A DNA stretch of 64,000 nucleotides from Escherichia phage vB_EcoM-pEK20. The translations under genes were made by a program, and so were the position numbers. Below the pieces are notes generated by a model. That model saw only the letters and a list, made by a program, of their open reading frames with translations. It was not told the origin of the DNA and ran no database searches. The DNA lies in sequence record MZ868638.1. One strand, 5' to 3'. Within the stretch, counting starts at the first letter, position 1. Each line of letters opens with the position of its first letter. Below are positions 1 through 64,000 of this stretch, piece after piece.

Positions 1-33
1 AACATTTAAAACAGGAACTTGGAAAGCGTATAT

Positions 34-315
34 ATGAAAACATATAGTGAATTTTTATCAGAATCTATTCTTAACGAAGCTACTGACACATTTGCAACTA
101 AGCTAGGTGCAGCTTTGGTTGAAGCTGAAAGTTTATTAGCACGTATTTCTGAACTTGCTAGTAAGATAGATACTCGCAAATTTGAGCGCACCAGTGATAT
201 CGTTAAGCTTGAAGCCTTGTTGCGTATGTGCGATAAACCGGAAGAAATCGCTAAGAACGGCTCGCTGATGAAACAACGTCTTGAAAAATATATTTCAGGC
301 GCTTCAGAAAAATAG
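34..315 (+). CDS. Internal-protein-like, capsid-targeted (N-terminal CTS MKTYSEFLSE)
   Basis: ORF 19-315, internal ATG at 34; N-terminus matches T4 internal protein capsid targeting sequence MKTYQEFIAE with LxE prohead protease site; sits upstream of denV like ipII/ipIII. Confidence 0.5.
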   Translation: MKTYSEFLSESILNEATDTFATKLGAALVEAESLLARISELASKIDTRKFERTSDIVKLEALLRMCDKPEEIAKNGSLMKQRLEKYISGASEK

Positions 316-316
316 T

Positions 317-346
317 GTTTACTTCCTCCAAGGGTTTTGATACTAT
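317..346 (+). promoter_or_regulatory. T4-type early promoter (GTTTAC -35, TACTAT -10); spacer TTCCTCCAAG is inverted repeat of RBS region CTTGGAGGAA at 361-370
   Basis: GTTTAC at 317-322, 18-nt spacer, TACTAT at 341-346, immediately upstream of denV. Confidence 0.45.
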
Positions 347-373
347 ACATTCATCAACTACTTGGAGGAAATT

Positions 374-787
374 ATGACTCGTATCAATTTAACACTTGTT
401 TCTGAACTGGCCGACCAACATCTTATGGCTGAGTATCGTGAATTACCACGCGTATTTGGTGCAGTCCGTAAACATGTTCAAAACGGTAAACGTGTAAAGG
501 ATTTTAAAATCTCTCCAACATTTATCTTAGGCACAGGTCACGTAACATTCTTTTACGACAAACTCGAATTTTTACGTTTACGCCAAATCGAGCTAATCGC
601 TGAATGCTTGAAACGTGGTTTCAAAATCAAGGACACGACTGTCCAGGATATTTCCGACATCCCTGCCGAATTTCGTAATAATTATGTCCCGTCCGAAGCG
701 TCCATTGCGATAAGTCAAGCACGCTTAGATGAAAAAATTGCTCAACGTCCGACTTGGTACAAATACTATGGTAAATCAATTTACTAA
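374..787 (+). CDS. denV: Endonuclease V, pyrimidine-dimer DNA glycosylase / AP lyase
   Basis: Protein [35 protein letters not shown]... is near-identical to T4 DenV as recalled; start at internal ATG 374 of ORF 362-787. Confidence 0.95.
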
Positions 788-793
788 GGAAAA

Positions 794-910
794 ATGAAAA
801 TGTATCAAGAATTTATCATTGAAGCAGAGGCCAAAGGTCCTAAAGTAGATGTTGACGATATTGGATATGATTTTAACAACTTCGGAATTATTTCTGGCGG
901 TAAAGCTTAA
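794..910 (+). CDS. Small CTS-tagged peptide (38 aa), internal-protein-like
   Basis: ATG 794, MKMYQEFIIEAEAKGPK...; same N-terminal motif as neighbouring ORFs; below the 60-aa cut-off of the ORF track. Confidence 0.35.
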   Translation: MKMYQEFIIEAEAKGPKVDVDDIGYDFNNFGIISGGKA

Positions 911-913
911 ACG

Positions 914-943
914 GTTTACGCTTAAGTATTAATATGGTATAAT
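914..943 (+). promoter_or_regulatory. T4-type early promoter
   Basis: GTTTAC 914-919, TATAAT 938-943, upstream of ORF 974. Confidence 0.4.
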
Positions 944-973
944 TGCTCTATCAAAACAAACAAGGAAACAAAA

Positions 974-1288
974 ATGAAAACCTATAAAGAATTTATTGCA
1001 GAATCCGCCAACCAACGCGTTGAAGGTGGTTATATTTGGATTGAACAAGTTGAGCCACCGAGCCGCACTTCTACAGGTAAATGGAAAATTACTGTTGATG
1101 GTCCTGGTGGTAAACGTAGGACTCTTAAAGAAATTAATGGGTACTATGAAGAAGCTCTTTCGGATGCAGGAACTTACATGATGCAAATCATGATTAAAAA
1201 CCCTGAAAACCGTTTTGCAGCTAAAGTCTTCCGCCGTATTGGTAATAAACTTTATGATGCATATTCTAAAAACTTCCCTAAAGAATAA
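974..1288 (+). CDS. Internal-protein-like, capsid-targeted (CTS MKTYKEFIAE), 104 aa
   Basis: N-terminal CTS motif; rest has no family I can name. Confidence 0.5.
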   Translation: MKTYKEFIAESANQRVEGGYIWIEQVEPPSRTSTGKWKITVDGPGGKRRTLKEINGYYEEALSDAGTYMMQIMIKNPENRFAAKVFRRIGNKLYDAYSKNFPKE

Positions 1289-1314
1289 CATAAATTAAAA
1301 CAATAGGAAAAAAA

Positions 1315-1617
1315 ATGAAAACATATCAAGAATTTATTACTGAAGCGCGAGTGAGTGCAGGTAAATTAGAAGCCGCTATAAATAAAAAGGCCCATTCATT
1401 TCATGATTTGTCCGATAAAGACCGTAAGAAACTTGTAAGCCTTTATATTGACAAAGAGCGTATTCTCGCTCTTCCTGGCGCTAATGAAGGTAAACAGGCC
1501 AAGCCTTTGAATGCCGTCGAAAAGAAAATTGATAACTTTGCTTCTAAATTCGGTATGTCTATGGATGACCTTCAGCAAGCGGCTATCGAAGCAGCTAAAG
1601 TAATTAAAGGTAAATAA
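1315..1617 (+). CDS. Internal protein (T4 IP family), CTS MKTYQEFITE
   Basis: 100 aa; N-terminus and body resemble T4 internal protein sequences as recalled. Confidence 0.55.
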   Translation: MKTYQEFITEARVSAGKLEAAINKKAHSFHDLSDKDRKKLVSLYIDKERILALPGANEGKQAKPLNAVEKKIDNFASKFGMSMDDLQQAAIEAAKVIKGK

Positions 1618-1619
1618 CA

Positions 1620-1649
1620 GTTTACTTTCTCCTAGAATTGTGATAGTAT
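1620..1649 (+). promoter_or_regulatory. T4-type early promoter
   Basis: GTTTAC 1620-1625, TAGTAT 1644-1649; precedes denV-like remnant. Confidence 0.4.
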
Positions 1650-1674
1650 ATTCATAATTACTTGGATGGGTAAA

Positions 1675-1804
1675 ATGACTTATATTAATTTGACTTTAGT
1701 ATCTAAATTTGCTGATCAACATTTAATCGCCGAATACTGTGAATTGCCACGTGTTTTTTGGTATAATTCGTAAACACGTGGCAAAAATATTTACATTCAA
1801 ATAA
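1675..1804 (+). pseudogene. denV-like 5' remnant (N-terminal ~43 codons, frameshifted)
   Basis: [28 protein letters not shown] matches DenV residues 1-28; a T7 run at 1754-1759 shifts frame, +1 frame continues FGIIRKHV (DenV FGAVRKHV) then stops at 1802-1804. Confidence 0.6.
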
Positions 1805-1946
1805 AATGGGAACAACCTGGACCTCATGATTCTATGAGGGATTCCCGCCAACCTGTAATAAGGTCGAGCCCAAGTGCGGTAATGGGTAAATACAGAAATG
1901 GACAATTCATGCGCCACGGAACGGCCCCAACCTTAAGAGAAACTAA

Positions 1947-2486
1947 ATGAGAACATTTTTAACCGGACCTTATCTATCCCTGATGAATGCTTTTACACAC
2001 CATTCTGATGCTAGAGTAGAAGAAATTTGTAAGAACGGTTATGCCCCACCATTTGAAGACGTACTCAAGCAGTACTGTACACTTCGTTTAGACGGTGGCA
2101 GACAATCCGGTAAATCAATTGCTGTGACTAATTTTGCTGCTAATTGGTTGTATGATGGCGGAACGGTTATTGTTCTTTCTAATACTTCAGCTTATGCTAA
2201 AATTTCTGCTGGCAACATTGAAAAAGAATTTTCTCGTTATTCTAGCGACGATATTCGATTCCGTTTATTTACTGATTCTGTTCGTAGTTTTATTGGTAAT
2301 GAAGGACATAAATTCCGTGGATTAACACTTTCTCGTATTCTGTACATAATTGACGAGCCTATTAAAGCTCCTGATATGGATAAGATTTACGACATCCATA
2401 TTAAAACAGTCCAACACTGTTGCAAAAGCAAATATTGCATCGGCGGTAATGCTCGTCCTCAATTTTTTGTGATTGGAATGCAATGA
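1947..2486 (+). CDS. Small P-loop NTPase (Walker A GGRQSGKS, Walker B ILYIIDEP)
   Basis: Motifs read from translation; family not assignable by eye. Confidence 0.4.
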   Translation: MRTFLTGPYLSLMNAFTHHSDARVEEICKNGYAPPFEDVLKQYCTLRLDGGRQSGKSIAVTNFAANWLYDGGTVIVLSNTSAYAKISAGNIEKEFSRYSSDDIRFRLFTDSVRSFIGNEGHKFRGLTLSRILYIIDEPIKAPDMDKIYDIHIKTVQHCCKSKYCIGGNARPQFFVIGMQ

Positions 2487-2791
2487 TGACCGCTATTGAA
2501 GTTTTTGAGTACTGTTATAACAGCCCAGTATGCAATAAAAGGGCCCTTGTAGAAAATTATGAGATTTACCATTTTAAACCTAAACGATACCGTTTGACTA
2601 AAGGTCCGTTCGCAGGGCAGCAGGTTCTTTGTACTGCTCCTAATGCACGGTTGATGACTAGTATTCCACATTTCAAAATGGAATTTATTGATGGGCCATT
2701 TAAAGGATTAATCACTCAAAGTTTAATGGCGTTTAATTCCGACCCATTTTTGATTAAAGAAAAAACTTGGATAAATTTATTTTCTAATTGA
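2483..2791 (+). CDS. Hypothetical protein, start overlaps stop of upstream NTPase (ATGA)
   Basis: ORF with overlapping start/stop suggesting translational coupling. Confidence 0.3.
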   Translation: MMTAIEVFEYCYNSPVCNKRALVENYEIYHFKPKRYRLTKGPFAGQQVLCTAPNARLMTSIPHFKMEFIDGPFKGLITQSLMAFNSDPFLIKEKTWINLFSN

Positions 2792-2797
2792 GGTTAT

Positions 2798-3160
2798 ATG
2801 AAAGCATATCAAATTCTTGAAGGTGAACATAAAGGCACTATTTATTTTGAAGACGGTACTCAAGCCCGGATTATTGTCTCTAAGACTTTTAAAGAAGACA
2901 CTATTGTAGACCCGGAAATTTTCTACGGTTTGAATGCTCGTGAAATTGAAATTGAACATCAACCTAAAGTTAAAATTGAAGGTGGTCAACACCTGAACGT
3001 TAACGTTCTGCGTCGCGAAACTCTGGAAGATGCAGTTAAGCATCCAGAAAAATATCCGCAGCTGACCATCCGTGTATCCGGTTATGCAGTTCGCTTTAAC
3101 TCTCTGACTCCGGAACAGCAGCGCGACGTTATCGCTCGTACCTTTACCGAGAGTCTATAA
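2798..3160 (+). CDS. Autonomous glycyl radical cofactor (GrcA/YfiD-like)
   Basis: C-terminal ~58 aa [59 protein letters not shown] matches E. coli GrcA as recalled, including the glycyl-radical motif RVSGY. Confidence 0.85.
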
Positions 3161-3384
3161 TGGCTAAATTGATTATAGAAGGGTCTGAAGATGTTTTAAA
3201 ATGTTTTGCCGCCTGGTTTAGTTGCCCAGGCGAGCAATCATTCATTGAAGCATTTAGAACGGGTGATATTACTGGAAACTATCCGACAACTGATATCACT
3301 GTACGTGGATATGGTATTAATGAGCCTATCCAATTGGTCGAATATGACCTTGCCACCGATGAGGAAATTCCTTATGTCGATTGA
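3160..3384 (+). CDS. Hypothetical protein
   Basis: ORF only. Confidence 0.3.
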   Translation: MAKLIIEGSEDVLKCFAAWFSCPGEQSFIEAFRTGDITGNYPTTDITVRGYGINEPIQLVEYDLATDEEIPYVD

Positions 3385-3619
3385 AGACATCAAAGGCTAC
3401 AAGCCGCATACCGATGATAAAATCGGTAAAGTGAACGCTATTAAAGATGCCGAAGTTCGTTTAGGACTTATTCTAGACGCCCTGGCAGAAGAAGCATTAT
3501 CAGCAAATACTCCTGAAGCTCTGACGGCTTTGTCCCAATTGAACTGTGCTAAAGAACGCCTAAAGGAAGCTAGTATGTGGGCTTGTCGTGCGGTATTTCA
3601 ACCAGAGGAAAAATACTAA
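3374..3619 (+). CDS. Hypothetical protein
   Basis: Internal ATG of ORF 3206-3619, overlaps upstream stop. Confidence 0.3.
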
Positions 3620-3918
3620 TGGCTCAAATCCTATCAGGCTTTGGAACTCATTATGAAGCATCTCGACGCATAACTGAAAGCAATCCTTTTGGCCTTGTTC
3701 CGAAGCACAAGAAAATTCAAAGCCTTGATGACTTTGAGAATCGCCTATGGGCCCTCTTTAATGAGTACAAGGCATATCTGAAAGAAGACGCTGACGATTG
3801 TCTTGAAGAAGATGAGATTGCGTATTACGAACAACGCCTTGAACAGCTCAAGAACTTCCACCAGGTTCGTGACGAAGTATCTAAAGCAGTTAAAAAGTTA
3901 ATTCCTTTCAAAGAGTAG
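3619..3918 (+). CDS. Hypothetical protein
   Basis: ATG 3619 overlapping upstream stop (TAATG). Confidence 0.3.
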
Positions 3919-3946
3919 TTTACTTCTCCTCTAGTTGTGTTACTAT
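3918..3946 (+). promoter_or_regulatory. T4-type early promoter with stem-loop (PeSL-like)
   Basis: GTTTAC 3918-3923, TACTAT 3941-3946; arm TTCTCCTCTAGTTG 3924-3937 pairs with CAACTAGAGGAGAA 3955-3968. Confidence 0.45.
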
Positions 3947-3974
3947 AGACCTGTCAACTAGAGGAGAAATCAAA

Positions 3975-4433
3975 ATGACTATCAATTCAGACGTTTTTAT
4001 CCGCCGCAATAAACTCCGTCGAATCTTTGAAACGGAGTTCCGCAAAATAAATGCCAGTATAAAAGATGCTGCAAAGTCTCTTGGACTACCGGGCTTTCAT
4101 ATCAAGTATTCTCAACATCTCTTAGATCGTGCCATCCAGAGAGAAATAGATGAGAATTACGTTTTTGAATTATTTCATAAAGTAAAAAATCATGTTAAAG
4201 AAGTTGCAGAATTTTTATCAATGCCGGCACGTCCAGATGTTGATGAAGATTTTGTCGAAGGTGTCGAATATCGCCCAGGCCGTTTAGAAATAACTGATGG
4301 AAATCTTTGGTTAGGACTTACAGTTTGTCGCGAAAATCCAGCATTCAAAATGAAGACTCTTCAATGCAGAATGGCTATTATTAACAATAAACGACTACCA
4401 GGAAAAGCTTCTAAAGCAGTGATTAAAATCTAG
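3975..4433 (+). CDS. regB: RegB-like sequence-specific endoribonuclease
   Basis: 152 aa; resembles T4 RegB as recalled and lies between denV and tk. Confidence 0.55.
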   Translation: MTINSDVFIRRNKLRRIFETEFRKINASIKDAAKSLGLPGFHIKYSQHLLDRAIQREIDENYVFELFHKVKNHVKEVAEFLSMPARPDVDEDFVEGVEYRPGRLEITDGNLWLGLTVCRENPAFKMKTLQCRMAIINNKRLPGKASKAVIKI

Positions 4434-4441
4434 AGGTAAAC

Positions 4442-4984
4442 ATGAGAAAAGCACTACTCGCTGGTCTATTTGCTCTTTCATTATCAGCACATAGCTCCGA
4501 GCATACTTTTAGTAATGTCCAACTCGATAACTTGAATTATGCTTATCAGTTTGGGGAACAGTTTTCTAAGGATGGAAAATTTAAAACGCATGAAAATATG
4601 CATAAGAAAGGACTTGGATACATAATGGCCGCAATACTATGGCAGGAATCATCTGCCGGTATTAATCTTAAAGATAAGAAAGGTCACCATGCGTATGGAA
4701 TGTTCCAAAATTATCTACCAACAATGAGGGCAAGAATTAACCAACTTGGTTATAATATGACTGATGCCCAAATTAAGAAAATGCTATCTAAGCGGTCTAA
4801 TTCAGCCAGATGGGCTTATATAGAATTTTCTTATTGGTTAAATATACATAACGGGGATATAAGGAAAGCCTTATCCTCATATAATGCGGGATGGAAGACA
4901 AGTGCTGGAAGTAAATATGCTTCTGAAGTCCTAGAAAAGGCTAATTACCTTAAATCAAATAAACTACTGGAAATAAAAGAATGA
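4442..4984 (+). CDS. Periplasmic lytic transglycosylase-like protein with signal peptide
   Basis: Signal peptide MRKALLAGLFALSLSA; Slt-type motifs E-S-S (WQESSAG), GMFQ and YNAGW. Confidence 0.5.
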   Translation: MRKALLAGLFALSLSAHSSEHTFSNVQLDNLNYAYQFGEQFSKDGKFKTHENMHKKGLGYIMAAILWQESSAGINLKDKKGHHAYGMFQNYLPTMRARINQLGYNMTDAQIKKMLSKRSNSARWAYIEFSYWLNIHNGDIRKALSSYNAGWKTSAGSKYASEVLEKANYLKSNKLLEIKE

Positions 4985-5328
4985 CCAAAATGTTGGCTTT
5001 AATAGTTGGCTTGGTTTCATTTAACGCTCTTGCTAATACTACATATACTGATGTAACGGAGTATACAAACAGAACGGCGTCTGATTATTGTGGTAAAAGT
5101 CAAGAGTGTAAAGTAGATTTTTCACAAAAATTGTTATATGCGTATAAAGACGGAGAAAAAGACGGGGCGTCTAGTAGGTTCAAGGCGTCTACTTTAATTA
5201 AAAGATACTATAAAAAATGGCAAATATTAGAATGCTCGGTGGCGGAACCTAAAGATAAGGCGGCATGCAATTCTATGGTGGACCGTCTAGTTGACTCTTA
5301 TACTAGAGGACTTGTAGCAAGTGATTAA
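4981..5328 (+). CDS. Secreted small protein (signal peptide, Cys-containing)
   Basis: N-terminal hydrophobic signal MTKMLALIVGLVSFNALA. Confidence 0.35.
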   Translation: MTKMLALIVGLVSFNALANTTYTDVTEYTNRTASDYCGKSQECKVDFSQKLLYAYKDGEKDGASSRFKASTLIKRYYKKWQILECSVAEPKDKAACNSMVDRLVDSYTRGLVASD

Positions 5329-5788
5329 AAACTATATCAAGGGCGATATTGTCGCCCTGTTTTCTAAAGGTAATAATATTGCTCATGGGTGCAATTGTTT
5401 TCATACAATGGGCGCCGGTGTAGCAGGTCAATTGGCAAAGGCTTATCCAAAAATTTTAGAAGCCGATAAACTTCAAACCGAATTCGGAGATGAGTCTAAA
5501 CTCGGGACTTATTCGGTTTATGAAAAATATTTTAAGACCCATAAAGCTTATTGCTTTAATCTTTATACACAGTTTGAGCCGGGACCTAATTTTGAGTACT
5601 ATGCTTTAATGAATTGTATAATAGAATTAAATGAATTCGGAAAAAATAAGATAACAAAGCCTGTAATTTATATGCCAAGAATTGGTGCAGGTATAGGTGG
5701 TGGAAACTGGGATATCATTGAAGAAATTCTTGATACATATTCCACTAAACTAGAAATTGTGATTGTTGATTGGGAACCATTATTATGA
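5321..5788 (+). CDS. Macro-domain protein (ADP-ribose binding / hydrolase family)
   Basis: GDIVALFSKGNNIAHGCNCFHTMGAGVAGQL and PRIGAGIGGGNW resemble macro-domain motifs; GTG start. Confidence 0.5.
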   Translation: MIKNYIKGDIVALFSKGNNIAHGCNCFHTMGAGVAGQLAKAYPKILEADKLQTEFGDESKLGTYSVYEKYFKTHKAYCFNLYTQFEPGPNFEYYALMNCIIELNEFGKNKITKPVIYMPRIGAGIGGGNWDIIEEILDTYSTKLEIVIVDWEPLL

Positions 5789-5997
5789 ATGTGCATTACC
5801 CACATCCGTTTGATCCTAAAAATAAAGCAGTAATTATTCGTCAATGGGAACGCATTTGTCGTACTAAATGTCCAATTAATAGTCCACATGATGTAGATAA
5901 AGACTACATCGGAACATTCGTTGAATATACCTTTATTGATAAGAAAGGTCGTAAACAACATGTAGAAGAATATTGCTTAAAGGTTACATGGTTATGA
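5785..5997 (+). CDS. Hypothetical protein
   Basis: ORF only. Confidence 0.3.
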   Translation: MNVHYPHPFDPKNKAVIIRQWERICRTKCPINSPHDVDKDYIGTFVEYTFIDKKGRKQHVEEYCLKVTWL

Positions 5998-6179
5998 GTT
6001 TAAGTAAAGAACAAAAAGACATACTATTTTCTCTTATTCACGAAGTTATGGATAAAAATAGTGAATTGGAAAAAGTTTGCGATGAATGCGGTCCTTTTAA
6101 TACCGACGAATACGAAGAACTGTGTAAAGATTTCGACGATAAAGAACAAGAACTTATTGATTATATAAATTCCTTATGA
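5994..6179 (+). CDS. Hypothetical acidic protein
   Basis: ORF only. Confidence 0.3.
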   Translation: MSLSKEQKDILFSLIHEVMDKNSELEKVCDECGPFNTDEYEELCKDFDDKEQELIDYINSL

Positions 6180-6373
6180 TTACTCGCGAACAAAAGAATG
6201 AAATACGATTTTTAATCAGCGAAATTATTAGTTTAGAACGAGATTTATCTTTTGAATTGGCTTCGGATTATGGAGATGCTGAAACATACTACGAATTAGT
6301 AAAATCTATCGATAAAGCTGAAAATGATTTAGAAACATATTTAGAAAATTTAACTAAGGACTCTTATGGCTAG
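6176..6373 (+). CDS. Hypothetical acidic protein
   Basis: ORF only. Confidence 0.3.
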   Translation: MITREQKNEIRFLISEIISLERDLSFELASDYGDAETYYELVKSIDKAENDLETYLENLTKDSYG

Positions 6374-6947
6374 TTTAATTTTTACATATGCCGCTATGAA
6401 CGCTGGTAAGTCTGCTTCATTACTTACTGCCGCTCATAACTATAAAGAACGTGGCATGGGTGTATTAGTTCTTAAACCGGCTATTGATACTCGCGATTCA
6501 AAAGGTGAAATAGTCTCTCGTATTGGTATTCGTCAGGACGCCAATATAATTACAAAAGACATGGATATCTTTGAATTCTATAAATGGGCTGCAGCACAAA
6601 AGGATATTCATTGTGTATTTGTTGACGAAGCTCAATTCTTAACTACTGAAAAGGTGTATCAACTTAGTCGTATTGTTGACGTATACAATGTGCCGGTAAT
6701 GGCATATGGACTACGAACAGATTTTAAAGGTAATCTATTTGAAGGTTCTCAAGCATTAATGGCTATTGCCGATAAGCTTGTTGAACTTAAAGGTGTCTGT
6801 CATTGTGGTAAAAAGACCACAATGGTAGCTAGAGTCACGGAAGACGGACTTCCAATTATAGATGGCAGTCAAATTGAAATTGGTGATACTGATAGATATG
6901 TGTCATTATGCCGGAAGCATTGGAATGATTTGACAGGGTTGTTATAA
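6366..6947 (+). CDS. tk: Thymidine kinase
   Basis: P-loop AAMNAGKS plus C-terminal Zn motif CHCGKK...CRKH; matches T4 Tk. Confidence 0.9.
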   Translation: MASLIFTYAAMNAGKSASLLTAAHNYKERGMGVLVLKPAIDTRDSKGEIVSRIGIRQDANIITKDMDIFEFYKWAAAQKDIHCVFVDEAQFLTTEKVYQLSRIVDVYNVPVMAYGLRTDFKGNLFEGSQALMAIADKLVELKGVCHCGKKTTMVARVTEDGLPIIDGSQIEIGDTDRYVSLCRKHWNDLTGLL

Positions 6948-6974
6948 ATACTAATATCTAACCAAGAGGTATAT

Positions 6975-7187
6975 ATGCAGCAATTAAACGAAAGACAACT
7001 TCGTAATCTTACTGTAACCCAATTGGATGAAATCCGAAGAGAATTAGGACATTCTATTTCTCATTTAAACGAGGATATCCGTCAAACTGGTTCTAAAGCT
7101 GATTATACACGCAAGCGCAAGCTGGAAAAATACCTCACAGATGTTAAGGCCGTCCAAAGGCGAAAAATAAATACTGGCCAAAATTAA
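6975..7187 (+). CDS. Hypothetical protein (rI.-1 position)
   Basis: ORF between tk and rI. Confidence 0.35.
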
Positions 7188-7199
7188 CAGGAGGCCTAT

Positions 7200-7502
7200 A
7201 TGGCCTTAAGAGCGATAGCTGTCATAGCGATGCTGGGGTTTTTTGCAGCAACAACTCCTATCGTTGGTACTGCACATATCGACCCATATTTTGATAACTT
7301 TATGGAATCAGGGATTAAAAACGTATATACTTTGTTTGAAATTCAAAATGTCGAGAATTCTGAAAAATTCTATAAGTATATGGCAAAGCATTACAAAAAT
7401 AGCCCCTGTGATGATGCATTTGAATGTCATGAACAAGGCATAAAAACCGCCAGACAATTTGCCGAGTTCATGAAAATAAAATTAGAGCCTACATCTATCT
7501 AA
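7200..7502 (+). CDS. rI: Lysis inhibition regulator RI (antiholin-binding)
   Basis: Signal-anchor plus NxDPxFDxFMESGIxxVYxLFE motif, matches T4 RI as recalled. Confidence 0.8.
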   Translation: MALRAIAVIAMLGFFAATTPIVGTAHIDPYFDNFMESGIKNVYTLFEIQNVENSEKFYKYMAKHYKNSPCDDAFECHEQGIKTARQFAEFMKIKLEPTSI

Positions 7503-7508
7503 TTTACT

Positions 7509-7537
7509 AGCCCCTTCCTTATGGTTGGGGCTTTTTG
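7509..7537 (+). terminator. Rho-independent terminator
   Basis: GCCCC 7510-7514 / GGGGC 7527-7531 hairpin followed by T5. Confidence 0.55.
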
Positions 7538-7547
7538 GCATTTAGCA

Positions 7548-7576
7548 GTTTACTTCTCCTCAGGTTGTGTTATAGT
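7548..7576 (+). promoter_or_regulatory. T4-type early promoter
   Basis: GTTTAC 7548-7553, TATAGT 7571-7576; spacer TTCTCCTC is inverted repeat of GAGGAGAA at RBS. Confidence 0.45.
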
Positions 7577-7603
7577 AGTCCTTACTTACTAGAGGAGAAC
7601 GTT

Positions 7604-7783
7604 ATGACACGTAAAGAAAAAATTTCTAAGTTAATGTTTTTGATTGAAGAGTACGCTAATGCGGTATCTGATTGGGAAAATGCTCATGGTTGCGAAGATG
7701 GAGACATCGACATTAACAGAGCTATGAAAAAGATGGCTGAAGCCCACACCGAATTGCAAATGTATGTTAACGAGATTATGTGA
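7604..7783 (+). CDS. Hypothetical protein
   Basis: Internal ATG with GAGGAGAA SD. Confidence 0.35.
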   Translation: MTRKEKISKLMFLIEEYANAVSDWENAHGCEDGDIDINRAMKKMAEAHTELQMYVNEIM

Positions 7784-7790
7784 GGATATT

Positions 7791-8000
7791 ATGCTTTACG
7801 ATTATACTGGAAAATCTGAAGACGGTGTACTTGAACTTTTACCTGAAAGCGCTGAAGATGACGATATGACGACGGTGATGTTTTGTAAAAATGGCCCTGG
7901 GGATAAGGGATGGATTTATCTTCGTCAAGAAAATGACTTAATTGTTTTGGACCCTAAACAAGTTGAAGAACTTTATCAACATTTAAAACACAATCGGTAG
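7791..8000 (+). CDS. Hypothetical protein
   Basis: ORF only. Confidence 0.3.
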   Translation: MLYDYTGKSEDGVLELLPESAEDDDMTTVMFCKNGPGDKGWIYLRQENDLIVLDPKQVEELYQHLKHNR

Positions 8001-8029
8001 TTTACGTCTTGGTAGGACTATGATATAGT
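8000..8029 (+). promoter_or_regulatory. T4-type early promoter with stem-loop
   Basis: GTTTAC 8000-8005, TATAGT 8024-8029; TTGGTAGGA 8009-8017 pairs with TCCTACCAA 8032-8040. Confidence 0.4.
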
Positions 8030-8345
8030 AATCCTACCAAAACAAATGGAGAACAAAATGAAACTTTTGCTTATCGCTTATGTTGTAGTACAATACAATT
8101 ATCCGATGTTTACTTATAACATGGTAAACGGCATAGTGAATCTTATTGAAACGAGTATGGTAAAATGACCCGTGAACAAGCTAATAAATTGATGGACCTT
8201 ATCCGTGACTTACGTGAAGCCGATTCAGATTTGAATGATGTAGCTTATCATGCGGTAAATGATAACGAAGACTTTTATGAAAATCAGGTTGATGCTTGCC
8301 AGAATGCTTTGGTGAATTTTGTTGAAACTTTAATTGGTGAATAAT

Positions 8346-8879
8346 ATGAAAACTGTAATTGAAACAACCGAGTTGTTTGGTGATTTATGTATCGAAAAAC
8401 GTGGTTATGTGTATGTTCTGACACAAGAAGATGATGCTGCTACTATTCTTCCTATGGAACTGGACAAGATTTTGAAACTCAATCCGTCTGGACGTCGTCG
8501 AGAGGTAATTAACATTGGTAAAGACCTCCAAGTTCGTTTTTATCCTGGTCTTTACAATGTGGCTAATATCGAAACTGAAGACGAATGTTTTTCTATTAAT
8601 AATTGGAAAACATTCGTCACTAAGGTGAAAGAATTAATGGAATCTGAAACAGCCAAAAAGGCCAAACTTCAATGGGCTAAATGCCGTAATGCTTTTATTA
8701 CAAATCAGGACCGCCCTGACTATACAACAGTCCTAGGCGTTAATCCTTCTTATGAAGATGGTGATGTCGTAGTTATTCGTCAAATTGATGACCTTCGTCA
8801 ACATATCGTTACATTAGACAAAGATGAAGCAGTTGCTCTTAAAGCTTATCTTGATTCTATTATCCCGACTTTGAAATAA
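8346..8879 (+). CDS. Hypothetical protein
   Basis: ORF only. Confidence 0.35.
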   Translation: MKTVIETTELFGDLCIEKRGYVYVLTQEDDAATILPMELDKILKLNPSGRRREVINIGKDLQVRFYPGLYNVANIETEDECFSINNWKTFVTKVKELMESETAKKAKLQWAKCRNAFITNQDRPDYTTVLGVNPSYEDGDVVVIRQIDDLRQHIVTLDKDEAVALKAYLDSIIPTLK

Positions 8880-8888
8880 GGAATTATT

Positions 8889-9362
8889 ATGATTATCAAT
8901 GAAAACTCTTGGCACTTTAAAATTTATGCCGCGTTCAATAGTACATGGAATCGCCCGAAAACGTTGTGTGCTTATTTTTGGAAAACGTTAATCCCGGTAT
9001 TGGCTGTTTCAATTATTGGATTTGCGATTTTAGCAGCAGTCGTAATCATTGGCCAGGAAATTTTAACTAAATTCTTTGTTTTTAGCAGTCTATGGACATT
9101 AGTTCCAGCCTCAATTGGCGTAGGCATTTTAATGGTAGCAGTCATGGCTTTTATTGCTACCGGGTTGGTAATTGGCCCGTCTTGGCTGTTAGACAAATAT
9201 AACGACAGAAAATATTATAAAGAAATTGAGCTCATTGCGCAAAACCAAGAACGAATTAAAAATGGACTAGAGCCTATTGAACGTAAGAAATCATTAATAG
9301 GTGAATACCTTAAAGCTCGTAAAGAAAAAATCTGTCCTACTCTTGAATATAAGGCTAAATGA
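8889..9362 (+). CDS. Integral membrane protein (about 3 TM segments)
   Basis: Long hydrophobic stretches in translation. Confidence 0.4.
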   Translation: MIINENSWHFKIYAAFNSTWNRPKTLCAYFWKTLIPVLAVSIIGFAILAAVVIIGQEILTKFFVFSSLWTLVPASIGVGILMVAVMAFIATGLVIGPSWLLDKYNDRKYYKEIELIAQNQERIKNGLEPIERKKSLIGEYLKARKEKICPTLEYKAK

Positions 9363-10348
9363 TGAAAACGATTGTTAAGGCTTACTTTGGTAGCCATCTT
9401 TATGGAACGTCTACTCCTGAATCTGACATCGATTTTAAAGAAATTTATGTCCCTCATGCTCGTGATATCTTGACCGGTAACGTTAAAGAACACATGAGCA
9501 AGAACACGAATAACACATCTTCTAAGAACACAAAAGACGACGTGGACCATGAGTTGTATAGTCTCAAATATTTCTTTAAACTAGCTGCAGATGGCGAAAC
9601 CGTCGCATTAGATATGCTTCACACTCCACCAAGTTTAGTAGTTAAATCTGATTTGCCTGATGTATGGAAGTATATTCAAGATAACAGGTCTCGTTTCTAT
9701 ACCACTAACATGAAATCTTATTTAGGGTATGTCCGTAAGCAAGCTTCTAAATACGGTGTCAAGGGTTCTCGACTGGCTGTTCTTCGTCAAGCCCTTAAAC
9801 GTTCTAATGAATGGGGACAATACTTTGATAATGGTGCAGTAATTCGTTTATCACATATGAAGAATGTTCTGCCTGTAGGTGAATTTGCTTCGTGGATTGA
9901 AACTGAAAACGAGAAAACAGGTAAGCAAACATTCTATAATCTGTTAGACCGTAAATTCCAAGACACGTTAACCAATAAAGAGTTCAATGCCATCCTGGTT
10001 AAACTGGAAGAGAACTATGGTGAACGTGCTCGTAAGGCAGAAGCTAACGAAGGTATTGATTGGAAAGCATTGAGTCATGCATGTCGTGGTGGACTTCAAC
10101 TATTAGAAATTTATAAAACCGGCGACCTGGTTTACCCACTTCAGGATGCTCCATTTATTCTCGATGTTAAGCTCGGTAAACATACGTTTAAAACTGTACA
10201 AGAATTCCTAGAAGATATCGTCGACCAAGTTGAACATGCGTCAGAACAAGCTGCCAAGAACGGTATGCAACAAAAAGTAGATATGAGTTTCTGGGATGAT
10301 TTCCTTGAACAAGTCTATCTCGAAAATCATAATTCTTACTATAAATAA
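9359..10348 (+). CDS. Pol-beta-superfamily nucleotidyltransferase-fold protein
   Basis: FGSHLYGTSTPESDIDF fits the GS-x(9-13)-DxD nucleotidyltransferase signature. Confidence 0.45.
   Translation: MMKTIVKAYFGSHLYGTSTPESDIDFKEIYVPHARDILTGNVKEHMSKNTNNTSSKNTKDDVDHELYSLKYFFKLAADGETVALDMLHTPPSLVVKSDLPDVWKYIQDNRSRFYTTNMKSYLGYVRKQASKYGVKGSRLAVLRQALKRSNEWGQYFDNGAVIRLSHMKNVLPVGEFASWIETENEKTGKQTFYNLLDRKFQDTLTNKEFNAILVKLEENYGERARKAEANEGIDWKALSHACRGGLQLLEIYKTGDLVYPLQDAPFILDVKLGKHTFKTVQEFLEDIVDQVEHASEQAAKNGMQQKVDMSFWDDFLEQVYLENHNSYYK
10340..10347 (+). promoter_or_regulatory. Candidate T4 late promoter TATAAATA
   Basis: Exact TATAAATA 33 nt upstream of ORF 10380. Confidence 0.35.
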
Positions 10349-10379
10349 GTAGATAAATAACCATTAACTTGAGGTAAAT

Positions 10380-10646
10380 ATGAAAAAATTAGTAATTGGT
10401 TTATTCGCAGTAATGATGGCATTCTCTGTTGGTGCTACCACGGGTGCAGGAGCTGGTGGTAACCAGTCTTCTGGGCCTTCTAATGGTTCGGTAAATGCAT
10501 CACATTCTCAGGGTATTGAGAACATTAGATCAAGCTATATTAATAGCACCGCCGGACAAGCAACTGAAGCATGGTCAAAGGGCCGAGTAGTTACTCGCTC
10601 CGTATTCTGTGATATGCCTAATTATGTTGCTAAGTGCGATAAGTAA
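10380..10646 (+). CDS. Small secreted protein (signal peptide, Gly/Ser-rich)
   Basis: MKKLVIGLFAVMMAFSVGA signal. Confidence 0.4.
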   Translation: MKKLVIGLFAVMMAFSVGATTGAGAGGNQSSGPSNGSVNASHSQGIENIRSSYINSTAGQATEAWSKGRVVTRSVFCDMPNYVAKCDK

Positions 10647-10742
10647 ATGTGGGGACCTTCGGGTCCCTTTAGGGGGTTAAAATATTTAAAAAAGTGGTGT
10701 ACATGCTTTTAGGATATGTTATTATAGACCTATCGAAACGAA

Positions 10743-11744
10743 ATGAGTAAATTGGAGAATAAAATGTTCAACGTTCAAATCAAAAAAGGTATCTATCGTA
10801 ATAACGAAATCTCTGGTTCTTATGTTGCCACAAAGACCTGGTTCCCGGCAAAGCTTAATCCTGAATGTTCCCACTTAGGTGATGGTAAAATTTTCGTTAT
10901 GATTGATGGTTCTGAACGTGGAGTATGGGTCTTCAAATCAGACATCGTAATGGAAGGAGTTGAGACGTCACCAGTTGCAGTTGTTGAAAGCACTGAAGAT
11001 ATGAAAACTCGTATCAACAAACGCTTTAAAGTAATGAACATGATGACGAATGGCATTATCGATGGCAAAATTCGTTCACTCATTATTTCAGGTGCAGCCG
11101 GTATTGGTAAGACGTATTCTCTGGATAAAGCACTTAATAATGCTAATGATAACGGTTTCATCAAATACAAAAGCATTAATGGTAAAATCTCCGGTATTGG
11201 CCTTTACGAACAACTTTGGCTCAACCGTGATGCGGACAGCGTTCTCTTAATCGACGACGTTGACGTATTCTCGGATATGGACATCTTGAACCTTCTTAAA
11301 GCAGCATTAGATACCGGAGATAAACGCAAAGTTTGCTGGAGCACTGCGTCATCTTATCTCGATGATAAGGGTATTGATAAAGAATTTGAGTTTGAAGGTA
11401 CTATCGTTTTCATTACAAACGTTGATATCGATAAAGAGTTAGAACGCGGTTCGAAACTTGCCCCACACCTTCAAGCTTTAGTATCTCGTTCAGTGTATCT
11501 CGACCTTGGAGTACACTCTAATGAAGAGATTATGGTTCGAGTTGAAGATGTAATATTATCTACTGACATGATGCAGAAACGTGGTCTGACAGATGCAGAA
11601 ACGTATAAAGCATTGTCCTGGATGAAGGCTAACGTATCTCGTCTTCGCAATGTATCATTACGTACGGCTCTTTACGTAGCAGATTTTATTTCAACTGATA
11701 AAGATGGTTGGGAGGAAATCTCTGAAGTAACTTTACTGAAATAA
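10743..11744 (+). CDS. P-loop ATPase (Walker A GAAGIGKT, Walker B LLIDDVD)
   Basis: Motifs read from translation. Confidence 0.5.
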   Translation: MSKLENKMFNVQIKKGIYRNNEISGSYVATKTWFPAKLNPECSHLGDGKIFVMIDGSERGVWVFKSDIVMEGVETSPVAVVESTEDMKTRINKRFKVMNMMTNGIIDGKIRSLIISGAAGIGKTYSLDKALNNANDNGFIKYKSINGKISGIGLYEQLWLNRDADSVLLIDDVDVFSDMDILNLLKAALDTGDKRKVCWSTASSYLDDKGIDKEFEFEGTIVFITNVDIDKELERGSKLAPHLQALVSRSVYLDLGVHSNEEIMVRVEDVILSTDMMQKRGLTDAETYKALSWMKANVSRLRNVSLRTALYVADFISTDKDGWEEISEVTLLK

Positions 11745-11882
11745 GCTTATAGGAAGTTCTGAGGTAACAAAAGCCATAAAGATGAATAATCATATGGCTT
11801 ACCTCAAAGAAGGACACCAGGAACCTACTGAGGGCATAGAAATATTTAAAAATAATGATGTACAAATCAAAGAGGATATGTT

Positions 11883-12170
11883 ATGGATTTTATGCAAAAA
11901 ATTAAAGCCGCAGTAGAACTCTATGCTCATCGTATGGTTAGTTCTACAATGCAATATAGCGAGGAGGTTCGCCAGGACTCTTCCTTGAAAGGAAAAACTA
12001 AAGCCTTAATTACCTTAGATCGTTTGCAAAAGAATGCCATAGAGATGCTCCAGTACGACAAGGCTGTATATAAGAAAGAACAGGAAGAGAAACTTAAATC
12101 TGAAAAATTACAGAAAATTCCGAAATCGGTTTGGTTCAGTGGAAAAAATACCGAAAAAAGTTTCTTTTAG
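11883..12170 (+). CDS. Hypothetical protein
   Basis: ORF only. Confidence 0.3.
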   Translation: MDFMQKIKAAVELYAHRMVSSTMQYSEEVRQDSSLKGKTKALITLDRLQKNAIEMLQYDKAVYKKEQEEKLKSEKLQKIPKSVWFSGKNTEKSFF

Positions 12171-12172
12171 TT

Positions 12173-12201
12173 GTTTACAAGGTCTATAGTTATGTTATTA
12201 T
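12173..12201 (+). promoter_or_regulatory. T4-type early promoter with stem-loop
   Basis: GTTTAC 12173-12178, TATTAT 12196-12201, GGTCTATA/TATAGACC inverted repeat. Confidence 0.4.
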
Positions 12202-12228
12202 AGACCTATCAACTACTGGAGGTAAAAC

Positions 12229-12756
12229 ATGAACGCTAAAGATATTTTCAACCTGGTAAATTATAACGACGGTAAATTTAAATCTGAAGCACAAAGCAAG
12301 TTCTTTAATGACGTTGCTTATGGTAACGAGATTACCGTGGACGGAGGTCAGATTTTCAAATCTCGCTGGAATTGGATTGCTATCATCGATTCAGTTGGAA
12401 TTGTGGAAGTCTACAAAAACACTAACAAAAAACGTACATTATTCTGGTCTCGTGAAACTAACGAGCAGTACAAAAAGGATAAAGCATCTCGTTTATCCAA
12501 AGTAACCCAGGAAGATATCGAGTTTATCAAGAAAGATATCGAGATGTACGAAAATTTAATCGCTGAAGACCAGGCAGTACTCGACAAGTTTGACGAAATT
12601 AAAGCTTCTCGTGAAATCCCTGACTTCATGAAAGAAACAGTAAATGAACGATACGCTCTCACTTCAGAACGTATTGCAAACTATACAAAACAGAAAGCAG
12701 AACGTATTAGTACTCTTCGGAAATTTGAAGAACGTTTAAAGACGGTTCACGCATAA
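12229..12756 (+). CDS. Hypothetical protein
   Basis: ORF only. Confidence 0.35.
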   Translation: MNAKDIFNLVNYNDGKFKSEAQSKFFNDVAYGNEITVDGGQIFKSRWNWIAIIDSVGIVEVYKNTNKKRTLFWSRETNEQYKKDKASRLSKVTQEDIEFIKKDIEMYENLIAEDQAVLDKFDEIKASREIPDFMKETVNERYALTSERIANYTKQKAERISTLRKFEERLKTVHA

Positions 12757-12818
12757 ACGCTTTACCCAAGGACGGGTTATAATGGTTTTGAGTTCCAATT
12801 CAATCTGAGGAAATAGTT

Positions 12819-13814
12819 ATGAGCATTACATCTGATGCGGTAAAACATGAAATTAACGGTTTATGTGCTTCACAGATTAAAGTGTGGTTTAAAGACCATA
12901 ATGATCGCAGAGCACTTAATTATGAGCAAATTGCTATCCAAGTTCATCAATTACTGACTAGTAAATTTGATTTTCATATGCCGTCTGAAATTTATACTAA
13001 TCTACCACGAGCGCTTATTAAAGCGTGTAAAGGTTACGGAAAATCAATGGCCGATGGAATCTTCAGCGCGCTGAATAAACTTAACGTTCTGTCGATGATT
13101 AACTCTAACAACATCCTGCGTAATCTAGGACGTACTGATTTGTTCGGCCGTGAACAGTGTAAAATGCCTTTGAAATGGATTGTTGCTCATCTTAACGAGA
13201 ACCAAACACGTTTTATGGCCGTATCAGCACGCTTACAAATGGGTCTAGATCGTCAGATGAACTTTAAAACTCATCCACGTTATTCAGGTTCAACAGACTT
13301 TTATAAATGTGAGCTTCAAAAGGTTGCAGGTAAAACTGTCTTAGTAGTTCGTGTAACGTTTGAAGGACGACGTCAAGGATATTTTGACCTAATCGGCTCT
13401 GGACTTAAACATTGTGGATTTATTGACGAAGTTGATATCAAGCGAGACAGCATTGGATACCGTATTGGATATGTTTGTACTCTTAAAGAAGAGATTTCAG
13501 GACCAGCACCAGGACTAAAAGACGTTAGATATAAAGACGAACTCGTTGAAGAAATAAAAGAAGTTGAATATGATATCAACCAAGAAGATGCTCTTAAAGA
13601 CCTTATTGATGAACTAAACCAAGACGTTATTCCGGTTCAGAAATTTGAATCAAAACATGCTGAGCAAATCAAATACTTTGAAGCTTTGATTAACGAACTT
13701 AATGTAACTATTCAACAGACTGATGATGAAATCTCACGATTAGCAGGCTTAAACGGTAAAAATAAAACAGAACGAGCTAATCTTATCCAGGTAGTAAAAC
13801 TTCTTAAGGAATGA
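12819..13814 (+). CDS. Hypothetical protein with C-terminal coiled coil
   Basis: Charged heptad-like C-terminal ~60 aa. Confidence 0.35.
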   Translation: MSITSDAVKHEINGLCASQIKVWFKDHNDRRALNYEQIAIQVHQLLTSKFDFHMPSEIYTNLPRALIKACKGYGKSMADGIFSALNKLNVLSMINSNNILRNLGRTDLFGREQCKMPLKWIVAHLNENQTRFMAVSARLQMGLDRQMNFKTHPRYSGSTDFYKCELQKVAGKTVLVVRVTFEGRRQGYFDLIGSGLKHCGFIDEVDIKRDSIGYRIGYVCTLKEEISGPAPGLKDVRYKDELVEEIKEVEYDINQEDALKDLIDELNQDVIPVQKFESKHAEQIKYFEALINELNVTIQQTDDEISRLAGLNGKNKTERANLIQVVKLLKE

Positions 13815-13869
13815 TGTACAACCAAGGATGGTTGGAGTATAATAAATTTTTCAACATGAGGAATATAAA

Positions 13870-14805
13870 ATGGCTTCTATTACACGTAGAGAACTTATCA
13901 AAGAATTTACCTCGAACGCATATACCCCAGGACCTAATCCTATCCGTATGCCTGTAAAGACTCCTGAAGAGATTGAGGAAATCTGTTCATATTATGGGAT
14001 TAATTCTCGTAAGTTTACTCAATTTGAATGCGTTACTAACACACCCGTTAAAGAGTTCATTAAAAATGGTGAGTTCAGCCGTTTATTAGCCAAACAGAAA
14101 CTTCGTAATTTTTGTATTGGCGGTGAAGGACAATATTTCGCTAAGCAGTTCAGGAATAACCTTAACAATCTGATGGCCATTGCTTCTCGTATTCGTCCTC
14201 AAGCAATTAACATGAAACATTTGAAATATACTTACGATAAGTTAGAAATCATGGTTATCAGTGAGAACGAGTTCACTCTTACGTATAAACCTAAGAATGA
14301 TAACGTTGCTCGTGTATTCCACCAAGCGTTGGAAGTTTTAGGTGATAATATCCACCAGATTAAAGCAATTTATTCTCGTGAGCTTAATATTATCAACCCT
14401 ATCAAGAATAAGGGCCATATCGCTATCCAGGCTCGTGTATCTGTTGGTAAAAAGGTTCCTGCGCCATGGTGGCACAAAGACTCTGAATACTATCAAAATC
14501 TTAAAAAGGAAAATGCAACGTTCGAAGCGTCAATTACTACAACCCCAATTGGCAATGCTGAAGTTCAAGGTGCATATTTTACTGCTCCATCTATATACAC
14601 TTCACCGTCGACTAAACTGGAAATCTCTAACGGTCTTCTTCCTGCCGAAGATTACTATTATAATCAAATCAAAGCCACTGTGGACCAACTGTCTGTTGAA
14701 CTTGACAAAGCACAAGCTAAGCTTCGTGATGCTCAACAAGTAGTTACCAAGCTCCAGTTGCAGTACTCTAAACTTTTTAACGCAATGAATGCATTAAAAT
14801 CATAA
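13870..14805 (+). CDS. Hypothetical protein with C-terminal coiled coil
   Basis: Same architecture as neighbours. Confidence 0.35.
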   Translation: MASITRRELIKEFTSNAYTPGPNPIRMPVKTPEEIEEICSYYGINSRKFTQFECVTNTPVKEFIKNGEFSRLLAKQKLRNFCIGGEGQYFAKQFRNNLNNLMAIASRIRPQAINMKHLKYTYDKLEIMVISENEFTLTYKPKNDNVARVFHQALEVLGDNIHQIKAIYSRELNIINPIKNKGHIAIQARVSVGKKVPAPWWHKDSEYYQNLKKENATFEASITTTPIGNAEVQGAYFTAPSIYTSPSTKLEISNGLLPAEDYYYNQIKATVDQLSVELDKAQAKLRDAQQVVTKLQLQYSKLFNAMNALKS

Positions 14806-14809
14806 ATCA

Positions 14810-14839
14810 GTTTACAACCAAGGATGGTTGGAGTATAAT
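14810..14839 (+). promoter_or_regulatory. T4-type early promoter cassette (repeated)
   Basis: GTTTAC 14810-14815, TATAAT 14834-14839; about 48 nt identical to 57277-57324. Confidence 0.45.
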
Positions 14840-14867
14840 CTTTCTATCTTAACGAGAGGAAAATATT

Positions 14868-15812
14868 ATGACACGTTCACATTACATTGATTATTTTGCA
14901 GGTCTTATCGCTAACGTTCATGCCCAACGTGCTTCTGGTTCATTAGGATTTGATGTTCCACACCGAGTTGTAGTAAGTGGTATTCTTCGCGATTTTGGTA
15001 CATACACAGGCCAAGAAAATCATATCTGTAAAGATACTCAGAATGCATATTCTCATTCATTAGGGACACTGCTTCAATGGTTCAAACGTTCTCGTTTATT
15101 ATCTTCTACTGTAGCTCGCGATAACATTAAAAACTTTATGAAGCCGAGCTTTATTAAATCTGTGACATCTAAAACCGATTTGGTTGAATTCACTATTGTT
15201 AATGATGTTAAAAAGACTCATTTGGCTGATTGGTTATCTACCATTCCTGAAACTAAATTTGCTGATAAATTTGCTTGTGAATTCAATAACCAAGTGAATA
15301 TGCTTTTTAAACATTCTCGTAAATTATTCACAGGCGGCGATGATCGTACAAATAAAGTTCATGTTAAAGATTGGGTTACTGCAGTATTCAAACCAACCGG
15401 TAATGGTAACGCATCATTATCAATTGATATCCAGGTTCCTTATTACTACTCACGTAATCTCGGTACCATGAAAGCCGAAGAAATTAATAAGCACAACAAA
15501 ACCATTCGTTCGCTGTCTTATAAACTTCGCATGATGTTAAGAATCATGGACGTGGTAGAAATGTATGATGAAACCGAAGATAATGGTTCAATGTTATACA
15601 GTTCTCGCATTCAAATTAAGTTGAAGAACCCTAACGAGTATAAGCCTATTAAAGAGCCTAAAGCAGAAAAAGTTGATAACTTAAGAGAAGAACGCGAATA
15701 TCTCAAATCTCGTCTGAAAGAAGTCGAAGCCCAGATTGCAGAACAAACTAAATCGTTAAAAGCTCTGAATGCGAAAGCGGATGGCTTACGAAATGCCATT
15801 GAGGTGTTATAA
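14868..15812 (+). CDS. Hypothetical protein with C-terminal coiled coil
   Basis: Same architecture as neighbours. Confidence 0.35.
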   Translation: MTRSHYIDYFAGLIANVHAQRASGSLGFDVPHRVVVSGILRDFGTYTGQENHICKDTQNAYSHSLGTLLQWFKRSRLLSSTVARDNIKNFMKPSFIKSVTSKTDLVEFTIVNDVKKTHLADWLSTIPETKFADKFACEFNNQVNMLFKHSRKLFTGGDDRTNKVHVKDWVTAVFKPTGNGNASLSIDIQVPYYYSRNLGTMKAEEINKHNKTIRSLSYKLRMMLRIMDVVEMYDETEDNGSMLYSSRIQIKLKNPNEYKPIKEPKAEKVDNLREEREYLKSRLKEVEAQIAEQTKSLKALNAKADGLRNAIEVL

Positions 15813-16117
15813 TGAAACTACGTCTTTTAGAGGATATTGATATGAGCACTAATCATGGCTTGGTTAAGTTTATTGACGATAGTTCAAAGATTGAATTTGT
15901 TCAGCGAGATAAAATCCACGGTGAAGAAGAGTTCGTTCCTCCGGCATGGAACGAAATCATGAAAATGGTTGAACGACGTGAAAATGCTGCCAAATCGGCA
16001 GCAAAACATCCATGTCCGGAATGTGGAACTATCCAAGTCCAACTGGTTAACTGGACCACTGATAACTTGAAATTGAAATGCCGTAAATGCTTCCACAAAT
16101 TTGAGAGAACATTATAA
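15812..16117 (+). CDS. Zinc-ribbon protein (CPECG...CRKC)
   Basis: Two CxxC pairs near C-terminus. Confidence 0.35.
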   Translation: MKLRLLEDIDMSTNHGLVKFIDDSSKIEFVQRDKIHGEEEFVPPAWNEIMKMVERRENAAKSAAKHPCPECGTIQVQLVNWTTDNLKLKCRKCFHKFERTL

Positions 16118-16530
16118 TGAGATATAGCTTTCGTTGTTTTATCGCAGCTTTAGTTTTTGCTATTATTCCATTCATTTGGAACAGCCAGAATACTTACATG
16201 GAAACTAAAGTAATTCCTGTGGAGGTAGTGGAATTAATCTCAGGCCAATCTACAGGAAAATATTCTAAATTAGAATTTATTGCAGTCTATAAAGATGAGC
16301 AAGGACGAGTTTTTGACAGGCGTGTATCGCCGTCGTTTTATACGCTTCTGAATAAAGGTGATACGATAGCTATAGAAATTCGTGAGATGGATATAAAACA
16401 AACTACTAAAGATAACTTGATTTGGTTCTTTGGTACAGTGTTGTTGGTTTCTATCTGTATCACAGGTTTTATTACATGTATTGTATTTGGCATTGCATAT
16501 TTAATCGATGAAAGGAAAAATAATGTTTAA
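16117..16530 (+). CDS. Membrane protein
   Basis: N- and C-terminal hydrophobic segments. Confidence 0.35.
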   Translation: MRYSFRCFIAALVFAIIPFIWNSQNTYMETKVIPVEVVELISGQSTGKYSKLEFIAVYKDEQGRVFDRRVSPSFYTLLNKGDTIAIEIREMDIKQTTKDNLIWFFGTVLLVSICITGFITCIVFGIAYLIDERKNNV

Positions 16531-16786
16531 AGTGTACGGGTATGACTCTACTATTCATAAATGCATTTATTGCGATAATGCGAAACGATTGCTGACTGTT
16601 AAGAAACAACCATTCGAATTCATTAATGTTATGCCAGAAAAAGGTGTGTTCGATGATGAGAAAATTGCTGAGCTTCTGGTTAAGCTTGGTCGTGAATCAC
16701 AAGTTGGATTGACTATGCCTCAAGTGTTTGCTCCTGATGGAACTTCGATCGGTGGCTTTGACCAACTACGAGAATATTTTAAATGA
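16523..16786 (+). CDS. nrdC: Thioredoxin/glutaredoxin for ribonucleotide reductase
   Basis: MFKVYGYDSTIHKCIYCDNAKRLL... matches T4 NrdC as recalled (CxxC motif). Confidence 0.85.
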   Translation: MFKVYGYDSTIHKCIYCDNAKRLLTVKKQPFEFINVMPEKGVFDDEKIAELLVKLGRESQVGLTMPQVFAPDGTSIGGFDQLREYFK

Positions 16787-17139
16787 CATATTCATTAAAT
16801 CTTAAAGATTTCCAAGATGTATACGAAGTTTGTGCCAATGAACTTGGTCCTGATGCTCCAACTATTATTGAAGTTTTAAATGTGCTCCCTTCATCATTAG
16901 CTTACGAAGCCAAATCATGGGGTTGGAACGACACTGTCGTTCGTGATGACCTTTACGTCCTGATGAACGATATGATGGTTAAAAAGGCAGAACCGGTTGC
17001 ACCAATGGTTACCATTACCGTTGAAGAATATAATCGCCTGCAAGCCATTGAAGAGCTTCTGTGGAACATTGAATGTGACCTGCCATCCGGACTAGAATCC
17101 TGGATTGATTATGAAGAGCTCAATAAACTCCGGGGTTAA
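16783..17139 (+). CDS. Hypothetical protein
   Basis: ORF only. Confidence 0.3.
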   Translation: MTYSLNLKDFQDVYEVCANELGPDAPTIIEVLNVLPSSLAYEAKSWGWNDTVVRDDLYVLMNDMMVKKAEPVAPMVTITVEEYNRLQAIEELLWNIECDLPSGLESWIDYEELNKLRG

Positions 17140-17267
17140 ACCGTGGTATTCGGCTCGATGGGAGACAGTCGAGCCAGACGTCGAAACAGTTTACAATGAC
17201 GAAGAAACGTGTTATGATGAACCTTCAATAAATGAATTAATTGATATGGAAATGGGAAGAGATTATT

Positions 17268-17438
17268 ATGCAAGTTAAATTATTGTACCGTTTATTAAAA
17301 AATGGCAAGCATGATTGGTATTTGCTTATTAAAACCGATCCGAATTTTTTCTCTGGACAACCATTTACAGTTCGTCCTACTAAACGTCAGCTTCGCAAAG
17401 CTAAACGTTCTCATCGTAACTTTTATAGAGAATATTGA
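17268..17438 (+). CDS. Small protein with basic C-terminal tail VRPTKRQLRKAKR
   Basis: Internal ATG of ORF 17241-17438; shares tail motif with 17863-18042 and 46456-46668. Confidence 0.35.
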   Translation: MQVKLLYRLLKNGKHDWYLLIKTDPNFFSGQPFTVRPTKRQLRKAKRSHRNFYREY

Positions 17439-17439
17439 T

Positions 17440-17853
17440 ATGAATATTTCTGAAACTCGCGGTAAATGGTTCAAGATTGTTAAAGAAGACGAAGAACTCC
17501 AAGATAAGTTTCCTGAATTAAAGAAAGATACGATCATCAAGGTAATTGGTACTACTACCGAAGATGGTTATGGCGACCATGGCATTATCGAAGTGATGTT
17601 GAACACAGGTGAGAAACTTTGCATCTATGACCGTGATACTTCTCTTTGGTGCTTCTGGGAATCCCATTCAATAGATGAACTCGAAGAAATTGACCAAGTA
17701 GTTTGTGATGGTGGACTTGGCGAATTCAAAGGTGAACGTATTTCTTATGCTTTAGCTAAATTAGCCGCCCAAGAAAATAATGACGGTTATGAAGGTAATC
17801 TGATGCAAGCCGCAGCGGAATACATTGAATATTTAGAAAGACGTTTAAGTTAA
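17440..17853 (+). CDS. Hypothetical protein
   Basis: Internal ATG 17440 of ORF 17302-17853. Confidence 0.35.
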   Translation: MNISETRGKWFKIVKEDEELQDKFPELKKDTIIKVIGTTTEDGYGDHGIIEVMLNTGEKLCIYDRDTSLWCFWESHSIDELEEIDQVVCDGGLGEFKGERISYALAKLAAQENNDGYEGNLMQAAAEYIEYLERRLS

Positions 17854-17862
17854 GGGCTTATT

Positions 17863-18042
17863 ATGAAAACTGCATTATTTTTTGGCGAAAGAACAAACGG
17901 TCAAAAATCTTGGAAATTTGTTATAATTGGTGCTCCAAACAATCCGAACATGAGGACTTCAATCATTTCGGTAACACGTCCTACTAAAAGAATGATTCGC
18001 CAATACAAACGTTTTCATCGAGACTTTTATAACGTTTACTAA
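17863..18042 (+). CDS. Small protein with basic C-terminal tail TRPTKRMIRQYKR (paralog)
   Basis: 59-aa ORF not in track; same tail motif. Confidence 0.35.
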   Translation: MKTALFFGERTNGQKSWKFVIIGAPNNPNMRTSIISVTRPTKRMIRQYKRFHRDFYNVY

Positions 18043-18044
18043 AT

Positions 18045-18052
18045 TATAAATA
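18045..18052 (+). promoter_or_regulatory. T4 late promoter TATAAATA followed by hairpin (CCCTTA / TAAGGG)
   Basis: Exact TATAAATA 30 nt upstream of gene 49; T4 gene 49 is known to have a late promoter. Confidence 0.45.
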
Positions 18053-18081
18053 CCCTTATCTATTTAAGGTAAGGGTTTATC

Positions 18082-18555
18082 ATGTTATTATCAGGCGCAA
18101 AATATAAAGAAGAAAAACAAAAATTTTATGATGCACAGAACGGTAAGTGTCCTATTTGCCACCGTGAATTAGACCCTGATGTTCAAGGTAACCATCTTGA
18201 CCACGACCACGAATTAAACGGGCCAAAAGCCGGTAGAGTTCGTGGATTACTCTGTAATCTGTGCAACGCAGCAGAAGGTCAAATGAAGCATAAGTTCAAC
18301 CGTTCCGGTCTTAAAGGACGTGATGTCGACTACCTCGAATGGCTTGAAGCTCTTCTTGCTTATTTGAAACAAGATTATTCTGATAATAATATCCATCCTA
18401 ATTTTGTTCCAGACAAAACTAAAGAGTTCTCAAGACTAGGTAAAGAGGAAATGATGGCTGAGATGCTTCAAAGAGGATTTGAATATAATGAATCTGATAC
18501 CAAAACACAATTAATAGCTTCATTCAAAAAGCAGCTTAGAAAGAGTTTAAAATGA
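18082..18555 (+). CDS. 49: Endonuclease VII (Holliday junction resolvase)
   Basis: HLDHDHELNGPKAGRVRGLLCNLCN motif and length 157 aa match T4 gp49. Confidence 0.9.
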   Translation: MLLSGAKYKEEKQKFYDAQNGKCPICHRELDPDVQGNHLDHDHELNGPKAGRVRGLLCNLCNAAEGQMKHKFNRSGLKGRDVDYLEWLEALLAYLKQDYSDNNIHPNFVPDKTKEFSRLGKEEMMAEMLQRGFEYNESDTKTQLIASFKKQLRKSLK

Positions 18556-20369
18556 AAATTGAAAAAGAAATTGAAGGATTAATTCATAAAACTAATAAAG
18601 ATCTTTTGAACGAGAATGCTAATAAAGATTCTCGTGTTTTTCCAACTCAACGGGACCTTATGGCTGGTATTGTGTCTAAGCACATTGCCAAAAATATGGT
18701 CCCGTCTTTTATTATGAAAGCACATGAAAGCGGAATTGTCCATTTCCATGATATTGATTATTCCCCTGCTCTTCCATTTACTAATTGCTGTTTAGTAGAT
18801 TTAAAAGGAATGCTTGAAAACGGGTTTAAGCTAGGTAATGCTCAAATTGAAACGCCTAAATCGATTGGTGTTGCTACTGCAATTATGGCACAAATTACCG
18901 CACAGGTTGCTTCACATCAGTACGGCGGAACGACTTTTGCTAATGTAGATAAAGTACTTTCTCCTTATGTTAAACGCACCTATGCAAAACATATTGAGGA
19001 TGCAGAAAAATGGCAAATCGCTGATGCGTTGAATTATGCCCAATCTAAAACAGAAAAAGACGTATACGATGCATTTCAAGCTTATGAGTATGAAGTAAAT
19101 ACTCTTTTTAGCTCAAACGGTCAAACGCCTTTTGTAACAATTACATTTGGTACTGGAACTGACTGGACTGAACGAATTATTCAGAAAGCAATTCTTAAAA
19201 ACCGCATTAAAGGCCTTGGTCGTGATGGAATAACTCCTATTTTCCCTAAACTTGTTATGTTCATTGAAGAGGGTGTCAATCTTTATAAAGACGACCCGAA
19301 CTATGATATTAAGCAGCTTGCTCTAGAGTGTGCAAGCAAAAGAATGTATCCTGATATTATTTCAGCTAAGAACAATAAAGCTATCACTGGTTCATCTATT
19401 CCTGTTTCTCCAATGGGTTGTCGTAGTTTCTTGAGTGTATGGAAAGATTCGACTGGAAATGAAATTCTTGATGGACGTAATAATCTTGGTGTTGTAACAC
19501 TGAATCTTCCTCGTATTGCGTTAGATTCTTATATTGGAACACAATTCAATGAACAGAAATTTGTTGAGCTATTTAATGAACGAATGGATCTGTGTTTTGA
19601 AGCCTTGATGTGTAGAATTAGTTCTTTAAAGGGTGTTAAAGCAACAGTTGCTCCTATTCTTTACCAAGAAGGTGCATTTGGGGTTCGTCTTAAACCTGAT
19701 GATGATATAATTGAGCTATTTAAAAACGGTAGAAGTTCAGTGTCTTTAGGATACATTGGTATTCACGAATTGAATATTCTTGTCGGTCGTGATATTGGAC
19801 AGGAAATTTTGACTAAAATGAATGCTCGTCTTAAGCAGTGGACTGAAAGAACCGGTTTTGCTTTTAGCTTGTATTCTACTCCTGCTGAAAACCTGTGCTA
19901 TCGCTTCTGTAAACTTGATACTGAAAAATATGGAAGTGTAAAAGATGTTACTGATAAAGGCTGGTACACTAATAGTTTCCATGTTTCAGTAGAAGAAAAT
20001 ATCACTCCGTTTGAAAAGATTTCTCGCGAAGCCCCATATCATTTCATTGCGACTGGCGGACACATTTCTTATGTTGAACTTCCTGATATGAAAAATAACC
20101 TAAAAGGTCTTGAGGCTGTCTGGGATTATGCTGCGCAACATTTAGATTATTTTGGTGTTAATATGCCAGTAGATAAATGTTTTACGTGTGGAAGTACCCA
20201 TGAAATGACTCCTACCGAAAACGGATTTGTTTGTTCTATTTGTGGAGAAACTGATCCTAAAAAGATGAACACAATAAGAAGAACTTGTGGTTATCTTGGA
20301 AATCCTAACGAACGTGGATTTAATCTCGGCAAAAATAAAGAAATCATGCATAGGGTTAAACACCAATGA
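18552..20369 (+). CDS. nrdD: Anaerobic ribonucleoside-triphosphate reductase (glycyl radical enzyme)
   Basis: 605 aa, continuous ORF, C-terminal Zn/Cys motif and glycyl-radical region RRTCGY. Confidence 0.95.
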   Translation: MKIEKEIEGLIHKTNKDLLNENANKDSRVFPTQRDLMAGIVSKHIAKNMVPSFIMKAHESGIVHFHDIDYSPALPFTNCCLVDLKGMLENGFKLGNAQIETPKSIGVATAIMAQITAQVASHQYGGTTFANVDKVLSPYVKRTYAKHIEDAEKWQIADALNYAQSKTEKDVYDAFQAYEYEVNTLFSSNGQTPFVTITFGTGTDWTERIIQKAILKNRIKGLGRDGITPIFPKLVMFIEEGVNLYKDDPNYDIKQLALECASKRMYPDIISAKNNKAITGSSIPVSPMGCRSFLSVWKDSTGNEILDGRNNLGVVTLNLPRIALDSYIGTQFNEQKFVELFNERMDLCFEALMCRISSLKGVKATVAPILYQEGAFGVRLKPDDDIIELFKNGRSSVSLGYIGIHELNILVGRDIGQEILTKMNARLKQWTERTGFAFSLYSTPAENLCYRFCKLDTEKYGSVKDVTDKGWYTNSFHVSVEENITPFEKISREAPYHFIATGGHISYVELPDMKNNLKGLEAVWDYAAQHLDYFGVNMPVDKCFTCGSTHEMTPTENGFVCSICGETDPKKMNTIRRTCGYLGNPNERGFNLGKNKEIMHRVKHQ

Positions 20370-20836
20370 ATTATGATAGATTTTATCCTTGCGATTTTGT
20401 GAATGGCCCTGGTTGCAGGGTCGTTCTTTTCGTTACAGGTTGTTTGCATAAATGCGAAGGGTGTTATAATAAATCAACATGGAATGCTAGAAATGGTATT
20501 CCATTCACAGGTGAAACACTAGAGCAATTAATTGAATGTTTGAATAATGATTATATAGAAGGATTAACTATAACTGGAGGAGACCCTCTCTATCCCGATA
20601 ACAGAGATGTTGTTCATTGCATTGCTCAAACAGTAAAAAATCTTTATCCCAATAAAAGCATTTGGTTGTGGACAGGATATAAGTTTGAAGATATTAAACA
20701 ACTAGAAATGCTTAAATATGTTGATGTTATTATTGATGGGAAGTATGAGAAAAATCTTCCGACCAAAAAACTGTGGCGAGGATCAGATAATCAGCGACTT
20801 TGGTCAAATACCGATGGGGTGTGGAAACATGATTAA
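20366..20836 (+). CDS. nrdG: Anaerobic RNR activating enzyme (radical SAM)
   Basis: Cys motif CLHKCEGC; position after nrdD. Confidence 0.9.
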   Translation: MNYDRFYPCDFVNGPGCRVVLFVTGCLHKCEGCYNKSTWNARNGIPFTGETLEQLIECLNNDYIEGLTITGGDPLYPDNRDVVHCIAQTVKNLYPNKSIWLWTGYKFEDIKQLEMLKYVDVIIDGKYEKNLPTKKLWRGSDNQRLWSNTDGVWKHD

Positions 20837-20946
20837 ATTGAATTACATTATGGATACTATAAATGATATGATTTTTCGTTTTGGTCCAGAATTTTATTCG
20901 CAGTATAGTTTGGTGTTTATCAATGCTTAGTTAATTAAGGGTAAAT

Positions 20947-21162
20947 ATGTATAAATTTCGTAAAGGTTTAGCTGATTTTCTTACAACTGTAACGTTCTTT
21001 TTGTTTATGGCAGTTGGAGCTATTTTTCTTATTCCTTTTACTGTTGTATTTTTCTTGATTAGTTTAATTTCTCCGGAAAAGGGTTTATCCTCCAGCGAAT
21101 TCAATGAACGTTTGGACAAAATTACTAATAAACTGAATTCTGTTCTTGATAAAAAGGCTTAA
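20947..21162 (+). CDS. Small membrane protein
   Basis: Hydrophobic core. Confidence 0.35.
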   Translation: MYKFRKGLADFLTTVTFFLFMAVGAIFLIPFTVVFFLISLISPEKGLSSSEFNERLDKITNKLNSVLDKKA

Positions 21163-21164
21163 TT

Positions 21165-21482
21165 ATGATTAGTTTTGAGCGGTATGTGGTAGAGAGTTGG
21201 AAAGGTTTTGATATGTTCGGTAATGACTATTATTTTTACGAATGTAATCTAAATCCTAGTTTTTGGGCTGGACGTGAACGAGATCTCGAAGAAATTAATG
21301 CTCGTGCCGAATTGTTAGGTGAACTGCCTACAGTTTATTTTACCTTTGATGAATCTGGATTTGTTATCCAGGTTTATTTTCCTGAAGAAAACTCTGGCGA
21401 GGATTCTGTTAATCCTCCTTATTGGGCTTACCAAGGAATTATTTCTCGTGGAACAAAACTCGAACTTAAAGAACAAGATTGA
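21165..21482 (+). CDS. Hypothetical protein
   Basis: ORF only. Confidence 0.4.
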   Translation: MISFERYVVESWKGFDMFGNDYYFYECNLNPSFWAGRERDLEEINARAELLGELPTVYFTFDESGFVIQVYFPEENSGEDSVNPPYWAYQGIISRGTKLELKEQD

Positions 21483-21771
21483 AATTTATGGCATCCCTGA
21501 AGAAGTAGGACGTTGTCCGGGATGTTATACTGTTACAAAACTTTTAAAGGAGCTCAATGCTCCTTATACGTTTTATAAAGTCCTCACTAATAATGGTAAG
21601 ATTGAATATGACCGTCCTTTAATCGTATCTCTTGCTAAACGTGCAGGATTCACTTCACTTAATATTCGTTATCCTGTCATATTTTTAAATGATAAGAAAC
21701 AAAAGAATATTGCAGAGTTTAAAAAGTCCTTGATTTCATTAGGATATGACTCCGATATCATAGAAGATTGA
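21478..21771 (+). CDS. nrdH: Glutaredoxin-like protein (CPGC motif), no canonical in-frame start
   Basis: IEIYGIPEEVGRCPGCYT... thioredoxin-fold; the only in-frame ATG (21319) lies in an L-rich overlap with the upstream gene; start given at ATT 21478 is a guess. Confidence 0.45.
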   Translation: MEIYGIPEEVGRCPGCYTVTKLLKELNAPYTFYKVLTNNGKIEYDRPLIVSLAKRAGFTSLNIRYPVIFLNDKKQKNIAEFKKSLISLGYDSDIIED

Positions 21772-21880
21772 CCAGGTGCCGCCTGGTCTTCTTTATCTCA
21801 TTTCTAATATAATCCATTGGAATCTTCACTTCACTATCTCCTTGTGCCCCTCTCAAATCAAAAAATATTTTCATAAAACA

Positions 21881-21909
21881 GTTTACATCCTCAATAGATG
21901 TGTTAAGAT
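21881..21909 (+). promoter_or_regulatory. T4-type early promoter
   Basis: GTTTAC 21881-21886, TAAGAT 21904-21909. Confidence 0.35.
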
Positions 21910-21937
21910 TAAACCATCTACTATAGAGGAAAATAAA

Positions 21938-22120
21938 ATGACAATTGAAGATAAAGAAATTAAGGTCGACCAGTACTATTCTGTCAACGGTAGTGCAGTA
22001 CAGATAACCAGAGTTTCAAGCCTGGATGTTTGGTACCGTTCGATCAAATATCCAGAAATTGGTGAAATGCTTTGTGACCGTGGTATCTTCTGTTCAATTG
22101 CGAAGGAAATTAAGCCATGA
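21938..22120 (+). CDS. Hypothetical protein
   Basis: Internal ATG with SD. Confidence 0.3.
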   Translation: MTIEDKEIKVDQYYSVNGSAVQITRVSSLDVWYRSIKYPEIGEMLCDRGIFCSIAKEIKP

Positions 22121-22365
22121 TTAGTTTAGATTCAAAGAAAGTTGTTCTAACCCTTAAAGTTAATGATGAGCGTCTAGTATTCGTTACCATTTCAGATTTG
22201 CATGTTGAAATTGCTAATGGCGTCCGTACTTATCAAACGTCTAAAACACAATGGGACTATATCCCAATGTTGACGCTTACTCAGCGTTTAGAATCAATCG
22301 GTCTTAAAGACCTTTCAGTAAGTGAAGTGAATTTTATCAAACGCGTTGTATCAATCAACCTCTGA
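22117..22365 (+). CDS. Hypothetical protein
   Basis: ORF only. Confidence 0.3.
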   Translation: MISLDSKKVVLTLKVNDERLVFVTISDLHVEIANGVRTYQTSKTQWDYIPMLTLTQRLESIGLKDLSVSEVNFIKRVVSINL

Positions 22366-22372
22366 GGTACTT

Positions 22373-22666
22373 ATGGGTAAAACGTATCGTCGTAAAGATT
22401 TGAAAGTTCGTGATTACGACTATTTTGGTAAACGTAAAGCTCCTGACGGTGTTAGCCACAAAGACATGGTTGAAAACATTTTCCGCTCAGATAAATGGAA
22501 ACGTATGAAAGGCGTTGATTCTGAAGTCAAGAACGAAATGAATCGACAACTCCGCAAAGAAGTTCGTAAGTTGAAAAAAGATGTTTACAGTAAAGAAGAT
22601 TATGATTATAATACTTCTCATACTGAAGCCAAACGTAAAGCTAATGAATGTTATCGTTACAGTTGA
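22373..22666 (+). CDS. Hypothetical basic protein
   Basis: Internal ATG of ORF 22346-22666. Confidence 0.3.
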   Translation: MGKTYRRKDLKVRDYDYFGKRKAPDGVSHKDMVENIFRSDKWKRMKGVDSEVKNEMNRQLRKEVRKLKKDVYSKEDYDYNTSHTEAKRKANECYRYS

Positions 22667-22673
22667 GGAAATT

Positions 22674-22808
22674 ATGAATATCAAACGAATGCTTTTTAAG
22701 CAGGGATTATATACTTTAAATGTTAATCCAAAGGGTGATACAACTAAATGGTCTGTAAATGACTGGATTAAGTTCATCGATGAAAATGGGGCGTGGAACA
22801 CAAAATGA
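22674..22808 (+). CDS. Hypothetical small protein
   Basis: ATG 22674 with GAGGAA SD. Confidence 0.3.
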   Translation: MNIKRMLFKQGLYTLNVNPKGDTTKWSVNDWIKFIDENGAWNTK

Positions 22809-23005
22809 ATCCTGAAAATATTGTGTCATGGCAACTTCGTGAAGAACGTGCCGAATTCTTTGCCAATATGAAACTCAACGGCGTTGAGGACGAAGACTTT
22901 TTACGTTGGTTCTGGATTTACAAATACAAAGAATGCCAGCACGCTGTACTACTGACTTGTGCAGCTATGTATGAAGGCTGGAAAGGCGCTAAAAAGTTCG
23001 GTTAA
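22805..23005 (+). CDS. Hypothetical protein
   Basis: ORF only. Confidence 0.3.
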   Translation: MNPENIVSWQLREERAEFFANMKLNGVEDEDFLRWFWIYKYKECQHAVLLTCAAMYEGWKGAKKFG

Positions 23006-23068
23006 TAATGTACAACGATAGGAAGACGTGTTATTATCTTCCTATCGTCTTAAAATGAGGAAAATATC

Positions 23069-23308
23069 ATGGAACAAGAATTAGACGTTATTACATCGAA
23101 AAAACGTCTTGAAGTCGTAGTGAATGGCTCAACTATTAAGTTTGTATATGACACTTTAACTGATGCTATTACCGTTAGTTGTGGTGGAAAGGCTTTTAGT
23201 CTAGATTCTACTGAAAACAAATACCCGTTCTATAAAGGTATCTTTGATATGGGTGTTGATATCAGTGTTCGTCAAGCAAACTATTTACATTATCTTATCA
23301 CGGAATAA
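23069..23308 (+). CDS. Hypothetical protein
   Basis: ORF only. Confidence 0.3.
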   Translation: MEQELDVITSKKRLEVVVNGSTIKFVYDTLTDAITVSCGGKAFSLDSTENKYPFYKGIFDMGVDISVRQANYLHYLITE

Positions 23309-23376
23309 TGCACAAACTCTTGAGAGCAGAGTATAATGCTCTCTCATTGGATAATAAAATAACCGAGGAAAATAAT

Positions 23377-23709
23377 ATGTCTACTAAAATCAAAAACGTA
23401 GTTAATTCTTTCGCTTTCGATAAAGTTGTTGCTCTTCTGGAATCCGGCAATATTGTTACTCCTCAAGTCCTTGACGCGTGGGAATTCCGTCTTTATGAAA
23501 TCATGCAAAAACACGACCAGAAAATTGGACGTAATTCTATTCGTGAAATTCTAGTACAATATATTCTTTCTGAATTTGACGTTGCTGCATTTGGTGTTGA
23601 ATCTAAAGCTTATCAGAAACATGAAATCTCTGAAAAGACTATCCGTCGTATGAAAAATCAACGTAAGAAAAAATTCGTTGACCTGAAAATTGTTAAGGCG
23701 GTAAAATGA
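23377..23709 (+). CDS. Hypothetical protein
   Basis: Internal ATG with SD; alternative start 23308. Confidence 0.3.
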   Translation: MSTKIKNVVNSFAFDKVVALLESGNIVTPQVLDAWEFRLYEIMQKHDQKIGRNSIREILVQYILSEFDVAAFGVESKAYQKHEISEKTIRRMKNQRKKKFVDLKIVKAVK

Positions 23710-23933
23710 GTGTATTAACAGAATCTTTGATTAATGACCTGCGTCTAGCTGGTTACGAAGTTGGTACAAATAGCCTAGGTCTTTCTCAGATTGAAGGGCT
23801 TGGATTTATCCTAGAATATGAATTCAAACAATGGTGGCTATATGCTACGGCTGACGATGCGTTGAATATCGATTTCGTTGACCAATTTGATTCGTTGGAT
23901 GATGCTCTTGAAGCAGCAAAGGAACTAGAATGA
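23706..23933 (+). CDS. Hypothetical acidic protein
   Basis: ORF only. Confidence 0.3.
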   Translation: MSVLTESLINDLRLAGYEVGTNSLGLSQIEGLGFILEYEFKQWWLYATADDALNIDFVDQFDSLDDALEAAKELE

Positions 23934-24199
23934 AATTAACTCGAATCAGTATAACTGAAGAAAAGCTGGGCGAATTTTATGTTGACGAATACATGAAAGT
24001 CACGTATTTTCCATTCGTTAAAGGTGTTGGTTTTTGGGAAACTCATGTATCTCAATTAAACGAAGGCGACTATAACGAAACACATGAGAACTTTTTAGAT
24101 TTTCTTTATAATGCCGGTCTTACTGAGCTTTATATCGATATCCATGAGTTCAAACGTTTAATGGAAAAAGTGTTTCAGGCTTATTGTTTGCTCCGATAG
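23930..24199 (+). CDS. Hypothetical protein
   Basis: ORF only. Confidence 0.3.
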   Translation: MKLTRISITEEKLGEFYVDEYMKVTYFPFVKGVGFWETHVSQLNEGDYNETHENFLDFLYNAGLTELYIDIHEFKRLMEKVFQAYCLLR

Positions 24200-24271
24200 T
24201 ATCTCGTGCTTTAAGATAGGTCTCTAAATATTATGATATAATAGACCTATGAATTGAGCTAAGAGGTACTT

Positions 24272-24829
24272 ATGACCGAACAAAAACCTAAAAATAACTA
24301 TGTGAATAATAAAGAGCTTCTCGCCGCTATAATCGAGTGGAAAAAGGAGCTCTTAAATAATAAAGACCCAAACAAAATTATTCGTCAGAATGATACCATC
24401 GGTTTAGCAATTATGCTTATCGCCGAAGGCCTGTCCAAACGTTTCAACTTTTCAGGATATACCCAGTCTTGGAAGCAGGAGATGATTGCAGATGGGATTG
24501 AAGCCTCTATTAAGGGACTTCATAATTTCGACGAAACTAAGTACAATAACCCACATGCATACATAACTCGAGCTTGTTTTAATGCTTTTGTCCAACGTAT
24601 CAAAAAAGAACGTAAGGAAGTTGCAAAGAAATATAGTTACTTCGTTCATAACGTCTACGACAGTCATGACGATGATATGGTAGCGTTGGTAGATGAAACG
24701 TTTATTCAAGACATCTACGATAAAATGACGCATTATGAAGAATCCGCTTATAAAGCTCCTGGGGCTGAAAAGAAGGAAGTTGTTAGCGATTCGCCTAGTT
24801 TGGATTTTTTATATGAGGATGACAATTGA
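24272..24829 (+). CDS. 55: Late transcription sigma factor gp55
   Basis: 185 aa, near-identical to T4 gp55 as recalled. Confidence 0.9.
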
Positions 24830-25028
24830 CATCTCTAACTACTTAGAAGAACCTTTTGACGAAGCAATCCCTTATTTGGTAAAACTGTTGGGTCGTGAAT
24901 TTAAAATTAATTTTGACATCGACCCTTTGAACCCACATGACGTGTCATTTTCGATAAATGGGACTCCGGTTGAGTATGAGTTCTGTATTGAAGAGGATGG
25001 ACGTTTTTATTTTAATTTAATGAGATAA
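24813..25028 (+). CDS. Hypothetical protein
   Basis: Internal ATG of ORF 24735-25028. Confidence 0.3.
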
Positions 25029-25029
25029 T

Positions 25030-25353
25030 ATGACTACCGAGATTATTGAAAATAAAGAAGCAGAAGATGCAGTAGCTAAAATGCTACAAGAAATCCAAAA
25101 GAAAAATGAAGCTGAAGCACGTAAAAAATCCGAAAAGATTCTTAAAAAGAATCGTTTTGAACTAAACCGTCTTTATGCTCATGCTCAAGAAGCAGCAATT
25201 CAAAACAACTTCGAAGCTTACGAATATGCTATTAAGAAATCTCGGGATATTCTACGACAACCATATAATGACAAGTTAATTAAAATCCAGTGGATTACTA
25301 CTCGTCAGGCTATTGAGGACATCATTAATGGCGCTAGTTCAAACAAAGTTTAA
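25030..25353 (+). CDS. Hypothetical protein
   Basis: ORF only. Confidence 0.3.
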   Translation: MTTEIIENKEAEDAVAKMLQEIQKKNEAEARKKSEKILKKNRFELNRLYAHAQEAAIQNNFEAYEYAIKKSRDILRQPYNDKLIKIQWITTRQAIEDIINGASSNKV

Positions 25354-25746
25354 ACGTCTGAAGCTGAACGCAGGGTTCACCCTTAAATTGGGAGGTCCTC
25401 TTTGTGTTAAAATTTCTGAAAAGGAATATCACGACGGTTCTATTACAGAAATTTGTCCGCCTATTGTAAAGGCAGACCCAAAACAACTCGTGTGGGTTGA
25501 TTCATTTCAAGTTAAGAAATGGTGGAAACGATGAGAGAAATCGATTTAGGCATTTTCTGAGAGGTGCTTATGCATGACGAACATCCCGACTTCTGAAAAT
25601 TTCGATAAAATCCGTAAAGGCAAAGCAGAAAGAATGAGACGTTTTAAAGAGTCTTATGATAAAGCTAAAGCCGAAGGAACTATTACATACAAGCCCATTC
25701 GATTTAAAAGTTCAAATGAGCCTCTGTACGGTGTACTATGTGGATA

Positions 25747-25771
25747 GGAACTCTTCGGAGTTCCTTTTTTG
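25747..25771 (+). terminator. Rho-independent terminator (UUCG loop)
   Basis: GGAACTC-TTCG-GAGTTCC then T6. Confidence 0.6.
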
Positions 25772-25793
25772 CTTTATAAACGGATGATAGAAT
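25770..25793 (+). promoter_or_regulatory. Candidate MotA-dependent middle promoter
   Basis: TGCTTTA 25770-25776, 11-nt gap, TAGAAT 25788-25793, upstream of gene 47. Confidence 0.4.
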
Positions 25794-25816
25794 GAATTAA
25801 CTAATGAGGAAATAAT

Positions 25817-26836
25817 ATGAAAATTTTAAATTTAGGTGATTGGCATTTAGGTGTTAAAGCCGATGATGAGTGGGTTCAATCCATTCAGTTGGATGGAATT
25901 AAGCAGGCGATAGAATATTCTAAGAAAAATGGAATTACTACATGGATTCAATACGGCGATATTTTTGATGTGCGAAAAGCAATCACGCATAAAACTATGG
26001 AGTTCGCACGTGAAATAGTTCAAATGCTTGATGATGCTGGTATTACCCTACATACTGTTGTAGGAAACCATGATATGCACTTTAAAAATACTTTAACTCC
26101 AAACGCTTCTACTGAGCTTTTAGCTAAATATCCTAATGTTAAAGTATATGATAAGCCTACTACAGTAGATTTTGACGGATGTTTGATTGATTTAATTCCT
26201 TGGATGTGCGAAGAAAATACTGGTGAAATTCTTGAACATATCAAAACTTCATCTGCTTCTTTTTGTGTTGGGCACTGGGAACTGAATGGTTTTTATTTCT
26301 ATAAAGGAATGAAGTCTCATGGGCTTGAACCTGATTTTTTAAAGACCTATAAACAAGTCTGGTCCGGCCACTTCCACACAATCTCTGAAGCTGCTAACGT
26401 CAAATATATTGGGACACCATGGACCCTTACTGCAGGTGATGAAAACGACCCTCGAGGATTCTGGGTATTTGACACCGATGTTGAACGTATGGAATTTATT
26501 CCTAATGAAACAACATGGCATCGACGAATCACTTATCCGTTTAAAGGCAAAATCAATTATTCTGATTATACTAATCTAGCCGTACGTGTTATAGTATCAG
26601 AAATTGATTCAGAGTTGACTAAGTTTGAATCTGAACTTGAAAAAGTAGTTCACTCTCTTCGTATGGTTTCTAAAGTTGATAACAGTGTTGAATCTGATGA
26701 CGACCAGGAAATCGAGATTAAATCACTTCAAGATATCATTAAAGAATATATTGACGCGATTCCAGATATCTCAGACGAAGACAGAGAAGCGCTGGTCAAA
26801 TATTCCAACGAACTTTATATTGAGGCAACACAATGA
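25817..26836 (+). CDS. 47: Recombination endonuclease subunit gp47 (Mre11-like)
   Basis: Phosphoesterase motifs GDWHLG, GNHD; matches T4 gp47. Confidence 0.9.
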   Translation: MKILNLGDWHLGVKADDEWVQSIQLDGIKQAIEYSKKNGITTWIQYGDIFDVRKAITHKTMEFAREIVQMLDDAGITLHTVVGNHDMHFKNTLTPNASTELLAKYPNVKVYDKPTTVDFDGCLIDLIPWMCEENTGEILEHIKTSSASFCVGHWELNGFYFYKGMKSHGLEPDFLKTYKQVWSGHFHTISEAANVKYIGTPWTLTAGDENDPRGFWVFDTDVERMEFIPNETTWHRRITYPFKGKINYSDYTNLAVRVIVSEIDSELTKFESELEKVVHSLRMVSKVDNSVESDDDQEIEIKSLQDIIKEYIDAIPDISDEDREALVKYSNELYIEATQ

Positions 26837-27090
26837 CTTTAGATGAATTTAACAATGCTGGACTCAGGCTTGAAGTTGAAATGGACGTTAAAGATGATGA
26901 TGGATTCGAGAACACTATCAAGTATTGGATTGAGCCATTACGTGTTGAAGGCAATGAAGTTAAAGCAGTTCATGTCTGCACCGACTGGGCTATTGAATTT
27001 AGCTTTAATATAATGGACAACGATACTCCTGGCTCTATTCTTAAAATGGCTGAAGCGTGTATTGAGGACGCGTATAATGACGAAGACTGA
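26833..27090 (+). CDS. Hypothetical acidic protein
   Basis: ORF only. Confidence 0.3.
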   Translation: MTLDEFNNAGLRLEVEMDVKDDDGFENTIKYWIEPLRVEGNEVKAVHVCTDWAIEFSFNIMDNDTPGSILKMAEACIEDAYNDED

Positions 27091-27937
27091 CTATGAAACT
27101 CAAATTTATAAAATTCTTAAAACCTCCTTCCCTTCGTGGGAAGGACTTGATGAGTATTTAAACTTTATAAAAACTAATTCCACTAATAAAGTAAAAGGAC
27201 TGACTCAGGTTCACCATATACTACCAAAATCTATTTTTCCAGATTTTAAAACATGTAAATGGAACTTGTGTCATTTAAGTCATTATAACCATTTTATTGC
27301 ACATAGCATTTTGGCAAAAACTGGCAACCACAAGATGATTAACGCGCTTCAAAGAATGTATACCGGGCGATTTAATTTAAATTGTACAACGCATGAACTA
27401 AATAATATAGCCGAGGCGTATTCTTTAGAATTCGAAAATGTTTGTAAAGTTAATTCTATAAAAATGACATTATACTATTCCAATCAGGATAATAGAATTA
27501 AGATTAGTCAAGCTTTAAAAGCATGGTTTAAAAATCCGGAAAATTTAAAGAAACATAGAATTATGACAAGTTCAAAGGAATTTAAAGAAACCGTCTCTAT
27601 TATGACCCAAAAGTGGTTTAGTGACCCTATTAATAAACAAAAACATTTGGATGCTTGTCGTAAAATATCTAAAACAACCGAATATAGAGAATCATTATCG
27701 GCTGGAGTTTCACGCAGTTGGAAAAATCCTAAAGTTAGAGACACTCATTTGAAATCTAGAAGAAAAGGATATCATTGGGAAAATTTTGATATGCTTTACG
27801 TTGAATGGGTTAAAATGAACAAACCTAAATATGTAACTTTTTCTAAAAATTTAGTCAATTTAGGATATCCTATACAAAGTTCTTTACAGGCTTTAGTTTC
27901 TGAATTCATGAGGAAAAATTTAAGTGAAAACATTTAA
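27077..27937 (+). mobile_element. Free-standing HNH homing endonuclease gene (mob-like) between genes 47 and 46
   Basis: HNH motif VHHILPKS...N...L...H...H; C-terminal repeated WxNP...KH modules; overlaps GTG start of gene 46. Confidence 0.55.
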
Positions 27938-29612
27938 ATTAAATCGTGTTCGTTATAAAAATATAATGTCTGTTGGGCAAAATTTTATCGATATCCAATT
28001 AGATAAAGTCCAAAAGACCTTAATCACAGGTAAAAATGGTGGTGGTAAATCTACGATGTTAGAAGCCATTACTTTCGGACTTTTCGGTAAACCATTTCGT
28101 GATGTTAAGAAAGGGCAAATCATTAATAGCACGAACAAGAAAGAGCTCTTAGTTGAGCTTTGGATGGAATTCGATGGTAAAAAATACTTCATTAAACGTG
28201 GCCAAAAACCCAATATTTTCGAAATCTCCGTTGACGGTGTTCGTCTTGATGAATCTGCCAGCAGTCGTGACTTCCAAGAAGAATTTGAACGCAGCATCGG
28301 AATGTCATACGCGTCTTTTAAACAAATCGTTGTGCTTGGGACGGCAGGGTATACCCCTTTCATGGCTCTTAGCACCCCTGCTCGCAGAAAACTTGTCGAA
28401 GACCTTTTAGAAGTCGGCACACTCGCTGAAATGGATAAAATCAATAAGTCTCAAGTTCGAGAACTTAATTCCCAGGGACAAGTTCTCGATGCCAAGAAAG
28501 ATGGTATTATCCAACAAATTAAGATTTATAACGAGAATATCGAACGTCAAAAGAAATTATCTGGTGATAATGTAGCGCGTCTACAGAATATGTATGACGA
28601 CCTAGCCAAAGAAGCTCGTTCATTAAAAGCAGAAATCGAAGAAGCTAATGAGCGACTACTTAATATCGTTCTTGATGAAGACCCTACTGAGGCATTCAAC
28701 AAGATAGGACAAGAAGCATTCTTGATTAAATCTAAAATCGACTCATATAACAAAGTTATTAAGATGTATCATGACGGTGGCACATGTCCTACTTGTGCAT
28801 CACAGTTGCACCAGGGTGATCCTATTGTCTCTAAGATTACCGATAAGCTTCACGAATGTAATCACTCATTCGAACAACTTACATGTCACAGAGATAATCT
28901 GAGTGTCTTAGTGGACGAATATAGAGCTAATGTTAAGACTAAACAGGACCTTGCATCTGATATTCGTACCAAGAAACAAGCAATGATTGCCACTATTGAT
29001 AAAGCTAAGAAAGTTAAAGCTGCAATAGAACAAGCCTCAGCGGAATTTATCGACCATGCCGATGAGATAGCTTTGCTTCAAAAAGAACTTGATAAAATCA
29101 TTAAAACAAAATCGGATATCGTTCTTGAAAAATACCATCGTGGTATTATCACAGATATGTTAAAAGATTCTGGTATTAAAGGTGCTATCATTAAAAAATA
29201 TGTGCCTCTGTTCAACAAACAGATTAACCATTATCTTAAAATCATGGAAGCTGATTACGTGTTTTCTATTGACGAAGAATTCAATGAATCTATAAAATCA
29301 CGTGGTCGTGAAGAGTTCAGTTATGCTTCATTTAGTCAAGGTGAAAAGGCACGTATCGATATCGCATTGTTGTTTACATGGCGAGATATTGCTGAAAAGG
29401 TCTCTGGTGTTAGAATCAATACATTAATTATGGACGAAGTCATGGATTCCGCGACTGATTCTGAAGGTATTAAAGCTATTTCAACAATTCTTAACTCTCT
29501 AACCGATGCAAACGTGTTTATAATTAGTCACAGAGACCATGACCCACAAGCTTATGGACAACATCTTCAAATGAGCAAAGTTGGACGATTTACTGTAATG
29601 ACTGTTTCATAA
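27924..29612 (+). CDS. 46: Recombination endonuclease subunit gp46 (Rad50-like)
   Basis: Walker A GKNGGGKST, zinc hook CPTC, near-identical to T4 gp46. Confidence 0.9.
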   Translation: MKTFKLNRVRYKNIMSVGQNFIDIQLDKVQKTLITGKNGGGKSTMLEAITFGLFGKPFRDVKKGQIINSTNKKELLVELWMEFDGKKYFIKRGQKPNIFEISVDGVRLDESASSRDFQEEFERSIGMSYASFKQIVVLGTAGYTPFMALSTPARRKLVEDLLEVGTLAEMDKINKSQVRELNSQGQVLDAKKDGIIQQIKIYNENIERQKKLSGDNVARLQNMYDDLAKEARSLKAEIEEANERLLNIVLDEDPTEAFNKIGQEAFLIKSKIDSYNKVIKMYHDGGTCPTCASQLHQGDPIVSKITDKLHECNHSFEQLTCHRDNLSVLVDEYRANVKTKQDLASDIRTKKQAMIATIDKAKKVKAAIEQASAEFIDHADEIALLQKELDKIIKTKSDIVLEKYHRGIITDMLKDSGIKGAIIKKYVPLFNKQINHYLKIMEADYVFSIDEEFNESIKSRGREEFSYASFSQGEKARIDIALLFTWRDIAEKVSGVRINTLIMDEVMDSATDSEGIKAISTILNSLTDANVFIISHRDHDPQAYGQHLQMSKVGRFTVMTVS

Positions 29613-29666
29613 ACGCTTTAACACGATGTGGTTATAATGACCACATCAAATTAAATGGAGAACAAC

Positions 29667-29855
29667 ATGGAGTATTCAACTGGCCAACATCTTCTCGTTG
29701 TCCCTGAAATTAAAAAATATGTTTTGACCAATACGTTTTCAGGTGAAGAACATATTGTTACTGAACAAATGCTCAAATCTGCTTTTAAAGATGAGTATAA
29801 TAAAATAATGTCTAATCGCAATTCCGCATGGACAGTTACCGACTTCTACGAATAA
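29667..29855 (+). CDS. Hypothetical protein
   Basis: Internal ATG of ORF 29655-29855. Confidence 0.3.
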   Translation: MEYSTGQHLLVVPEIKKYVLTNTFSGEEHIVTEQMLKSAFKDEYNKIMSNRNSAWTVTDFYE

Positions 29856-29867
29856 GAGAGAAATAAT

Positions 29868-30284
29868 ATGTTTACTACTGCTAAAGGTTTCACTGCTGCT
29901 GATCTGAAAGTTACTTCTATCCGTACTGACGCTAACCCACATAACCATAATCGTGTTCGTAAAGCATGGGTCCTGCATTGTGATGACGCAAGTGCTAAAA
30001 AGCTTCAATCTCTTCCACAAGAAACTCGTTTTATGATTTATGGTTTTATTGATAACGATGTATCTGATATGTGGATTCATCTGATGCGTAAGCACTATAA
30101 AGATTCTATTGAAGCCGGCGGAAAAATCGTTCTTGATAAAGATGGTTCTGAGCGTCTGGAAGATTTCTACTGTGTTGATGCCGACGAACAACTAATTGCA
30201 GCTGGCGAAATTGTTGCTTCTAAAATTCCAGAATATATTGAATCACTGCCTGAAGCTATTAAAAAGCAAATGGTTGCTGCATAA
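29868..30284 (+). CDS. rpbA: RNA polymerase binding protein RpbA-like
   Basis: Position between 46 and 45 and size; sequence not verified from memory. Confidence 0.4.
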   Translation: MFTTAKGFTAADLKVTSIRTDANPHNHNRVRKAWVLHCDDASAKKLQSLPQETRFMIYGFIDNDVSDMWIHLMRKHYKDSIEAGGKIVLDKDGSERLEDFYCVDADEQLIAAGEIVASKIPEYIESLPEAIKKQMVAA

Positions 30285-30324
30285 TAAATTTGTTAAACTT
30301 TGAATTGTCTTGAAAGGAAATAAA

Positions 30325-31011
30325 ATGAAACTGTCTAAAGATACTATCGCTATTCTGAAAAACTTTGCCTCTATTAACTCCGGCATTCTGCTGAGTCAAG
30401 GTAAATTTATTATGACTCGTGCAGTTAATGGCACAACTTATGCGGAAGCAAATATCTCTGATGAAATTGATTTTGACGTAGCACTTTATGATTTGAATAG
30501 CTTCTTAAGCATTTTGAGTCTAGTGTCTGATGATGCTGAAATTTCAATGCACACCGATGGCAATATTAAAATTGCAGATACACGTTCCACGGTTTATTGG
30601 CCTGCCGCTGACAAGAGCACCATTGTTTTTCCTAATAAGCCAATTCAATTTCCAGTGGCTTCTGTGATTACTGAAATTAAAGCTGAAGACCTTCAACAAT
30701 TGCTTCGAGTTTCACGTGGTCTTCAGATTGATACAATTGCTATTACAAATAAAGATGGTAAAATTGTTATCAATGGCTATAATAAAGTTGAAGATTCTGG
30801 ACTAACTCGTCCTAAGTATTCTTTGACTCTTACCGATTATGATGGTTCTAACAACTTTAACTTCGTAATCAATATGGCTAATATGAAAATCCAGCCAGGT
30901 AACTATAAAGTAATGTTGTGGGGAGCTGGTGATAAAGTTGCAGCCAAGTTTGAAAGCTCTCAAGTAAGTTATGTTATTGCGATGGAAGCCGATTCTACTC
31001 ACGACTTCTAA
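30325..31011 (+). CDS. 45: Sliding clamp gp45
   Basis: 228 aa from ATG 30325, near-identical to T4 gp45. Confidence 0.9.
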   Translation: MKLSKDTIAILKNFASINSGILLSQGKFIMTRAVNGTTYAEANISDEIDFDVALYDLNSFLSILSLVSDDAEISMHTDGNIKIADTRSTVYWPAADKSTIVFPNKPIQFPVASVITEIKAEDLQQLLRVSRGLQIDTIAITNKDGKIVINGYNKVEDSGLTRPKYSLTLTDYDGSNNFNFVINMANMKIQPGNYKVMLWGAGDKVAAKFESSQVSYVIAMEADSTHDF

Positions 31012-31086
31012 GTCAAAGCTTTACGTTTAATGTAGTACTATTATGGAGGAGAAATCCTCCAGTTTAATGATAATGAGGAAAATTAC

Positions 31087-32049
31087 ATGATTACTATCAA
31101 TTCCAAAGAACACATTCTAGAACAGAAATATCGTCCTTCTTCCATTGACGAATGTATTCTGCCTGCGTATGACCATGAAACATTCAAGTCTTTAGTATCT
31201 AAAGGAAAACTTCCTCATATTATTTTGCACTCTCCTTCTCCTGGTACAGGTAAAACAACCGTAGCAAAAGCATTATGTAATGATATCAATGCCGAAATGA
31301 TGTTCGTCAACGGTTCTGATTGTAAGATTGATTTTGTGCGTGGTCCGTTAACCGCATTCGCTCGTTCAGTCTCAATGGAAGGCAAGCCTAAAGTTATTGT
31401 TATTGATGAATTTGACCGTAGTGGCCTCGCCGAATCACAACGTCACCTTCGTACATTCATGGAAGAATTCTCTAGTAACTGCTCTATTATTATTACTGCT
31501 AACAACATCGATGGAATTATTGAACCATTACGTAGTCGTTGTCGAGTTATCGAATTCGGACGTCCAACCGAAGAAGATAAAATCTCGATGATGAAGAAAA
31601 TGATTCATCGTATGGTTGAAATCTGTAAGAACGAAAATATCGAAATCGCTGATATGAAAGTTGTTGCAGCTCTGGTTAAAAAGAACTTCCCGGACTTTCG
31701 TCGCACAATTGGACAATTAGACCAGTACTCGTCTAAAGGTGTTCTTGATGCGGGTATTTTGTCTATCGTAACTAATGACCGTGGCACGGTCTCTGATGTT
31801 ATCGAAGCAATGAAGAACAAAGATATCAAACAGCTTCGTGCATTAGCTCCAAAATATGCCGCAGATTATTCATGGTTCATCGATAAATTAGTTTCAGAAT
31901 GTTATGACCAAGTTGCACCTGGTAAAAGTATTATTTCGCTTTATGAAATTGCAGGCGAAAACAATAAGTTTCATGGATTAGCAAGTAATATTGAATTACA
32001 TGTTATGTATATGCTTCTTCAACTGACCTGCGAACTGACTTGGAAATAA
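31087..32049 (+). CDS. 44: Clamp loader large subunit gp44 (AAA+)
   Basis: Walker [11 protein letters not shown]; matches T4 gp44. Confidence 0.9.
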
Positions 32050-32050
32050 T

Positions 32051-32614
32051 ATGAACTTATTCGATGATGACGTCCAGCTTAACGAGCACCAAATTGCATG
32101 GAAGTCTAATGACGCTGATGCGATTCAAAAATGTGCTGATATGTTTAAAGAAAAACCTGAGAATGAATTCTTTAAAATCATTAATGCTATTAATGAAAAG
32201 AAATCTATGTCAATTGCTCAGGTCGACTACTCAAAATTTATGGTTGAGAACTCATTATCCCAGTTCCCAGAATGTATGCCAGCTGTTTACATGATGAACT
32301 TAGTCGGTTCTGAATTAAGTGATGAAGCGCACTTCAACTATATGATGGCGGCAATTCCGCGTGGTCGTCGATTCTCTAAATGGGCTAAACTAGTCGAAGA
32401 CACTTCAGAGTTACTAGTTATCAAACTGTTGATGAAACATTACACAATCAACATGAATGATGCTACTGAGTATAAGCGGCTCCTTGAAAAAAATAACAAG
32501 TTGCCAATAGTCCTTAAAGAACTGAAGGCCATGGTCACTGATGAGTTTCTCAAAGAAGTTACAAAAAATGTGAAAGAACAAAAACAATTTAAAAAATTAG
32601 CATTGGAATGGTAA
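32051..32614 (+). CDS. 62: Clamp loader small subunit gp62
   Basis: 187 aa, position and similarity to T4 gp62. Confidence 0.85.
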
Positions 32615-32616
32615 AA

Positions 32617-32985
32617 ATGATTGAAATTAAATTGAAGAACCCTGAAGATTTTCTGAAAGTCAAAGAGACTTTGACCCGTATGGGCATCGCTAATAACAAG
32701 GATAAAGTCCTTTACCAGTCTTGTCATATCCTCCAAAAGCAAGGTAAATACTATATCGTCCACTTTAAAGAAATGCTGCGTATGGACGGACGTCAGGTTG
32801 ATATTGATGGTGAAGACTATCAGCGACGTGATTCGATTGCTCAGTTGCTTGAAGACTGGGGATTGATTGTTATTGAAGACTCTGCTCGTGAAGATCTGTT
32901 TGGTCTGACTAATAACTTCCGCGTTATCTCTTTTAAACAGAAAGATGACTGGACTTTGAAAGCAAAATATACAATTGGTAATTAA
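32617..32985 (+). CDS. regA: Translational repressor RegA
   Basis: MIEIKLKNPEDFLKVKETLTRMGIANNKDKVLYQSCHILQK... matches T4 RegA. Confidence 0.9.
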   Translation: MIEIKLKNPEDFLKVKETLTRMGIANNKDKVLYQSCHILQKQGKYYIVHFKEMLRMDGRQVDIDGEDYQRRDSIAQLLEDWGLIVIEDSAREDLFGLTNNFRVISFKQKDDWTLKAKYTIGN

Positions 32986-32989
32986 AGCA

Positions 32990-33010
32990 ATGGGACTTCG
33001 GTCCCATTTG
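32990..33010 (+). terminator. Rho-independent terminator (UUCG loop)
   Basis: TGGGAC-TTCG-GTCCCA then TTT. Confidence 0.5.
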
Positions 33011-33066
33011 GAGTATAATAAGTTCATCAACAAACAAAAGACAATAACTCGTCTAAAGGAAATTAA

Positions 33067-35778
33067 ATGAAAGAATTTTACTTAACGGTTGAACAGATTG
33101 GTGATTCAATTTTTGAACGTTACATCGATTCTAACGGTCGTGAACGTACTCGTGAAGTAGAATATAAACCATCACTGTTTGCTCATTGTCCAGAAAGTCA
33201 GGCTACGAAATATTTCGATATCTACGGTAAGCCGTGTACTCGTAAGTTGTTCGCCAATATGCGTGATGCCTCCCAATGGATTAAACGCATGGAAGATATC
33301 GGACTTGAAGCACTTGGCATGGACGATTTCAAATTGGCGTATTTGTCCGACACTTATAACTATGAAATAAAATACGACCATACAAAAATTCGTGTGGCTA
33401 ACTTCGACATCGAAGTAACATCTCCAGATGGGTTCCCTGAGCCATCACAAGCAAAACATCCGATTGATGCTATCACTCATTATGACTCAATTGACGACAG
33501 GTTCTACGTATTTGACCTTTTGAATTCTCCATACGGTAATGTAGAAGAATGGTCTATCGAAATTGCGGCTAAGCTTCAAGAACAAGGTGGTGATGAAGTT
33601 CCATCCGAAATTATCGATAAAATCATTTATATGCCGTTTGATAACGAAAAAGAATTGTTGATGGAATATCTCAACTTCTGGCAACAGAAAACTCCTGTCA
33701 TTTTGACTGGATGGAACGTTGAGTCATTTGATATTCCATATGTGTATAACCGAATCAAGAATATTTTTGGCGAATCTACTGCGAAACGTTTATCACCACA
33801 TCGTAAAACTCGTGTTAAAGTTATCGAAAACATGTATGGTTCTCGTGAAATCATTACATTGTTCGGTATCTCTGTTCTTGATTACATTGACCTTTACAAA
33901 AAATTCTCTTTTACCAATCAACCATCATATTCTCTGGATTACATTTCAGAATTTGAATTGAACGTTGGTAAACTGAAATATGACGGCCCTATTTCTAAGC
34001 TTCGTGAAAGCAATCACCAACGATATATTTCTTATAACATTATCGACGTATATCGTGTATTGCAAATTGACGCTAAGCGTCAGTTCATCAACTTGAGTTT
34101 GGACATGGGTTATTATGCTAAGATACAGATTCAATCTGTGTTTAGCCCAATTAAAACATGGGATGCTATTATTTTTAATAGCCTTAAAGAGCAGAACAAG
34201 GTGATTCCACAAGGTCGTTCTCACCCGGTTCAACCTTATCCAGGCGCTTTTGTTAAGGAACCTATTCCAAATCGGTACAAATATGTAATGAGTTTCGACC
34301 TTACATCTCTGTATCCAAGTATTATTCGCCAAGTGAATATTAGCCCAGAAACAATAGCAGGAACGTTTAAAGTAGCTCCATTGCATGATTATATTAACGC
34401 TGTTGCTGAACGTCCTTCTGATGTGTACAGTTGTTCTCCTAACGGCATGATGTATTATAAAGACCGTGACGGTGTTGTTCCAACTGAAATCACTAAGGTC
34501 TTTAATCAACGTAAAGAACATAAAGGTTACATGCTTGCAGCTCAACGTAATGGTGAAATAATTAAAGAGGCATTGCATAATCCTAATCTTTCTGTTGACG
34601 AACCATTAGATGTTGATTATCGTTTCGACTTCAGTGATGAGATTAAAGAAAAGATTAAAAAGTTGTCTGCTAAATCTCTTAACGAAATGTTGTTTAGAGC
34701 TCAACGTACTGAAGTTGCAGGTATGACTGCCCAAATTAACCGTAAATTGCTTATCAACTCACTTTATGGTGCACTTGGCAACGTTTGGTTCCGTTATTAT
34801 GATTTGCGTAATGCTACTGCAATCACAACATTCGGGCAAATGGCTTTACAGTGGATTGAACGTAAAGTTAATGAATATTTGAATGAAGTTTGTGGCACAG
34901 AAGGTGAAGCTTTCGTTCTTTATGGTGATACAGACTCTATTTACGTATCTGCTGATAAAATTATCGATAAGGTTGGTGAATCTAAATTCCGTGATACCAA
35001 CCATTGGGTAGACTTCTTAGATAAGTTTGCACGTGAACGTATGGAACCAGCTATTGATAGAGGTTTCCGTGAAATGTGTGAATACATGAACAATAAACAA
35101 CACTTAATGTTCATGGACCGAGAAGCTATCGCTGGGCCTCCACTCGGTTCTAAAGGTATTGGTGGATTCTGGACTGGTAAGAAACGTTATGCATTAAACG
35201 TGTGGGATATGGAAGGTACTCGTTACGCTGAGCCTAAACTCAAAATCATGGGTCTAGAGACTCAGAAATCTTCGACTCCTAAAGCAGTACAGAAAGCTCT
35301 TAAAGAATGTATTCGTCGTATGCTTCAAGAAGGTGAAGAATCATTACAAGAATATTTTAAAGAGTTTGAAAAAGAATTCCGTCAATTGAATTATATTAGC
35401 ATCGCGTCGGTATCTTCTGCGAATAACATTGCTAAATATGATGTAGGTGGATTCCCTGGTCCCAAATGCCCGTTCCATATTCGTGGAATTCTGACGTATA
35501 ACCGGGCTATCAAAGGTAATATCGATGCACCACAAGTTGTAGAAGGTGAAAAAGTATATGTTCTGCCTTTACGTGAAGGAAACCCATTCGGTGATAAATG
35601 TATCGCATGGCCTTCTGGTACTGAAATCACAGATTTAATTAAAGACGATGTACTTCATTGGATGGACTACACTGTTCTCCTTGAGAAGACATTTATTAAA
35701 CCACTTGAAGGATTCACATCAGCAGCGAAACTCGATTACGAGAAGAAAGCATCTCTGTTCGATATGTTCGATTTTTGA
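33067..35778 (+). CDS. 43: DNA polymerase (family B)
   Basis: 903 aa; matches RB69 gp43 (MKEFYLTVEQIGDSIFERYIDSNGRERTREVEYKPSLFAHCPESQATKYFDIYGKPC...) as recalled; motifs DIE exonuclease, YGDTDS. Confidence 0.97.
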   Translation: MKEFYLTVEQIGDSIFERYIDSNGRERTREVEYKPSLFAHCPESQATKYFDIYGKPCTRKLFANMRDASQWIKRMEDIGLEALGMDDFKLAYLSDTYNYEIKYDHTKIRVANFDIEVTSPDGFPEPSQAKHPIDAITHYDSIDDRFYVFDLLNSPYGNVEEWSIEIAAKLQEQGGDEVPSEIIDKIIYMPFDNEKELLMEYLNFWQQKTPVILTGWNVESFDIPYVYNRIKNIFGESTAKRLSPHRKTRVKVIENMYGSREIITLFGISVLDYIDLYKKFSFTNQPSYSLDYISEFELNVGKLKYDGPISKLRESNHQRYISYNIIDVYRVLQIDAKRQFINLSLDMGYYAKIQIQSVFSPIKTWDAIIFNSLKEQNKVIPQGRSHPVQPYPGAFVKEPIPNRYKYVMSFDLTSLYPSIIRQVNISPETIAGTFKVAPLHDYINAVAERPSDVYSCSPNGMMYYKDRDGVVPTEITKVFNQRKEHKGYMLAAQRNGEIIKEALHNPNLSVDEPLDVDYRFDFSDEIKEKIKKLSAKSLNEMLFRAQRTEVAGMTAQINRKLLINSLYGALGNVWFRYYDLRNATAITTFGQMALQWIERKVNEYLNEVCGTEGEAFVLYGDTDSIYVSADKIIDKVGESKFRDTNHWVDFLDKFARERMEPAIDRGFREMCEYMNNKQHLMFMDREAIAGPPLGSKGIGGFWTGKKRYALNVWDMEGTRYAEPKLKIMGLETQKSSTPKAVQKALKECIRRMLQEGEESLQEYFKEFEKEFRQLNYISIASVSSANNIAKYDVGGFPGPKCPFHIRGILTYNRAIKGNIDAPQVVEGEKVYVLPLREGNPFGDKCIAWPSGTEITDLIKDDVLHWMDYTVLLEKTFIKPLEGFTSAAKLDYEKKASLFDMFDF

Positions 35779-35818
35779 TATAATGTCATGGACGGTAAAC
35801 TAATTAAATGAGAGAAAT

Positions 35819-36454
35819 ATGAAAACTACTCCTATTACTATCGCTATTGACGCAATCATAAAACAAGCTTCTTCTTTGGCCGCTATGGCCAAAGTAATTA
35901 GTCAAAACCCTGCTCGTTATAATGCTATTCTAGAAACTCTTCGACGCCCGGGACTTAGTAATTATGAAAGTCGTGTAATTATTACAGGTGTGGGTAAGAA
36001 TGCTAATATTGCAACTAAAGCTTCTGAGACATTTGCTTCACTTGGTATCCCGAGTATGTACTTGAACACCGGGCATTATTCTCACGGTGATGCAGGATTC
36101 ATTGCGCCTAATGATGTGTTGATTCATATTAGTCGTTCTGGTAAAACTGAAGAAATGATAGGCGTGGCTAAGCATCTTAAAATGATTCGTCCGAACGTCA
36201 AACAGATTCTGTTGCATTGTAACCCAGACATTCCACAAGAAAATGAAGCCCTTTTTGATTACTCTTTCTGTACAGGCATCGCAGTAGAGGTTGATGAGAA
36301 TTCTCTGGCTCCGACTATGTCCACTACATTGTTGTTAGCGCTTATCGATACGTTTGCTATCAACCTTTCGTCTGAACGTGGATTTACCTCTAATGACTTC
36401 CTTAAGTTCCACCCTGGCGGTGCACTAGGTGCCATGTTACGAGGCGAACAATGA
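35819..36454 (+). CDS. SIS-domain sugar-phosphate isomerase, KdsD/GutQ-like (D-arabinose-5-phosphate isomerase family)
   Basis: GVGKNANIATKASETFASLGIPS...HGDAGF...HISRSGKTEE...LAPTMSTT...RGFTSNDFLKFHPGGALG parallels the E. coli KdsD SIS domain motif for motif. Confidence 0.75.
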   Translation: MKTTPITIAIDAIIKQASSLAAMAKVISQNPARYNAILETLRRPGLSNYESRVIITGVGKNANIATKASETFASLGIPSMYLNTGHYSHGDAGFIAPNDVLIHISRSGKTEEMIGVAKHLKMIRPNVKQILLHCNPDIPQENEALFDYSFCTGIAVEVDENSLAPTMSTTLLLALIDTFAINLSSERGFTSNDFLKFHPGGALGAMLRGEQ

Positions 36455-36635
36455 AAGCAATAACAATAGGACTTTTACTATTGATGCTTGTCATGACTAT
36501 CTACTGGAGCTTAACGGCTCCAGTAATGATTCCGACTCTTATAATCGGATGGATTATGATTGGACTACAAGCAAAGTATGAATGCTTTAACTAGAATAGT
36601 GTACAATACTCCTACTTACCAATGAGGACCACAAC

Positions 36636-38324
36636 ATGAAAAAAGCTGTTATTCTTGGTGCTGGACTGGCAACTCGTTTGTATCCAATAACGCATCATAT
36701 TCCTAAGGTGCTTGTTAACTATAAACAAGACACTATTCTGAGCAATTTGTATACAATTTATTCTGACCTTGGCGCAGATGAAATTATTGTAGTAGTTCAT
36801 TCAAAATTTGCTGAAACTGTTCGAGCTTATTGTGAGCAAGAAGGGTTCAATGTGACTATTCGTACAGTTGATGAAGCGTATGGTTCCGCTTATGCTCTTG
36901 CTAAATTACACAAAGATTTAGACGGCCATAATGTAATTGTTAACTGGTGTGATATTATTCCCGATTTTGGTTCATGGTCTTGGAATGTTAACGCAATCTA
37001 TGTTAAGGGCGACGAATGTCGTTATAATTTCGACGGTGAAAATATCACTAACGTAGGTTCAACAGGTGGTAATGTTGTAGGAATTTATCAGTTCAAAGAC
37101 TGGGAATTCTATATGGGTTCTACTGATGAGGAAATTCATGAATACTGCAAAGGACGTGATTTCGTAGAATTCCTTTACGGCAGCGCATTCAATAAATCAG
37201 AGCTTATGAATATCATCGACCTTGGTGATATGCCTAAACTTGAAAAAGCTCATGAAGTTCGTGAACTTAATCGTAGTTTTAATGCAGTTGAAATTGGCGA
37301 AGAAACGGTAACAAAGATTGCTTTAACAGAACAGGGCGTTGCACTTCAAAAAGATGAAGTCAATTGGTATAAGAAAGTTAAATCAGATTCAGTTCCACGG
37401 ATTGTAAGTTATCATCCTGGCGGCCACTTTATTATGGAACGCATTAAAGGTAAGCCAGCATTTGAATATATTAAATCCAAATCGAGTCTTGCTCGTCCAC
37501 AAATTGTTGATGCAATTTTAGACGCACTGAAATTCAGCACAGACACTTATTTTGTAAGTCCTGAAACTGTTCGTCGTGATTTCACTAAAGAATTCTATAC
37601 GAAAGTTATTGATCGTTGTGAAAGTATTCAACCATTGATTGATTCATTTGGTAAAATCACACATGTGAACTACACTAAGATTGGGCGTCTGAAGCCAATG
37701 CTGAAACAAGCTTTAGAACACCTTATTCGTTATCATAACCGTTCTCAGGGACAGTACTCTGTTATTCATGGTGACCCGAACTTCAGTAATACTATGATTA
37801 CTGATAATGGTGAAGTCAAGTTTATCGACCCTCGTGGATATTTTGGTGAAACCAAGATTTATGGGCCAAAATTGTATGATGAAGCTAAAGTGCTTTATGC
37901 TGTTTCAGGTTATGATGAATTCAACGCTAATCCGACCTGGGGTCAGTTTACTATTGATGAAACAACTTGTAATGTGACTATTAACATCAATCCATTAGTT
38001 TACAAATATGGAAAGATGAGTTCGTTTAATGAGTATCATCATTTGGCTGTAGCAATTATCTGGATTGCATTAGGTGGTTATTTCAAGAATAATCCACTTA
38101 AAGCGGTAGCCGCATATTATAAAGGTATGGAACTTCTGACTAAGCAATTACGTAACATGGGCCGTGTACTTCAGGACGGCACTATTAGTTATGATGTAGC
38201 AGAACCTGTAACGGCTACTCTGATTACAAAAAATCCTGGTAAATGGGTACTAACTGATAAAGAAACTGGTGTTTCTTATCGTCCAATCGGTGGCGATATC
38301 ACTCATCAATGGGAACGAATCTAA
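36636..38324 (+). CDS. Bifunctional sugar-1-phosphate nucleotidyltransferase (N-term) / APH-like sugar kinase (C-term)
   Basis: N-term KAVILGAGLATRLYPIT...PKVL is the GxGTRLxPxT nucleotidyltransferase signature; C-term IHGDPNFSNTMI plus KFIDPRGYFG is the HGDxxxxN / D-x-G catalytic pair of APH/choline-kinase-fold kinases. Confidence 0.7.
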   Translation: MKKAVILGAGLATRLYPITHHIPKVLVNYKQDTILSNLYTIYSDLGADEIIVVVHSKFAETVRAYCEQEGFNVTIRTVDEAYGSAYALAKLHKDLDGHNVIVNWCDIIPDFGSWSWNVNAIYVKGDECRYNFDGENITNVGSTGGNVVGIYQFKDWEFYMGSTDEEIHEYCKGRDFVEFLYGSAFNKSELMNIIDLGDMPKLEKAHEVRELNRSFNAVEIGEETVTKIALTEQGVALQKDEVNWYKKVKSDSVPRIVSYHPGGHFIMERIKGKPAFEYIKSKSSLARPQIVDAILDALKFSTDTYFVSPETVRRDFTKEFYTKVIDRCESIQPLIDSFGKITHVNYTKIGRLKPMLKQALEHLIRYHNRSQGQYSVIHGDPNFSNTMITDNGEVKFIDPRGYFGETKIYGPKLYDEAKVLYAVSGYDEFNANPTWGQFTIDETTCNVTININPLVYKYGKMSSFNEYHHLAVAIIWIALGGYFKNNPLKAVAAYYKGMELLTKQLRNMGRVLQDGTISYDVAEPVTATLITKNPGKWVLTDKETGVSYRPIGGDITHQWERI

Positions 38325-38710
38325 TGCACCGTGTAGAAAACATGCTTAATCTTTGTTTTGATGTCGATGATTGTATAACAGAGTGGAATAACAACCGTGA
38401 TTACGTGAACTTCAAACCAGACGTCGAAATGGTGACTGCCATTAATGCCCTGTACGATGCAGGGCATACCATAACGCTTTACACTGCTCGCGGTATGAAG
38501 TCAGTCGGTCCTGGTCGTATAGCAATTGACATTCTCCCAAGTCTGATTCAGAACTTGGCAAACATTGGATTGAAGTACCATAATTTGCTAACACATAAAC
38601 CAGTATATGATTGGATTATCGACGACAAAGCTATGCGTCCTGACGAATTCAAAGCTCTTATGAATAAAGGCGAATTCGAAACATTTAAATCGTATAAACC
38701 GAATCTATAA
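38324..38710 (+). CDS. HAD-superfamily phosphatase, KdsC-like
   Basis: FDVDDCIT (KdsC FDVDGVLT), TLYTAR, IIDDKAM (motif IV DD); start 38324 overlaps upstream stop, alternative 38309. Confidence 0.6.
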   Translation: MHRVENMLNLCFDVDDCITEWNNNRDYVNFKPDVEMVTAINALYDAGHTITLYTARGMKSVGPGRIAIDILPSLIQNLANIGLKYHNLLTHKPVYDWIIDDKAMRPDEFKALMNKGEFETFKSYKPNL

Positions 38711-38766
38711 TAATTTAAGTAAGACCTGCAAAAACCATCGCGTCAATTAACGTGAGATGCAAAAAA

Positions 38767-39927
38767 ATGAATACTTTTAAAATCGGAACGAATTTTGATT
38801 TAGCTCTTCTTGATAAAATCGTAGAGCTCAATAAAACTTATCCTAATAGCTTGATAAACGAAGTATACGGCTCTACAAGAGAAATGGCTTTTGTAGCAGC
38901 CAGACCTGATTTTAGGCTTCCTGACGTTGACAAAAAGATGTTAGAAGATTACGTTAAACGTTGTAACGAATTAGGTATTTGCTTTAACTATACACTCAAC
39001 ACGATAAATCCTGGTTCAAAAAGAGAACTAGTTGAGTGGAAGAAGAAAGCTATTCAGGATTATGTTCAGTATCTTTGGTCAATAGGCGTATGGCGTATTA
39101 CTATCGCTAACCCTGTTGTTATGGAAATTGTTCGTGAAGTCAATAAAGACATTGAGATTGAAGTTTCAACAATTCTACATGTCGATGCTGTAACTCAAAT
39201 CAAATACTTGCATGACCAGTATAATATCAAAAAGGTCTGCTGTGGAATTCATAAGAACCGTTCGGTTTCTTTCCTGAAGCGTGCAGCAGAGTTTTGCAAT
39301 AAGAACAATATAATATTTGAAGTTCTTGTAAATGAGTTCTGTTCTAATGCTGGTAAAGGGTATACAACACATTGTAGCTATCGTGACTCTTGCTATATTT
39401 TCCATAGTACTGATGTTACCGCTGATGATGCTAAATCCTTAAATGGATATCCAATGCAACACTGCATTAAAGCTCGTGATACAGATCCATTTAACTGGTT
39501 GAGAACTCGTTTTGTTCGTCCTCAAGATTTGAAACTTTATAATGATATTGGTATCACTCAATTCAAAGTTTCAGGACGTACAGGTAGCACAGACTACATT
39601 TTGAAAGTTCTTGAAGCTTATGCTTCCGAAAAATTTGAAGGTAATTTGTTGGAATTGTGGAAGCCTTTAGAGACCATTTTCACTCTTGAAAATGAGACCG
39701 AGTTTTCACATACGGTAAATATTGAAACCTCTTTGTTAGATGGCTTTTTAGAAAAAAGGTGGTTCAGACATCCAGATTTCGATTGTGCTAATGAAATCTG
39801 TGGGACGACGTGTACATATTGTGAAAGATATTATAAACGTCAATTATCTAAAAATGGGTTATCAGAAAACTCTATATCTATTATTGATATAACTAACTCT
39901 GACGACGCTTTGAGGTACCCAGAATGA
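38767..39927 (+). CDS. Cys-rich enzyme of unknown family (possible Fe-S/metal-binding)
   Basis: Central Cys cluster KVCCGIH...EFCNKNN...EFCSNAGKGYTTHCSYRDSCY and C-terminal CANEICGTTCTYCERYY; fold not assignable by eye. Confidence 0.4.
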   Translation: MNTFKIGTNFDLALLDKIVELNKTYPNSLINEVYGSTREMAFVAARPDFRLPDVDKKMLEDYVKRCNELGICFNYTLNTINPGSKRELVEWKKKAIQDYVQYLWSIGVWRITIANPVVMEIVREVNKDIEIEVSTILHVDAVTQIKYLHDQYNIKKVCCGIHKNRSVSFLKRAAEFCNKNNIIFEVLVNEFCSNAGKGYTTHCSYRDSCYIFHSTDVTADDAKSLNGYPMQHCIKARDTDPFNWLRTRFVRPQDLKLYNDIGITQFKVSGRTGSTDYILKVLEAYASEKFEGNLLELWKPLETIFTLENETEFSHTVNIETSLLDGFLEKRWFRHPDFDCANEICGTTCTYCERYYKRQLSKNGLSENSISIIDITNSDDALRYPE

Positions 39928-40206
39928 TTTCTAGAAAAACTTTTAACCACCAACTTAATGAAGAGATTTTGACTATGAAAATTAACAGCAACGAACAAAT
40001 TCTTAAAAAGGCCCTTATGGGCCTGTTTGAAACCAAAGCGGCTTAAAGTGATTAAAGAACCTGTTCAATTGTAATACTACGCTGATGCATTTCTTCATAG
40101 TGTCCTTGGAAGTATCGATGCCGAAGCTCTACGTTATATCAACATCGCTAAGAAATTCAAATAAGCTTTATGAATTGAGTATATAATAAATTGTATTGAG
40201 GTAAAC

Positions 40207-40923
40207 ATGGGAAAACATAACACAATGAAATATATTAAAGCCGCAGATTTTCAATCCGCATTTAAAGCTGTCAATCGTGAAATTTTAGAAAACCCGGAAT
40301 TCGTAACTGATTCTCGTATTGGACGTTGTAATGAAATTGGGTCTATGACAGTAGTTGTTGACACTCCATCATCATTCAAAATGACCGACCCACGTATTAA
40401 CCGCATCTCTTATGAATATGCTGAAGACTTCTGGAAGTTTATGGTTTCTGGTGGTACTGATGCAGAAGAAGCATTTAAGGCATATCCTAACGTTGCTAAA
40501 TTTATTTCTAAACCTAAATCAGACGCTTTGCCTGCAAACTTCAACACTTTCTACGGTCCACGAATTGCGGCCCAATTACCAGCTCTTTTAAAAGAACTTA
40601 AAGAGAAGCCTAACTCTCGAAGAGTTGTGTTTCAAATTCTTGAAAGTTCTGATCAGGCTTTGCTTGATTCGGACGAAACGCTTGAATATCCATGTACTGA
40701 CTCAGTGACTTATTATATTCGTGATGGTAAGCTTTATACCCACTGCCATATGCGTTCTCAGAACTGTGCTGTTGTTATGCAGTTGGATTTTTATCTCCAA
40801 GGAAAATTACTTCATTATATCGCTAACGAATGTGGTGTAGAAGTTGGTGATTATACTCATACCATGGTAAGTGCCCATGTGTTTGAACGTGATTTTGATT
40901 ATGTTAAAGGATTCCTTGACTAA
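40207..40923 (+). CDS. 42: Thymidylate-synthase-fold pyrimidine hydroxymethylase (gp42-like, divergent)
   Basis: KPNSRRVVFQIL (TS NPxSRR), YPCTDSV (nucleophile PC), MRSQNCAVVMQLD (TS RSxD...N/D specificity position is Asp); position equals T4 gene 42. Confidence 0.65.
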   Translation: MGKHNTMKYIKAADFQSAFKAVNREILENPEFVTDSRIGRCNEIGSMTVVVDTPSSFKMTDPRINRISYEYAEDFWKFMVSGGTDAEEAFKAYPNVAKFISKPKSDALPANFNTFYGPRIAAQLPALLKELKEKPNSRRVVFQILESSDQALLDSDETLEYPCTDSVTYYIRDGKLYTHCHMRSQNCAVVMQLDFYLQGKLLHYIANECGVEVGDYTHTMVSAHVFERDFDYVKGFLD

Positions 40924-41822
40924 TGGCTATTTTCCGCGTACCTATCTTGAGTATGCGGTCTTATGAAACTGGACAGTATGCTATCCTTAAGGATGGCAAC
41001 TTCCAACTTCATTTGCACCGTGCTAATCCAGGTGATGTGATTACATATCCACGTAATGCATCTGATATTAAAGAATGTGAACGTCTTTTCCCAGAATTTA
41101 AGTTTGTTCCATTATGGTATAAAGATAACGCGTATAACACTCGTAAATATTTCTGGTCTGAAAATGAATTTGTGGTTGATTCATTAATTGCTTATTATGA
41201 TTGTGATTTTCTAATAACAGATATCACTGGATATGATGGTGCTTTTGATGTAGAATTCAATTTCAATATCACCGCAGACCCTAATAAACCGCGTTTTTAT
41301 ATTGACGAATTCTTAAAAACCGACATGTTGTCGGTTAATCGTTCACTTCAAACTACTGTGTTGAATGAACGTCAAAAGGAAGTGCTGGTTAACGCTGGTG
41401 CGGATGGTAATAAGATTATCGTAACGCAGAAAGTTATACGTCCTTCCATCATGCAGCGTCTTGTAGGTGATTTGGCTCCTATTCATCTAGATGGTATTTT
41501 TCATCCATTTCGAATTAGTGACCCGTGCTATCGTTTTGAACAAGTGGTTGAATGTGCAATTCAATTAGGCCAACCGCTTTATATAACCGATCCAAATAAT
41601 AGCTTCGACAGAAATAAGTATCCTGAAGAAGCGCTGATTCGAATTTTTAAACCAACTAAAACCGAGTACTATCAAATTCTTAAAGGACGTCCAAAGATTC
41701 AATATTTCGAAAATCCTGAAGAAGTATTCCATCCAGGTCTTGGTGAGTTCATCTACTTTAATGCTTTAATTTCTTCGCCGTATAATATACCTAAATACGA
41801 AGATGTCGTAATCGAGGAATAA
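40923..41822 (+). CDS. Hypothetical protein at the T4 beta-gt position
   Basis: 299 aa; no motif I can assign. Confidence 0.35.
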   Translation: MAIFRVPILSMRSYETGQYAILKDGNFQLHLHRANPGDVITYPRNASDIKECERLFPEFKFVPLWYKDNAYNTRKYFWSENEFVVDSLIAYYDCDFLITDITGYDGAFDVEFNFNITADPNKPRFYIDEFLKTDMLSVNRSLQTTVLNERQKEVLVNAGADGNKIIVTQKVIRPSIMQRLVGDLAPIHLDGIFHPFRISDPCYRFEQVVECAIQLGQPLYITDPNNSFDRNKYPEEALIRIFKPTKTEYYQILKGRPKIQYFENPEEVFHPGLGEFIYFNALISSPYNIPKYEDVVIEE

Positions 41823-41823
41823 A

Positions 41824-42372
41824 ATGGCTAAAATTATTTTAGTAGATGGCCCGGATAATGCTGGTAAAACAACTTTCATTAATGACATAATGGAAATTAG
41901 TGAAAGATATGTAAAGATTGATTTCCCTAAACGAACGGTTGATGGACGTTTCGATGTTAAGTCTCGAAATGAAGTTGGCTGTTTCGAAACGATGCTGAAT
42001 TATTTAGACCCTACTAAGATTTATCTGTTAGATCGTGGATATATTAGTAACTGGGTTTACGGACGTATTCGACAAGATGCGGACTCGGTTCTTGACGTTT
42101 ATGAACAGGATTATGTTCGTCTTTGCCAAAACCATGATGTGTTCACAATTATTTTAACACGTAACGAAATGACTGAAAGTTTTGAAGACGACCTTATTAC
42201 TTTGTCTTCATTCGGTTTTAATACAGTAATTTCATATTTTGAAGAGTTTGCAATCCATAACGAAATCCAAACGTATCAATTACTTAATCATGATGGTGCT
42301 AACAAAGTTATAGGATTTAATGCAAGCGAACGTAATAATTTGATTACAGAAATTATCAAATGGGCTCGTTAA
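41824..42372 (+). CDS. Tmk-like P-loop nucleoside monophosphate kinase
   Basis: IILVDGPDNAGKTT Walker A and LLDRGYISNWVYG resemble thymidylate kinase DRY motif region. Confidence 0.45.
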   Translation: MAKIILVDGPDNAGKTTFINDIMEISERYVKIDFPKRTVDGRFDVKSRNEVGCFETMLNYLDPTKIYLLDRGYISNWVYGRIRQDADSVLDVYEQDYVRLCQNHDVFTIILTRNEMTESFEDDLITLSSFGFNTVISYFEEFAIHNEIQTYQLLNHDGANKVIGFNASERNNLITEIIKWAR

Positions 42373-42471
42373 GAGCCTGTTTAAAGTTTTAAATGCTGTA
42401 TAACCCTTAGTATATAATCGTCTTATCTTTTAAACATGAGTAAAATATAATGATGCCTATGGAAAAATACA

Positions 42472-43644
42472 ATGTCTGATTTAAAATCTCGTCTGATTAA
42501 AGCTTCTACTTCTAAAATGACTGCAGACTTGACTAAGTCTAAGTTGTTTAATAATCGCGATGAAGTCCCTACTCGTATTCCGATGTTGAATATTGCATTA
42601 GGTGGTGCACTGAATGCTGGGTTGCAATCAGGCTTAACTATTTTTGCTGCTCCTTCTAAACACTTTAAAACGTTGTTTGGACTGACCATGGTTGCAGCAT
42701 ATATGAAGAAATATAAAGATGCAATTTGTTTGTTCTATGATTCAGAATTTGGTGCTTCAGAATCTTATTTTCGTTCGATGGGTGTTGATTTAGACCGTGT
42801 AGTTCATACTCCGATTCAATCTGTCGAACAACTTAAAGTTGATATGACTAATCAGCTTGACGCGATTGAACGCGGTGATAAAGTTATTATCTTTATCGAT
42901 TCAATTGGTAATACTGCATCTAAGAAAGAAACCGAAGATGCGTTGAACGAGAAAGTTGTAGGTGATATGTCTCGTGCTAAGGCACTTAAATCTCTGTTCC
43001 GCATTGTGACTCCTTATCTGACTATTAAAGATATTCCGTGTGTTGCAATCAACCATACAGCAATGGAAATTGGCGGACTATATCCTAAAGAGATTATGGG
43101 TGGTGGTACAGGTATTCTTTACTCTGCTAACACTGTATTCTTTATCTCTAAACGTCAGGTTAAAGAAGGTACAGAATTGACCGGTTATGACTTCACGTTG
43201 AAAGCAGAAAAATCTCGTACAGTTAAAGAGAAATCTACTTTCCCAATCACAGTCAATTTCGATGGCGGTATCGACCCATTCAGTGGCTTGTTAGAAATGG
43301 CAACTGAAATTGGTTTTGTAGTTAAGCCTAAAGCCGGGTGGTATGCTCGAGAATTCCTTGACGAAGAAACAGGCGAAATGATTCGTGAAGAGAAATCATG
43401 GCGTGCTAAAGCTACTGATTGTGTAGAATTCTGGGGACCGTTGTTTAAACACAAACCTTTCCGAGATGCAATTGAAACTAAATATAAACTAGGTGCTATC
43501 TCTTCTATTAAAGAAGTCGATGACGCTGTTAACGACCTTATTAATTGCAAAGCAACAACTAAAGTTCCGGTTAAAACTTCTGATGCTCCGTCTGCAGCAG
43601 ATATAGAAAACGACCTTGACGAAATGGAAGATTTCGATGAATAA
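42472..43644 (+). CDS. uvsX: RecA-like recombinase UvsX
   Basis: 390 aa; RecA core motifs, matches T4 UvsX. Confidence 0.9.
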   Translation: MSDLKSRLIKASTSKMTADLTKSKLFNNRDEVPTRIPMLNIALGGALNAGLQSGLTIFAAPSKHFKTLFGLTMVAAYMKKYKDAICLFYDSEFGASESYFRSMGVDLDRVVHTPIQSVEQLKVDMTNQLDAIERGDKVIIFIDSIGNTASKKETEDALNEKVVGDMSRAKALKSLFRIVTPYLTIKDIPCVAINHTAMEIGGLYPKEIMGGGTGILYSANTVFFISKRQVKEGTELTGYDFTLKAEKSRTVKEKSTFPITVNFDGGIDPFSGLLEMATEIGFVVKPKAGWYAREFLDEETGEMIREEKSWRAKATDCVEFWGPLFKHKPFRDAIETKYKLGAISSIKEVDDAVNDLINCKATTKVPVKTSDAPSAADIENDLDEMEDFDE

Positions 43645-43978
43645 TCTCGATGATTTAAATCTAGAAATCGTTGATGAATCCCCTTCTTCGGAAGGGGAAG
43701 ACATTCGCAAAGAACGAGTGTTTAATGAATCTCTTAAAATTGTCCGTTCAGCAATGGAAAATGTCATTCAAGAGATTCTGATTACGCTTGAAGATGGTTC
43801 TCATCATATAGTCTATATTACAAAACTAGACTGGGTTGATGGTAAAATCGTAATGGACTTTGCAGTTCTTGACCAGGACAGAAAAGCAGAACTTGCACCA
43901 CATGTTGAAAAATGTGTTACAATGCAAGTACAACAAGCTTTTAATGAACGGGCCAAGAAAAAATTTAGATTCTTTTAA
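43637..43978 (+). CDS. 40: Head vertex assembly chaperone gp40-like
   Basis: Position between uvsX and 41; start could be 43616 or 43637. Confidence 0.5.
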   Translation: MNNLDDLNLEIVDESPSSEGEDIRKERVFNESLKIVRSAMENVIQEILITLEDGSHHIVYITKLDWVDGKIVMDFAVLDQDRKAELAPHVEKCVTMQVQQAFNERAKKKFRFF

Positions 43979-43987
43979 GGAGTTATC

Positions 43988-45430
43988 GTGGTAGAAATTA
44001 TTTTGTCTCATCTAGTATACGACCAGGCTTATTTTTCTAAGGTCTGGCCTTATATGGATTCTGAGTATTTTGAGCGTGGACCGGCAAAAAATGTCTTTAA
44101 AATTATAAAGAGCCACGTTAACGAATATAATGCAATGCCGTCTATCAATGCATTAAAGGTGGCTTTAGATAACAGTTCTTTAACTGAAGCCGAATATAAA
44201 GGAACTTCAGACCTAATTGAAAAATTGGCTGATACTCCTGAAGACCACGAATGGTTGGTTAAAGAAACTGAGAAATATGTCCAGCAAAAAGCGATGTATA
44301 ATGCTACATCCAAAATCATTGAGATTCAGTCTAATGCTGAACTACCTCCAGAACAACGTAACAAGAAAATGCCTGACGTAGGAGCTATTCCTGATATTAT
44401 GCGTCAAGCACTTTCAATTTCGTTTGATAGTTATGTTGGACATGACTGGATGGAAGACTATGAAGCACGCTGGCTTTCTTATCTGAACAAAGCACGTAAG
44501 GTCCCGTTCAAATTAAACATTCTGAATAAAATCACTAAAGGTGGTGCTGAAACCGGTACACTGAATGTTTTAATGGCTGGTGTTAACGTTGGTAAATCTT
44601 TAGGCCTTTGTTCACTTGCTGCAGATTATCTTCAAACAGGTCATAATGTTCTTTATATTTCCATGGAAATGGCTGAAGAAGTTTGTGCTAAGCGTATAGA
44701 TGCAAACATGCTTGACGTATCACTCGATGATATCGATGATGGTAACGTATCTTATGCTGAATATAAAGCCAAGATGGAAAAATGGCGTTCAAAATCCACA
44801 TTAGGACGTTTAGTGGTTAAACAGTATCCTACTGGCGGAGCTAATGCTAATACATTCCGTGCATTGCTTAATGAATTGAAACTCAAGAAGAACTTTGTGC
44901 CATCTGTAATCATGGTTGATTACTTAGGTATTTGTGGGTCTTGTCGTATCAGAGTTTACACTGAAAATAGCTACACATTAGTTAAAGCTATCGCAGAAGA
45001 ACTTCGTGCATTAGCAGTAGAATCTGAAACAGTTCTATGGACTGCAGCTCAAGTAGGACGTGCAGCATGGGATGCTTCGGATATGAACATGAGCGATATT
45101 GCAGAATCAGCAGGTTTACCAGCAACGGCAGATTTCATGTTGGCCGTAATTGAAACCGAAGAACTTGCACAAGCTGAACAACAACTTATCAAACAAATCA
45201 AATCACGATATGGTGATAAGAATAAGTGGAATAAATTCCTGATGGGTGTACGTAAAGGCAACCAGAAATGGATTGAGATTGAGCAAGAAGGCATGAACAC
45301 ATCTAACACAGTAAATGAAAACGCAGGTGCTCAGATGCGTCAGGCAGAGGTGAATCGTACGGAACGCGTAGGTAAAGCCAAAGCAACACGTGCTGACCTA
45401 GATAGCTTAGCCAATGAGTTAAAATTTTAA
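43988..45430 (+). CDS. 41: Replicative DNA helicase gp41 (DnaB-like)
   Basis: GTG start MVEIILSHLVYDQAYFSKVWPYMDSEYF matches T4 gp41; Walker A GVNVGKS. Confidence 0.9.
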   Translation: MVEIILSHLVYDQAYFSKVWPYMDSEYFERGPAKNVFKIIKSHVNEYNAMPSINALKVALDNSSLTEAEYKGTSDLIEKLADTPEDHEWLVKETEKYVQQKAMYNATSKIIEIQSNAELPPEQRNKKMPDVGAIPDIMRQALSISFDSYVGHDWMEDYEARWLSYLNKARKVPFKLNILNKITKGGAETGTLNVLMAGVNVGKSLGLCSLAADYLQTGHNVLYISMEMAEEVCAKRIDANMLDVSLDDIDDGNVSYAEYKAKMEKWRSKSTLGRLVVKQYPTGGANANTFRALLNELKLKKNFVPSVIMVDYLGICGSCRIRVYTENSYTLVKAIAEELRALAVESETVLWTAAQVGRAAWDASDMNMSDIAESAGLPATADFMLAVIETEELAQAEQQLIKQIKSRYGDKNKWNKFLMGVRKGNQKWIEIEQEGMNTSNTVNENAGAQMRQAEVNRTERVGKAKATRADLDSLANELKF

Positions 45431-45435
45431 TAAAA

Positions 45436-45456
45436 AGGAGACTTCGGTCTCCTTTC
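45436..45456 (+). terminator. Rho-independent terminator (UUCG loop)
   Basis: GGAGAC-TTCG-GTCTCC then TTT. Confidence 0.5.
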
Positions 45457-45518
45457 GGGGTTTACATCTTCCTCTAGGCATGATATGATGTACTTACACA
45501 AACCAAGAGGAAAACATT

Positions 45519-45893
45519 ATGAATATGTCTCAAGCAATTTTTACTGCAATCACCGAAAACACAACTGTTGAAGTAGTTTCTCCGCTGGCAACCTACGTTA
45601 TTCTTGCTCCTAAAACTATTGTATCTCGTATGGAAAACATGGGCAAACGTATCGTACAAATTGTTGGAGCCGGAAATCAAAAACTTGATTATCTGCGAAC
45701 CATCAAAGCTTATGAACATTTCCAACTCGAAAAAGGTTCTCCTATCCAGGTAGAACTCGTAAATGGTGATATTGTTCGAGCAATGTTCCATCATTTCTAT
45801 GCATTGAATGACCCATCTAAAGCGGTTCGTTTAATTGCATACGACGCAAACCAAAACGAAATCAACGCAGATGTATCTAAATTACGTTTTTAA
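45519..45893 (+). CDS. Hypothetical protein
   Basis: ORF only. Confidence 0.35.
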   Translation: MNMSQAIFTAITENTTVEVVSPLATYVILAPKTIVSRMENMGKRIVQIVGAGNQKLDYLRTIKAYEHFQLEKGSPIQVELVNGDIVRAMFHHFYALNDPSKAVRLIAYDANQNEINADVSKLRF

Positions 45894-45922
45894 GTTTACT
45901 TCTCCAGTAGTTGTGTTATTAT
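45894..45922 (+). promoter_or_regulatory. T4-type early promoter with stem-loop (PeSL-like)
   Basis: GTTTAC 45894-45899, TATTAT 45917-45922; TTCTCCAGTAGTTG pairs with CAACTACTGGAGAA 45931-45944. Confidence 0.45.
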
Positions 45923-45948
45923 AGACCTATCAACTACTGGAGAACAAA

Positions 45949-46266
45949 ATGAAAACCATCGATTGTAAAGCAGAATTTAAGATTTTTTATCACGGTTCAA
46001 GTAGTTCAGCTAACATCGAAAACATGCTTTGTCCTCCTGAGGAAACAGGAGTTCTGTCTGAAACCGGACGTAAGAAAAACTTGGATCGTGTATTCTTTAC
46101 TGAAGATATCGGTTTAGCAAAGATTTATGCAGGACGAGCAGCACGCTCTTATGGAGGTGAACCACGTCTCTATCGAGTAATTTCTCCGGTAGACGTAGTT
46201 CAAATGAATAATACTAAAGGTGCTACAGTTTATCACGCTGAATGGGCATTTTGCGAGGAAATATGA
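45949..46266 (+). CDS. Small protein with PARP-like HGS motif
   Basis: FYHGSSSS...CPPEE...VFFTEDIGLAKIYA parallels the PARP NAD-site HGS...PPE...YFA pattern; only 105 aa. Confidence 0.3.
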   Translation: MKTIDCKAEFKIFYHGSSSSANIENMLCPPEETGVLSETGRKKNLDRVFFTEDIGLAKIYAGRAARSYGGEPRLYRVISPVDVVQMNNTKGATVYHAEWAFCEEI

Positions 46267-46454
46267 GCAAATTAACTAAAGTTACTTTTATTGGTTGGTT
46301 TAAAAGTGGTGAGATGTTCACTAAAGATATCATGTTATCAGGTGACCGTGAAGAAATCGAGTGGGTTGCTGTACAACTCGCTGAAGTGAACAGTGCACTT
46401 GTTAAAGCATTTGTTAATGACGAGAAAGTTTTTGAAGCTGATTTCAGAGGATAA
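46263..46454 (+). CDS. dmd: Dmd, antitoxin against host RnlA/LsoA RNases
   Basis: MSKLTKVTFIGWFKSGEMFTKDIM...VNSALVKAFVNDEKVFEADFRG matches T4 Dmd as recalled. Confidence 0.8.
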   Translation: MSKLTKVTFIGWFKSGEMFTKDIMLSGDREEIEWVAVQLAEVNSALVKAFVNDEKVFEADFRG

Positions 46455-46455
46455 T

Positions 46456-46668
46456 ATGTATTCAACTGTGTTTAAACCATCAACATACGAATTTGCATCA
46501 ACTACACAATGGAAAGCTCTTATTCTGGAAGGATGGGAACTAATGATGGACTGTGAAGCATCTGAAAAGTTTCCACACGGCAAAGTGGACTTCGTTAAAT
46601 TTGCTGTACGTCCGACTAAACGACAGATTCGTCAAGAAAAACGCAAATTTCGCAAAAGTTTAAAATAA
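46456..46668 (+). CDS. Small protein with basic C-terminal tail VRPTKRQIRQEKRK (paralog)
   Basis: Internal ATG of ORF 46393-46668; same tail motif as 17268 and 17863 ORFs. Confidence 0.35.
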   Translation: MYSTVFKPSTYEFASTTQWKALILEGWELMMDCEASEKFPHGKVDFVKFAVRPTKRQIRQEKRKFRKSLK

Positions 46669-46728
46669 CTGTTTACAAGCACCACATACTGTGTTACTAT
46701 CTTTTTATCAACTACAGAGGAAATTGAA

Positions 46729-47097
46729 ATGAAAAAATTAATCGCTTTAGCAATGGTATTTGGATTAACCGGATGTGGTGCCCATGGCTTTATCCCTAAT
46801 AACGTTGGCCAACTGATTTACAATCCGAATGTTAAACAGTATGACCAACCTAAAGTTGAAGTGGAAGACCCGGTTACTGTAGGTAATCGAATGATTCAAG
46901 CTGATGCCCATGCTCAACGTTATCGTGACTCTGATACTGTAGCATTGTCAAAAGAACAACGCGTTAAAGAACATTGTCTACAATCTACTGAAATCGCATT
47001 CATTCGCTATGTTGAAACAACTGGTAAAGAGCCTACCCAGAAACAAATCGCAAATAACTACGTCCAGTGTATTGAACGTTTAAACAAATTTAACTAA
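46729..47097 (+). CDS. Lipoprotein (lipobox LTGC)
   Basis: MKKLIALAMVFGLTGC signal/lipobox. Confidence 0.5.
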   Translation: MKKLIALAMVFGLTGCGAHGFIPNNVGQLIYNPNVKQYDQPKVEVEDPVTVGNRMIQADAHAQRYRDSDTVALSKEQRVKEHCLQSTEIAFIRYVETTGKEPTQKQIANNYVQCIERLNKFN

Positions 47098-47158
47098 TTG
47101 GTTTACACCAAAGTTAAAATAAGATACTATAAACATAACAAATCAAGAGGAAATTAAC

Positions 47159-47407
47159 ATGGAATTATTCGTAGCTAGTTCAGTAGCAGTTTTAATCGCA
47201 GGTATTGGTTCAATCATCATTTACATGTTGCCTTGGGTAATCGCACTTATTCGTGGCACAAAAAGCACAACAGCAATCTTCTTTGTATCTTTACTCTTTA
47301 ACTGGACGATGATTGGTTGGATTGGAACTTTAATTTGGTCTATCGTTGCCGAAAAGAAATCTGCTCAGCAGCCTCAACAAGTAATTATTATTCGCGAAAA
47401 AGAATAA
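47159..47407 (+). CDS. Small two-TM membrane protein, Imm-like (superinfection immunity candidate)
   Basis: Two hydrophobic helices, adjacent to sp. Confidence 0.35.
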   Translation: MELFVASSVAVLIAGIGSIIIYMLPWVIALIRGTKSTTAIFFVSLLFNWTMIGWIGTLIWSIVAEKKSAQQPQQVIIIREKE

Positions 47408-47470
47408 ACTTGTTTACATTATAGATGGACTATAGTATAGTAGTCCTATCAAATCAACTAAGGAGTTAAA

Positions 47471-47764
47471 ATGAAAAAGTTATCATTGGCAGCAATCTTA
47501 CTTGCAGTATCATGTGCACCAGCTCCAGTTACGGCAGGTTATGATAAAGACCTCTGTGAGTGGTCAATGACTGCAAATCAAGAAGATGTTGAACAACAAA
47601 TCTTCTCTGATATCATGAACATCACTAAACGAGACCGTCCTAATATGGTTAATAAAGTTGTTGAACAACTTAAGTCTGGCGGTATCATGCAGTACAACTA
47701 TGTTTTGTATTGTGACCCTAATTTCGATAACAAAGATATCGTAACCGAAATCACAGGTGAATAA
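47471..47764 (+). CDS. sp: Spackle periplasmic protein (superinfection exclusion, gp5 lysozyme inhibitor)
   Basis: AGYDKDLCEWSMTANQEDVEQQI...GGIMQYNYVLYCDPNF matches T4 Sp as recalled. Confidence 0.75.
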   Translation: MKKLSLAAILLAVSCAPAPVTAGYDKDLCEWSMTANQEDVEQQIFSDIMNITKRDRPNMVNKVVEQLKSGGIMQYNYVLYCDPNFDNKDIVTEITGE

Positions 47765-47765
47765 C

Positions 47766-48416
47766 ATGATTTATTACATGCACAAAAATGCGCCATTTAA
47801 ATATGGTAAATTTCCTAATGCGCAATGTTATAATATAACGCCGAATGAAAATAATAACGGATATCATATTGGTGTAATTTTTGTAATTGTTAAAGATAAC
47901 GAAATCGTTGCCTGGGCAGATTTTAAAGGTACAACATATGATGTTAATCCTGTGCCTTTCACATATTACAATATAATGGATTTGGCATATGATTATAATT
48001 GGTTTAATCACGACGCGTTGGCTCATATTGAAGGTGTAGGATTTGACATCTCTTATTCTAGCTATTCATTATGTCCTATGAGCCGAGCTCACGGTAAAGA
48101 TGCATCATATCTTTCATTTCGGAAACGTGTAAACTTCAAACGTAGTACAGAGTATGTCGGTGGACTCTTTGTTAAAGATAATAAAATAACCCGTATTAGT
48201 TATCCTCTAAGTGTAGGTCAAAAAGATGTTGATGTTGATTTAGACTTAACTGAAAATAACATTAATCATATTGCTTCTGTATATTTTGATATCGATGAAA
48301 AAATTGTAGTGTGTGGATACGAATTACCACCCGAAGAAAAGGCTGAAGCAATTGAAGTCGAATTAGAAATTTCTGTCGATGACCAAATATTTAATGCATT
48401 TATGAATCGAGGTTAA
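47766..48416 (+). CDS. Hypothetical protein
   Basis: ORF only. Confidence 0.3.
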   Translation: MIYYMHKNAPFKYGKFPNAQCYNITPNENNNGYHIGVIFVIVKDNEIVAWADFKGTTYDVNPVPFTYYNIMDLAYDYNWFNHDALAHIEGVGFDISYSSYSLCPMSRAHGKDASYLSFRKRVNFKRSTEYVGGLFVKDNKITRISYPLSVGQKDVDVDLDLTENNINHIASVYFDIDEKIVVCGYELPPEEKAEAIEVELEISVDDQIFNAFMNRG

Positions 48417-48417
48417 A

Positions 48418-48615
48418 ATGACTACTGCAATTTGCACTGGTTCTAAAATTAGTGTTTTTACAAGTTTTGAAGATTATGAAGTTATTTCAAAACACCAATG
48501 CCATATTAGCGTAAAAGCTAATGACGGTGTAATTTGGAATATTCCACAGTATGAAGGCACTACATATGAAGTCACAGATATAAATGGTGACAAAGCAATC
48601 TTTGTAATTGATTAA
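48418..48615 (+). CDS. Hypothetical protein
   Basis: ORF only. Confidence 0.3.
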   Translation: MTTAICTGSKISVFTSFEDYEVISKHQCHISVKANDGVIWNIPQYEGTTYEVTDINGDKAIFVID

Positions 48616-48634
48616 ATATACTCAGGAGGTACCT

Positions 48635-49102
48635 ATGGGTATTATTAACACTGCAATAGATTCTGTTTACGCATATAAGTTTATTCGACTAATGCAAAAA
48701 CCTTTTACTGAATGGAAAGCATACGAAGCCAAAATCATCGATGAACGTGGAAGTGTTCTTAAACGTCCTTCCACTCCTGAAGAGAAAGCGGCTTATACAC
48801 CTTTTCATGCTTCAGTTCGTTCAATGAAGCGAATGATGAGCACTGTTCCAGGTCTTAATGGAATGGCCTCAATGATGTCTGCCTGGAGTGCTGTAGCTTC
48901 ACGCTATAACATTACGGAAGAACAGCAGAAAGAAATATTTAAAGAACTCCCTTTATTTGAGGATATGGTTGCTGGTGATTCAGGTGGCAGCCCTCAAGCT
49001 ATTGCATCAGGAACAACTACAGGTGCAGTAGTAAATAAAGGTCCAGAACAAATTCCTTCCAAGAAAAGAAAGCGAATTAAAGTAAATATTAATAAGTTGT
49101 GA
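48635..49102 (+). CDS. Hypothetical protein
   Basis: Internal ATG with GGAGG SD. Confidence 0.35.
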   Translation: MGIINTAIDSVYAYKFIRLMQKPFTEWKAYEAKIIDERGSVLKRPSTPEEKAAYTPFHASVRSMKRMMSTVPGLNGMASMMSAWSAVASRYNITEEQQKEIFKELPLFEDMVAGDSGGSPQAIASGTTTGAVVNKGPEQIPSKKRKRIKVNINKL

Positions 49103-49141
49103 TAAGATGGCCTTATTAATTTAAGGCCTCTGGAGAATACT

Positions 49142-50164
49142 ATGGCTGAATGGATAGATAATGAATTTGCTTATCGCGCGTTTTCTCACCTACCTCGTTT
49201 TAGACAAATCAATAATTCAAGCACATTTAAATTAACATTTCGATGTCCAGTTTGTGGCGACTCCCAGACAGATGCAATGAAAGCTCGCGGATGGTATTAT
49301 GGCGGTACTCCTGGTAATGTACATTGTTATAATTGCCAATACCACAATACAATTTCCGGATACTTAAAAGAGTATGATGAAGAGCTTTATCGCGAATATC
49401 TAATGGAAGTTCGTAAAGAAAAAGCTAGAATGGAACCAAAGATTGAAAAGGTTCCTGAACATAAACCAGAACCGGAGAAAAAGACTATAAATTCTTTGCC
49501 GTCTTGTTCTCGTCTGGACAAGCTGCCCGAAGAGCATCCTATTGTGAAATATGTTAAGTCTCGGTGTATTCCTAAAGAATCGTGGAACAGATTATGGTTC
49601 ACATTAGAATGGCCTAAATTGGTCAACAAGATTCAACCTGGTACGTATAAGAAAGAGATTCCCGAACCACGTTTAGTGATTCCTATTTTTAATAAAGATG
49701 GGAAGGCCGAGTCATTCCAAGGACGTGCACTTCGTAAAGATGCTCCTCAGAAATATATCACTATTAAAGCGTTTGAGTCTGCAACAAAAATTTATGGTGT
49801 TGAACGTGTTAAGGAAGGGGACGTCTGGGTAATGGAAGGCCCTATTGATAGTTTATTCATACCCAATGCAATCGCTATTACAGGCGGCTCAATAGATTTA
49901 GATGTGGTACCATTTAAAGAACGTCGGGTATGGGTAATGGATAATGAACCTAGGCATCCGGATACTATAGCTCGCATGAAGCGATTAGTTGATGCAGGCG
50001 AACGTGTCATGTTCTGGGACCGAGCTCCGTGGAGATCAAAGGATGTGAATGATATGGTAATGAAAGAAAATGCAACACCACAAGAAATTTTAGAATATAT
50101 GAAACAGAATATTTCAAGTGGGTTGCATGCTAAAATGAGATTATCTCGTTATTCGAAGATTTAA
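49142..50164 (+). CDS. 61: DNA primase gp61
   Basis: Zinc ribbon CPVCGD...CYNC and TOPRIM region; matches T4 gp61. Confidence 0.9.
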   Translation: MAEWIDNEFAYRAFSHLPRFRQINNSSTFKLTFRCPVCGDSQTDAMKARGWYYGGTPGNVHCYNCQYHNTISGYLKEYDEELYREYLMEVRKEKARMEPKIEKVPEHKPEPEKKTINSLPSCSRLDKLPEEHPIVKYVKSRCIPKESWNRLWFTLEWPKLVNKIQPGTYKKEIPEPRLVIPIFNKDGKAESFQGRALRKDAPQKYITIKAFESATKIYGVERVKEGDVWVMEGPIDSLFIPNAIAITGGSIDLDVVPFKERRVWVMDNEPRHPDTIARMKRLVDAGERVMFWDRAPWRSKDVNDMVMKENATPQEILEYMKQNISSGLHAKMRLSRYSKI

Positions 50165-50358
50165 ACAAGCCCTATAATAGCAAAGGCCAAATCAACTACA
50201 GTATCCAATGGAACAGAAGGAACCATAACACCATGGGCAACTAACAATGGTGCAATCCCGAAGTTCCATGAAATAATGCCACCTACAACTATTGCAGCGA
50301 TAGCAGTTTTCTTTTTATTGCCTTTAATAGCGTTGATTAACGATGGAAGTTTAAACAT
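50161..50358 (-). CDS. Small two-TM membrane protein on the opposite strand
   Basis: Reverse-strand ORF with strong SD (TAAGGAGATATT-ATG) in an intergenic gap. Confidence 0.45.
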   Translation of the reverse strand: MFKLPSLINAIKGNKKKTAIAAIVVGGIISWNFGIAPLLVAHGVMVPSVPLDTVVDLAFAIIGLV

Positions 50359-50447
50359 AATATCTCCTTAGTTACCTATTATTTATTACGCTTTATAAAA
50401 TTAATGTTAGAATTAACTTCTCTTATACTGAATTGAAAGGAAAAATA

Positions 50448-50969
50448 ATGGCACACTTTAACGAATGTTCACAACTTATTTCTGGTGTTGATAAAGCAGA
50501 AGAAGCTTATTTTAATGCTCTGATTCACGAAGATAAAGACCCTCTGCAGGTAATGCTTGATATGCAGAAATCTTTACAGGTTCGTCTGGCAAATGACAAG
50601 CCTGAACATAACAAACATCCTGATGAATTGGCCACTGCTGGTGATGTTGTTGATTGGCTGCGTAATCAGAAAGATTATATTGATGATGAATTCCGTGAAC
50701 TGTTGACTTCACTTGGTGGTATGAGCAATGGTGAAAAAGCCGCTAGCTCTGTATGGAAGCCGTGGAAAGCACAACATGCTGAATATCGAAATCGTCGTAT
50801 CGATGAACTGTCTCCTGAAGACCAGCTTGAAATTAAATTTGAAATGATTGATATTCTGCATTTCGTTCTAAATATGTTCCAAGGTCTAGGACTTTCTGCT
50901 GAAGAAATCTTCAAACTGTATTACCTGAAAAACCAACACAACTTTGAACGCCAGGATAATGGTTACTAA
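50448..50969 (+). CDS. 56: dCTPase / dCTP pyrophosphatase gp56 (MazG-like)
   Basis: MAHFNECSQLISGVDK...DPLQVMLDMQ...SPEDQLEIKFEMID matches T4 gp56 as recalled. Confidence 0.85.
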   Translation: MAHFNECSQLISGVDKAEEAYFNALIHEDKDPLQVMLDMQKSLQVRLANDKPEHNKHPDELATAGDVVDWLRNQKDYIDDEFRELLTSLGGMSNGEKAASSVWKPWKAQHAEYRNRRIDELSPEDQLEIKFEMIDILHFVLNMFQGLGLSAEEIFKLYYLKNQHNFERQDNGY

Positions 50970-51014
50970 TTAAGTTATAAATACACCTGTAATTAAACAA
51001 CAAAGGAGTTAATT

Positions 51015-51251
51015 ATGGGTGGTTACGTTAATATCAAAACCTTTACGCATCCTGCAGGTGAAGGCAAAGAAGTTAAAGGTATGGAAGTTTCTGTACCGTT
51101 TGAGATTTATTCAAACGAACATCGGATTGCGGATTCTCATTACCAAATCTTTCCGTCAGAAAAGGCAGCTTATTCTGATGTCGTTTCTGATGCAGCAACT
51201 TGGAAAACTAAGAACGCTGCAATGTTTACCCCTACACCAGTAAGTGGTTAA
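51015..51251 (+). CDS. Hypothetical protein
   Basis: ORF only. Confidence 0.3.
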   Translation: MGGYVNIKTFTHPAGEGKEVKGMEVSVPFEIYSNEHRIADSHYQIFPSEKAAYSDVVSDAATWKTKNAAMFTPTPVSG

Positions 51252-51259
51252 ATAATTTA

Positions 51260-51286
51260 AGGAATCCTTCGGGATTCCTTTTTTTG
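51260..51286 (+). terminator. Rho-independent terminator (UUCG loop)
   Basis: GGAATCC-TTCG-GGATTCC then T7. Confidence 0.65.
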
Positions 51287-51352
51287 TTTCTACAGTTTAC
51301 AACCACTAAAAACTGTGTTAAGATATTATTACTTACTCAAGAGGAGAACAAT

Positions 51353-51580
51353 ATGTTAAATCGTTGGATTAAACCTAATAACACATTAGGTGCTTTGATT
51401 GCTCAAGAAGTTTCGTTGAAATATGGTCTTGGATATTATGACGACGTAGTCGTACACTCATTCATGATGGATGGTGAAGACGTCAAATTTAATGCCGAAA
51501 TCCGTTGGGATGATGGTGGTGTTCGTTTTGTTCGAGGAACAATTAATGCTTACGATGCTGAAGAAGTTGTTTGCTGTTAA
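51353..51580 (+). CDS. Hypothetical protein
   Basis: Internal ATG; promoter GTTTAC 51295-51300 upstream. Confidence 0.35.
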   Translation: MLNRWIKPNNTLGALIAQEVSLKYGLGYYDDVVVHSFMMDGEDVKFNAEIRWDDGGVRFVRGTINAYDAEEVVCC

Positions 51581-51593
51581 ACCAGGCGAAGGT

Positions 51594-51782
51594 ATGATGC
51601 CTATTCCTGATACACGTGAAAAGGCTTGGGAATACATTGGTGACGGCATGATGGAAGAAGTTATTCGTCCAAAGTCTGCTTCAAGCTCTTCAAGTTATAA
51701 TCATTCATACGTATCGTCTTGGTCTGGTGATTCTGGGTCAAGTTATTCTGATTGTGATTCAAGCTCAGGGAGCTGCGAATGA
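51594..51782 (+). CDS. Hypothetical protein with Ser-rich C-terminal tail
   Basis: SASSSSSYNHSYVSSWSGDSGSSYSDCDSSSGSCE tail; start uncertain. Confidence 0.25.
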   Translation: MMPIPDTREKAWEYIGDGMMEEVIRPKSASSSSSYNHSYVSSWSGDSGSSYSDCDSSSGSCE

Positions 51783-51957
51783 ACAAGATAGTTAAATGGT
51801 TTAAAAGCTGGGACGATGGTGTCGGTCCAGAAGATTGGCTGGATGTTCTTGAAGAGAATATGGCTAAAGAATTCCAGAAACATGAAGAAAAGCTCGTCGA
51901 AGATGAAGGCGAACGTATTGTAAAACTTTATATGGGTGAACCATCGAGGAAATTATA

Positions 51958-52317
51958 ATGGATGCTATGCTATTTAAAATGTATTTGCTTGAAGCCAAGT
52001 CATTTAAACATATACCAGTGGAAGATAAGACTCCACTAGAAATAGCTATTCTAATTAACAAAAGTCTAAATAATCCGCAATATATCGTAGAAGAATTCTG
52101 CAAATTGCAGATTCCTAAAGGTTACAAAATTCGTGTAGAGCGAGTTGGAGCTATTACTCGTTCTAAAAATTCTCCGTTTAGTCTTGAAGAAGGCATAAAG
52201 GACTTAGGTTATGAATCTACGGAAAATGCAGTTTATGTGAATCCTGAAAAGCGTTTAGACTTGTTTGAAAAGCGAGACCATAAGTATTTTGCCAAAAATA
52301 CTTTATTACATCATTAG
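51958..52317 (+). CDS. Hypothetical protein
   Basis: ORF only. Confidence 0.3.
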   Translation: MDAMLFKMYLLEAKSFKHIPVEDKTPLEIAILINKSLNNPQYIVEEFCKLQIPKGYKIRVERVGAITRSKNSPFSLEEGIKDLGYESTENAVYVNPEKRLDLFEKRDHKYFAKNTLLHH

Positions 52318-52413
52318 CAGATTTAGTCCATTTGCAACGAGCTATTTGGAAATTTTTTAAGACAAAAGGTGTAGCGCTAGAAACATTCTCTGAACCTGCT
52401 AGTTTTTATCTAG

Positions 52414-52602
52414 GTGAATAATATGGACCTTATGAGTATGTTTGACGAGCCTGAAGTTGAGGCTCCTAAAGTGCATCGTAGTGAACTTATTGATGAACTA
52501 GATAGTATTATACAACGACACGGCTTTAGTTTACCTGTTGAAGCCCTGAAAGACCTTGCATCTTATTATGACGACCCTCCACCATGGAGTCCTTGGAAAT
52601 GA
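52414..52602 (+). CDS. Hypothetical acidic protein
   Basis: ORF only. Confidence 0.3.
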   Translation: MNNMDLMSMFDEPEVEAPKVHRSELIDELDSIIQRHGFSLPVEALKDLASYYDDPPPWSPWK

Positions 52603-52818
52603 AAGAGAAATTGAAAGAGAAATTCTTACTAGAAATCAAGGAAAAAGACTTTGAGACATGGTATCGAATGGTGAAAGGGCTGACATTGCTTTTTAAAGCA
52701 TCGTTATTCATGTTAGAACAACCTGGTCCTGATGGGCCTTTAGTAGGAAAGCTTAAAAAGTAGTTTACATTCCCTCCTCTCGTGTTATGATAGGCTTATC
52801 TTTAAATGGAGGTCTATC

Positions 52819-53400
52819 ATGACATGTCAATCTGAACTTCAAGAACGCGAATACCTAACAAATCTGATTGATAGCAAATTCACCCGCCAAGAACAAAACA
52901 TTCTCTGGGCCTGCACCGATTCTAAGGAAGACCCGGATTTCCACTATGAATTAGACCATCTTGTTCGTAAGCATATGACTTCTACAGTGCCAGTAGAACT
53001 CTACCGTGGTGTAACTCCAGAAGAAGTAGAACGTCTTTCCCTTCTTTCTGTGGGATGCCATTGGTCTCCTGGACGAGTAACATCGTTCACAACTGATTTC
53101 AGTACAGCTCGTCAATTCTCCGGGAGATGGGAATATCAGACGTACACTATTCTTAGTCTCAGGAATGCTCCATTCATTTTTGATTACTACCAAAACATGG
53201 TTAACATTGTACTTGCCGGAAAGAACCCTAAGCATGTTATGGAAGAAACGCGTGTTGACGTCCTAGATATGATTGAATCTGAACAAGAATACATGGTCTC
53301 AGGTATCTCTAGATTTGAGATTGTGGAAATTGAAGAGTTAGAGTATGACCCTTTGTCTCGAGTATACAAAATCATTCACTTAAAGATGTTGAATTTTTAG
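52819..53400 (+). CDS. modB: ADP-ribosyltransferase, ModB-like (R-S-E class)
   Basis: LYRGV (Arg), FTTDFSTA (S-T-S region), EQEYMV (E-x-E); position after gene 56 like T4 modB. Confidence 0.5.
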   Translation: MTCQSELQEREYLTNLIDSKFTRQEQNILWACTDSKEDPDFHYELDHLVRKHMTSTVPVELYRGVTPEEVERLSLLSVGCHWSPGRVTSFTTDFSTARQFSGRWEYQTYTILSLRNAPFIFDYYQNMVNIVLAGKNPKHVMEETRVDVLDMIESEQEYMVSGISRFEIVEIEELEYDPLSRVYKIIHLKMLNF

Positions 53401-53457
53401 TGTACAAACTCTACCTACGATGATACTATACTTTTATCAACCACAGGAGAAACCTAA

Positions 53458-54066
53458 ATGTTTATGCCGTATAACGAGTGTGAAATTGAAGAAATGGTTC
53501 GTCGTGCTCAAAACCCCGAATATCAAGATGTATTGCAGTACGAAATTGATAGTCAATTCAGCGACATTGAACAAAGTGTACTGTGGCAGTGTATGGAAAA
53601 CAAGCCAGACTGTATTCAACAGGAGTTAAGTTCAATCGTTCGTAGAAATTGGACGTCTTCTGTTCCTGAGACAATGTATCGTGGAATCTCTAAGAAAACT
53701 ATAGCCACACTCGATGATAAAGGTATTGGTAGTATTATTAAATTTGACAGAGTAATGAGCTTCAGCCCAGTGTTCGGTGTAGCACGTAACTTTGCTTCGT
53801 ATAATTTTTACGGAACATTTAATATGTTCTGCATCAAAGATGCACCATTTGCTTTCAACTTCCGTGAACATATGCTTAATATGATTCTGGCTGCACCATC
53901 TTGTGAGTTCAATGGAGCTTTCCCTGAAGCGACAAGACGGTCTAATGCTAGACTTATATCTGACGAATGTGAATTTATGCTCCCTATAGGGACTACACTG
54001 CGTGTAGATTCTATTATTCAAGATGGACGTTATACAATCTGGAATCTGTCTATTGTCAGTTACTGA
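53458..54066 (+). CDS. modA: ADP-ribosyltransferase, ModA-like (R-S-E class)
   Basis: MYRGI, MSFSPVFGVA, ECEFML; paralog of the upstream gene. Confidence 0.5.
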   Translation: MFMPYNECEIEEMVRRAQNPEYQDVLQYEIDSQFSDIEQSVLWQCMENKPDCIQQELSSIVRRNWTSSVPETMYRGISKKTIATLDDKGIGSIIKFDRVMSFSPVFGVARNFASYNFYGTFNMFCIKDAPFAFNFREHMLNMILAAPSCEFNGAFPEATRRSNARLISDECEFMLPIGTTLRVDSIIQDGRYTIWNLSIVSY

Positions 54067-54218
54067 CTGAATTGGAATAACCGGATGGAACTCAGAACCA
54101 TTATAACACATAAAAAATTAAAGCATTTTATGAAAAAAGAGTGTACACTACCTGAGGGCATGATATTATAAGCTTATCAGCTAAATGACCTAACGTCCGT
54201 AAGACAGAGGAAAATATT

Positions 54219-54965
54219 ATGTTGTCAAATAATAAAATTAACAAAATCAATCGTCGTCTTGACCACACCAGAGCTTCTGCGAAGAGACGCTCTAAGGATT
54301 TTAACTTAGACTTTAATTACCTTAAAAACATTCTTGATCAAAAGGTCTGCGCTTACTCAGGTGAATCTTTTAATAACTCTGTTGAAGGTGAGAAATTATC
54401 CTTAGAACGTTTTAATAATGATATCGGCTACATTAAAGGTAATGTTATCCCAGTTAAGAAAAAATATAACACGGCTCGTTCTGATTTAACATTAGAAGAA
54501 CTTATTGAGAAACGTGATGCCATTGCAAGACGTATCGCTAATCCTTCTGCCCGTAAAGTAGAGAAACTTAATCTCGACGAGAAGAAATGGGCCCAAATTA
54601 AAAAGGTTTATGGTACTATTTTAAAAATCCGAGCAAAACGTGAAAATCGTGTTAAGCATATGGCGAACATGATGAAAAATCAACCTTTATCTAACGAATC
54701 TAAACTTAGAATTGTTGCTTTGAAAGCACGCATTAATGGCTCACATCAAGCAGAAGGCCATGAACTTACTAAACTCAACGTTCTTCTTAAAGGCTCTGAC
54801 TGGAAAACTAAAACTAAATTAACTGACGCTGAATCGCTTTTCGATACATATGATAAAGTTATCCAAGGTCTGCAACGTTTTGAAAAGATTGGTTTCATTG
54901 GTAAATTAAAATTGAAACGTGGCTTACCACTTAGCGCATCATTATTCCAACTGATTAAAGGTTAA
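54219..54965 (+). CDS. Srd-like protein (positional assignment)
   Basis: 248 aa between mod genes and dda; sequence not verified. Confidence 0.3.
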   Translation: MLSNNKINKINRRLDHTRASAKRRSKDFNLDFNYLKNILDQKVCAYSGESFNNSVEGEKLSLERFNNDIGYIKGNVIPVKKKYNTARSDLTLEELIEKRDAIARRIANPSARKVEKLNLDEKKWAQIKKVYGTILKIRAKRENRVKHMANMMKNQPLSNESKLRIVALKARINGSHQAEGHELTKLNVLLKGSDWKTKTKLTDAESLFDTYDKVIQGLQRFEKIGFIGKLKLKRGLPLSASLFQLIKG

Positions 54966-54967
54966 TT

Positions 54968-55279
54968 ATGGTTTATGTATATGCAATAGTTTATCGAGAT
55001 ATGGAAGGATTTACTGTCCCGGTTCCACTTGATGAGCATCGTCCTGCAGTATTTTTTAGAAAAGATATTGCAGATAAAGTTTTCGATACTTTGAAAACAC
55101 AGTATAAAACGGATTTAAAAATGGGAGTTCTAAGAATGGTCGAAACTCCGCGTAAGTTCTGGTTTAATAAGCTTGAAATGAAACACGTTAAACTAGATGC
55201 GGAGACGCAAAAATTGTATCAACGAATCCTGGACACAGGACGTATTGTTAGTATTCCAATTGCAGGGACTTTACGATGA
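54968..55279 (+). CDS. Hypothetical protein
   Basis: ORF only. Confidence 0.3.
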   Translation: MVYVYAIVYRDMEGFTVPVPLDEHRPAVFFRKDIADKVFDTLKTQYKTDLKMGVLRMVETPRKFWFNKLEMKHVKLDAETQKLYQRILDTGRIVSIPIAGTLR

Positions 55280-56589
55280 CATTTGATGATTTGACTGAAG
55301 GCCAGAAAAACGCCTTCAACGTTGTTATGAACGCTATTAAAGAAAAGAAACATCACGTAACTATTAATGGGCCTGCTGGTACAGGTAAAACAACCCTTAC
55401 TAGATTCATCGTTGAAGCCCTTATTTCTTCTGGAGAATCAGGTATTATTTTAGCAGCCCCTACACATGCTGCTAAAAAGGTTCTAAGCAAACTTGCGGGT
55501 CAAGAAGCATCGACTATTCATAGCATTCTTAAAATCAACCCAACTACATACGAAGAAAACGTATTATTTGAACAGAAAAAGGTTCCAGACTTAGCCTTGT
55601 GTCGTGTACTGTTATTTGATGAAGCGTCAATGTGCGACCGTTCTCTGTTTAAAATAATGTTAGCTAGTATCCCTAAATGGTGTACAGTAATTGGAATCGG
55701 CGACCGATGTCAGATTCGTCCGGTAGACCCAGGCGAATCAACTGCGTATCTAAGTCCTTTCTTCACTCACAAAGACTTCGTGCAATGCAACCTTACAGAA
55801 GTTAAACGTAGCAACGCACCAATTATTGATGTTGCGACTGATATTCGTAATGGCAAATGGATCTACGATAAAGTAGTTGATGGGCATGGTGTTCATGGAT
55901 ATACAGACCTTAAATCGTATATGATGAACTATTTTAACGTCGTTAAAACTCCTGAAGACCTTTTCGAAAATCGAATGATGGCATTCACAAATAAGTCGGT
56001 GGACAAGTTAAATTCAATTATTCGCCGAAAACTTCTTGAAACAGAAAAACCATTTATTAAAGACGAAGTCATTGTTCTACAAGAGCCGTTTACTAAGACA
56101 TATAAGCTAGATGGTAAAAATATGACCGAAATGCTTTTCAATAACGGTCAATTCGTTCGTATTCGAGATGCTGTAGAAACGTCTACATTCGTTAAAGCAC
56201 GTGGTGTTTCAGGCGAATATATGATACGATACTGGAATCTTACAGTAGAAACGTATGGGGATGATGAAGAATACATCCGCGAAGATATAAAGGTTATTTC
56301 TTCTGAAGAAGAGCTTTATAAATTCAATTTGTTTTTGGCTAAGACCGCAGAAACATACAAATTTTGGAATAAAGGTGGTAAAGCTCCATGGAGCGAATTC
56401 TGGGATGCTAAACGTATGTTCACTAAGGTGAAGGCACTACCAGTATCAACCTTCCATAAGGCCCAGGGTATGTCTGTTGACACGGCCTTTGTTTATACAC
56501 CGTGTATCCATTACGCCGATTCAGAATTAGCTAAACAGTTATTGTATGTCGGCACAACTCGTGGTCGGTTTGACGTCCATTTTATTTGA
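55276..56589 (+). CDS. dda: Dda DNA helicase (SF1B)
   Basis: Walker A GPAGTGKTT, motif LFDEASM; matches T4 Dda. Confidence 0.9.
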   Translation: MTFDDLTEGQKNAFNVVMNAIKEKKHHVTINGPAGTGKTTLTRFIVEALISSGESGIILAAPTHAAKKVLSKLAGQEASTIHSILKINPTTYEENVLFEQKKVPDLALCRVLLFDEASMCDRSLFKIMLASIPKWCTVIGIGDRCQIRPVDPGESTAYLSPFFTHKDFVQCNLTEVKRSNAPIIDVATDIRNGKWIYDKVVDGHGVHGYTDLKSYMMNYFNVVKTPEDLFENRMMAFTNKSVDKLNSIIRRKLLETEKPFIKDEVIVLQEPFTKTYKLDGKNMTEMLFNNGQFVRIRDAVETSTFVKARGVSGEYMIRYWNLTVETYGDDEEYIREDIKVISSEEELYKFNLFLAKTAETYKFWNKGGKAPWSEFWDAKRMFTKVKALPVSTFHKAQGMSVDTAFVYTPCIHYADSELAKQLLYVGTTRGRFDVHFI

Positions 56590-56598
56590 GAGAAAATT

Positions 56599-57276
56599 AT
56601 GAGCACTGATGTTATTATAGATTTTGAAACATTCGGCAATACATCAAAAGCGGCTGTTATTGACCTTGCGGTTATTGCATATAATTCCGACCCTGAAGTT
56701 GTTGAATCATTTGAAGAACTTGTTCAACGAGGTAAGCGAATTAAATTTAATTTAGCTTCTCAGAAAGGGAAGCGAGTTTTCGCTAAATCCACTATGAAAT
56801 GGTGGAAAGAACAATCGGCTGAAGCACGTAAAAACTTGGCTCCGTCTGAAGACGATGTCACTACGCTTGAAGGCATTAAAATCTTTTTAGACTATTGCCG
56901 AGCTAATAAAGTTGACCAATGGAAATCACAGATGTGGTGTCGTGGTATGAGCTTTGACTTCCCGATATTGGTCGATTTGATTCGTGACCTCTATCGTGAT
57001 GAAGGTGTTCCTGAACCAGAGATTGATACTGATAAATTAGAACCGGTTAAATTCTGGGCTCAACGTGATATTCGTACGGCAATCGAAGCTTACTCGTTGA
57101 CACGAGGATTAAGTATGTGTCCATTACCGATGGGTACGCTAAAAGGATTCGTTGCCCATGATAGTATTCATGATTGTGCTAAAGATATTTTGATGTTAAA
57201 ATATGCTCAGCGTTATGCGCTTGGTCTTGAAGATGTCCCTGAGAATCCTGACCCGTTAAGTGTAAAACAGCGATAA
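56599..57276 (+). CDS. dexA: Exonuclease A (DEDD 3'-5' exonuclease)
   Basis: IIDFETFG exo motif I and HDSIHDCAKD motif; position after dda. Confidence 0.8.
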   Translation: MSTDVIIDFETFGNTSKAAVIDLAVIAYNSDPEVVESFEELVQRGKRIKFNLASQKGKRVFAKSTMKWWKEQSAEARKNLAPSEDDVTTLEGIKIFLDYCRANKVDQWKSQMWCRGMSFDFPILVDLIRDLYRDEGVPEPEIDTDKLEPVKFWAQRDIRTAIEAYSLTRGLSMCPLPMGTLKGFVAHDSIHDCAKDILMLKYAQRYALGLEDVPENPDPLSVKQR

Positions 57277-57281
57277 AATCA

Positions 57282-57311
57282 GTTTACAACCAAGGATGGT
57301 TGGAGTATAAT
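57282..57311 (+). promoter_or_regulatory. T4-type early promoter cassette (repeated)
   Basis: GTTTAC 57282-57287, TATAAT 57306-57311; about 48 nt identical to 14805-14852. Confidence 0.45.
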
Positions 57312-57341
57312 CTTTCTATCTTAACCAAACGGGAAACAATT

Positions 57342-57836
57342 ATGAATATCAATACTACGTCTACTTACATCCTGAAAGACGAAAAACAAATCAACTGGTA
57401 CGGTGCTTCAGTGCGAGCTTATGAAAAGTTTTGTGAAATTTTAGGTGCCACTCAAGGTAATAGTTTCACTATTGTTAACTTCATTAAACAAGTTGAAGGC
57501 CCTTGGTTATTCTTAGAAATTAAAAATTCATACGGTACAATTTCTACTACTGCCATCCCAAGCACCGACTTTGAACTGTTGATTGAAGAAGCACCTGTTA
57601 AAGATGGTCTCCACTTTGATATGGATATCGTTTGTATGTACGGTACTCTGATTAAGCCTATTGAGCCTACTGATTTATTGTGTAAATATGTTTCAATTCG
57701 ACGCCCATTCGATGGTCCAGTAAATGGATGGGTAACTGACCAGTGGATTGAAGATGGGGTTGAACTTCTGAACGTTGTTCATGCCGGTGATTTTAGTGTG
57801 GTTCCACGTAGTGCAGTAGTTAATATTCTAAATTAA
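57342..57836 (+). CDS. Paralog family member A (C-terminal DQWIEDGVELLNVVHAGDFSVV motif)
   Basis: One of three tandem paralogs. Confidence 0.4.
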   Translation: MNINTTSTYILKDEKQINWYGASVRAYEKFCEILGATQGNSFTIVNFIKQVEGPWLFLEIKNSYGTISTTAIPSTDFELLIEEAPVKDGLHFDMDIVCMYGTLIKPIEPTDLLCKYVSIRRPFDGPVNGWVTDQWIEDGVELLNVVHAGDFSVVPRSAVVNILN

Positions 57837-57897
57837 TGTTGTACATCCAAGGATGGATGGAGTATAATGAATTCAATTTAACAAAGAGAGAAAAATT

Positions 57898-58353
57898 ATG
57901 ATTACTATTGGTGAAATTAAGCGTGTATCAACTGCATCCCGGTCTAAAGCCGCAGGTCGTCTGGTTGAAGTGGTAGGACTTCGCACAAATGGCATGGGAC
58001 GCATTAAAGAAGTTAAAGTTCGAATCATTCCTAGTTTTGGACGCCAGGATACTCAGCACGCTTACGTAAGTCCTAAATTCTTGGAAACTCCTGTGAGCGC
58101 TCATTTTGCTTCTACTGAACCTAATGCACAGTTCAAATGGGCCTTGTGTAAAGGTGTTGAATTCCAGACTGATAAAGAATTTGACTTCATCGATGAATAC
58201 GGTTATCCAAGCAAAACTGATACTATGTGTGGCTTCATTAGTGACCAATGGGTTGAAGATGGTGAAAAGTTATACAATATCGTATTCTTAGGTGACTTCC
58301 GAGTTGTTAAAGAATCTGAAATCACTCGTTATGTGTCTCCTCGTAAAGCTTAA
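57898..58353 (+). CDS. Paralog family member B (ISDQWVEDGEKLYNIVFLGDFRVV)
   Basis: Tandem paralog. Confidence 0.4.
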   Translation: MITIGEIKRVSTASRSKAAGRLVEVVGLRTNGMGRIKEVKVRIIPSFGRQDTQHAYVSPKFLETPVSAHFASTEPNAQFKWALCKGVEFQTDKEFDFIDEYGYPSKTDTMCGFISDQWVEDGEKLYNIVFLGDFRVVKESEITRYVSPRKA

Positions 58354-58362
58354 GGAATTATT

Positions 58363-58782
58363 ATGAATATTGTAAATCTCTCTACAGGTGATTACGTATA
58401 TGTATCTGTTGCTTCTCGCTCTAAAGTTGCCGGGAAGTTGGTTGAAGTTCTTTCTGTGAGTGATCCGGTTTTTGGTCGTAACCAAGTTAAAGTTCGTGAC
58501 GCCGATGGTAACATTGGTTACGTTAAAAGCCAATTTATTGAACCAGAAGAAAAAGCGTTCAAATGGAAACTGGGCAGATCAGTTTTAGTTGTAAAAGACT
58601 ACGAGTTCACCATTGCCGCTGCGACAGATGGAACACCGTGGACAACGAATCAAGTTGCTGGTTTTATTTCGGACCAATGGGTAGAAGATGGTGTTAAGCT
58701 TTATAACATTGTTTTCGCTGGGCAGTTCATGGTAGTTCCTGAGTTCCAAATCAAAAAATATTGTCCAGCATCTTTTGCATAA
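58363..58782 (+). CDS. Paralog family member C (ISDQWVEDGVKLYNIVFAGQFMVV)
   Basis: Tandem paralog. Confidence 0.4.
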   Translation: MNIVNLSTGDYVYVSVASRSKVAGKLVEVLSVSDPVFGRNQVKVRDADGNIGYVKSQFIEPEEKAFKWKLGRSVLVVKDYEFTIAAATDGTPWTTNQVAGFISDQWVEDGVKLYNIVFAGQFMVVPEFQIKKYCPASFA

Positions 58783-58841
58783 AGTTGTTTACTTCTCCTC
58801 CGGTTTTGATATTATAACCATATCAACCAGAGGAGAATAAT

Positions 58842-59366
58842 ATGTTAGTTTACCGCGTAGAACGTAGTTTTTGTACTCAACGTGAATCATTACCAGGAAT
58901 TGCTATCGAAGATGGTAAAGCCGTCAGAATTTGGGAAACCTCTTGGAATAAAGAACCTCGTTCGCCGTATGGTTGGTCGGGCACCGACAACTCTGAAGAA
59001 ACATGGGAGTTCCTTGATAAGCATGGAATACTCTCAGGTAACTTCTACCATCACGGCGACAACTATAATGTCCCTAATCGTCCTACAGTAAATGAAGACA
59101 AACTCCTTGAACAAAATATCTTAAGATACTATAGAATTGAGCACACATTTGAATTGAGTGAAGATTGGGCTCAAGGGTTCTATTTTGGATTTGAAAGTGT
59201 TGACGCGGTTTATGCATGGTTTGATGACCAGGTGGATGTTGAACTCTTGAAAGCTAAAGGATACTACATCGCGGTCTATGAAGCACCTGATTTCATCCTC
59301 GGAAGTTGTCAATTAATGTTTAGACGTTCATTGGCAGAACAAGTTGATTTTATTTTGCTAAAATGA
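58842..59366 (+). CDS. Hypothetical protein
   Basis: ORF; promoter GTTTAC 58787-58792 upstream. Confidence 0.35.
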   Translation: MLVYRVERSFCTQRESLPGIAIEDGKAVRIWETSWNKEPRSPYGWSGTDNSEETWEFLDKHGILSGNFYHHGDNYNVPNRPTVNEDKLLEQNILRYYRIEHTFELSEDWAQGFYFGFESVDAVYAWFDDQVDVELLKAKGYYIAVYEAPDFILGSCQLMFRRSLAEQVDFILLK

Positions 59367-59423
59367 TGTACAACAACTATGGTCTATGATACTATAGACC
59401 TATCAAAACAAGAGGAGAATATT

Positions 59424-59651
59424 ATGAAACGTCAAATCATTAAAAACGTAACTACTGATTCAAACATCGATGAGTTTGAAGATGTTCTGTTTAATCCTGA
59501 TTTAGTTGTTGTACAGAAAAACTGGACCGAATTTTTATGCTACACTGAAGTGGTTTACGTTTACGAAAAACTCGGCGATGAAATGCCTATCTATGGTATC
59601 TTCCGTGAAATCACTGAAAACGGTACAACTTATTGGAAGGAAACTTACTAA
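59424..59651 (+). CDS. Hypothetical protein
   Basis: Internal ATG; 5' part of ORF 59379-59651 is a promoter/stem-loop cassette. Confidence 0.35.
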
Positions 59652-60061
59652 TGGCTAATAAATTCCGCGTTAACTCATGGTACCAATTTATAGATAAACG
59701 TGCCCAAGAAGAGTTTATTAAAGACCACACTGATAATGGGATTTATGCACGACGTCTTGGCATGGAACCATTTAAAGTATTAGATGTTGACCATCTTGGT
59801 CGTCCTACTAAAATTGTGACATCTACTGGCACGGTTGGATACGCAACAGGCGGTGATATCCTTGATGAAAACTTTATCTGGCTCTCCACGAATGAAGCAG
59901 AGTTCTTTGACGAAGTTGAAAATCCATATCAAGCGTCCGAAGAGCAAGATTCTGGTGAACTTGAAGAATTGTCTGAATTTCCTGTGATGACGATTACTAT
60001 CGAAAATAATGACCAGGCATGGTCTTTGTATCAAATGTTGAAAGCACATTTTAAGGAATAA
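59651..60061 (+). CDS. Hypothetical acidic protein
   Basis: ATG overlapping upstream stop (TAATG). Confidence 0.35.
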
Positions 60062-60063
60062 TA

Positions 60064-60243
60064 ATGCCCTTATACGACTATAAATGCCAATCTGAAGATT
60101 GTGGTCATGAATATGAAAAAATTAAAAGGATTTCTGAACGAGAAAACGATGTTTGCCCTGAATGTCATCGTCTGTCTACTCGTCGGGTTTCTGCTCCTAA
60201 ACATGTGAACGGTGGTTTTTACGACTTACTTAAGAAGGGTTAA
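60064..60243 (+). CDS. Small zinc-ribbon protein (CxxC...CxxC)
   Basis: 59-aa ORF not in track: MPLYDYKCQSEDCGHEYEK...CPECHRL. Confidence 0.35.
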   Translation: MPLYDYKCQSEDCGHEYEKIKRISERENDVCPECHRLSTRRVSAPKHVNGGFYDLLKKG

Positions 60244-60245
60244 TT

Positions 60246-60671
60246 ATGGCTTTTAAAGGTTTTGAAGTTGGTAAGAAATATCGTATTATCAAAGGACAGG
60301 AAGATAATTTCTTGAGAATTCTTAATACGACTGGTAAACGTCTTAATACTAATCTGCATACTACTTTATTGTCCAAAGATTTTATTGTGGAAGAGATGAT
60401 TGGTTACGGCGTTTCTGTGATTGCTGTAGAAGCCGTAGGCGATTATGGCCGAACTATTCATAGTATGCAAGGTGATATTCTGCTTTATGGTGCAGAATTT
60501 AAATTCTTTGAAGAAGTTCCGGAACCAGATACAGCTGTCGATTTCAAAAAAGGCTCTATAGAATTTGTTGATGGTTCGGTGATCGTATCAGGCGATGTGG
60601 TCATTACAGTTAAAAGTGAACAAGGGCGTTTGGCTGCAATTGATGCACTTCAGAAAATTAAATTTAAATAA
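60246..60671 (+). CDS. Hypothetical protein
   Basis: ORF only. Confidence 0.35.
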   Translation: MAFKGFEVGKKYRIIKGQEDNFLRILNTTGKRLNTNLHTTLLSKDFIVEEMIGYGVSVIAVEAVGDYGRTIHSMQGDILLYGAEFKFFEEVPEPDTAVDFKKGSIEFVDGSVIVSGDVVITVKSEQGRLAAIDALQKIKFK

Positions 60672-60689
60672 GGGCTTCGGCCCTTTTTG
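60671..60689 (+). terminator. Rho-independent terminator (UUCG loop)
   Basis: GGGC-TTCG-GCCC then T5. Confidence 0.55.
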
Positions 60690-60734
60690 CTTTAGATTTC
60701 GGATGATAGAATACCTTCATAACGAGGAGACAAC

Positions 60735-62552
60735 ATGATTAAAAATGAAATTAAGGTATTGTCAGATGTAGAACATATTAAGAAACGCAGTGGCATGTAT
60801 ATTGGTTCTTCGGCTAAAGAAGCACATGAGCGTTTTTTGTTTGGTAAATATCAACAAGTTGAATATGTTCCTGGTCTGGTTAAATTAATCGATGAGATTA
60901 TTGACAACTCGGTTGATGAAGCTATTCGTACATCATTTAAGTTTGCAAATAAAATTGATGTGCAAATTAAAAATAATCAAGTTTCGGTGGAAGATAACGG
61001 ACGTGGTATTCCTCAAGGTTTAGTTACCGACCAAACAGGTGAACAAATTCCTGGGCCTGTAGCAGCCTGGACTATTCCAAAGGCCGGTGGTAACTTTGGT
61101 GATGACTCTGAACGCAAGACTGGTGGTATGAACGGCGTCGGGAGTAGTTTAACTAATATCTTCTCTACGTTGTTTACAGGCATCACGTCAGATGGCGAAA
61201 ATGAAATCACTGTTAACTGTTCAAACGGAATGGAAAACAAATCATGGTCTTCTAAGAAATCTAAAGGTAAAGGCACTAAAGTAATCTTCACTCCTGATTT
61301 CTCTTCATTTGAAGAGCATAATTTATCTCAAATTTATTTAGATATTACTTTAGACCGACTTCAAACATTGGCAGTCGTTTATCCTGATATCAAGTTCACA
61401 TTTAATGGTAAAAAGGTTGATGGTAATTTTAAACGATTTGCTAAACAATTTGGTGAAGATAACATCATTCAAGAAAATGATAAAGTCTCTATAGCATTCA
61501 CAACATCACCAGATGGCTTCCGTCATTTAACTTATGTGAATAACATCCATACTAAAAATGGTGGTCATCATGTTGAATGCGTAATGGATGATATCTGCGA
61601 ACATCTTTTGCCAGGTATTAAAAAGAAATATAAGGGTATTGAAGTCACTAAAGCTCGTGTTAAAGAATGTCTCACAATGTTGATGTTTATTAGAGACATG
61701 AGCAATATGCGTTTTGATTCTCAGACTAAAGAACGTTTAACGTCAACGTATGGTGATATTCGTAATCATATCCAATTAGATGCTAAGAAAATTGCTCAGG
61801 CACTTCTTAAAAACGAAGCCTTGATTATGCCTATTGTTGAAGCAGCATTAGCTCGTAAATTGGCGGCAGAAAAGGCTGCAGAAACTAAAGCAGCTAAAAA
61901 GGCAACTAAAGCTAAGGTTCATAAGCATATTAAAGCTAACCAATGTGGTAAAGATGCAGATACGACATTGTTCTTAACAGAAGGTGATTCGGCAATTGGT
62001 TATCTCATTGATGTTCGTGACCGTGAACTACATGGTGGATTCCCATTACGTGGTAAGGTGATGAATAGCTGGGGTATGTCATATGCTGATATGATGAAGA
62101 ACAAAGAGCTCTTTGATATCTGTGCTATCACAGGTCTTATTCTTGGTGAAAAGGCAGAGAATACGAACTATCGTAATATTGCAATTATGACTGATGCCGA
62201 TCATGACGGTCTTGGAAGCATTTATCCGGCTTTGCTTGCTTTCTTTAGTAATTGGCCTGAATTGTTTGAACAAGGACGTATTCGTTTTGTTAAAACGCCT
62301 GTAATTATTGCACAAATTGGCAAAACTCAAAAATGGTTTTATACTGCAGCTGAGTATGAAGAAGTTAAAGATACACTGCCTAAGCATAGTATTCGATACA
62401 TCAAGGGATTGGGCTCCCTTGAAAAGTCAGAATATCGTGAAATGATTCAGAACCCTGTGTACGACGTAGTTAAACTTCCTGAAAATTGGAAAGAACTATT
62501 TGAAATGTTGATGGGTGACGATTCAGAACTTCGTAAAGAATGGATGTCCTAA
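60735..62552 (+). CDS. 39: Topoisomerase II large (ATPase, GyrB-like) subunit, uninterrupted 39+60 equivalent
   Basis: 605 aa continuous ORF; N-terminal GHKL ATPase and C-terminal TOPRIM (FLTEGDSA, MTDADHDG). Confidence 0.9.
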   Translation: MIKNEIKVLSDVEHIKKRSGMYIGSSAKEAHERFLFGKYQQVEYVPGLVKLIDEIIDNSVDEAIRTSFKFANKIDVQIKNNQVSVEDNGRGIPQGLVTDQTGEQIPGPVAAWTIPKAGGNFGDDSERKTGGMNGVGSSLTNIFSTLFTGITSDGENEITVNCSNGMENKSWSSKKSKGKGTKVIFTPDFSSFEEHNLSQIYLDITLDRLQTLAVVYPDIKFTFNGKKVDGNFKRFAKQFGEDNIIQENDKVSIAFTTSPDGFRHLTYVNNIHTKNGGHHVECVMDDICEHLLPGIKKKYKGIEVTKARVKECLTMLMFIRDMSNMRFDSQTKERLTSTYGDIRNHIQLDAKKIAQALLKNEALIMPIVEAALARKLAAEKAAETKAAKKATKAKVHKHIKANQCGKDADTTLFLTEGDSAIGYLIDVRDRELHGGFPLRGKVMNSWGMSYADMMKNKELFDICAITGLILGEKAENTNYRNIAIMTDADHDGLGSIYPALLAFFSNWPELFEQGRIRFVKTPVIIAQIGKTQKWFYTAAEYEEVKDTLPKHSIRYIKGLGSLEKSEYREMIQNPVYDVVKLPENWKELFEMLMGDDSELRKEWMS

Positions 62553-62594
62553 GCTCCTTCTGGAGCTTCATTTTAATTTTAATAAGGCTTAATT

Positions 62595-63695
62595 ATGAAA
62601 GTTATGTTTATCCCATCTCGTGCAGTCCCATTTAATCCTGACCGTGTACAAGGTGGTCTTGAAGCAGTACATTTAAATGTGTTGAAATATCTTGTGTCCA
62701 TCGGTGCTGATATTGATTATATCGGCTTTGATAATGACACGTTTGGTGACTGGAAAGTTACACACCATCCTGTTGGTCATCTGACTAAATTTAGTCTAGG
62801 TATGAGTTATACTATGGCTCGTAAGATTGTTGAACTAGCCGGCATCCATGAATACGATTTTGTTGTTACTATGGAACCGACTAAACTAACCGTTCAGGCA
62901 ATTAAAGACGCAGGTCTCTCTAAAGTTCATAAGAATTTTATGGCAACACCATTTGAACCGGTATCTCGTGGCATTGTTCAAATTTGGGACCAGACTATTC
63001 AAATTCATAAGAATGGTGGTAAGAGTTATGCTCCTACTAAAGCCTTCCGTGAATTTGAACGCAAATATTGTTATATGACTTCAGGTCTGACTGACAAAAT
63101 TGATTATGATTATTGGCGAGCAAATCCGTTGTTTGAAGCCGAAGATTATCCGGTTATTTGTTTGAATGAGAAACCTGAAGTTCTTCCGGCGACTGATCTG
63201 ATTATTAGTGCACAACGTTATGACACTAAAATGCGTCGTACTGATGTTGCTCTTGAAGCGATTAAAGCACTAGGCGAAAATGGTGTAGGATACTGTCCAA
63301 GCAAATGGGCACCACCAGCTAAATATCCTGTTATTATTGATGCTCCACACAGTGAAATCATGGAACGTCTTAAAACAGCTAAAGCGCTTATTAATACGTG
63401 TCCTGACACAGGTACGGTAGAGAATAGTTCTATTGAAGCCATCTCTAAAGGTGTCCCTGTAATCCAGTTAGTTTTTAAGGATTATCCTCATGCGACATTC
63501 GAATACGACCCAGATACTGTGCGTGTAGAAATTGATTCCTCTACTCCTAAGAAAGAAGTAGTTGCGCTTTACACAAAAGCTGTATTAGAATTCACTGACA
63601 CATACGAAGCTCGAGTTAAACGTGCTGAAGCAGTATGGAAGAAGTATAACCGAGATGCAGTTGTTGCGATGTGGGATAAAATCTTCACAGCGTAA
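62595..63695 (+). CDS. GT-B fold glycosyltransferase (candidate hydroxymethyl-cytosine sugar transferase)
   Basis: N-terminal Rossmann-like beta-strand/Gly loop and E-x7-E-like region SIEAISKGVPVI; sits between gene 39 and rIIA.1. Confidence 0.55.
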   Translation: MKVMFIPSRAVPFNPDRVQGGLEAVHLNVLKYLVSIGADIDYIGFDNDTFGDWKVTHHPVGHLTKFSLGMSYTMARKIVELAGIHEYDFVVTMEPTKLTVQAIKDAGLSKVHKNFMATPFEPVSRGIVQIWDQTIQIHKNGGKSYAPTKAFREFERKYCYMTSGLTDKIDYDYWRANPLFEAEDYPVICLNEKPEVLPATDLIISAQRYDTKMRRTDVALEAIKALGENGVGYCPSKWAPPAKYPVIIDAPHSEIMERLKTAKALINTCPDTGTVENSSIEAISKGVPVIQLVFKDYPHATFEYDPDTVRVEIDSSTPKKEVVALYTKAVLEFTDTYEARVKRAEAVWKKYNRDAVVAMWDKIFTA

Positions 63696-63787
63696 ATCCT
63701 GAATCGCCTGAGGCACTATTACACATAAGATGATAAATTATATGGTCTTTAGTAATAGTGCCCTAGGAATCTACTGAAGAGAATATT

Positions 63788-63988
63788 ATGAGAACATATA
63801 ACGTGGACTTGGAACTTTTTGATAAAGCAGTGCTCCGGGAATTCCGGCTTATCCAAAGATTTTTTGATATCGAATCAGCTGAAGCCTTTAAAGAACGCTT
63901 TAAGGAAATTCGATATAAAATACAAACCGATACAGCTACTAAAGAAGAACTTCTTGAAGTAGCAGAAATTTTTAAACGTAACTTGTGA
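63788..63988 (+). CDS. rIIA.1-like small protein
   Basis: Position at end of the early region; sequence not verified. Confidence 0.3.
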   Translation: MRTYNVDLELFDKAVLREFRLIQRFFDIESAEAFKERFKEIRYKIQTDTATKEELLEVAEIFKRNL

Positions 63989-64000
63989 TGAGAGAAAAAT

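Follow-up and report, generated by a model that had tools for sequence, protein, structure and literature searches.

Host-derived grcA DNA in the vs.6 ortholog of Escherichia phage vB_EcoM-pEK20 and related T-even phages

Why should a short gene of a lytic phage be AT-rich in its first half and resemble the DNA of the host in its second? The question is raised by positions 2798..3160 of the window, a 64,000-nt stretch of the genome of Escherichia phage vB_EcoM-pEK20 (record MZ868638.1). The initial annotation described this locus as a chimeric glycyl-radical cofactor gene with a 3' half recently exchanged with the host gene grcA (yfiD), and suggested that the product rescues oxygen-cleaved glycyl-radical enzymes. 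Neither the gene nor its function is new: existing records annotate it as vs.6 or "autonomous glycyl radical cofactor", and such a gene is ordinary in this group of phages. Very probably, it is an ancient phage grcA ortholog and PFL spare part, the glycyl-radical half of which has been recurrently overwritten by host-to-phage gene conversion.

The vs.6 ortholog and its neighbourhood

The features of the locus, together with two genes given as context, are the following:

2798..3160, + strand: vs.6 (Y06I) ortholog, a GrcA/YfiD-family autonomous glycyl radical cofactor; 120-aa ORF, stop codon included
2790..2793, + strand: Shine-Dalgarno-like GAGG, read from the sequence, 4 nt 5' of the ATG and overlapping the vs.7 stop codon
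2798..2977, + strand: phage-type 5' half, codons 1-60, distinguished by composition and low identity to grcA
2978..3147, + strand: host-derived tract, codons 61-117, E. coli grcA DNA for the structured glycyl-radical domain
3080..3082, + strand: GGT codon of Gly95 in RVSG*YAV, the predicted radical-bearing glycine, equivalent by sequence identity and alignment to GrcA G102 and PFL G734
3148..3160, + strand: phage-type 3' end of the vs.6 ortholog, with four synonymous differences from grcA
18552..20369, + strand: nrdD, phage anaerobic ribonucleotide reductase (ORF; context only)
20366..20836, + strand: nrdG, NrdD activase (ORF; context only)

The vs.6 ortholog stands alone, with its own Shine-Dalgarno sequence and start codon and with unrelated small phage genes on either side. 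The vs.7 stop codon TGA occupies 2789..2791, and the TAA stop codon of the vs.6 ortholog overlaps the start of vs.5 (TAATG; ATG at 3160). It occupies the conserved place after vs.7 and before vs.5, with regB further downstream, and the order vs.8-vs.7-vs.6-vs.5-vs.4-regB in the window agrees with the annotations of T4, vB_Eco_F27, ATK47 and JK45. Promoter-like and terminator-like sites near the gene occur at background frequency only and give no separate signal, which places the vs.6 ortholog inside a tightly packed vs operon. An RNA element or regulatory signal behind the synonymous conservation was rejected on account of these background frequencies and of an Rfam search of 1500..4500, which gave no match at E <= 0.1. 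An antisense ORF (2777..3043, 88 aa) is unsupported.

In Tequatrovirus and Mosigvirus, the CDSs that carry the name vs.6 or "autonomous glycyl radical cofactor" are 91-99% identical to the window ORF at the nucleotide level, and the vs.6 gene is covered to at least 80% in 915 phage records. The window protein and T4 Vs.6 share 112/120 residues (8/120 differ), and by sequence the window gene is the Mosigvirus ortholog of T4 vs.6/Y06I. We infer that Y06I and vs.6 are one and the same, as T4 has a single GrcA-like gene (one place in AF158101), of 120 aa. The gene is conserved in T4 as well as in each of the five further T4-like genomes of Nolan et al. (PMC1524935).

Both halves of the protein can be related to GrcA. 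Pfam Gly_radical (PF01228) is found with E = 2e-18, and the GrcA model TIGR04365 (IPR011140) aligns with residues 18-120 at 158.4 bits. The latter score lies below the equivalog cutoff of 170 bits because the N-terminal half is diverged and shorter, and the protein is therefore assigned to a phage ortholog group and not to the bacterial equivalog. GrcA (PDB 6OWR, YfiD) and PFL top the 33 PDB matches; 6OWR aligns with residues 21-120, and residues 57-120 align to PFL 696-759. The last 60 residues (EGGQHLNV...TFTESL; 61-120) are identical to E. coli GrcA 68-127, as the initial annotation had recognised in outline. Its term "chimeric" calls for a correction: no unrelated parts were fused in this gene, as the 5' half is itself a diverged GrcA covered by both alignments (TIGR04365 18-120; 6OWR 21-120). 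Judged from these alignments, the 5' half is an old, diverged GrcA N-terminal region and not foreign DNA. Since it can be aligned to GrcA and is conserved across T4-like phages, the gene appears to be an old phage ortholog that has been partly overwritten.

Host grcA DNA in the 3' half

Compared codon by codon with K-12-type grcA, positions 2978..3147 contain a single mismatch in 170 nt (99.4% identity), an A instead of a G at 3046. The host-identical run extends over 2976/2978..3147, and the host-like part had thus been placed correctly to within a few bases at 2980-3160. The left breakpoint is sharp, with identity to grcA rising from 54% to 99-100% at 2977/2978. The 48 bases upstream of the tract (2930..2977) are 54% identical to grcA, and ungapped 30-base blocks of the 5' half are 23-53% identical to the E. 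coli gene; the mismatches, 22/48 upstream versus 1/171 in the tract, differ with a Fisher p of 6e-16. At the right end, the last four sense codons (3146..3157) have one synonymous difference from grcA apiece, and homology to the host gene stops at the vs.6 stop codon.

Composition changes along with identity, as had been claimed. The 5' half (codons 1-60) has a GC content of 0.33 and a GC3 of 0.22, the 3' half (codons 61-120) a GC content of 0.50 and a GC3 of about 0.43-0.44, and the long ORFs of the window average a GC3 of 0.30. Only 3.8% of the 57-codon windows in these ORFs reach the GC3 of the tract. All five Leu codons of the tract (5/5) are CTG, a codon that makes up 10% of the Leu codons in the long ORFs.

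The grcA genes of all 5,426 complete E. coli genomes are 98.2-99.4% identical to the tract. A megablast comparison of the whole 64-kb window with these genomes gave 2976..3168 as the sole match, and no other host-like DNA was found in the window by this search. Over the tract, E. coli grcA is 82.5% identical to that of Salmonella, 91.8% to that of Citrobacter and 88.3% to Klebsiella-type grcA, so that the phage tract is closer to E. coli than Salmonella or Citrobacter is. The nucleotide comparison with grcA proposed alongside the initial annotation hence returned an elevated identity, and this identity and the sharp breakpoint support its claim of a recent recombination with the host gene.

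A GC-rich, host-identical patch in an AT-rich phage gene resembles contamination, as if host reads had been mis-assembled into the phage contig. However, the reading frame is unbroken across both junctions, and the same junction is found in about 640 independently sequenced Tequatrovirus and Mosigvirus records, T4 included (X04567, AF158101). The A at 3046 is phage-specific: it is common to ATK47 and JK45 and occurs in none of the 5,426 E. coli genomes. An artefact can be dismissed.

Another possibility would be one old acquisition of the whole gene without later recombination, after which the disordered N-terminal half drifted and the C-terminal domain was frozen by purifying selection. Such a history would suit a domain whose protein sequence hardly varies among bacteria and phages, and a 5' half that is still recognisable as GrcA-like. 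Selection on the protein leaves synonymous sites free, yet 56/57 tract codons are identical to those of E. coli grcA. When the 57 residues were re-coded with the codon usage of the window, identity to grcA averaged 78.8 +/- 2.2% and never exceeded 88.3% (20,000 trials), versus an observed 169/171 (98.8%) over 2978..3148. RB16-like phages encode the identical 60 residues at only 82-84% nucleotide identity, and even E. coli and Salmonella differ by 17.5% in the tract. The abrupt junction and a GC3 step directed away from phage composition likewise argue against an undisturbed old gene, which is extremely unlikely.

Replacement by host DNA is left with the question of donor and direction. The C-terminal domain is shared with PFL, but pflB was rejected as the donor: the tract is only 79% identical to pflB versus 98-99% to grcA, which points to grcA instead. 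As identity by itself sets no direction, E. coli and Klebsiella might conversely have taken the 3' part of grcA from phages. The tract, however, stands out within the phage, and its GC3 and its codons (CTG, CGT/CGC, CCG) are those typical of the host. Across seven bacterial taxa (Escherichia sp., Citrobacter, Salmonella and Klebsiella-type to Yersinia), the two parts of grcA, 5' half and tract, diverge in parallel and in line with species relationships; the 5' halves of E. coli and Salmonella, for instance, are 84.6% identical. This parallel divergence makes the host the donor, and grcA lies in a conserved ung-grcA-eamB synteny. A transfer from phage to host is scarcely credible. On these comparisons the tract is host-derived, and its source is E. 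coli grcA.

Probable recurrence of the replacement in phages of E. coli and Klebsiella

The age of the tract can be judged against the DNA around it. Between the window and the T4 group, the p-distance is 0.33 in vs.7, 0.12 in the vs.6 5' half, 0.012-0.053 in the tract and 0.28 in vs.5; in the 5' half, 21/180 nt differ from T4. Codons for the same amino acid differ at 12/53 positions in the 5' half versus 2/56 in the tract (p = 0.0035). Differences between phages number seven in the 60 nt before the junction and two in the 60 nt after it. By this comparison, the tract is shown to be younger than the neighbouring phage DNA. The longest near-exact runs shared with grcA measure 116-178 nt in most sampled Tequatrovirus and Mosigvirus phages, and 92 and 106 nt in two of them. 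Tequatroviruses isolated on Yersinia, Salmonella or Citrobacter carry E. coli-type alleles.

Other phages retain the gene in its native form. Four T4-like loci (L009-L012) have an AT-rich 3' half with a GC3 of 0.22-0.30 and are 77-80% identical to the best-matching bacterial grcA, and T5-like loci are 73-76% identical. In both groups, the longest near-exact runs shared with grcA are at most 38 nt. No call was made on older host-specific conversions in RB16/RB43-like, KP15-like and other phages, in which the identity to the best bacterial allele (77-86%) is near the codon-usage null with its maximum of 88%. One locus (L032) is 91% identical to a Yersinia grcA; it is suggestive only, as a candidate older conversion.

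Jiaodaviruses, which infect Klebsiella, have the same architecture with Klebsiella-type grcA alleles in the tract. The donor alleles used for this comparison come from bacterial metagenome contigs that were typed by the GrcA N-terminal half, the contig size and the ung-grcA-eamB synteny, and the protein-similarity scan for bacterial grcA covered the best 80 matches, which were without E. coli, K. pneumoniae and most Yersinia. A Jiaodavirus-like contig of 165.7 kb (L177) is identical to the commonest Klebsiella-type bacterial allele at 158/158 nt; identity just upstream of the tract is about 40%, and GC3 rises from 0.23 to 0.63. L165 matches another allele, L213 (155/158), and L216 and L217 match L211-type alleles. 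Tracts of Klebsiella phages agree with different alleles at 158/158, 157/158 and 155/158 nt. Jiaodaviruses without any difference in the 5' half (0/180) show 2-3 differences in the tract, nearly all of them at the positions, and with the bases, that distinguish the alleles. About 114 phage records are at least 95% identical to the Klebsiella-type tract, and those listed are all Klebsiella phages. E. coli phages are 87-89% identical to the Klebsiella-type tract, mirroring the 88.3% between the hosts.

Host DNA might nevertheless have entered only once per host genus, as a recent capture of the tract in one T-even ancestor followed by spread from phage to phage, with no ongoing conversion. In all examined T-even phages of E. 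coli the left junction is the same and the right junction nearly so, T-even phages readily recombine with one another, and only about four informative sites tie the variants of E. coli phages to host alleles. Exchange between phages need not respect the border of host homology, yet the block of low divergence starts there. Among the Jiaodaviruses, those with identical 5' halves match L214-, L213- and L211-type alleles at the distinguishing sites. The right-end states at 3148, 3151, 3154, 3155 and 3157 form a patchwork of host-like and phage-like combinations that varies between phages. A single capture per genus is an unlikely alternative.

Recurrent conversion is the preferred reading, and the replacement of the tract indeed looks recurrent, although for the E. 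coli phages taken alone this conclusion is weaker. The sites at which the sampled Escherichia grcA alleles vary (4/4) also vary among the E. coli phages, between the same bases. These shared polymorphisms are few and could be mutational hotspots. Much of the pattern in E. coli phages could also be explained by a single capture combined with phage-phage recombination.

Taken together, the comparisons show the following. The vs.6 gene is an old T4-like gene, the AT-rich native form of which persists in L009-L012. In the E. coli-infecting Tequatrovirus and Mosigvirus phages, the 3' segment of about 170 nt for the structured radical domain has been replaced by E. coli grcA DNA, and in the Klebsiella-infecting Jiaodaviruses the same segment holds Klebsiella-type alleles. 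The process may be a short-patch conversion, with its left border at the start of phage-host homology (EGGQ) and its right border close to the stop codon, where this homology ends. The extreme conservation of the protein would keep phage and host DNA recombinable, and a host tract once in place would be a perfect substrate for more conversion. T-even phages degrade host DNA early in infection, which makes a frequent host-to-phage exchange mechanistically non-obvious. The broader proposal that vs.6 is a standing conversion hotspot in lytic T-even-type phages, where a segment of about 160-170 nt is refreshed from the grcA of the current host, is favoured only slightly over its negation.

Client enzyme, significance and known systems

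The PFL radical resides on G734, which is also the site of oxygen cleavage (PMC8683613). PFL activase places the radical on T4 Y06I, and the protein restores PFL that oxygen has cleaved (Wagner et al. 2001, as cited in PMC8683613); T4 Y06I and YfiD are the only two biochemically validated PFL spare parts (PMC8683613). In YfiD, the first 60 residues are disordered and assist both the binding of cPFL and the installation of the radical, while residues 61-127 are structured (PMC8683613). By its orthology to T4 Y06I, a rescue of host PFL by the vs.6 protein is supported by the literature. By analogy with T4 Y06I and YfiD, the host PFL activase (PflA) would place the radical on Gly95, the C-terminal domain would stand in for the PFL C-terminus lost to oxygen at G734, and the N-terminal half would aid docking to PFL. 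PFL activity may thereby be restored in infected cells under microaerobic conditions.

The initial annotation had named the phage NrdD as a possible client besides host PFL. NrdD is inactivated through oxygen cleavage. It is likewise a glycyl radical enzyme, and the window contains both nrdD and nrdG. From a Pfam match, Nolan et al. (2006, PMC1524935) speculated that the gene acts in nucleotide metabolism, which would agree with this idea. Between the vs.6 protein and the window NrdD, however, BLASTP gave no significant similarity (E = 2.8), and there is no NrdD chain among the 33 PDB matches of the vs.6 protein, GrcA and PFL being at the top. The radical site of the window NrdD, RRTCGYLG, follows a Cys-rich segment (CxxC...CxxC); this segment, the CxxC pairs and the NrdD motif RxxCGYLG are absent from the vs.6 protein. 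The vs.6 domain is identical to the spare part of host PFL and to nothing that the phage encodes, and T4 Y06I acts on PFL through PFL activase, as summarised in PMC8683613. A spare radical domain for NrdD is very improbable, and of the proposed rescue function the part concerning host PFL stands.

An indirect connection with NrdD may exist. Most characterised class III RNRs use formate as their reductant, and T4 NrdD belongs to the NrdD1 subtype together with E. coli NrdD (PMC4493059). Going by sequence, nrdD and nrdG would be consumers of formate and not a plausible direct client of vs.6. A PFL kept active by vs.6 would maintain the flow of acetyl-CoA, ATP and formate, and we infer that this formate may serve the phage NrdD as reductant during anaerobic infection.

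In the searchable literature, no published account of the tracking of host alleles or of the host tract at the DNA level was found, and an earlier mention is possible. The pattern in the phage population may deserve attention: although such a virulent phage breaks down the DNA of its host, it holds a short tract that matches host alleles in circulation exactly or almost exactly. The tract switches allele between phages with identical adjacent DNA and follows the host genus (E. coli versus Klebsiella). If the gene is a conversion hotspot, the phage would always hold an exact copy of the spare part of its local host, and recent host history could be read from the tract. Host matching could then either be favoured by selection, as keeping the protein compatible with PFL and its activase, or follow neutrally from homology. 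If recurrent conversion is confirmed, the tract would be a natural reporter from whose sequence one could read how often, and over what tract length, T-even phages recombine with host DNA, and it might mark the host history of about 750 sequenced phages. It would also test whether the spare part needs to match the host PFL and activase.

Among known systems, T4 Vs.6 (Y06I, AAD42676) shares with the window protein its length, the vs.8-vs.7-vs.6-vs.5 neighbourhood, the host-identical 3' tract and the left junction. It differs by seven substitutions in the N-terminal half, by R73H within the tract, by its right-end synonymous states and by flanking genes that are about 30% diverged. Native vs.6 orthologs of other T4-like, T5-like and jumbo Klebsiella phages have the same two-part protein and core. 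E. coli GrcA/YfiD (WP_000627807; PDB 6OWR) likewise combines a disordered N-terminal half with a structured radical domain, the C-terminal 60 residues of which are identical. The N-terminal half of the window protein, however, is 7 residues shorter and weakly similar, and its gene lies in a lytic phage operon, whereas grcA adjoins ung. The PflB C-terminal domain (about 693-759; PDB 1H16, 2PFL) is the same domain with the same RVSGYAV radical loop, but it belongs to an 85-kDa enzyme and its DNA is 79% identical to the tract.

A parallel for the process itself may be psbA of cyanophages, for which intragenic recombination between host and phage has reportedly been described. There, too, an auxiliary metabolic gene of T4-like lytic phages is said to have a patchy, host-like composition resulting from the exchange of segments. 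Gene and host group differ, and, unlike psbA, the vs.6 tract is short (about 160-170 nt), has fixed borders set by homology, reaches up to 100% identity to host alleles and occurs with two enterobacterial host genera.

The vs.6 gene and its product

The gene vs.6 was read from the window as an open reading frame (ORF) within a head-to-tail series of small genes (vs.8, vs.7, vs.6, vs.5, vs.4, regB, vs.1, vs), the names of which were assigned by comparison with annotated T4-type relatives:

2798..3160, + strand, vs.6, ORF of 120 aa

A GAGG motif lies 4 nt 5' of the vs.6 ATG, and at the 3' end its stop overlaps with the ATG of the following gene (TAATG). The closest phage matches are the Mosigvirus genomes PTK (99.4%) and vB_Eco_F27 (97.8%), and the protein shares all but 8 of its 120 residues with T4 Vs.6. 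It contains a Gly_radical domain (Pfam, E = 2e-18), and the NCBIfam GrcA model TIGR04365 matches residues 18–120 with 158 bits, slightly below the equivalog cutoff of 170. The best-matching solved structures are those of E. coli GrcA (6OWR; residues 21–120, E = 2e-42) and pyruvate formate-lyase (PFL), with residues 57–120 aligned to PFL 696–759. In the comparison by Nolan et al. (PMC1524935) of T4 with five other T4-like genomes, vs.6 is one of a small number of T4 ORFs without assigned function that all five retain. The system itself is known, since many records annotate the gene and there is biochemical work on its T4 ortholog, Y06I.

In E. coli GrcA (YfiD), residues 1–60 are disordered and aid the binding of cleaved PFL and radical installation, and residues 61–127 adopt the fold of PFL 693–759 and bear the radical (PMC8683613). 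T4 Y06I and YfiD are described there as the two validated spare parts, which restore oxygen-cleaved PFL once activated by PFL activase (PMC8683613, citing Wagner et al. 2001). This account supports the rescue of oxygen-cleaved host PFL proposed in the initial annotation. The structured domain of the window's protein is identical to that of YfiD, with Gly95 within RVSGYAV, and by analogy with these orthologs it probably acts as a PFL spare part. The phage anaerobic ribonucleotide reductase NrdD had been proposed as a further client, but similarity, PDB-match and motif comparisons do not support vs.6 as its direct spare part. With host PFL kept active in microaerobic cells, the supply of acetyl-CoA, ATP and formate would be maintained. 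Most class III ribonucleotide reductases characterised so far use formate as reductant, and the NrdD enzymes of T4 and E. coli are both placed in the NrdD1 subtype (PMC4493059). Both nrdD and nrdG, the gene of its activase, are present in the window.

Two further loci in the window were observed. A 157-aa ORF at 18082..18555, directly 5' of nrdD with a 4-nt overlap, carries the motifs CxxC...HLDHDH...CNLCN and is presumably endonuclease VII (T4 gp49), in the T4 order 49-nrdD-nrdG. The region 1666..1950 appears to be a degraded denV, the gene of T4 endonuclease V. In tblastn, T4 DenV matched by residues 1–28 at 1675..1758 (82% identity) and by residues 28–36 in the next frame; beyond these the region is unrecognisable, with ORFs of just 35 and 38 aa left. 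At this position, vB_Eco_F27 has a 132-aa 'hypothetical protein'.

Host DNA in the 3' half of vs.6

The match to E. coli GrcA, which the initial annotation had noted for the C-terminal part, is complete over the last 60 residues, all identical to GrcA 68–127. At the nucleotide level, the 48 nt at 2930..2977 are 54% identical to K-12-type grcA, and the following 170 nt (2978..3147, the tract) contain a single mismatch, at 3046. The last four sense codons (3146..3157) then show one synonymous difference each. The GC-richer, host-like codon usage ascribed to the 3' half was likewise found. GC3 steps at the junction from 0.22 in the 5' half (codons 1–60, 2798..2977) to 0.43–0.44 in the 3' half and tract; the long ORFs of the window average 0.30, and the tract value is reached in only 3.8% of 57-codon windows. 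All five Leu codons of the tract are CTG, a codon that accounts for 10% of Leu in the phage.

Protein conservation combined with phage codon usage was considered as a source of this identity. Re-coding the peptide by phage codon usage in 20,000 trials gave 78.8 ± 2.2% identity to grcA, with a maximum of 88.3%, versus the 98.8% observed over 2978..3148. A single mismatch in 170 nt lies beyond this range, which upholds the suggested recent recombination with host grcA. The tract is 98.2–99.4% identical to grcA of all 5,426 complete E. coli genomes and is therefore near the species' own allelic range; its exact sequence is carried by none of the 5,426, which all lack 3046A. As an alternative source, pflB was rejected at just 79% identity. 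Megablast of the whole 64-kb window against the same genomes gave no match outside 2976..3168.

The end of the gene (3149..3162), directly 5' of the overlapping vs.5 start, has the phage-specific synonymous codons GAG AGT CTA versus GAA AGC CTG in the host. These may be part of the vs.5 ribosome-binding site (GAGAG), although the idea is weak because T4 itself has GAA.

In bacterial grcA, divergence of the 5' half is matched by that of the tract: E. coli is 88.6% and 91.8% identical to Citrobacter in the two parts, 84.6% and 82.5% to Salmonella, and 84.6% and 88.3% to a Klebsiella-type allele. Because of this parallel divergence and the conserved synteny ung-grcA-eamB, the tract is assigned to the host as its own DNA and is foreign in the phage. 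The 5' half was rejected as foreign DNA, being a diverged homolog of the N-terminal half of GrcA (TIGR04365 and 6OWR alignments) that is conserved across T4-like phages. vs.6 orthologs of some other T4-like phages (L009–L012) have an AT-rich 3' half (GC3 0.22–0.30) with 77–80% identity to the best-matching bacterial grcA, which is taken to be the native state. With both halves GrcA-like and this native state at hand, a fusion of unrelated parts was also rejected; vs.6 is therefore an old phage gene partly overwritten with host DNA.

Age, spread and donors of the tract

The tract is younger than the flanking phage DNA. Between the window and T4-group phages, p-distances are 0.33 for vs.7, 0.12 for the 5' half of vs.6, 0.012–0.053 for the tract and 0.28 for vs.5, and the low-divergence block begins where homology to the host begins. 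Codons for the same amino acid differ in 12 of 53 cases in the 5' half and in 2 of 56 in the tract (p = 0.0035). About 640 phage records have a tract with 95% or higher identity to that of the window. In most, the phage name refers to Escherichia, Shigella or Enterobacteria, and some of the phages had Yersinia, Salmonella or Citrobacter as isolation host; the 12 tract-bearing phages aligned are all Tequatrovirus or Mosigvirus. The four sites polymorphic among sampled Escherichia grcA alleles (2989, 3001, 3016 and 3079) are all polymorphic with the same bases in E. coli phages, and the right-end states (3148..3157) differ among these phages in patchwork combinations. This hints at recurrent conversion, a weaker signal than in Klebsiella phages. 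Within the tract, the T4 reference (AF158101) has a nonsynonymous change in vs.6 codon 73 (window 3014..3016; LRRETL to LRHETL), absent from the other 11 T-even sequences and every bacterial allele examined.

Klebsiella phages form an independent replicate. Jiaodavirus vs.6 genes share the left junction of the E. coli phages and have a GC-rich tract, with the Klebsiella-type GrcA signature ETLLDAVEH in place of ETLEDAVKH. The Klebsiella-type tract is matched at 95% identity or more by about 114 phage records, and those among them that were listed are all Klebsiella phages; E. coli phage tracts are 87–89% identical to it, equal to the E. coli–Klebsiella grcA divergence. A metagenome scan for this tract returned 43 bacterial contigs of up to 1 Mb with the canonical GrcA N-half, and one Jiaodavirus-like phage contig (L177, 165.7 kb). 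The bacterial contig checked, L214, is syntenic with the E. coli grcA locus. Its allele is the commonest (21 contigs) and matches the L177 tract at 158 of 158 positions; just 5' of the tract, L177 falls to about 40% identity, and its GC3 rises from 0.23 to 0.63 across the junction.

Other phages carry other donor states. The tract of pzk-kv4 (L165, host K. variicola) matches a different allele, L213, at 155/158 and has the L213 base at 5 of the 7 positions separating it from L214. Roth78 (L217) and a Raoultella phage (L216) have L211-type states at three sites, and 311F (L219) is a further mosaic. The phages L177, L217 and L218 show 0/180 differences in the 5' half, yet differ at 2–3 tract positions, nearly all of them allele-distinguishing in bacteria and with the bacterial bases. 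Differing tracts behind identical 5' halves are the mark left by repeated short-patch conversion with more than one donor. In KPV15 (L029, KY000080), the 5' half no longer reads in one frame (match of 359 instead of 360 nt, open frame of just 80 aa), either by a sequencing error or as a recent pseudogene; the tract is intact despite this and matches L214 at 157/158.

GrcA-like genes were also seen elsewhere. Those of several metagenomic viral contigs (L021–L026, L032, L040/L043) lean to particular host groups. The tract of L032, a 19-kb IMG/VR contig, has 91% identity with grcA of a Yersinia versus 81% with that of E. coli, and the tract of L022 has 86% with Haemophilus parainfluenzae grcA, identities near or barely above the codon-usage null in a sample without the right donor species. 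T5-like phages (L045–L071, 104–122 kb) and jumbo Klebsiella phages (L027/L028/L030, 345–357 kb) carry such spare-part genes too, some annotated 'pyruvate formate-lyase' or 'acetyltransferase', with no host-identical tract (73–78% identity). A full-length enterobacterial-type grcA lies on a 275-kb plasmid of Klebsiella sp. WOUb02 (NZ_CP170105.1), and another in an assembly labelled Vagococcus sp. WN89Y, a Firmicute, which looks mislabelled or contaminated.

Proposed host-tracking gene conversion

The pattern suggests a mechanism in which strong protein constraint would preserve enough similarity between phage and host DNA for homeologous recombination. Native tracts have about 77–80% identity to bacterial grcA, with near-exact runs of 29–38 nt. 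Once installed, a host tract would be a perfect substrate for more conversion, the borders of which may be set by the limits of homology, from EGGQ to the stop codon and downstream gene start. Recurrent host-tracking conversion is well supported in Klebsiella phages and plausible in E. coli phages. A host-identical DNA tract or the tracking of host alleles was not found described in the open literature, although T4 has been studied for decades and an earlier remark is possible. The conversion is thus apparently an undescribed and moderately interesting layer on a known gene and function. Its closest evolutionary analogy may be the mosaic host/phage psbA of cyanophages.

What the first reader, a model, noticed from the sequence alone, without database searches (positions are those of the whole stretch)
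5321..5788. Macro-domain protein in a genome encoding two Mod-like ADP-ribosyltransferases
Macro-domain-like motifs (GDI...IAHGCNC...MGAGVAG and PRIGAGIGGG) suggest ADP-ribose binding or hydrolysis. The phage also carries ModA/ModB-like transferases (52819-54066). A macro domain could erase phage- or host-installed ADP-ribosylation, including defence-associated ADP-ribosylation of DNA or proteins.
Basis: partly seen in the sequence, partly recalled or inferred. Interest (0 to 1): 0.6.

Follow-up and report, generated by a model that had tools for sequence, protein, structure and literature searches.

The report
Known T4 anti-DarT macrodomain gene (tk.4/adfM)
The ORF is a real macro-domain (ADP-ribose-removing) protein, but it is the ordinary, widely conserved T4 gene tk.4, recently named adfM and shown in T4 to protect the phage from the bacterial DarTG2 defence that ADP-ribosylates DNA.

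Summary

The window is a Tequatrovirus, 99.7% identical to Shigella phage SSE1 over 2.6 kb. The ORF sits between vs and tk.3/tk and is 85% identical, without gaps, to T4 Tk.4. Tk.4 has been annotated as an 'A1pp phosphatase' since at least 2006. A November 2025 preprint showed that deleting tk.4 sensitises T4 to DarTG2 and renamed the gene adfM.

The link to ModA/ModB is not supported. Homologues of the macro protein occur in 2790 phage records, against 1078 for the Mod-like protein.

One point I did not find stated in the papers read: the Tk.4 family has an invariant Gln where DarG and TARG1 have their catalytic Lys. SCO6735, a proven thymidine-ADPr DNA hydrolase, has the same Gln. PhiKZ 'AdfM' is a Lys-type, DarG-like protein and not an ortholog.

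Novelty: already known. Interest: low.

The parts
5321..5788 (+). tk.4 / adfM ortholog: 155-aa stand-alone macro-domain protein (GTG start, TGA stop included)
5306..5310 (+). GAGGA Shine-Dalgarno sequence, 11 nt upstream of the GTG start; the start overlaps the last codons of vs (vs ends at 5328)
   Evidence: Sequence. T4 has the same GAGGA and spacing, with an ATG start.
5384..5428 (+). Loop 1 / catalytic-loop region HGCNCFHTMGAGVAG (residues 22-36). It contains invariant N25, which aligns with the conserved Asn of the DarG-like proteins (PhiKZ gp104 N23), plus G23, G33 and A35.
   Evidence: Invariant columns in the 69-sequence family alignment. Alignment to the DarG-like profile and to TARG1/BT1257. 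Mutating the conserved Asn lowers activity in SCO6735, DarG and PhiKZ AdfM.
5558..5572 (+). NLYTQ motif (residues 80-84). Invariant Gln84 occupies the column of the catalytic Lys of DarG (K80) and TARG1 (K84).
   Evidence: hhalign pairs NLYTQ with DarG NFPTK. hmmsearch pairs it with TARG1 LITK. Gln is conserved in 7 diverse Tk.4-like phage proteins and BT1257, while gp104, DarG and TARG1 have Lys. SCO6735 has Gln85 at this position and Q85A is inactive.
5675..5710 (+). Loop 2 / phosphate-binding loop PRIGAGIGGGNW (residues 119-130). P119, I121, G122, G124 and W130 are invariant. G126 sits where TARG1 has D125.
   Evidence: for invariance. Direct alignment to SCO6735 PRIGCGLAGGTW and TARG1 PRIGCGLDRLQW. 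SCO6735 G128E, equivalent to G124 here, lowers activity.

Best explanation
This ORF is the tk.4 (adfM) gene of a T4-like phage. It encodes a stand-alone macro-domain enzyme of the ALC1-like class (TARG1, DarG, Poa1p, SCO6735). The most likely function is an 'orphan antitoxin': when the host DarTG2 system is triggered and DarT2 ADP-ribosylates thymidines in single-stranded phage DNA, the protein binds the ADP-ribose through its two glycine-rich loops and hydrolyses the ribose-thymine N-glycosidic bond, so replication can continue. Chemically it should work like SCO6735 rather than DarG. It has no catalytic lysine; an invariant Gln84, held by invariant Asn25, would position the distal ribose for attack by water. 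Shown here: ORF, fold, orthology, active-site residues. Shown by others for the T4 ortholog: loss of tk.4 sensitises T4 to DarTG2. Inferred: the enzymatic removal of ADP-ribose from DNA, the Gln-based mechanism, and the transfer of the phenotype to this phage.
Against: No biochemical assay of any Tk.4-type protein was found; the preprint itself says enzymatic removal 'seems likely'. The phenotype was measured in T4, not in this phage. 23 residues inside the protein differ from T4, including position 127 in the phosphate-binding loop (G here, K in T4). The SCO6735 DNA-contacting lysine K34 seems to have no counterpart: loop 1 reads MGAG here and MGKG in DarG. I could not align the N-terminal half of SCO6735 directly. 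A comparative-genomics study argued that most phage macro domains target small ADPr derivatives rather than macromolecules.
Confidence: 0.8

Rival explanations
1. Eraser for the phage's own ADP-ribosyltransferases: the macro domain removes or edits ADP-ribose (or RNA chains) that Alt, ModA or ModB place on host proteins. This is the pairing implied by the first reader's title.
For: Two Mod-like ARTs with visible R/S/ExE motifs are encoded in the same window. Macro domains are generic ADPr erasers. One arginine-specific macrodomain, MavL, is described in the literature (title and abstract).
Against: Alt and Mod enzymes modify arginine. The nearest relatives (TARG1, DarG, SCO6735, Poa1p) are characterised on acidic-residue esters, thymidine-linked DNA or ADPr-1''-phosphate. 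The profile search at E<=0.01 and the listed fold matches returned no entry labelled as an arginine-specific macrodomain. The macro family is about 2.6 times more widespread than Mod homologues and occurs in phage groups that were not among the Mod hits. The Mod proteins here are 26-38% identical to T4's while the macro is 85% identical, so they do not co-evolve. tk.4 lies about 47 kb from the mod genes, in a different gene cluster.
Confidence: 0.06
2. Small-molecule ADP-ribose metabolism. This is the historical 'phosphatase' annotation: hydrolysis of ADP-ribose-1''-phosphate, O-acetyl-ADP-ribose or an ADPr-derived immune signal, rather than of DNA adducts.
Against: The annotation is transferred from the domain name only. 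In the phmmer alignment Poa1p has Ser where the Tk.4 family has its invariant Gln84. The only experimental phenotype known for tk.4 is specific to DarTG2, a DNA-modifying system. A side activity on small molecules is not excluded.
Confidence: 0.08
3. Non-catalytic antitoxin mimic: the protein neutralises DarT2 mainly by binding and inhibiting it, not by hydrolysis.
For: Catalytically dead SCO6735 (Q85A), DarG (K80A) and TARG1 (K84A) all inhibit DarT in vitro, SCO6735 most strongly. The other T4-group factor, AdfA, acts by binding DarT1.
Against: The protein lacks the C-terminal DarT-binding domain of DarG: only model positions 4-146 of 338 match. Every residue needed for ADPr binding and catalysis in SCO6735-type enzymes is invariant across the family down to 38% identity, which argues for selection on enzymatic activity.
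Confidence: 0.06

Closest known systems
T4 Tk.4 = AdfM (anti-DarT factor Macrodomain; HIDEN-SEQ preprint, bioRxiv 10.1101/2025.11.20.689424)
   Same: 85% identical over all 155 residues without gaps. Same position between vs and tk.3/tk.2/tk.1/tk. All invariant family residues are retained.
   Different: GTG instead of ATG start. 23 internal substitutions. G127 here, which is the family consensus, against K127 in T4. The phenotype has not been tested in this phage.
Streptomyces coelicolor SCO6735 (PDB 5E3B), a thymidine-ADPr DNA hydrolase of the ALC1-like macro class
   Same: Stand-alone macrodomain with no DarT partner. Gln at the DarG-K80/TARG1-K84 position. Conserved Asn, conserved PRIG-x-G loop and a GG-x-W motif.
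   Different: Distant in sequence: phmmer E=8e-5, profile E=9e-15. It is bacterial and DNA-damage regulated. The K34 equivalent appears to be missing here. Only the C-terminal part could be aligned directly.
DarG (DarG2) antitoxin macrodomain (PDB 5M31, 5M3E, 5M3I, 7OMU)
   Different: No C-terminal DarT-binding domain. The NCBIfam DarG score is 29 bits against a cut-off of 250. The catalytic Lys80 is replaced by Gln84. There is no adjacent darT gene.
PhiKZ gp104 'AdfM' (Morgan et al., Cell Rep 2026, PMC13309987)
   Same: Phage-encoded stand-alone macrodomain that counters DarTG2. De-ADP-ribosylation of DarT2-modified DNA was shown in vitro.
   Different: Not an ortholog. gp104 is a close DarG homologue (5M3I 9e-25) with the FPTK lysine motif. 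BLASTP against the window protein finds only a 23-residue local match. The two groups arrived at the same name independently.
Bacteroides thetaiotaomicron BT1257 (PDB 2FG1/2AFC) and yeast Poa1p (6LFQ)
   Different: The depositors list BT1257 as a protein of unknown function. Poa1p is an ADPr-1''-phosphate phosphatase and has Ser at the Gln position in the phmmer alignment.

Membership tests
Macro domain superfamily (Pfam PF01661) | Score above Pfam's gathering threshold | tested here: met
   28 bits against a cut-off of 22, E=2.3e-6, covering profile positions 2-117 of 118.
Macro domain superfamily (Pfam PF01661) | Three-layer alpha/beta/alpha macro fold | tested here: met
Macro domain superfamily (Pfam PF01661) | Two glycine-rich ADP-ribose-binding loops | tested here: met
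   MGAGVAG and PRIGAGIGGG align with the corresponding loops of TARG1, DarG, BT1257 and SCO6735.
Macro domain superfamily (Pfam PF01661) | Binds ADP-ribose | not testable with these tools
   Needs ITC, thermal shift or co-crystallisation.
T4 Tk.4 / AdfM orthologous group | Full-length high sequence identity to T4 Tk.4 | tested here: met
   131/155 identical, no gaps, E=5e-104.
T4 Tk.4 / AdfM orthologous group | Conserved genomic position (regB - vs.1 - vs - tk.4 - tk.3 - tk.2 - tk.1 - tk) | tested here: met
   Window ORFs and PHROG hits against the T4 annotation. The 2.6-kb region is 97-99.7% identical to many Tequatrovirus records.
T4 Tk.4 / AdfM orthologous group | Required for growth on DarTG2-expressing hosts | not testable with these tools
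   Shown only for T4 itself.
DarG antitoxin (NCBIfam NF048014, equivalog) | Score above the equivalog cut-off (two-domain architecture with a C-terminal DarT-binding domain) | tested here: not met
   29.3 bits against a cut-off of 250. Only model positions 4-146 of 338 match, and the protein is 155 aa.
DarG antitoxin (NCBIfam NF048014, equivalog) | Catalytic lysine (Lys80 in T. aquaticus DarG) | tested here: not met
   The aligned residue is an invariant Gln84.
DarG antitoxin (NCBIfam NF048014, equivalog) | Encoded next to a darT toxin gene | tested here: not met
   The neighbours are vs (valyl-tRNA synthetase modifier) and tk.3.
TARG1/OARD1-type glycohydrolase | Lys84/Asp125 catalytic dyad | tested here: not met
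   The hmmsearch alignment puts Gln84 opposite K84 and G126 opposite D125.
SCO6735-type (Gln-type) ALC1-like thymidine-ADPr hydrolase | Gln at the DarG-K80/TARG1-K84 position, essential in SCO6735 (Q85A is dead) | tested here: met
   Gln84 is invariant in 69 family members and in 7 distant phage homologues. Equivalence rests on the DarG and TARG1 alignments plus the paper's statement.
SCO6735-type (Gln-type) ALC1-like thymidine-ADPr hydrolase | Conserved Asn that locks the Gln (SCO6735 N27), and the G126/G128 phosphate-binding loop | tested here: met
   N25, G122 and G124 are invariant. The loop aligns directly with SCO6735 PRIGCGLAGGTW.
SCO6735-type (Gln-type) ALC1-like thymidine-ADPr hydrolase | DNA-positioning lysines (SCO6735 K34, K89) | tested here: inconclusive
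   Loop 1 is MGAG here and MGKG in DarG. No direct alignment of the N-terminal half of SCO6735 could be obtained.
SCO6735-type (Gln-type) ALC1-like thymidine-ADPr hydrolase | Hydrolyses thymidine-linked ADP-ribose on ssDNA | not testable with these tools
   Needs an in vitro assay with a DarT2-modified oligonucleotide.
Poa1p-type ADP-ribose-1''-phosphate phosphatase | Appr-1''-p phosphatase activity | not testable with these tools

The most novel reading that the evidence does not exclude
The T4-type AdfM family is a lysine-less, Gln-type ALC1-like macrodomain that phages recruited independently of the Lys-type, DarG-like AdfM of chimalliviruses. Its breadth (2790 phage records across many host genera) may mean that it erases more than DarT2 marks. 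Candidates are base-linked ADP-ribose on RNA (uracil) or other, still unknown nucleic-acid ADP-ribosylating defences, or even ModB-type RNAylation products.
Probability: 0.12. Interest if true: 0.55.

Novelty: already known. Interest (0 to 1): 0.2.

Why it matters
DarTG systems stop phages by ADP-ribosylating their DNA, and T-even phages carry layered countermeasures: AdfA, AdfN and AdfM. This window only adds another ortholog of AdfM, so it changes little. Two points may help people working on the family. First, the T4-type AdfM lacks the DarG/TARG1 catalytic lysine and shares SCO6735's essential glutamine, which gives a concrete mutagenesis target (Q84, N25). Second, the two proteins published under the name AdfM (T4 Tk.4 and PhiKZ gp104) belong to different branches of the macro class.

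Tried and rejected
1. A direct full-length alignment to SCO6735. The PDB tool prints only five alignments, and a C-terminal query returned just residues 139-170 of chain 5E3B. The Gln equivalence therefore rests on the DarG and TARG1 alignments plus the paper's statement.

2. BLASTP against PhiKZ gp104 gave only a 23-residue local match. Orthology with the chimallivirus AdfM was rejected. Profile-profile comparison was needed to see the relationship.

3. The promoter and terminator scan of 3000-7200 gave 13 promoter-like sites against 13.8 +/- 3.4 in shuffles, and 4 terminator-like sites against 2.5 +/- 1.7. I draw no regulatory conclusion from it.

4. I looked for a functional link to ModA/ModB through distribution and co-divergence and rejected it.

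5. The antisense ORFs 5303-5431 and 5668-5961 were listed mechanically. I disregarded them because the + strand ORFs have strong homologues.

6. Three literature calls failed on the 3-character term limit. A review of bacterial and viral ADP-ribosylation systems does not mention Tk.4.

Full report
**Observation.** The ORF exists as described. It runs from 5321 to 5788 on the + strand, starts with GTG and encodes 155 aa. Its translation contains GDI, IAHGCNC, MGAGVAG and PRIGAGIGGG. A GAGGA ribosome-binding site lies 11 nt upstream of the start, and the start overlaps the last codons of the upstream gene. The protein passes Pfam's curated threshold for the Macro domain: 28 bits against 22, E=2.3e-6, covering almost the whole model. 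It matches PHROG 335 at 2e-66. By sequence alone it finds the solved macrodomains BT1257 (1e-10), yeast Poa1p (2e-8), SCO6735, DarG and TARG1.

**Fold.** I built a 69-sequence alignment of homologues from the 5.8-billion-protein search. From it AlphaFold2 gave a model with mean pLDDT 95.2 and pTM 0.90.
- Foldseek against the PDB ranks Poa1p, TARG1, BT1257, DarG and SCO6735 first, all at probability 1.00.
- Z then steps down to 13.7 or below for coronavirus, PARP14, MacroD and other macrodomains.

The protein therefore belongs to the class that the SCO6735 paper calls ALC1-like.

**What the gene is.** The 2.6 kb around the ORF is 99.7% identical to Shigella phage SSE1 and 97-99% identical to about 150 other Tequatrovirus records. 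The neighbours are regB, vs.1 and vs upstream, and tk.3, tk.2, tk.1 and thymidine kinase downstream. This is the T4 order around tk.4.
- The protein is 85% identical to T4 Tk.4 over all 155 residues, without gaps.
- At the DNA level the two genes are 81% identical.
- They differ at 47 synonymous and 23 amino-acid-changing codons, excluding the GTG/ATG start codon. None of the changes falls in an invariant family column.

The gene is therefore a conserved ortholog under purifying selection.

**What is already known.**
- T4 tk.4 is annotated 'phosphatase; contains A1pp phosphatase motif', and its domain match was reported in 2006.
- Johannesman et al. (2025) showed that T4 lacking both adfA (61.2) and adfN (30.3) is still resistant to DarTG2, and suggested that a further factor exists.
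- The HIDEN-SEQ preprint of November 2025 found tk.4 as the single significant transposon hit on a DarTG2-expressing host.
- The same preprint confirmed that a clean knockout sensitises T4. It renamed the gene adfM and proposed, without biochemistry, that the protein removes ADP-ribose from DNA.

No other functional study of Tk.4 turned up in the library.

**Mechanism.**
- Profile-profile comparison of the Tk.4 family with a DarG-like alignment gives 98.7% probability and E=3e-16 over 143 columns. It pairs the family's invariant NLYTQ with DarG's NFPTK.
- The family profile aligned to TARG1 pairs the same Gln84 with TARG1 Lys84, and G126 with TARG1 Asp125. The catalytic lysine of DarG and TARG1, and the Lys/Asp dyad of TARG1, are therefore absent.
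- Gln84 is invariant in all 69 family members down to 38% identity.
- Gln84 is also present in more distant Tk.4-like proteins of KP15, 44RR2.8t, FelixO1, PAK_P4, Cellulophaga phi17:2 and SJ2, and in BT1257. PhiKZ gp104, T. aquaticus DarG and TARG1 have Lys.

This is the situation described for Streptomyces SCO6735. That enzyme has Gln85 at the Lys position and cleaves thymidine-linked ADP-ribose on DNA. It loses all activity in Q85A, and depends on Asn27 to hold the Gln and on Gly128 in the phosphate loop. The Asn (N25 here, by the DarG and TARG1 alignments) and the glycines G122 and G124 (aligned directly to SCO6735) are invariant in the Tk.4 family. I therefore infer a SCO6735-like, water-mediated hydrolysis of the ribose-thymine bond. 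This step is inference.

**Relation to the other 'AdfM'.** Morgan et al. (2026) gave the same name to PhiKZ gp104 and showed in vitro removal of DarT2 marks from DNA. gp104 is a close DarG homologue (5M3I 9e-25) with the FPTK lysine motif. It shares only a 23-residue BLAST match with the window protein. The two AdfM proteins thus come from different branches of the same macro class.

**Membership.** The protein is a macro domain and a Tk.4/AdfM ortholog. It is not a DarG:
- it scores 29 bits against a cut-off of 250;
- only the macro half of the model is matched;
- it has no catalytic Lys;
- it has no adjacent darT gene.

PADLOC's DarG model matches at 3.9e-8, again only over the macro part.

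**The Mod link.** Three results speak against a dedicated Mod/macro pair.
- The macro family is found by tblastn in 2790 phage records from many host genera. The Mod-like protein is found in 1078 records, almost all enterobacterial T4-like phages.
- The Mod proteins of this window are only 26-38% identical to T4 ModA/ModB, while the macro protein is 85% identical to its T4 counterpart.
- Alt and Mod enzymes modify arginine. The closest characterised relatives act on esters, thymidine-DNA or ADPr-1''-phosphate. No entry labelled as an arginine-specific macrodomain appeared among the profile hits at E<=0.01 or the listed fold matches.

A side activity on phage-made marks is not excluded, but nothing supports it.

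**Rivals.** Three alternatives remain, each at low probability:
- small-molecule ADPr processing, the old 'phosphatase' label and the general proposal of Iyer et al.;
- non-catalytic inhibition of DarT2, which dead SCO6735, DarG and TARG1 can all do in vitro;
- erasure of Mod or Alt marks.

The strict conservation of the catalytic constellation, together with the DarTG2-specific phenotype, favours enzymatic DNA repair.

**Verdict.** The function is most likely anti-DarTG2 de-ADP-ribosylation of phage DNA. The gene is the known tk.4/adfM, so novelty is 'already known' and interest is low. The useful residue is the Gln-for-Lys active site, which I did not see pointed out in the papers read, and the fact that the two published AdfM proteins are not orthologs.

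Noticed in passing
window 52819-53400 and 53458-54066 (+): The two Mod-like ADP-ribosyltransferases are very divergent from T4's: 26-38% identity, both closer to ModB than to ModA, and 33% identical to each other. The flanking srd is 68% identical and tk.4 85% identical to T4. R/S/ExE-type motifs (YRG, SFT or SFS, EQE or ECE) are retained. Only about 150 of the 1078 phage records with a homologue carry a copy more than 90% identical to the second ORF, so this looks like an exchanged or fast-evolving mod cassette.
   Followed up: partly
window 47766-48413 (+): Ortholog of T4 gp61.2 (AdfA, the DarT1-binding anti-DarTG1 factor), 67% identical over the full length by tblastn. The window therefore carries two of the three known T-even anti-DarT genes. 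adfN (30.3) lies elsewhere in T4-type genomes and was not looked for.
   Followed up: partly
window 5340-5358 (+), inside tk.4 codons 7-13: An 8-bp, GC-rich hairpin (AGGGCGATATTGTCGCCCT) followed by a T-rich run sits 19 nt into the coding sequence. The hairpin sequence is identical in T4 although the genes are only 81% identical overall. The terminator-like count in the region is not above the shuffles, so it may simply reflect the conserved KGDIVAL codons.
   Followed up: no
window 5321-5328 against T4 (L001 4387-4390): The start codon is GTG here and ATG in T4. The overlap with the upstream vs gene is 8 nt here and 4 nt in T4, because vs is one codon longer at this junction. The Shine-Dalgarno sequence and its spacing are conserved.
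   Followed up: yes
residue 127 of the protein (window 5699-5701): T4 Tk.4 has Lys at position 127 of the phosphate-binding loop (IGAGIGKGNW). This phage and at least 90% of the family have Gly. T4, the only member tested genetically, is the atypical one at this site.
   Followed up: no
literature (PhiKZ gp104 against T4 Tk.4): Two groups independently named different macrodomain proteins 'AdfM'. PhiKZ gp104 is a Lys-type DarG homologue and T4 Tk.4 is a Gln-type, BT1257/SCO6735-like protein.
   Followed up: yes
window 4442-4984 (+): The vs.1 ortholog (PHROG 600, 3e-67) begins with a hydrophobic, signal-peptide-like N-terminus. The 2006 comparative paper reports weak SLT-transglycosylase Pfam matches for vs.1, and one GenBank record labels the region 'lytic transglycosylase'.
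   Followed up: no

Follow-up and report, generated by a model that had tools for sequence, protein, structure and literature searches.

Early-promoter cassettes as probable homology patches and preferred points of gene exchange in the early region of a Mosigvirus phage

Does an intergenic unit that recurs letter for letter 42 kb away in the early region of a T4-type phage take part in gene gain and loss, or is it a promoter that selection has held to one form? The question arises between nrdC.5 and nrdC.3 of Escherichia phage vB_EcoM-pEK20 (MZ868638.1), where the first-pass annotation had likened such a unit to the promoter-early stem-loop (PeSL) cassettes of T4-type phages (Arbiol et al. 2010, PMC2839356; Comeau et al. 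2014, PMC4122927). The window (the whole 64,000-nt stretch analysed) is the early region of a Mosigvirus (RB69-like, T4-type), sharing 97-99% identity with Mosigvirus genomes and its gene order with RB69 from e to rIIA.1; gene names were transferred from RB69, and eight relatives were compared for gene gain and loss. No Rfam family matched anything within the window. A scan of IMG/VR with a 28-nt core matched a single contig, and no population sample came from IMG/VR.

The repeats are, with good probability, standard intergenic control units of the T4-type early region that serve as homology patches for general recombination. The window contains about 27 intergenic cassettes of 55-65 nt each, in the order stop codon, GTTTAC -35, spacer, TAnnnT -10, Shine-Dalgarno (SD) and ATG. 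In the proposed unit, an A-rich upstream element would follow the stop codon, the spacer would measure 17-18 nt and a leader of ~27 nt would hold the SD. Most of the 27 have a stop codon that abuts or overlaps the -35 and an ATG 26-30 nt after the -10. That these are early promoters of the GTTTAC/TATAAT kind, as had been proposed, is borne out by GTTTAC-N17/18-TANNNT, which occurs 23 times in the window where 1.9 would be expected and has 21 of these copies on the coding (+) strand. A generic TTGACA/TATAAT scan gave no overall enrichment (67 vs 65 and 66 vs 68 expected), the enrichment being confined to the GTTTAC form. The 20 nt upstream of the -35 contain 73% A+T compared to 63% window-wide, with A favoured 4-8 nt before the hexamer. 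With their GTTTAC -35, TAnnnT -10, A-rich upstream stretch and position directly 5' of early genes, the cassettes match T4-type early promoters, whose A-rich UP element lies near -42, and are consistent with the 57 early promoters predicted in RB69 (Nolan et al.). Promoter activity, with a start site ~7 nt after the -10, is a prediction from the sequence. Early-type cassettes are confined to 313-23376 and 45431-59423; none occurs at 24-45 kb (genes 55 to 41), and MotA-box promoters take their place there. A bias toward plastic regions, with few copies in conserved core blocks, is a trait shared with PeSLs, and the T-even PeSL consensus TTTACW-N17-TAYWAT fits the window cassettes.

The unit that raised the question, its relatives and the genes that they enclose are as follows.

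12757..12818, + strand: cassette between nrdC.8 and nrdC.6; hairpin ACCCA-AGGA-CGGGT, of the same type as in the 50-nt unit
13808..13857, + strand: cassette A1, between nrdC.6 and nrdC.5
13870..14805, + strand: nrdC.5 (DUF7235), cargo between A1 and A2
14804..14853, + strand: cassette A2 (the 50-nt unit in question), between nrdC.5 and nrdC.3, an exact repeat; -35 GTTTAC 14810-14815, hairpin 14815-14830, -10 TATAAT 14834-14839, nrdC.3 ATG 14868
57276..57325, + strand: cassette B1 (identical 50-nt copy), between dexA and motB.1; -35 57282-57287, hairpin 57287-57302, -10 57306-57311, ATG 57342
57342..57836, + strand: motB.1 (motB family), cargo between B1 and B2
57833..57882, + strand: cassette B2, between motB.1 and motB

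The repeat had been placed at 14805-14852 and 57277-57324 with a length of 48 nt; it is exact, as claimed, but is 50 nt long and begins 1 nt further left. It has two copies only (14804-14853 and 57276-57325), with 0 occurrences expected from 100 dinucleotide shuffles, and likeness reaches the upstream stop codon if a 1-nt indel is allowed, as in ATAA(A)ATCAG. The 50-nt unit is the top sigma70 match in each region scanned, agreeing with 11 of 12 consensus positions. Variants had been suspected near 13817-13850 and 57836-57870, and A1 and B2 are indeed there, each 68% identical to the unit over 50 nt. All of them share the near-identical core GTACA(A/T)CCAAGGATGG(T/A)TGGAGTATAAT, whose decamer CCAAGGATGG is present in 4 places (0.03 expected); a literature search for this hairpin motif returned nothing relevant. 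A1 has the hairpin and -10 core of A2, but its -35 (ATGTAC) is weaker and its 3' part differs; the B2 hairpin reads CATCCA/AGGA/TGGATG, with a compensatory A-T to T-A change.

Promoters selected toward one optimum, with recombination incidental and of no evolutionary consequence, might be thought to suffice for such likeness. T4 early promoters do have an extended consensus beyond the -35 and -10, according to a review, and many cassettes are only 60-78% identical to each other. A2 and B1, however, agree at 50 of 50 positions, including spacer and leader positions that vary freely in other cassettes, and selection would also have to account for hybrid cassettes with halves from two parents, for a three-nucleotide block polymorphism common to two loci and for the deletion junction of nrdC.5 in 21 records. 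Junction sequences already contradict this account, and we regard it as very improbable.

Cassettes could likewise have multiplied, without exchange between unrelated sites, as genes were duplicated in tandem along with their promoters, and motB.1, motB and the next gene are tandem paralogues with one cassette each. As the main source of the copies, such duplication is nonetheless unlikely, as the identical A2 and B1 flank unrelated genes (nrdC.5 and nrdC.3 at the one, dexA and motB.1 at the other) and the nrdC genes have no detectable similarity to each other. In addition, T4 motB is preceded by a different type of cassette, that found in the window at 23309 in another gene context.

A second group of repeats had been noted at 12194-12221 and 45915-45942. 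The 28-mer GTTATTATAGACCTATCAACTACTGGAG is exact at both places and belongs to an 8-copy, 63-nt family that includes 3906-3968, 58775-58837 and the related 59385-59423, so that the relatives proposed at 3938-3968 and 59395-59420 fall within family copies. These and other cassettes of the window are listed here.

313..376, + strand: cassette upstream of denV; anti-SD/SD pairing; folding z -3.6
3906..3968, + strand: cassette upstream of regB; anti-SD/SD hairpin of 14 bp, 3924-3937 with 3955-3968, the -10 in the loop; z -4.9
7503..7603, + strand: terminator hairpin (AGCCCC...GGGGCTTTTT), then an anti-SD/SD promoter cassette
10647..10763, + strand: terminator, then a GTGTAC promoter cassette, upstream of nrdC.10
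12161..12223, + strand: cassette upstream of nrdC.8; holds the 28-nt repeat; hairpin GGTCTATA/TATAGACC across the -10
21869..21937, + strand: anti-SD/SD cassette; ORF 21938-22120 directly downstream
23006..23068, + strand: cassette; hairpin GATAGGAAGA/TCTTCCTATC across the -10; z -4.5
23309..23376, + strand: cassette; hairpin GAGAGCA/GCTCTC across the -10
45431..45518, + strand: terminator, then an anti-SD/SD cassette, after gene 41
45882..45944, + strand: cassette with the 28-nt repeat at 45915-45942; anti-SD/SD hairpin in which spacer TTCTCCAGTAGTTG (45900-45913) is perfectly complementary to CAACTACTGGAGAA (45931-45944), SD included; z -5.7
46669..46728, + strand: early-promoter cassette; ORF 46456-46668 directly upstream
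52761..52821, + strand: cassette upstream of modB; early promoter, member of the 63-nt family
58775..58837, + strand: cassette upstream of motB.2; anti-SD/SD pairing; z -4.8
59367..59423, + strand: cassette upstream of cef; carries the common right half TACTATAGACCTATCAAAAC

Evidence that cassettes are used for exchange comes from the relatives, in which gene gain and loss bounded by cassettes, with crossovers inside them, upholds the earlier view of these units as PeSLs that mediate gene shuffling; the repeats themselves are as long and as identical as that view had assumed. The gene nrdC.5 is missing from 21 of 155 related records (AV109 and 20 others). The junction in these records consists of the left half of A1 and the right half of A2, with the crossover within the common 27-nt core. 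In moha, an inserted stretch brings the left half of an A2-type cassette, along with 22 nt from the end of nrdC.5, to the A1 position. AV109 also lacks motB.1, of which a half cassette remains. Two further events run from cassette to cassette: the cassette at 10647..10763 is a hybrid of the two that surround ORF102c in RB69, and ORF 23069-23308 is deleted in AV109 and AV112 with its left edge in the 23006 cassette and its right edge in the 23309 cassette. Other cassette-bounded events lie at 3914, 7509-7537, 21941 and 46648. The regB cassette forms the right edge of an ORF replacement in RB69, AV109 and AV112; AV109 has a 594-nt insertion at 7503..7603, between two terminator copies; JN02 and AV112 lack ORF 21938-22120, the gap running from ATG to ATG; and AV109 lacks ORF 46456-46668, with the break ~20 nt before the -35 of the 46669 cassette.

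Altogether, 17 of 70 indel breakpoints fall in cassettes, which make up 4.1% of the window, compared to 2.9 expected; judged against gene boundaries instead of all positions, the excess is about 1.5-fold (32% observed, 21% expected). The crossover position varies by event among the core, the -10, the -35 and the upstream A/T region. Non-cassette repeats also cause indels, among them coding repeats at 17373/17977 and internal-protein (IP) leader repeats at 970/1311. Five or more insertions are due to homing endonuclease genes, and the IP locus of the window (790-1850) shows gene swaps. Cassettes are preferred, not exclusive, exchange points. As dispersed repeats of 25-65 nt in the same orientation, located exactly at gene boundaries, they point to general homologous recombination of the phage using them as homology patches. 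An exchange between adjacent cassettes deletes or inserts whole genes, as the junction sequences show, and would leave a working hybrid promoter in place; a dedicated recombinase would be unnecessary.

Could the cassettes rather be active mobile elements, in which a dedicated protein reads the hairpin and carries out site-specific excision and integration, perhaps through mini-circles, in an integron-like manner? The inverted repeat of the 50-nt unit (CAACCA-AGGA-TGGTTG, 14815-14830) lies entirely between the -35 and -10, and its general form NNCCA-AGGA-TGGNN occurs in early- and middle-type promoters of both T4 and Mosigvirus. The cassette at 12757, which has its T4 counterpart upstream of nrdC.7, carries this type of hairpin behind a MotA-box-like GCTTTA and is by its sequence a putative middle-promoter version. 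In an alignment of 10 short sequences from the window, relatives and T4, both partners have changed in four of the six pairs, one of the pairs takes all four Watson-Crick forms and 90% of cells are paired vs 68% in shuffles; the AGGA loop and the closing CCA/TGG never vary, in contrast to the covarying outer pairs. The break between B1 and B2 in AV109 shows no homology, two alleles are common to loci 42 kb apart, and mini-circles were detected in RB49 by Arbiol et al. (2010, PMC2839356), who raised the idea. Clean junctions inside stretches of identity are, on the other hand, what homologous exchange predicts, unrelated coding repeats of similar length (17373/17977) yield a like deletion, and cassette types with different hairpins all participate. 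Across the syntenic 64 kb of six relatives, the annotations list neither an integrase nor a site-specific recombinase, and the only recombination genes among them are general ones (uvsX, 46/47, 49). Mobility of this kind is quite improbable, and cassette exchange appears to depend on homology. Somewhat speculatively, NNCCA-AGGA-TGGNN could be a putative recognition element for some factor, encoded by the phage or its host, that acts on RNA or ssDNA and would mark this cassette subfamily and promote its exchange. This is a reading to which we assign little probability; if true, it would explain why the subfamily makes up 3 of the 6 events bounded by cassettes on both sides, and also why alleles are common to loci 42 kb apart.

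The two distant copies had themselves been named as recombination substrates, and this holds in part. As drivers of viable deletions they are excluded: recombination between A2 and B1 would remove the essential genes 43, 45, 44, 62, 41, uvsX, 46, 47 and 55 and is therefore not viable. What appears to occur instead is an exchange of alleles between the two loci. The block after the -10 reads CTTT or GAAT at both loci, depending on the genome, and this three-nucleotide block polymorphism, with the same two alleles at both, indicates occasional gene conversion. Continuous homogenisation was rejected, as database-wide identity bands show many genomes, about 49 records at the least, to carry both alleles, one per locus; a within-genome test of concerted evolution in 7 genomes gave p=0.048. 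The conversion signal is that of one or a few events, and the allele pattern is best read as occasional conversion followed by reassortment. Distant copies would convert one another now and then.

What the hairpins do is a separate matter. A hairpin is present in most cassettes and probably belongs to one of three types. In the first, an anti-SD (TTCTCC...) formed by the promoter spacer would pair with the SD, leaving the -10 in the loop; in the second, the hairpin is predicted across the -10; the third, represented by the 50-nt unit, would have the small conserved NNCCA-AGGA-TGGNN hairpin in the spacer. Folding z-scores of the first two range from -2.5 to -5.7. Hairpins span the -10 in the 3918, 45894, 58787, 8000, 23006 and 23309 cassettes, and in about one third of all cassettes the stem specifically pairs the anti-SD with the SD, at -13 to -25 kcal/mol. 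Spacers bind their own leader more strongly (-9.7 kcal/mol) than leaders of other cassettes (-7.4 kcal/mol; permutation p<5e-5). Covariation backs both the hairpins across the -10 and those between the -35 and -10. In folding predictions, the SD is free of pairing with a probability of 0.00-0.21 in read-through RNA and of 0.58-0.84 in RNA from the own promoter. RNA arriving from upstream would conceal the ribosome site, while RNA begun in the loop would leave it free. Sequence and folding together place the cassettes at 317, 1620, 3918, 7548, 21881, 45460, 45894 and 58787 among such ribosome-binding-site (RBS)-sequestering elements. The claim that the inverted repeat reaches the RBS is accordingly right for the second family (3918, 45894, 58787), to which pairing of an anti-SD spacer with the SD is restricted, and fails for the 50-nt unit, whose 6-bp hairpin ends short of the RBS. 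The fold of the intergenic stretch around the latter is no stabler than shuffles (z -0.5 and -1.0), and its spacer ranks 13 and 9 of 27 cassettes in binding its own leader. An RBS-sequestering role of that hairpin is ruled out by folding, SD accessibility and spacer/leader pairing.

Hairpins that sequester an RBS and contain a promoter are known from T4 e, soc, 49 and I-TevI (PMC3014915). They share with the window cassettes a 5' arm upstream of the start site and a 3' arm over the SD, and in both the prediction is that translation is limited to transcripts begun within the hairpin. Theirs, however, are late or middle promoters that delay expression, whereas the internal promoter in the window is early; such logic would insulate genes from read-through rather than time their expression. 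Alternatively, the hairpins could be chiefly terminators or attenuators that insulate genes, as proposed for RB49 PeSLs, and not translational gates. An RB49 PeSL stem-loop was as effective as rrnB T1 in lowering the expression of a downstream lacZ, as described in the PeSL literature, and the stability of the anti-SD/SD stems would suit this function. Yet the T-run of an intrinsic terminator follows no cassette hairpin and a terminator scan calls none of them, so that the role shown for RB49 may not carry over. True terminators with T-runs exist as separate hairpins upstream of four cassettes (7503, 10647, 45431 and 51252 regions; cassettes 7548, 10697, 45460 and 51295), and the 3' arm of the cassette stems is the SD itself, as in the four T4 genes. 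Termination as the main function is the less probable reading, and we lean toward the translational gate.

Compared to known systems, the cassettes fit the published PeSL picture, and the principle, known since 2010/2014, is not new. Of the five published stem-loop positions the commonest are between the -35 and -10 or overlapping the -10, and the window likewise combines a sigma70-type early promoter with a stem-loop at these places. Further common traits are 'half' cassettes at some junctions and a position at the edges of the indels and replacements that distinguish close relatives. The window copies differ by belonging to an RB69-like genus outside the analysis of those papers, by stems that lack T-runs and are not the polyG/polyC of RB49, and by the anti-SD/SD stem in part of them. 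Shuffling at the T-even IP locus (Repoila et al. 1994, as relayed in PMC2839356) similarly involves an early promoter, a stem-loop and a conserved leader around interchangeable genes; in that account the homology includes a coding leader, whereas the cassettes considered here are purely intergenic. Integron attC cassettes and lambdoid 'morons' are comparable as single genes with their own expression signals between conserved linkers, but the window cassettes have no integrase or attC-type site.

As the principle was published in 2010 and 2014, the value of these observations is its confirmation in another genus together with three details: the anti-SD within the promoter spacer, the conserved spacer hairpin common with T4, and the alleles common to distant copies. 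The nrdC.5 and motB.1 polymorphisms provide two clean natural junctions from which exchange rates could be measured. Since the linker is the promoter itself, every recombinant would retain a working promoter and ribosome site, which shows how a T4-type phage swaps accessory genes with their expression intact.

Sequence identity to Mosigvirus (RB69-like, T4-type) coliphages is 97-99%. All genes lie on the + strand, in an order that begins with e and denV, continues with the nrdC cluster, 49, nrdD, 55, 47, 46, 45, 44, 62, regA, 43, uvsX, 41, dda, dexA and the motB genes, and ends with 39 and rIIA.1. At the gp46.1 position between genes 47 and 46 lies an ORF of ~286 aa without Pfam match (27062-27937), which may be a mobile gene; AV112 alone shares it, and in seven relatives 215 nt of unrelated sequence take its place. 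Repeat search recovered the repeat flagged in the first-pass annotation as what and where it had been described, although it measures 50 rather than 48 nt and lies one base off the positions first read. It occurs exactly twice in the window (14804-14853 and 57276-57325), where chance predicts none, and with a 1-nt indel allowed the match extends back into the preceding gene's stop codon. Its family has five copies (50 nt; 908, 13808, 14804, 57276, 57833). The second family has eight (63 nt; 3906, 7536, 10685, 12161, 21869, 45882, 52751, 58775), and the 28-mer reported for it was found as an exact match at 12194-12221 and 45915-45942. Four cassettes of the first family are referred to by name, with flanking genes in RB69 nomenclature:

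13808-13857, between + strand genes: A1, nrdC.6 / nrdC.5 interval
14804-14853, between + strand genes: A2, nrdC.5 / nrdC.3 interval
57276-57325, between + strand genes: B1, dexA / motB.1 interval
57833-57882, between + strand genes: B2, motB.1 / motB interval

The motif GTTTAC-N17/18-TANNNT was observed 23 times against 1.9 expected, 21 of the 23 on the coding strand. Listing every intergenic gap revealed a regular 55-65 nt unit: the -35 adjoins or overlaps a stop codon, the -10 comes next, and an ATG is reached 26-30 nt past the -10. A/T predominates in the 20 nt before the -35, and A is preferred 4-8 nt ahead of the hexamer, which fits the UP element of T4 and RB69 early promoters. All 27 early-type cassettes fall within 313-23376 or 45431-59423, and the replication-gene block between these regions uses MotA-box middle promoters instead. 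MotA-box (GCTTTA) promoters at 12757-12818, 24200-24271 and 29613-29666 have hairpins in or across spacer and -10, much as in the elements reported as 'PmSL' from Vibrio phage nt-1.

Eight relatives were compared with the window, AV117, HY126, JN02, AV109, RB69 and AV112 by full-length alignment and moha and NicPhage in part, yielding 35 distinct indel or replacement events (70 breakpoints). Early cassettes, which make up 4.1% of the window including a ±12 nt margin, hold 17 of the 70 breakpoints against 2.9 expected. Of the 35 events, eleven or twelve reach into a cassette, including six with a cassette at each end. Under the fairer gene-boundary null, the enrichment is ~1.5-fold (17/53, 32%, compared with 27/129 boundaries with cassettes, 21%). 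Junction sequences are stronger evidence than these counts. In AV109, which lacks nrdC.5, the left part of A1 continues into the right part of A2 with the switch in their common 27-nt core, a junction that 21 of 155 records match in one unbroken stretch. The same phage lacks motB.1 and retains B1 as far as GGAG, without the -10, joined to the whole of B2 at a break without homology; this remnant matches the 'half PeSL' (promoter-early stem-loop) of Comeau et al. The ORF at 23069-23308, between cassettes 23006 and 23309, is absent from AV109 and AV112. Cassette-bounded gene gain and loss, expected if the shuffling proposal applied, is seen in related phages, with crossovers inside the cassettes. 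The window cassette at 10647-10763 combines parts of both cassettes found on either side of ORF102c in RB69. In moha an extra ORF precedes nrdC.5 and is followed by 22 nt from the 3' end of nrdC.5 and by the left half of an A2-type cassette, which joins an A1 right half. The ORF directly after cassette 21869 is absent from JN02 and AV112, the one ending just ahead of cassette 46669 is absent from AV109, and the one ending at cassette 3918 is different in RB69, AV109 and AV112. AV109 also has a 594-nt insertion at 7509-7537, flanked by two copies of a terminator hairpin.

Exchange also occurs at other repeats, at microhomology and through homing endonucleases; recombination is therefore not confined to the cassettes. 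AV109 lost pin by exchange between two 55-nt repeats in coding sequence (17373, 17977), and internal-protein genes were exchanged at conserved leader repeats (970, 1311). The 55-nt repeat encodes a basic C-terminal tail, RPTKRQ.RK.KR..R, on three small ORFs (17373-17427, 17977-18031, 46609-46663). At the internal-protein locus (790-1850), leader repeats 790-825, 970-1005 and 1311-1346 border swaps 1002-1309 and 1345-1848, and 138 nt (46 codons) found in all six full-length relatives are missing from the first gene (794-910). HY126 has lost 503 nt inside modB (window 52862-53366); a cassette plays no part, since 5 nt of microhomology mark the break. Homing endonuclease genes account for five or more insertions in relatives. 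Insertions of 670-915 nt in AV109, AV112 and moha lie at 18556-18611, 20344-20366, 30287-30351, 60720-60735 and 62541-62546; several are annotated as homing endonucleases, and the window carries none of them. The cassettes are the commonest short repeats at places where crossover is harmless.

The direct repeats 42 kb apart had been proposed as recombination substrates, which probably holds for occasional exchange but not for viable deletion. Reciprocal A2 x B1 crossover was rejected as a route to the latter: genes 49 through dexA would be lost, including 43, 45, 44, 62, 41, uvsX, 46, 47 and 55, so that the product would not be a viable phage. A2 and B1 adjoin unrelated genes, and both are found across the genus, including RB69. 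The 4-base block after the -10 reads CTTT at both loci in the window, AV117, HY126, JN02, AV112 and RB69, and GAAT at both in moha and NicPhage. Identity bands in two database searches indicate at least ~49 records with one copy of each type, among them ST0, PNJ-6, p000y and SA35RD (A2 GAAT, B1 CTTT); each locus thus segregates for the same pair of alleles. The simplest explanation of this distribution is a minimum of one block transfer between the loci, followed by ordinary inter-phage recombination, which suggests occasional sequence exchange with no continuous upkeep of identity.

The hairpins fall into three types. In type (a) (317, 1620, 3918, 7548, 21881, 45460, 45894, 58787), the promoter spacer is an anti-Shine-Dalgarno (anti-SD) sequence (TTCTCC...) that pairs with the SD-containing leader, the loop holding the -10; stems reach 14 perfect pairs and folding z-scores range from -2.5 to -5.7. 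Predicted folding gives an SD unpaired probability of 0.00-0.21 in read-through RNA and 0.58-0.84 in RNA starting ~7 nt past the -10. Spacers bind their own leaders more strongly than those of other cassettes (-9.7 vs -7.4 kcal/mol, p<5e-5), and the pairing is therefore maintained cassette by cassette. In type (b) (8000, 12173, 23006, 23309, 47412), a hairpin across the -10 leaves the SD uncovered. Type (c) comprises the flagged unit together with its relatives and has only CAACCA-AGGA-TGGTTG, within the spacer. For the flagged unit, the intergenic fold does not outperform shuffles (z -0.5 and -1.0) and the binding comparison found no special spacer-leader pairing; an inverted repeat reaching the RBS is thus the wrong description here, but the right one for the second family. 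A terminator scan of the window cassettes found no T-run after the hairpin; true terminators are separate, upstream of four cassettes. The type (b) cassette at 23309-23376 (ACAAACTCTTG, stem, AGAGTATAAT, stem) has a counterpart of the same kind in T4 (~1655-1725 of the T4 sequence L017, upstream of motB); its gene contexts differ between the two genera and its stems show compensatory changes (GAGAGC/GCTCTC vs GGGACC/GGTCCC).

In anatomy and behaviour the window cassettes match PeSLs (RB49/phi1; extended to PST/T4 and nt-1/KVP40), and the T-even PeSL consensus TTTACW-N17-TAYWAT suits them; RB69 early promoters had already been predicted in 2006. The repeats are confirmed and their PeSL reading is supported, with length, coordinates, the extent of the flagged hairpin and the role of the pair 42 kb apart corrected. 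The anti-SD/SD cassettes would operate, on paper, like the T4 e, soc, 49 and I-TevI hairpins, although the internal promoter is early here and late or middle there. Terminator activity and mini-circles have been shown for RB49 PeSLs; a terminator role seems doubtful for the window copies because T-runs are missing. The window cassettes add members to an already known class of elements and are unsurprising to a T4 specialist.

Despite its unremarkable fold stability, the small spacer hairpin of the flagged unit is real, as sequence comparison shows. B2 has the compensatory change CATCCA/TGGATG, the nrdC.8-nrdC.6 cassette has ACCCA/TGGGT downstream of a MotA-box-like GCTTTA, and three nrdC intergenic regions of T4 have AGCCA/TGGCT, CCACA/TGTGG and TACCA/TGGTA, the loop being AGGA in all. 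Among ten distinct sequences, 90% of cells are paired (shuffles, 68%); both sides have changed in four of the six pairs, and one pair shows all four Watson-Crick types. Neither Rfam nor a literature search returned anything for it. Where the 3' arm starts (window 12775 and equivalents), the base is T or C depending on cassette copy and genome (window nrdC.8-6 cassette, B1 of AV117 and HY126, A2/B2 of AV112, B2 of RB69). With C the sense-strand pair is broken, but the antisense strand could still pair G-U. This conserved spacer hairpin, shared with T4, is the loose end most worth following.
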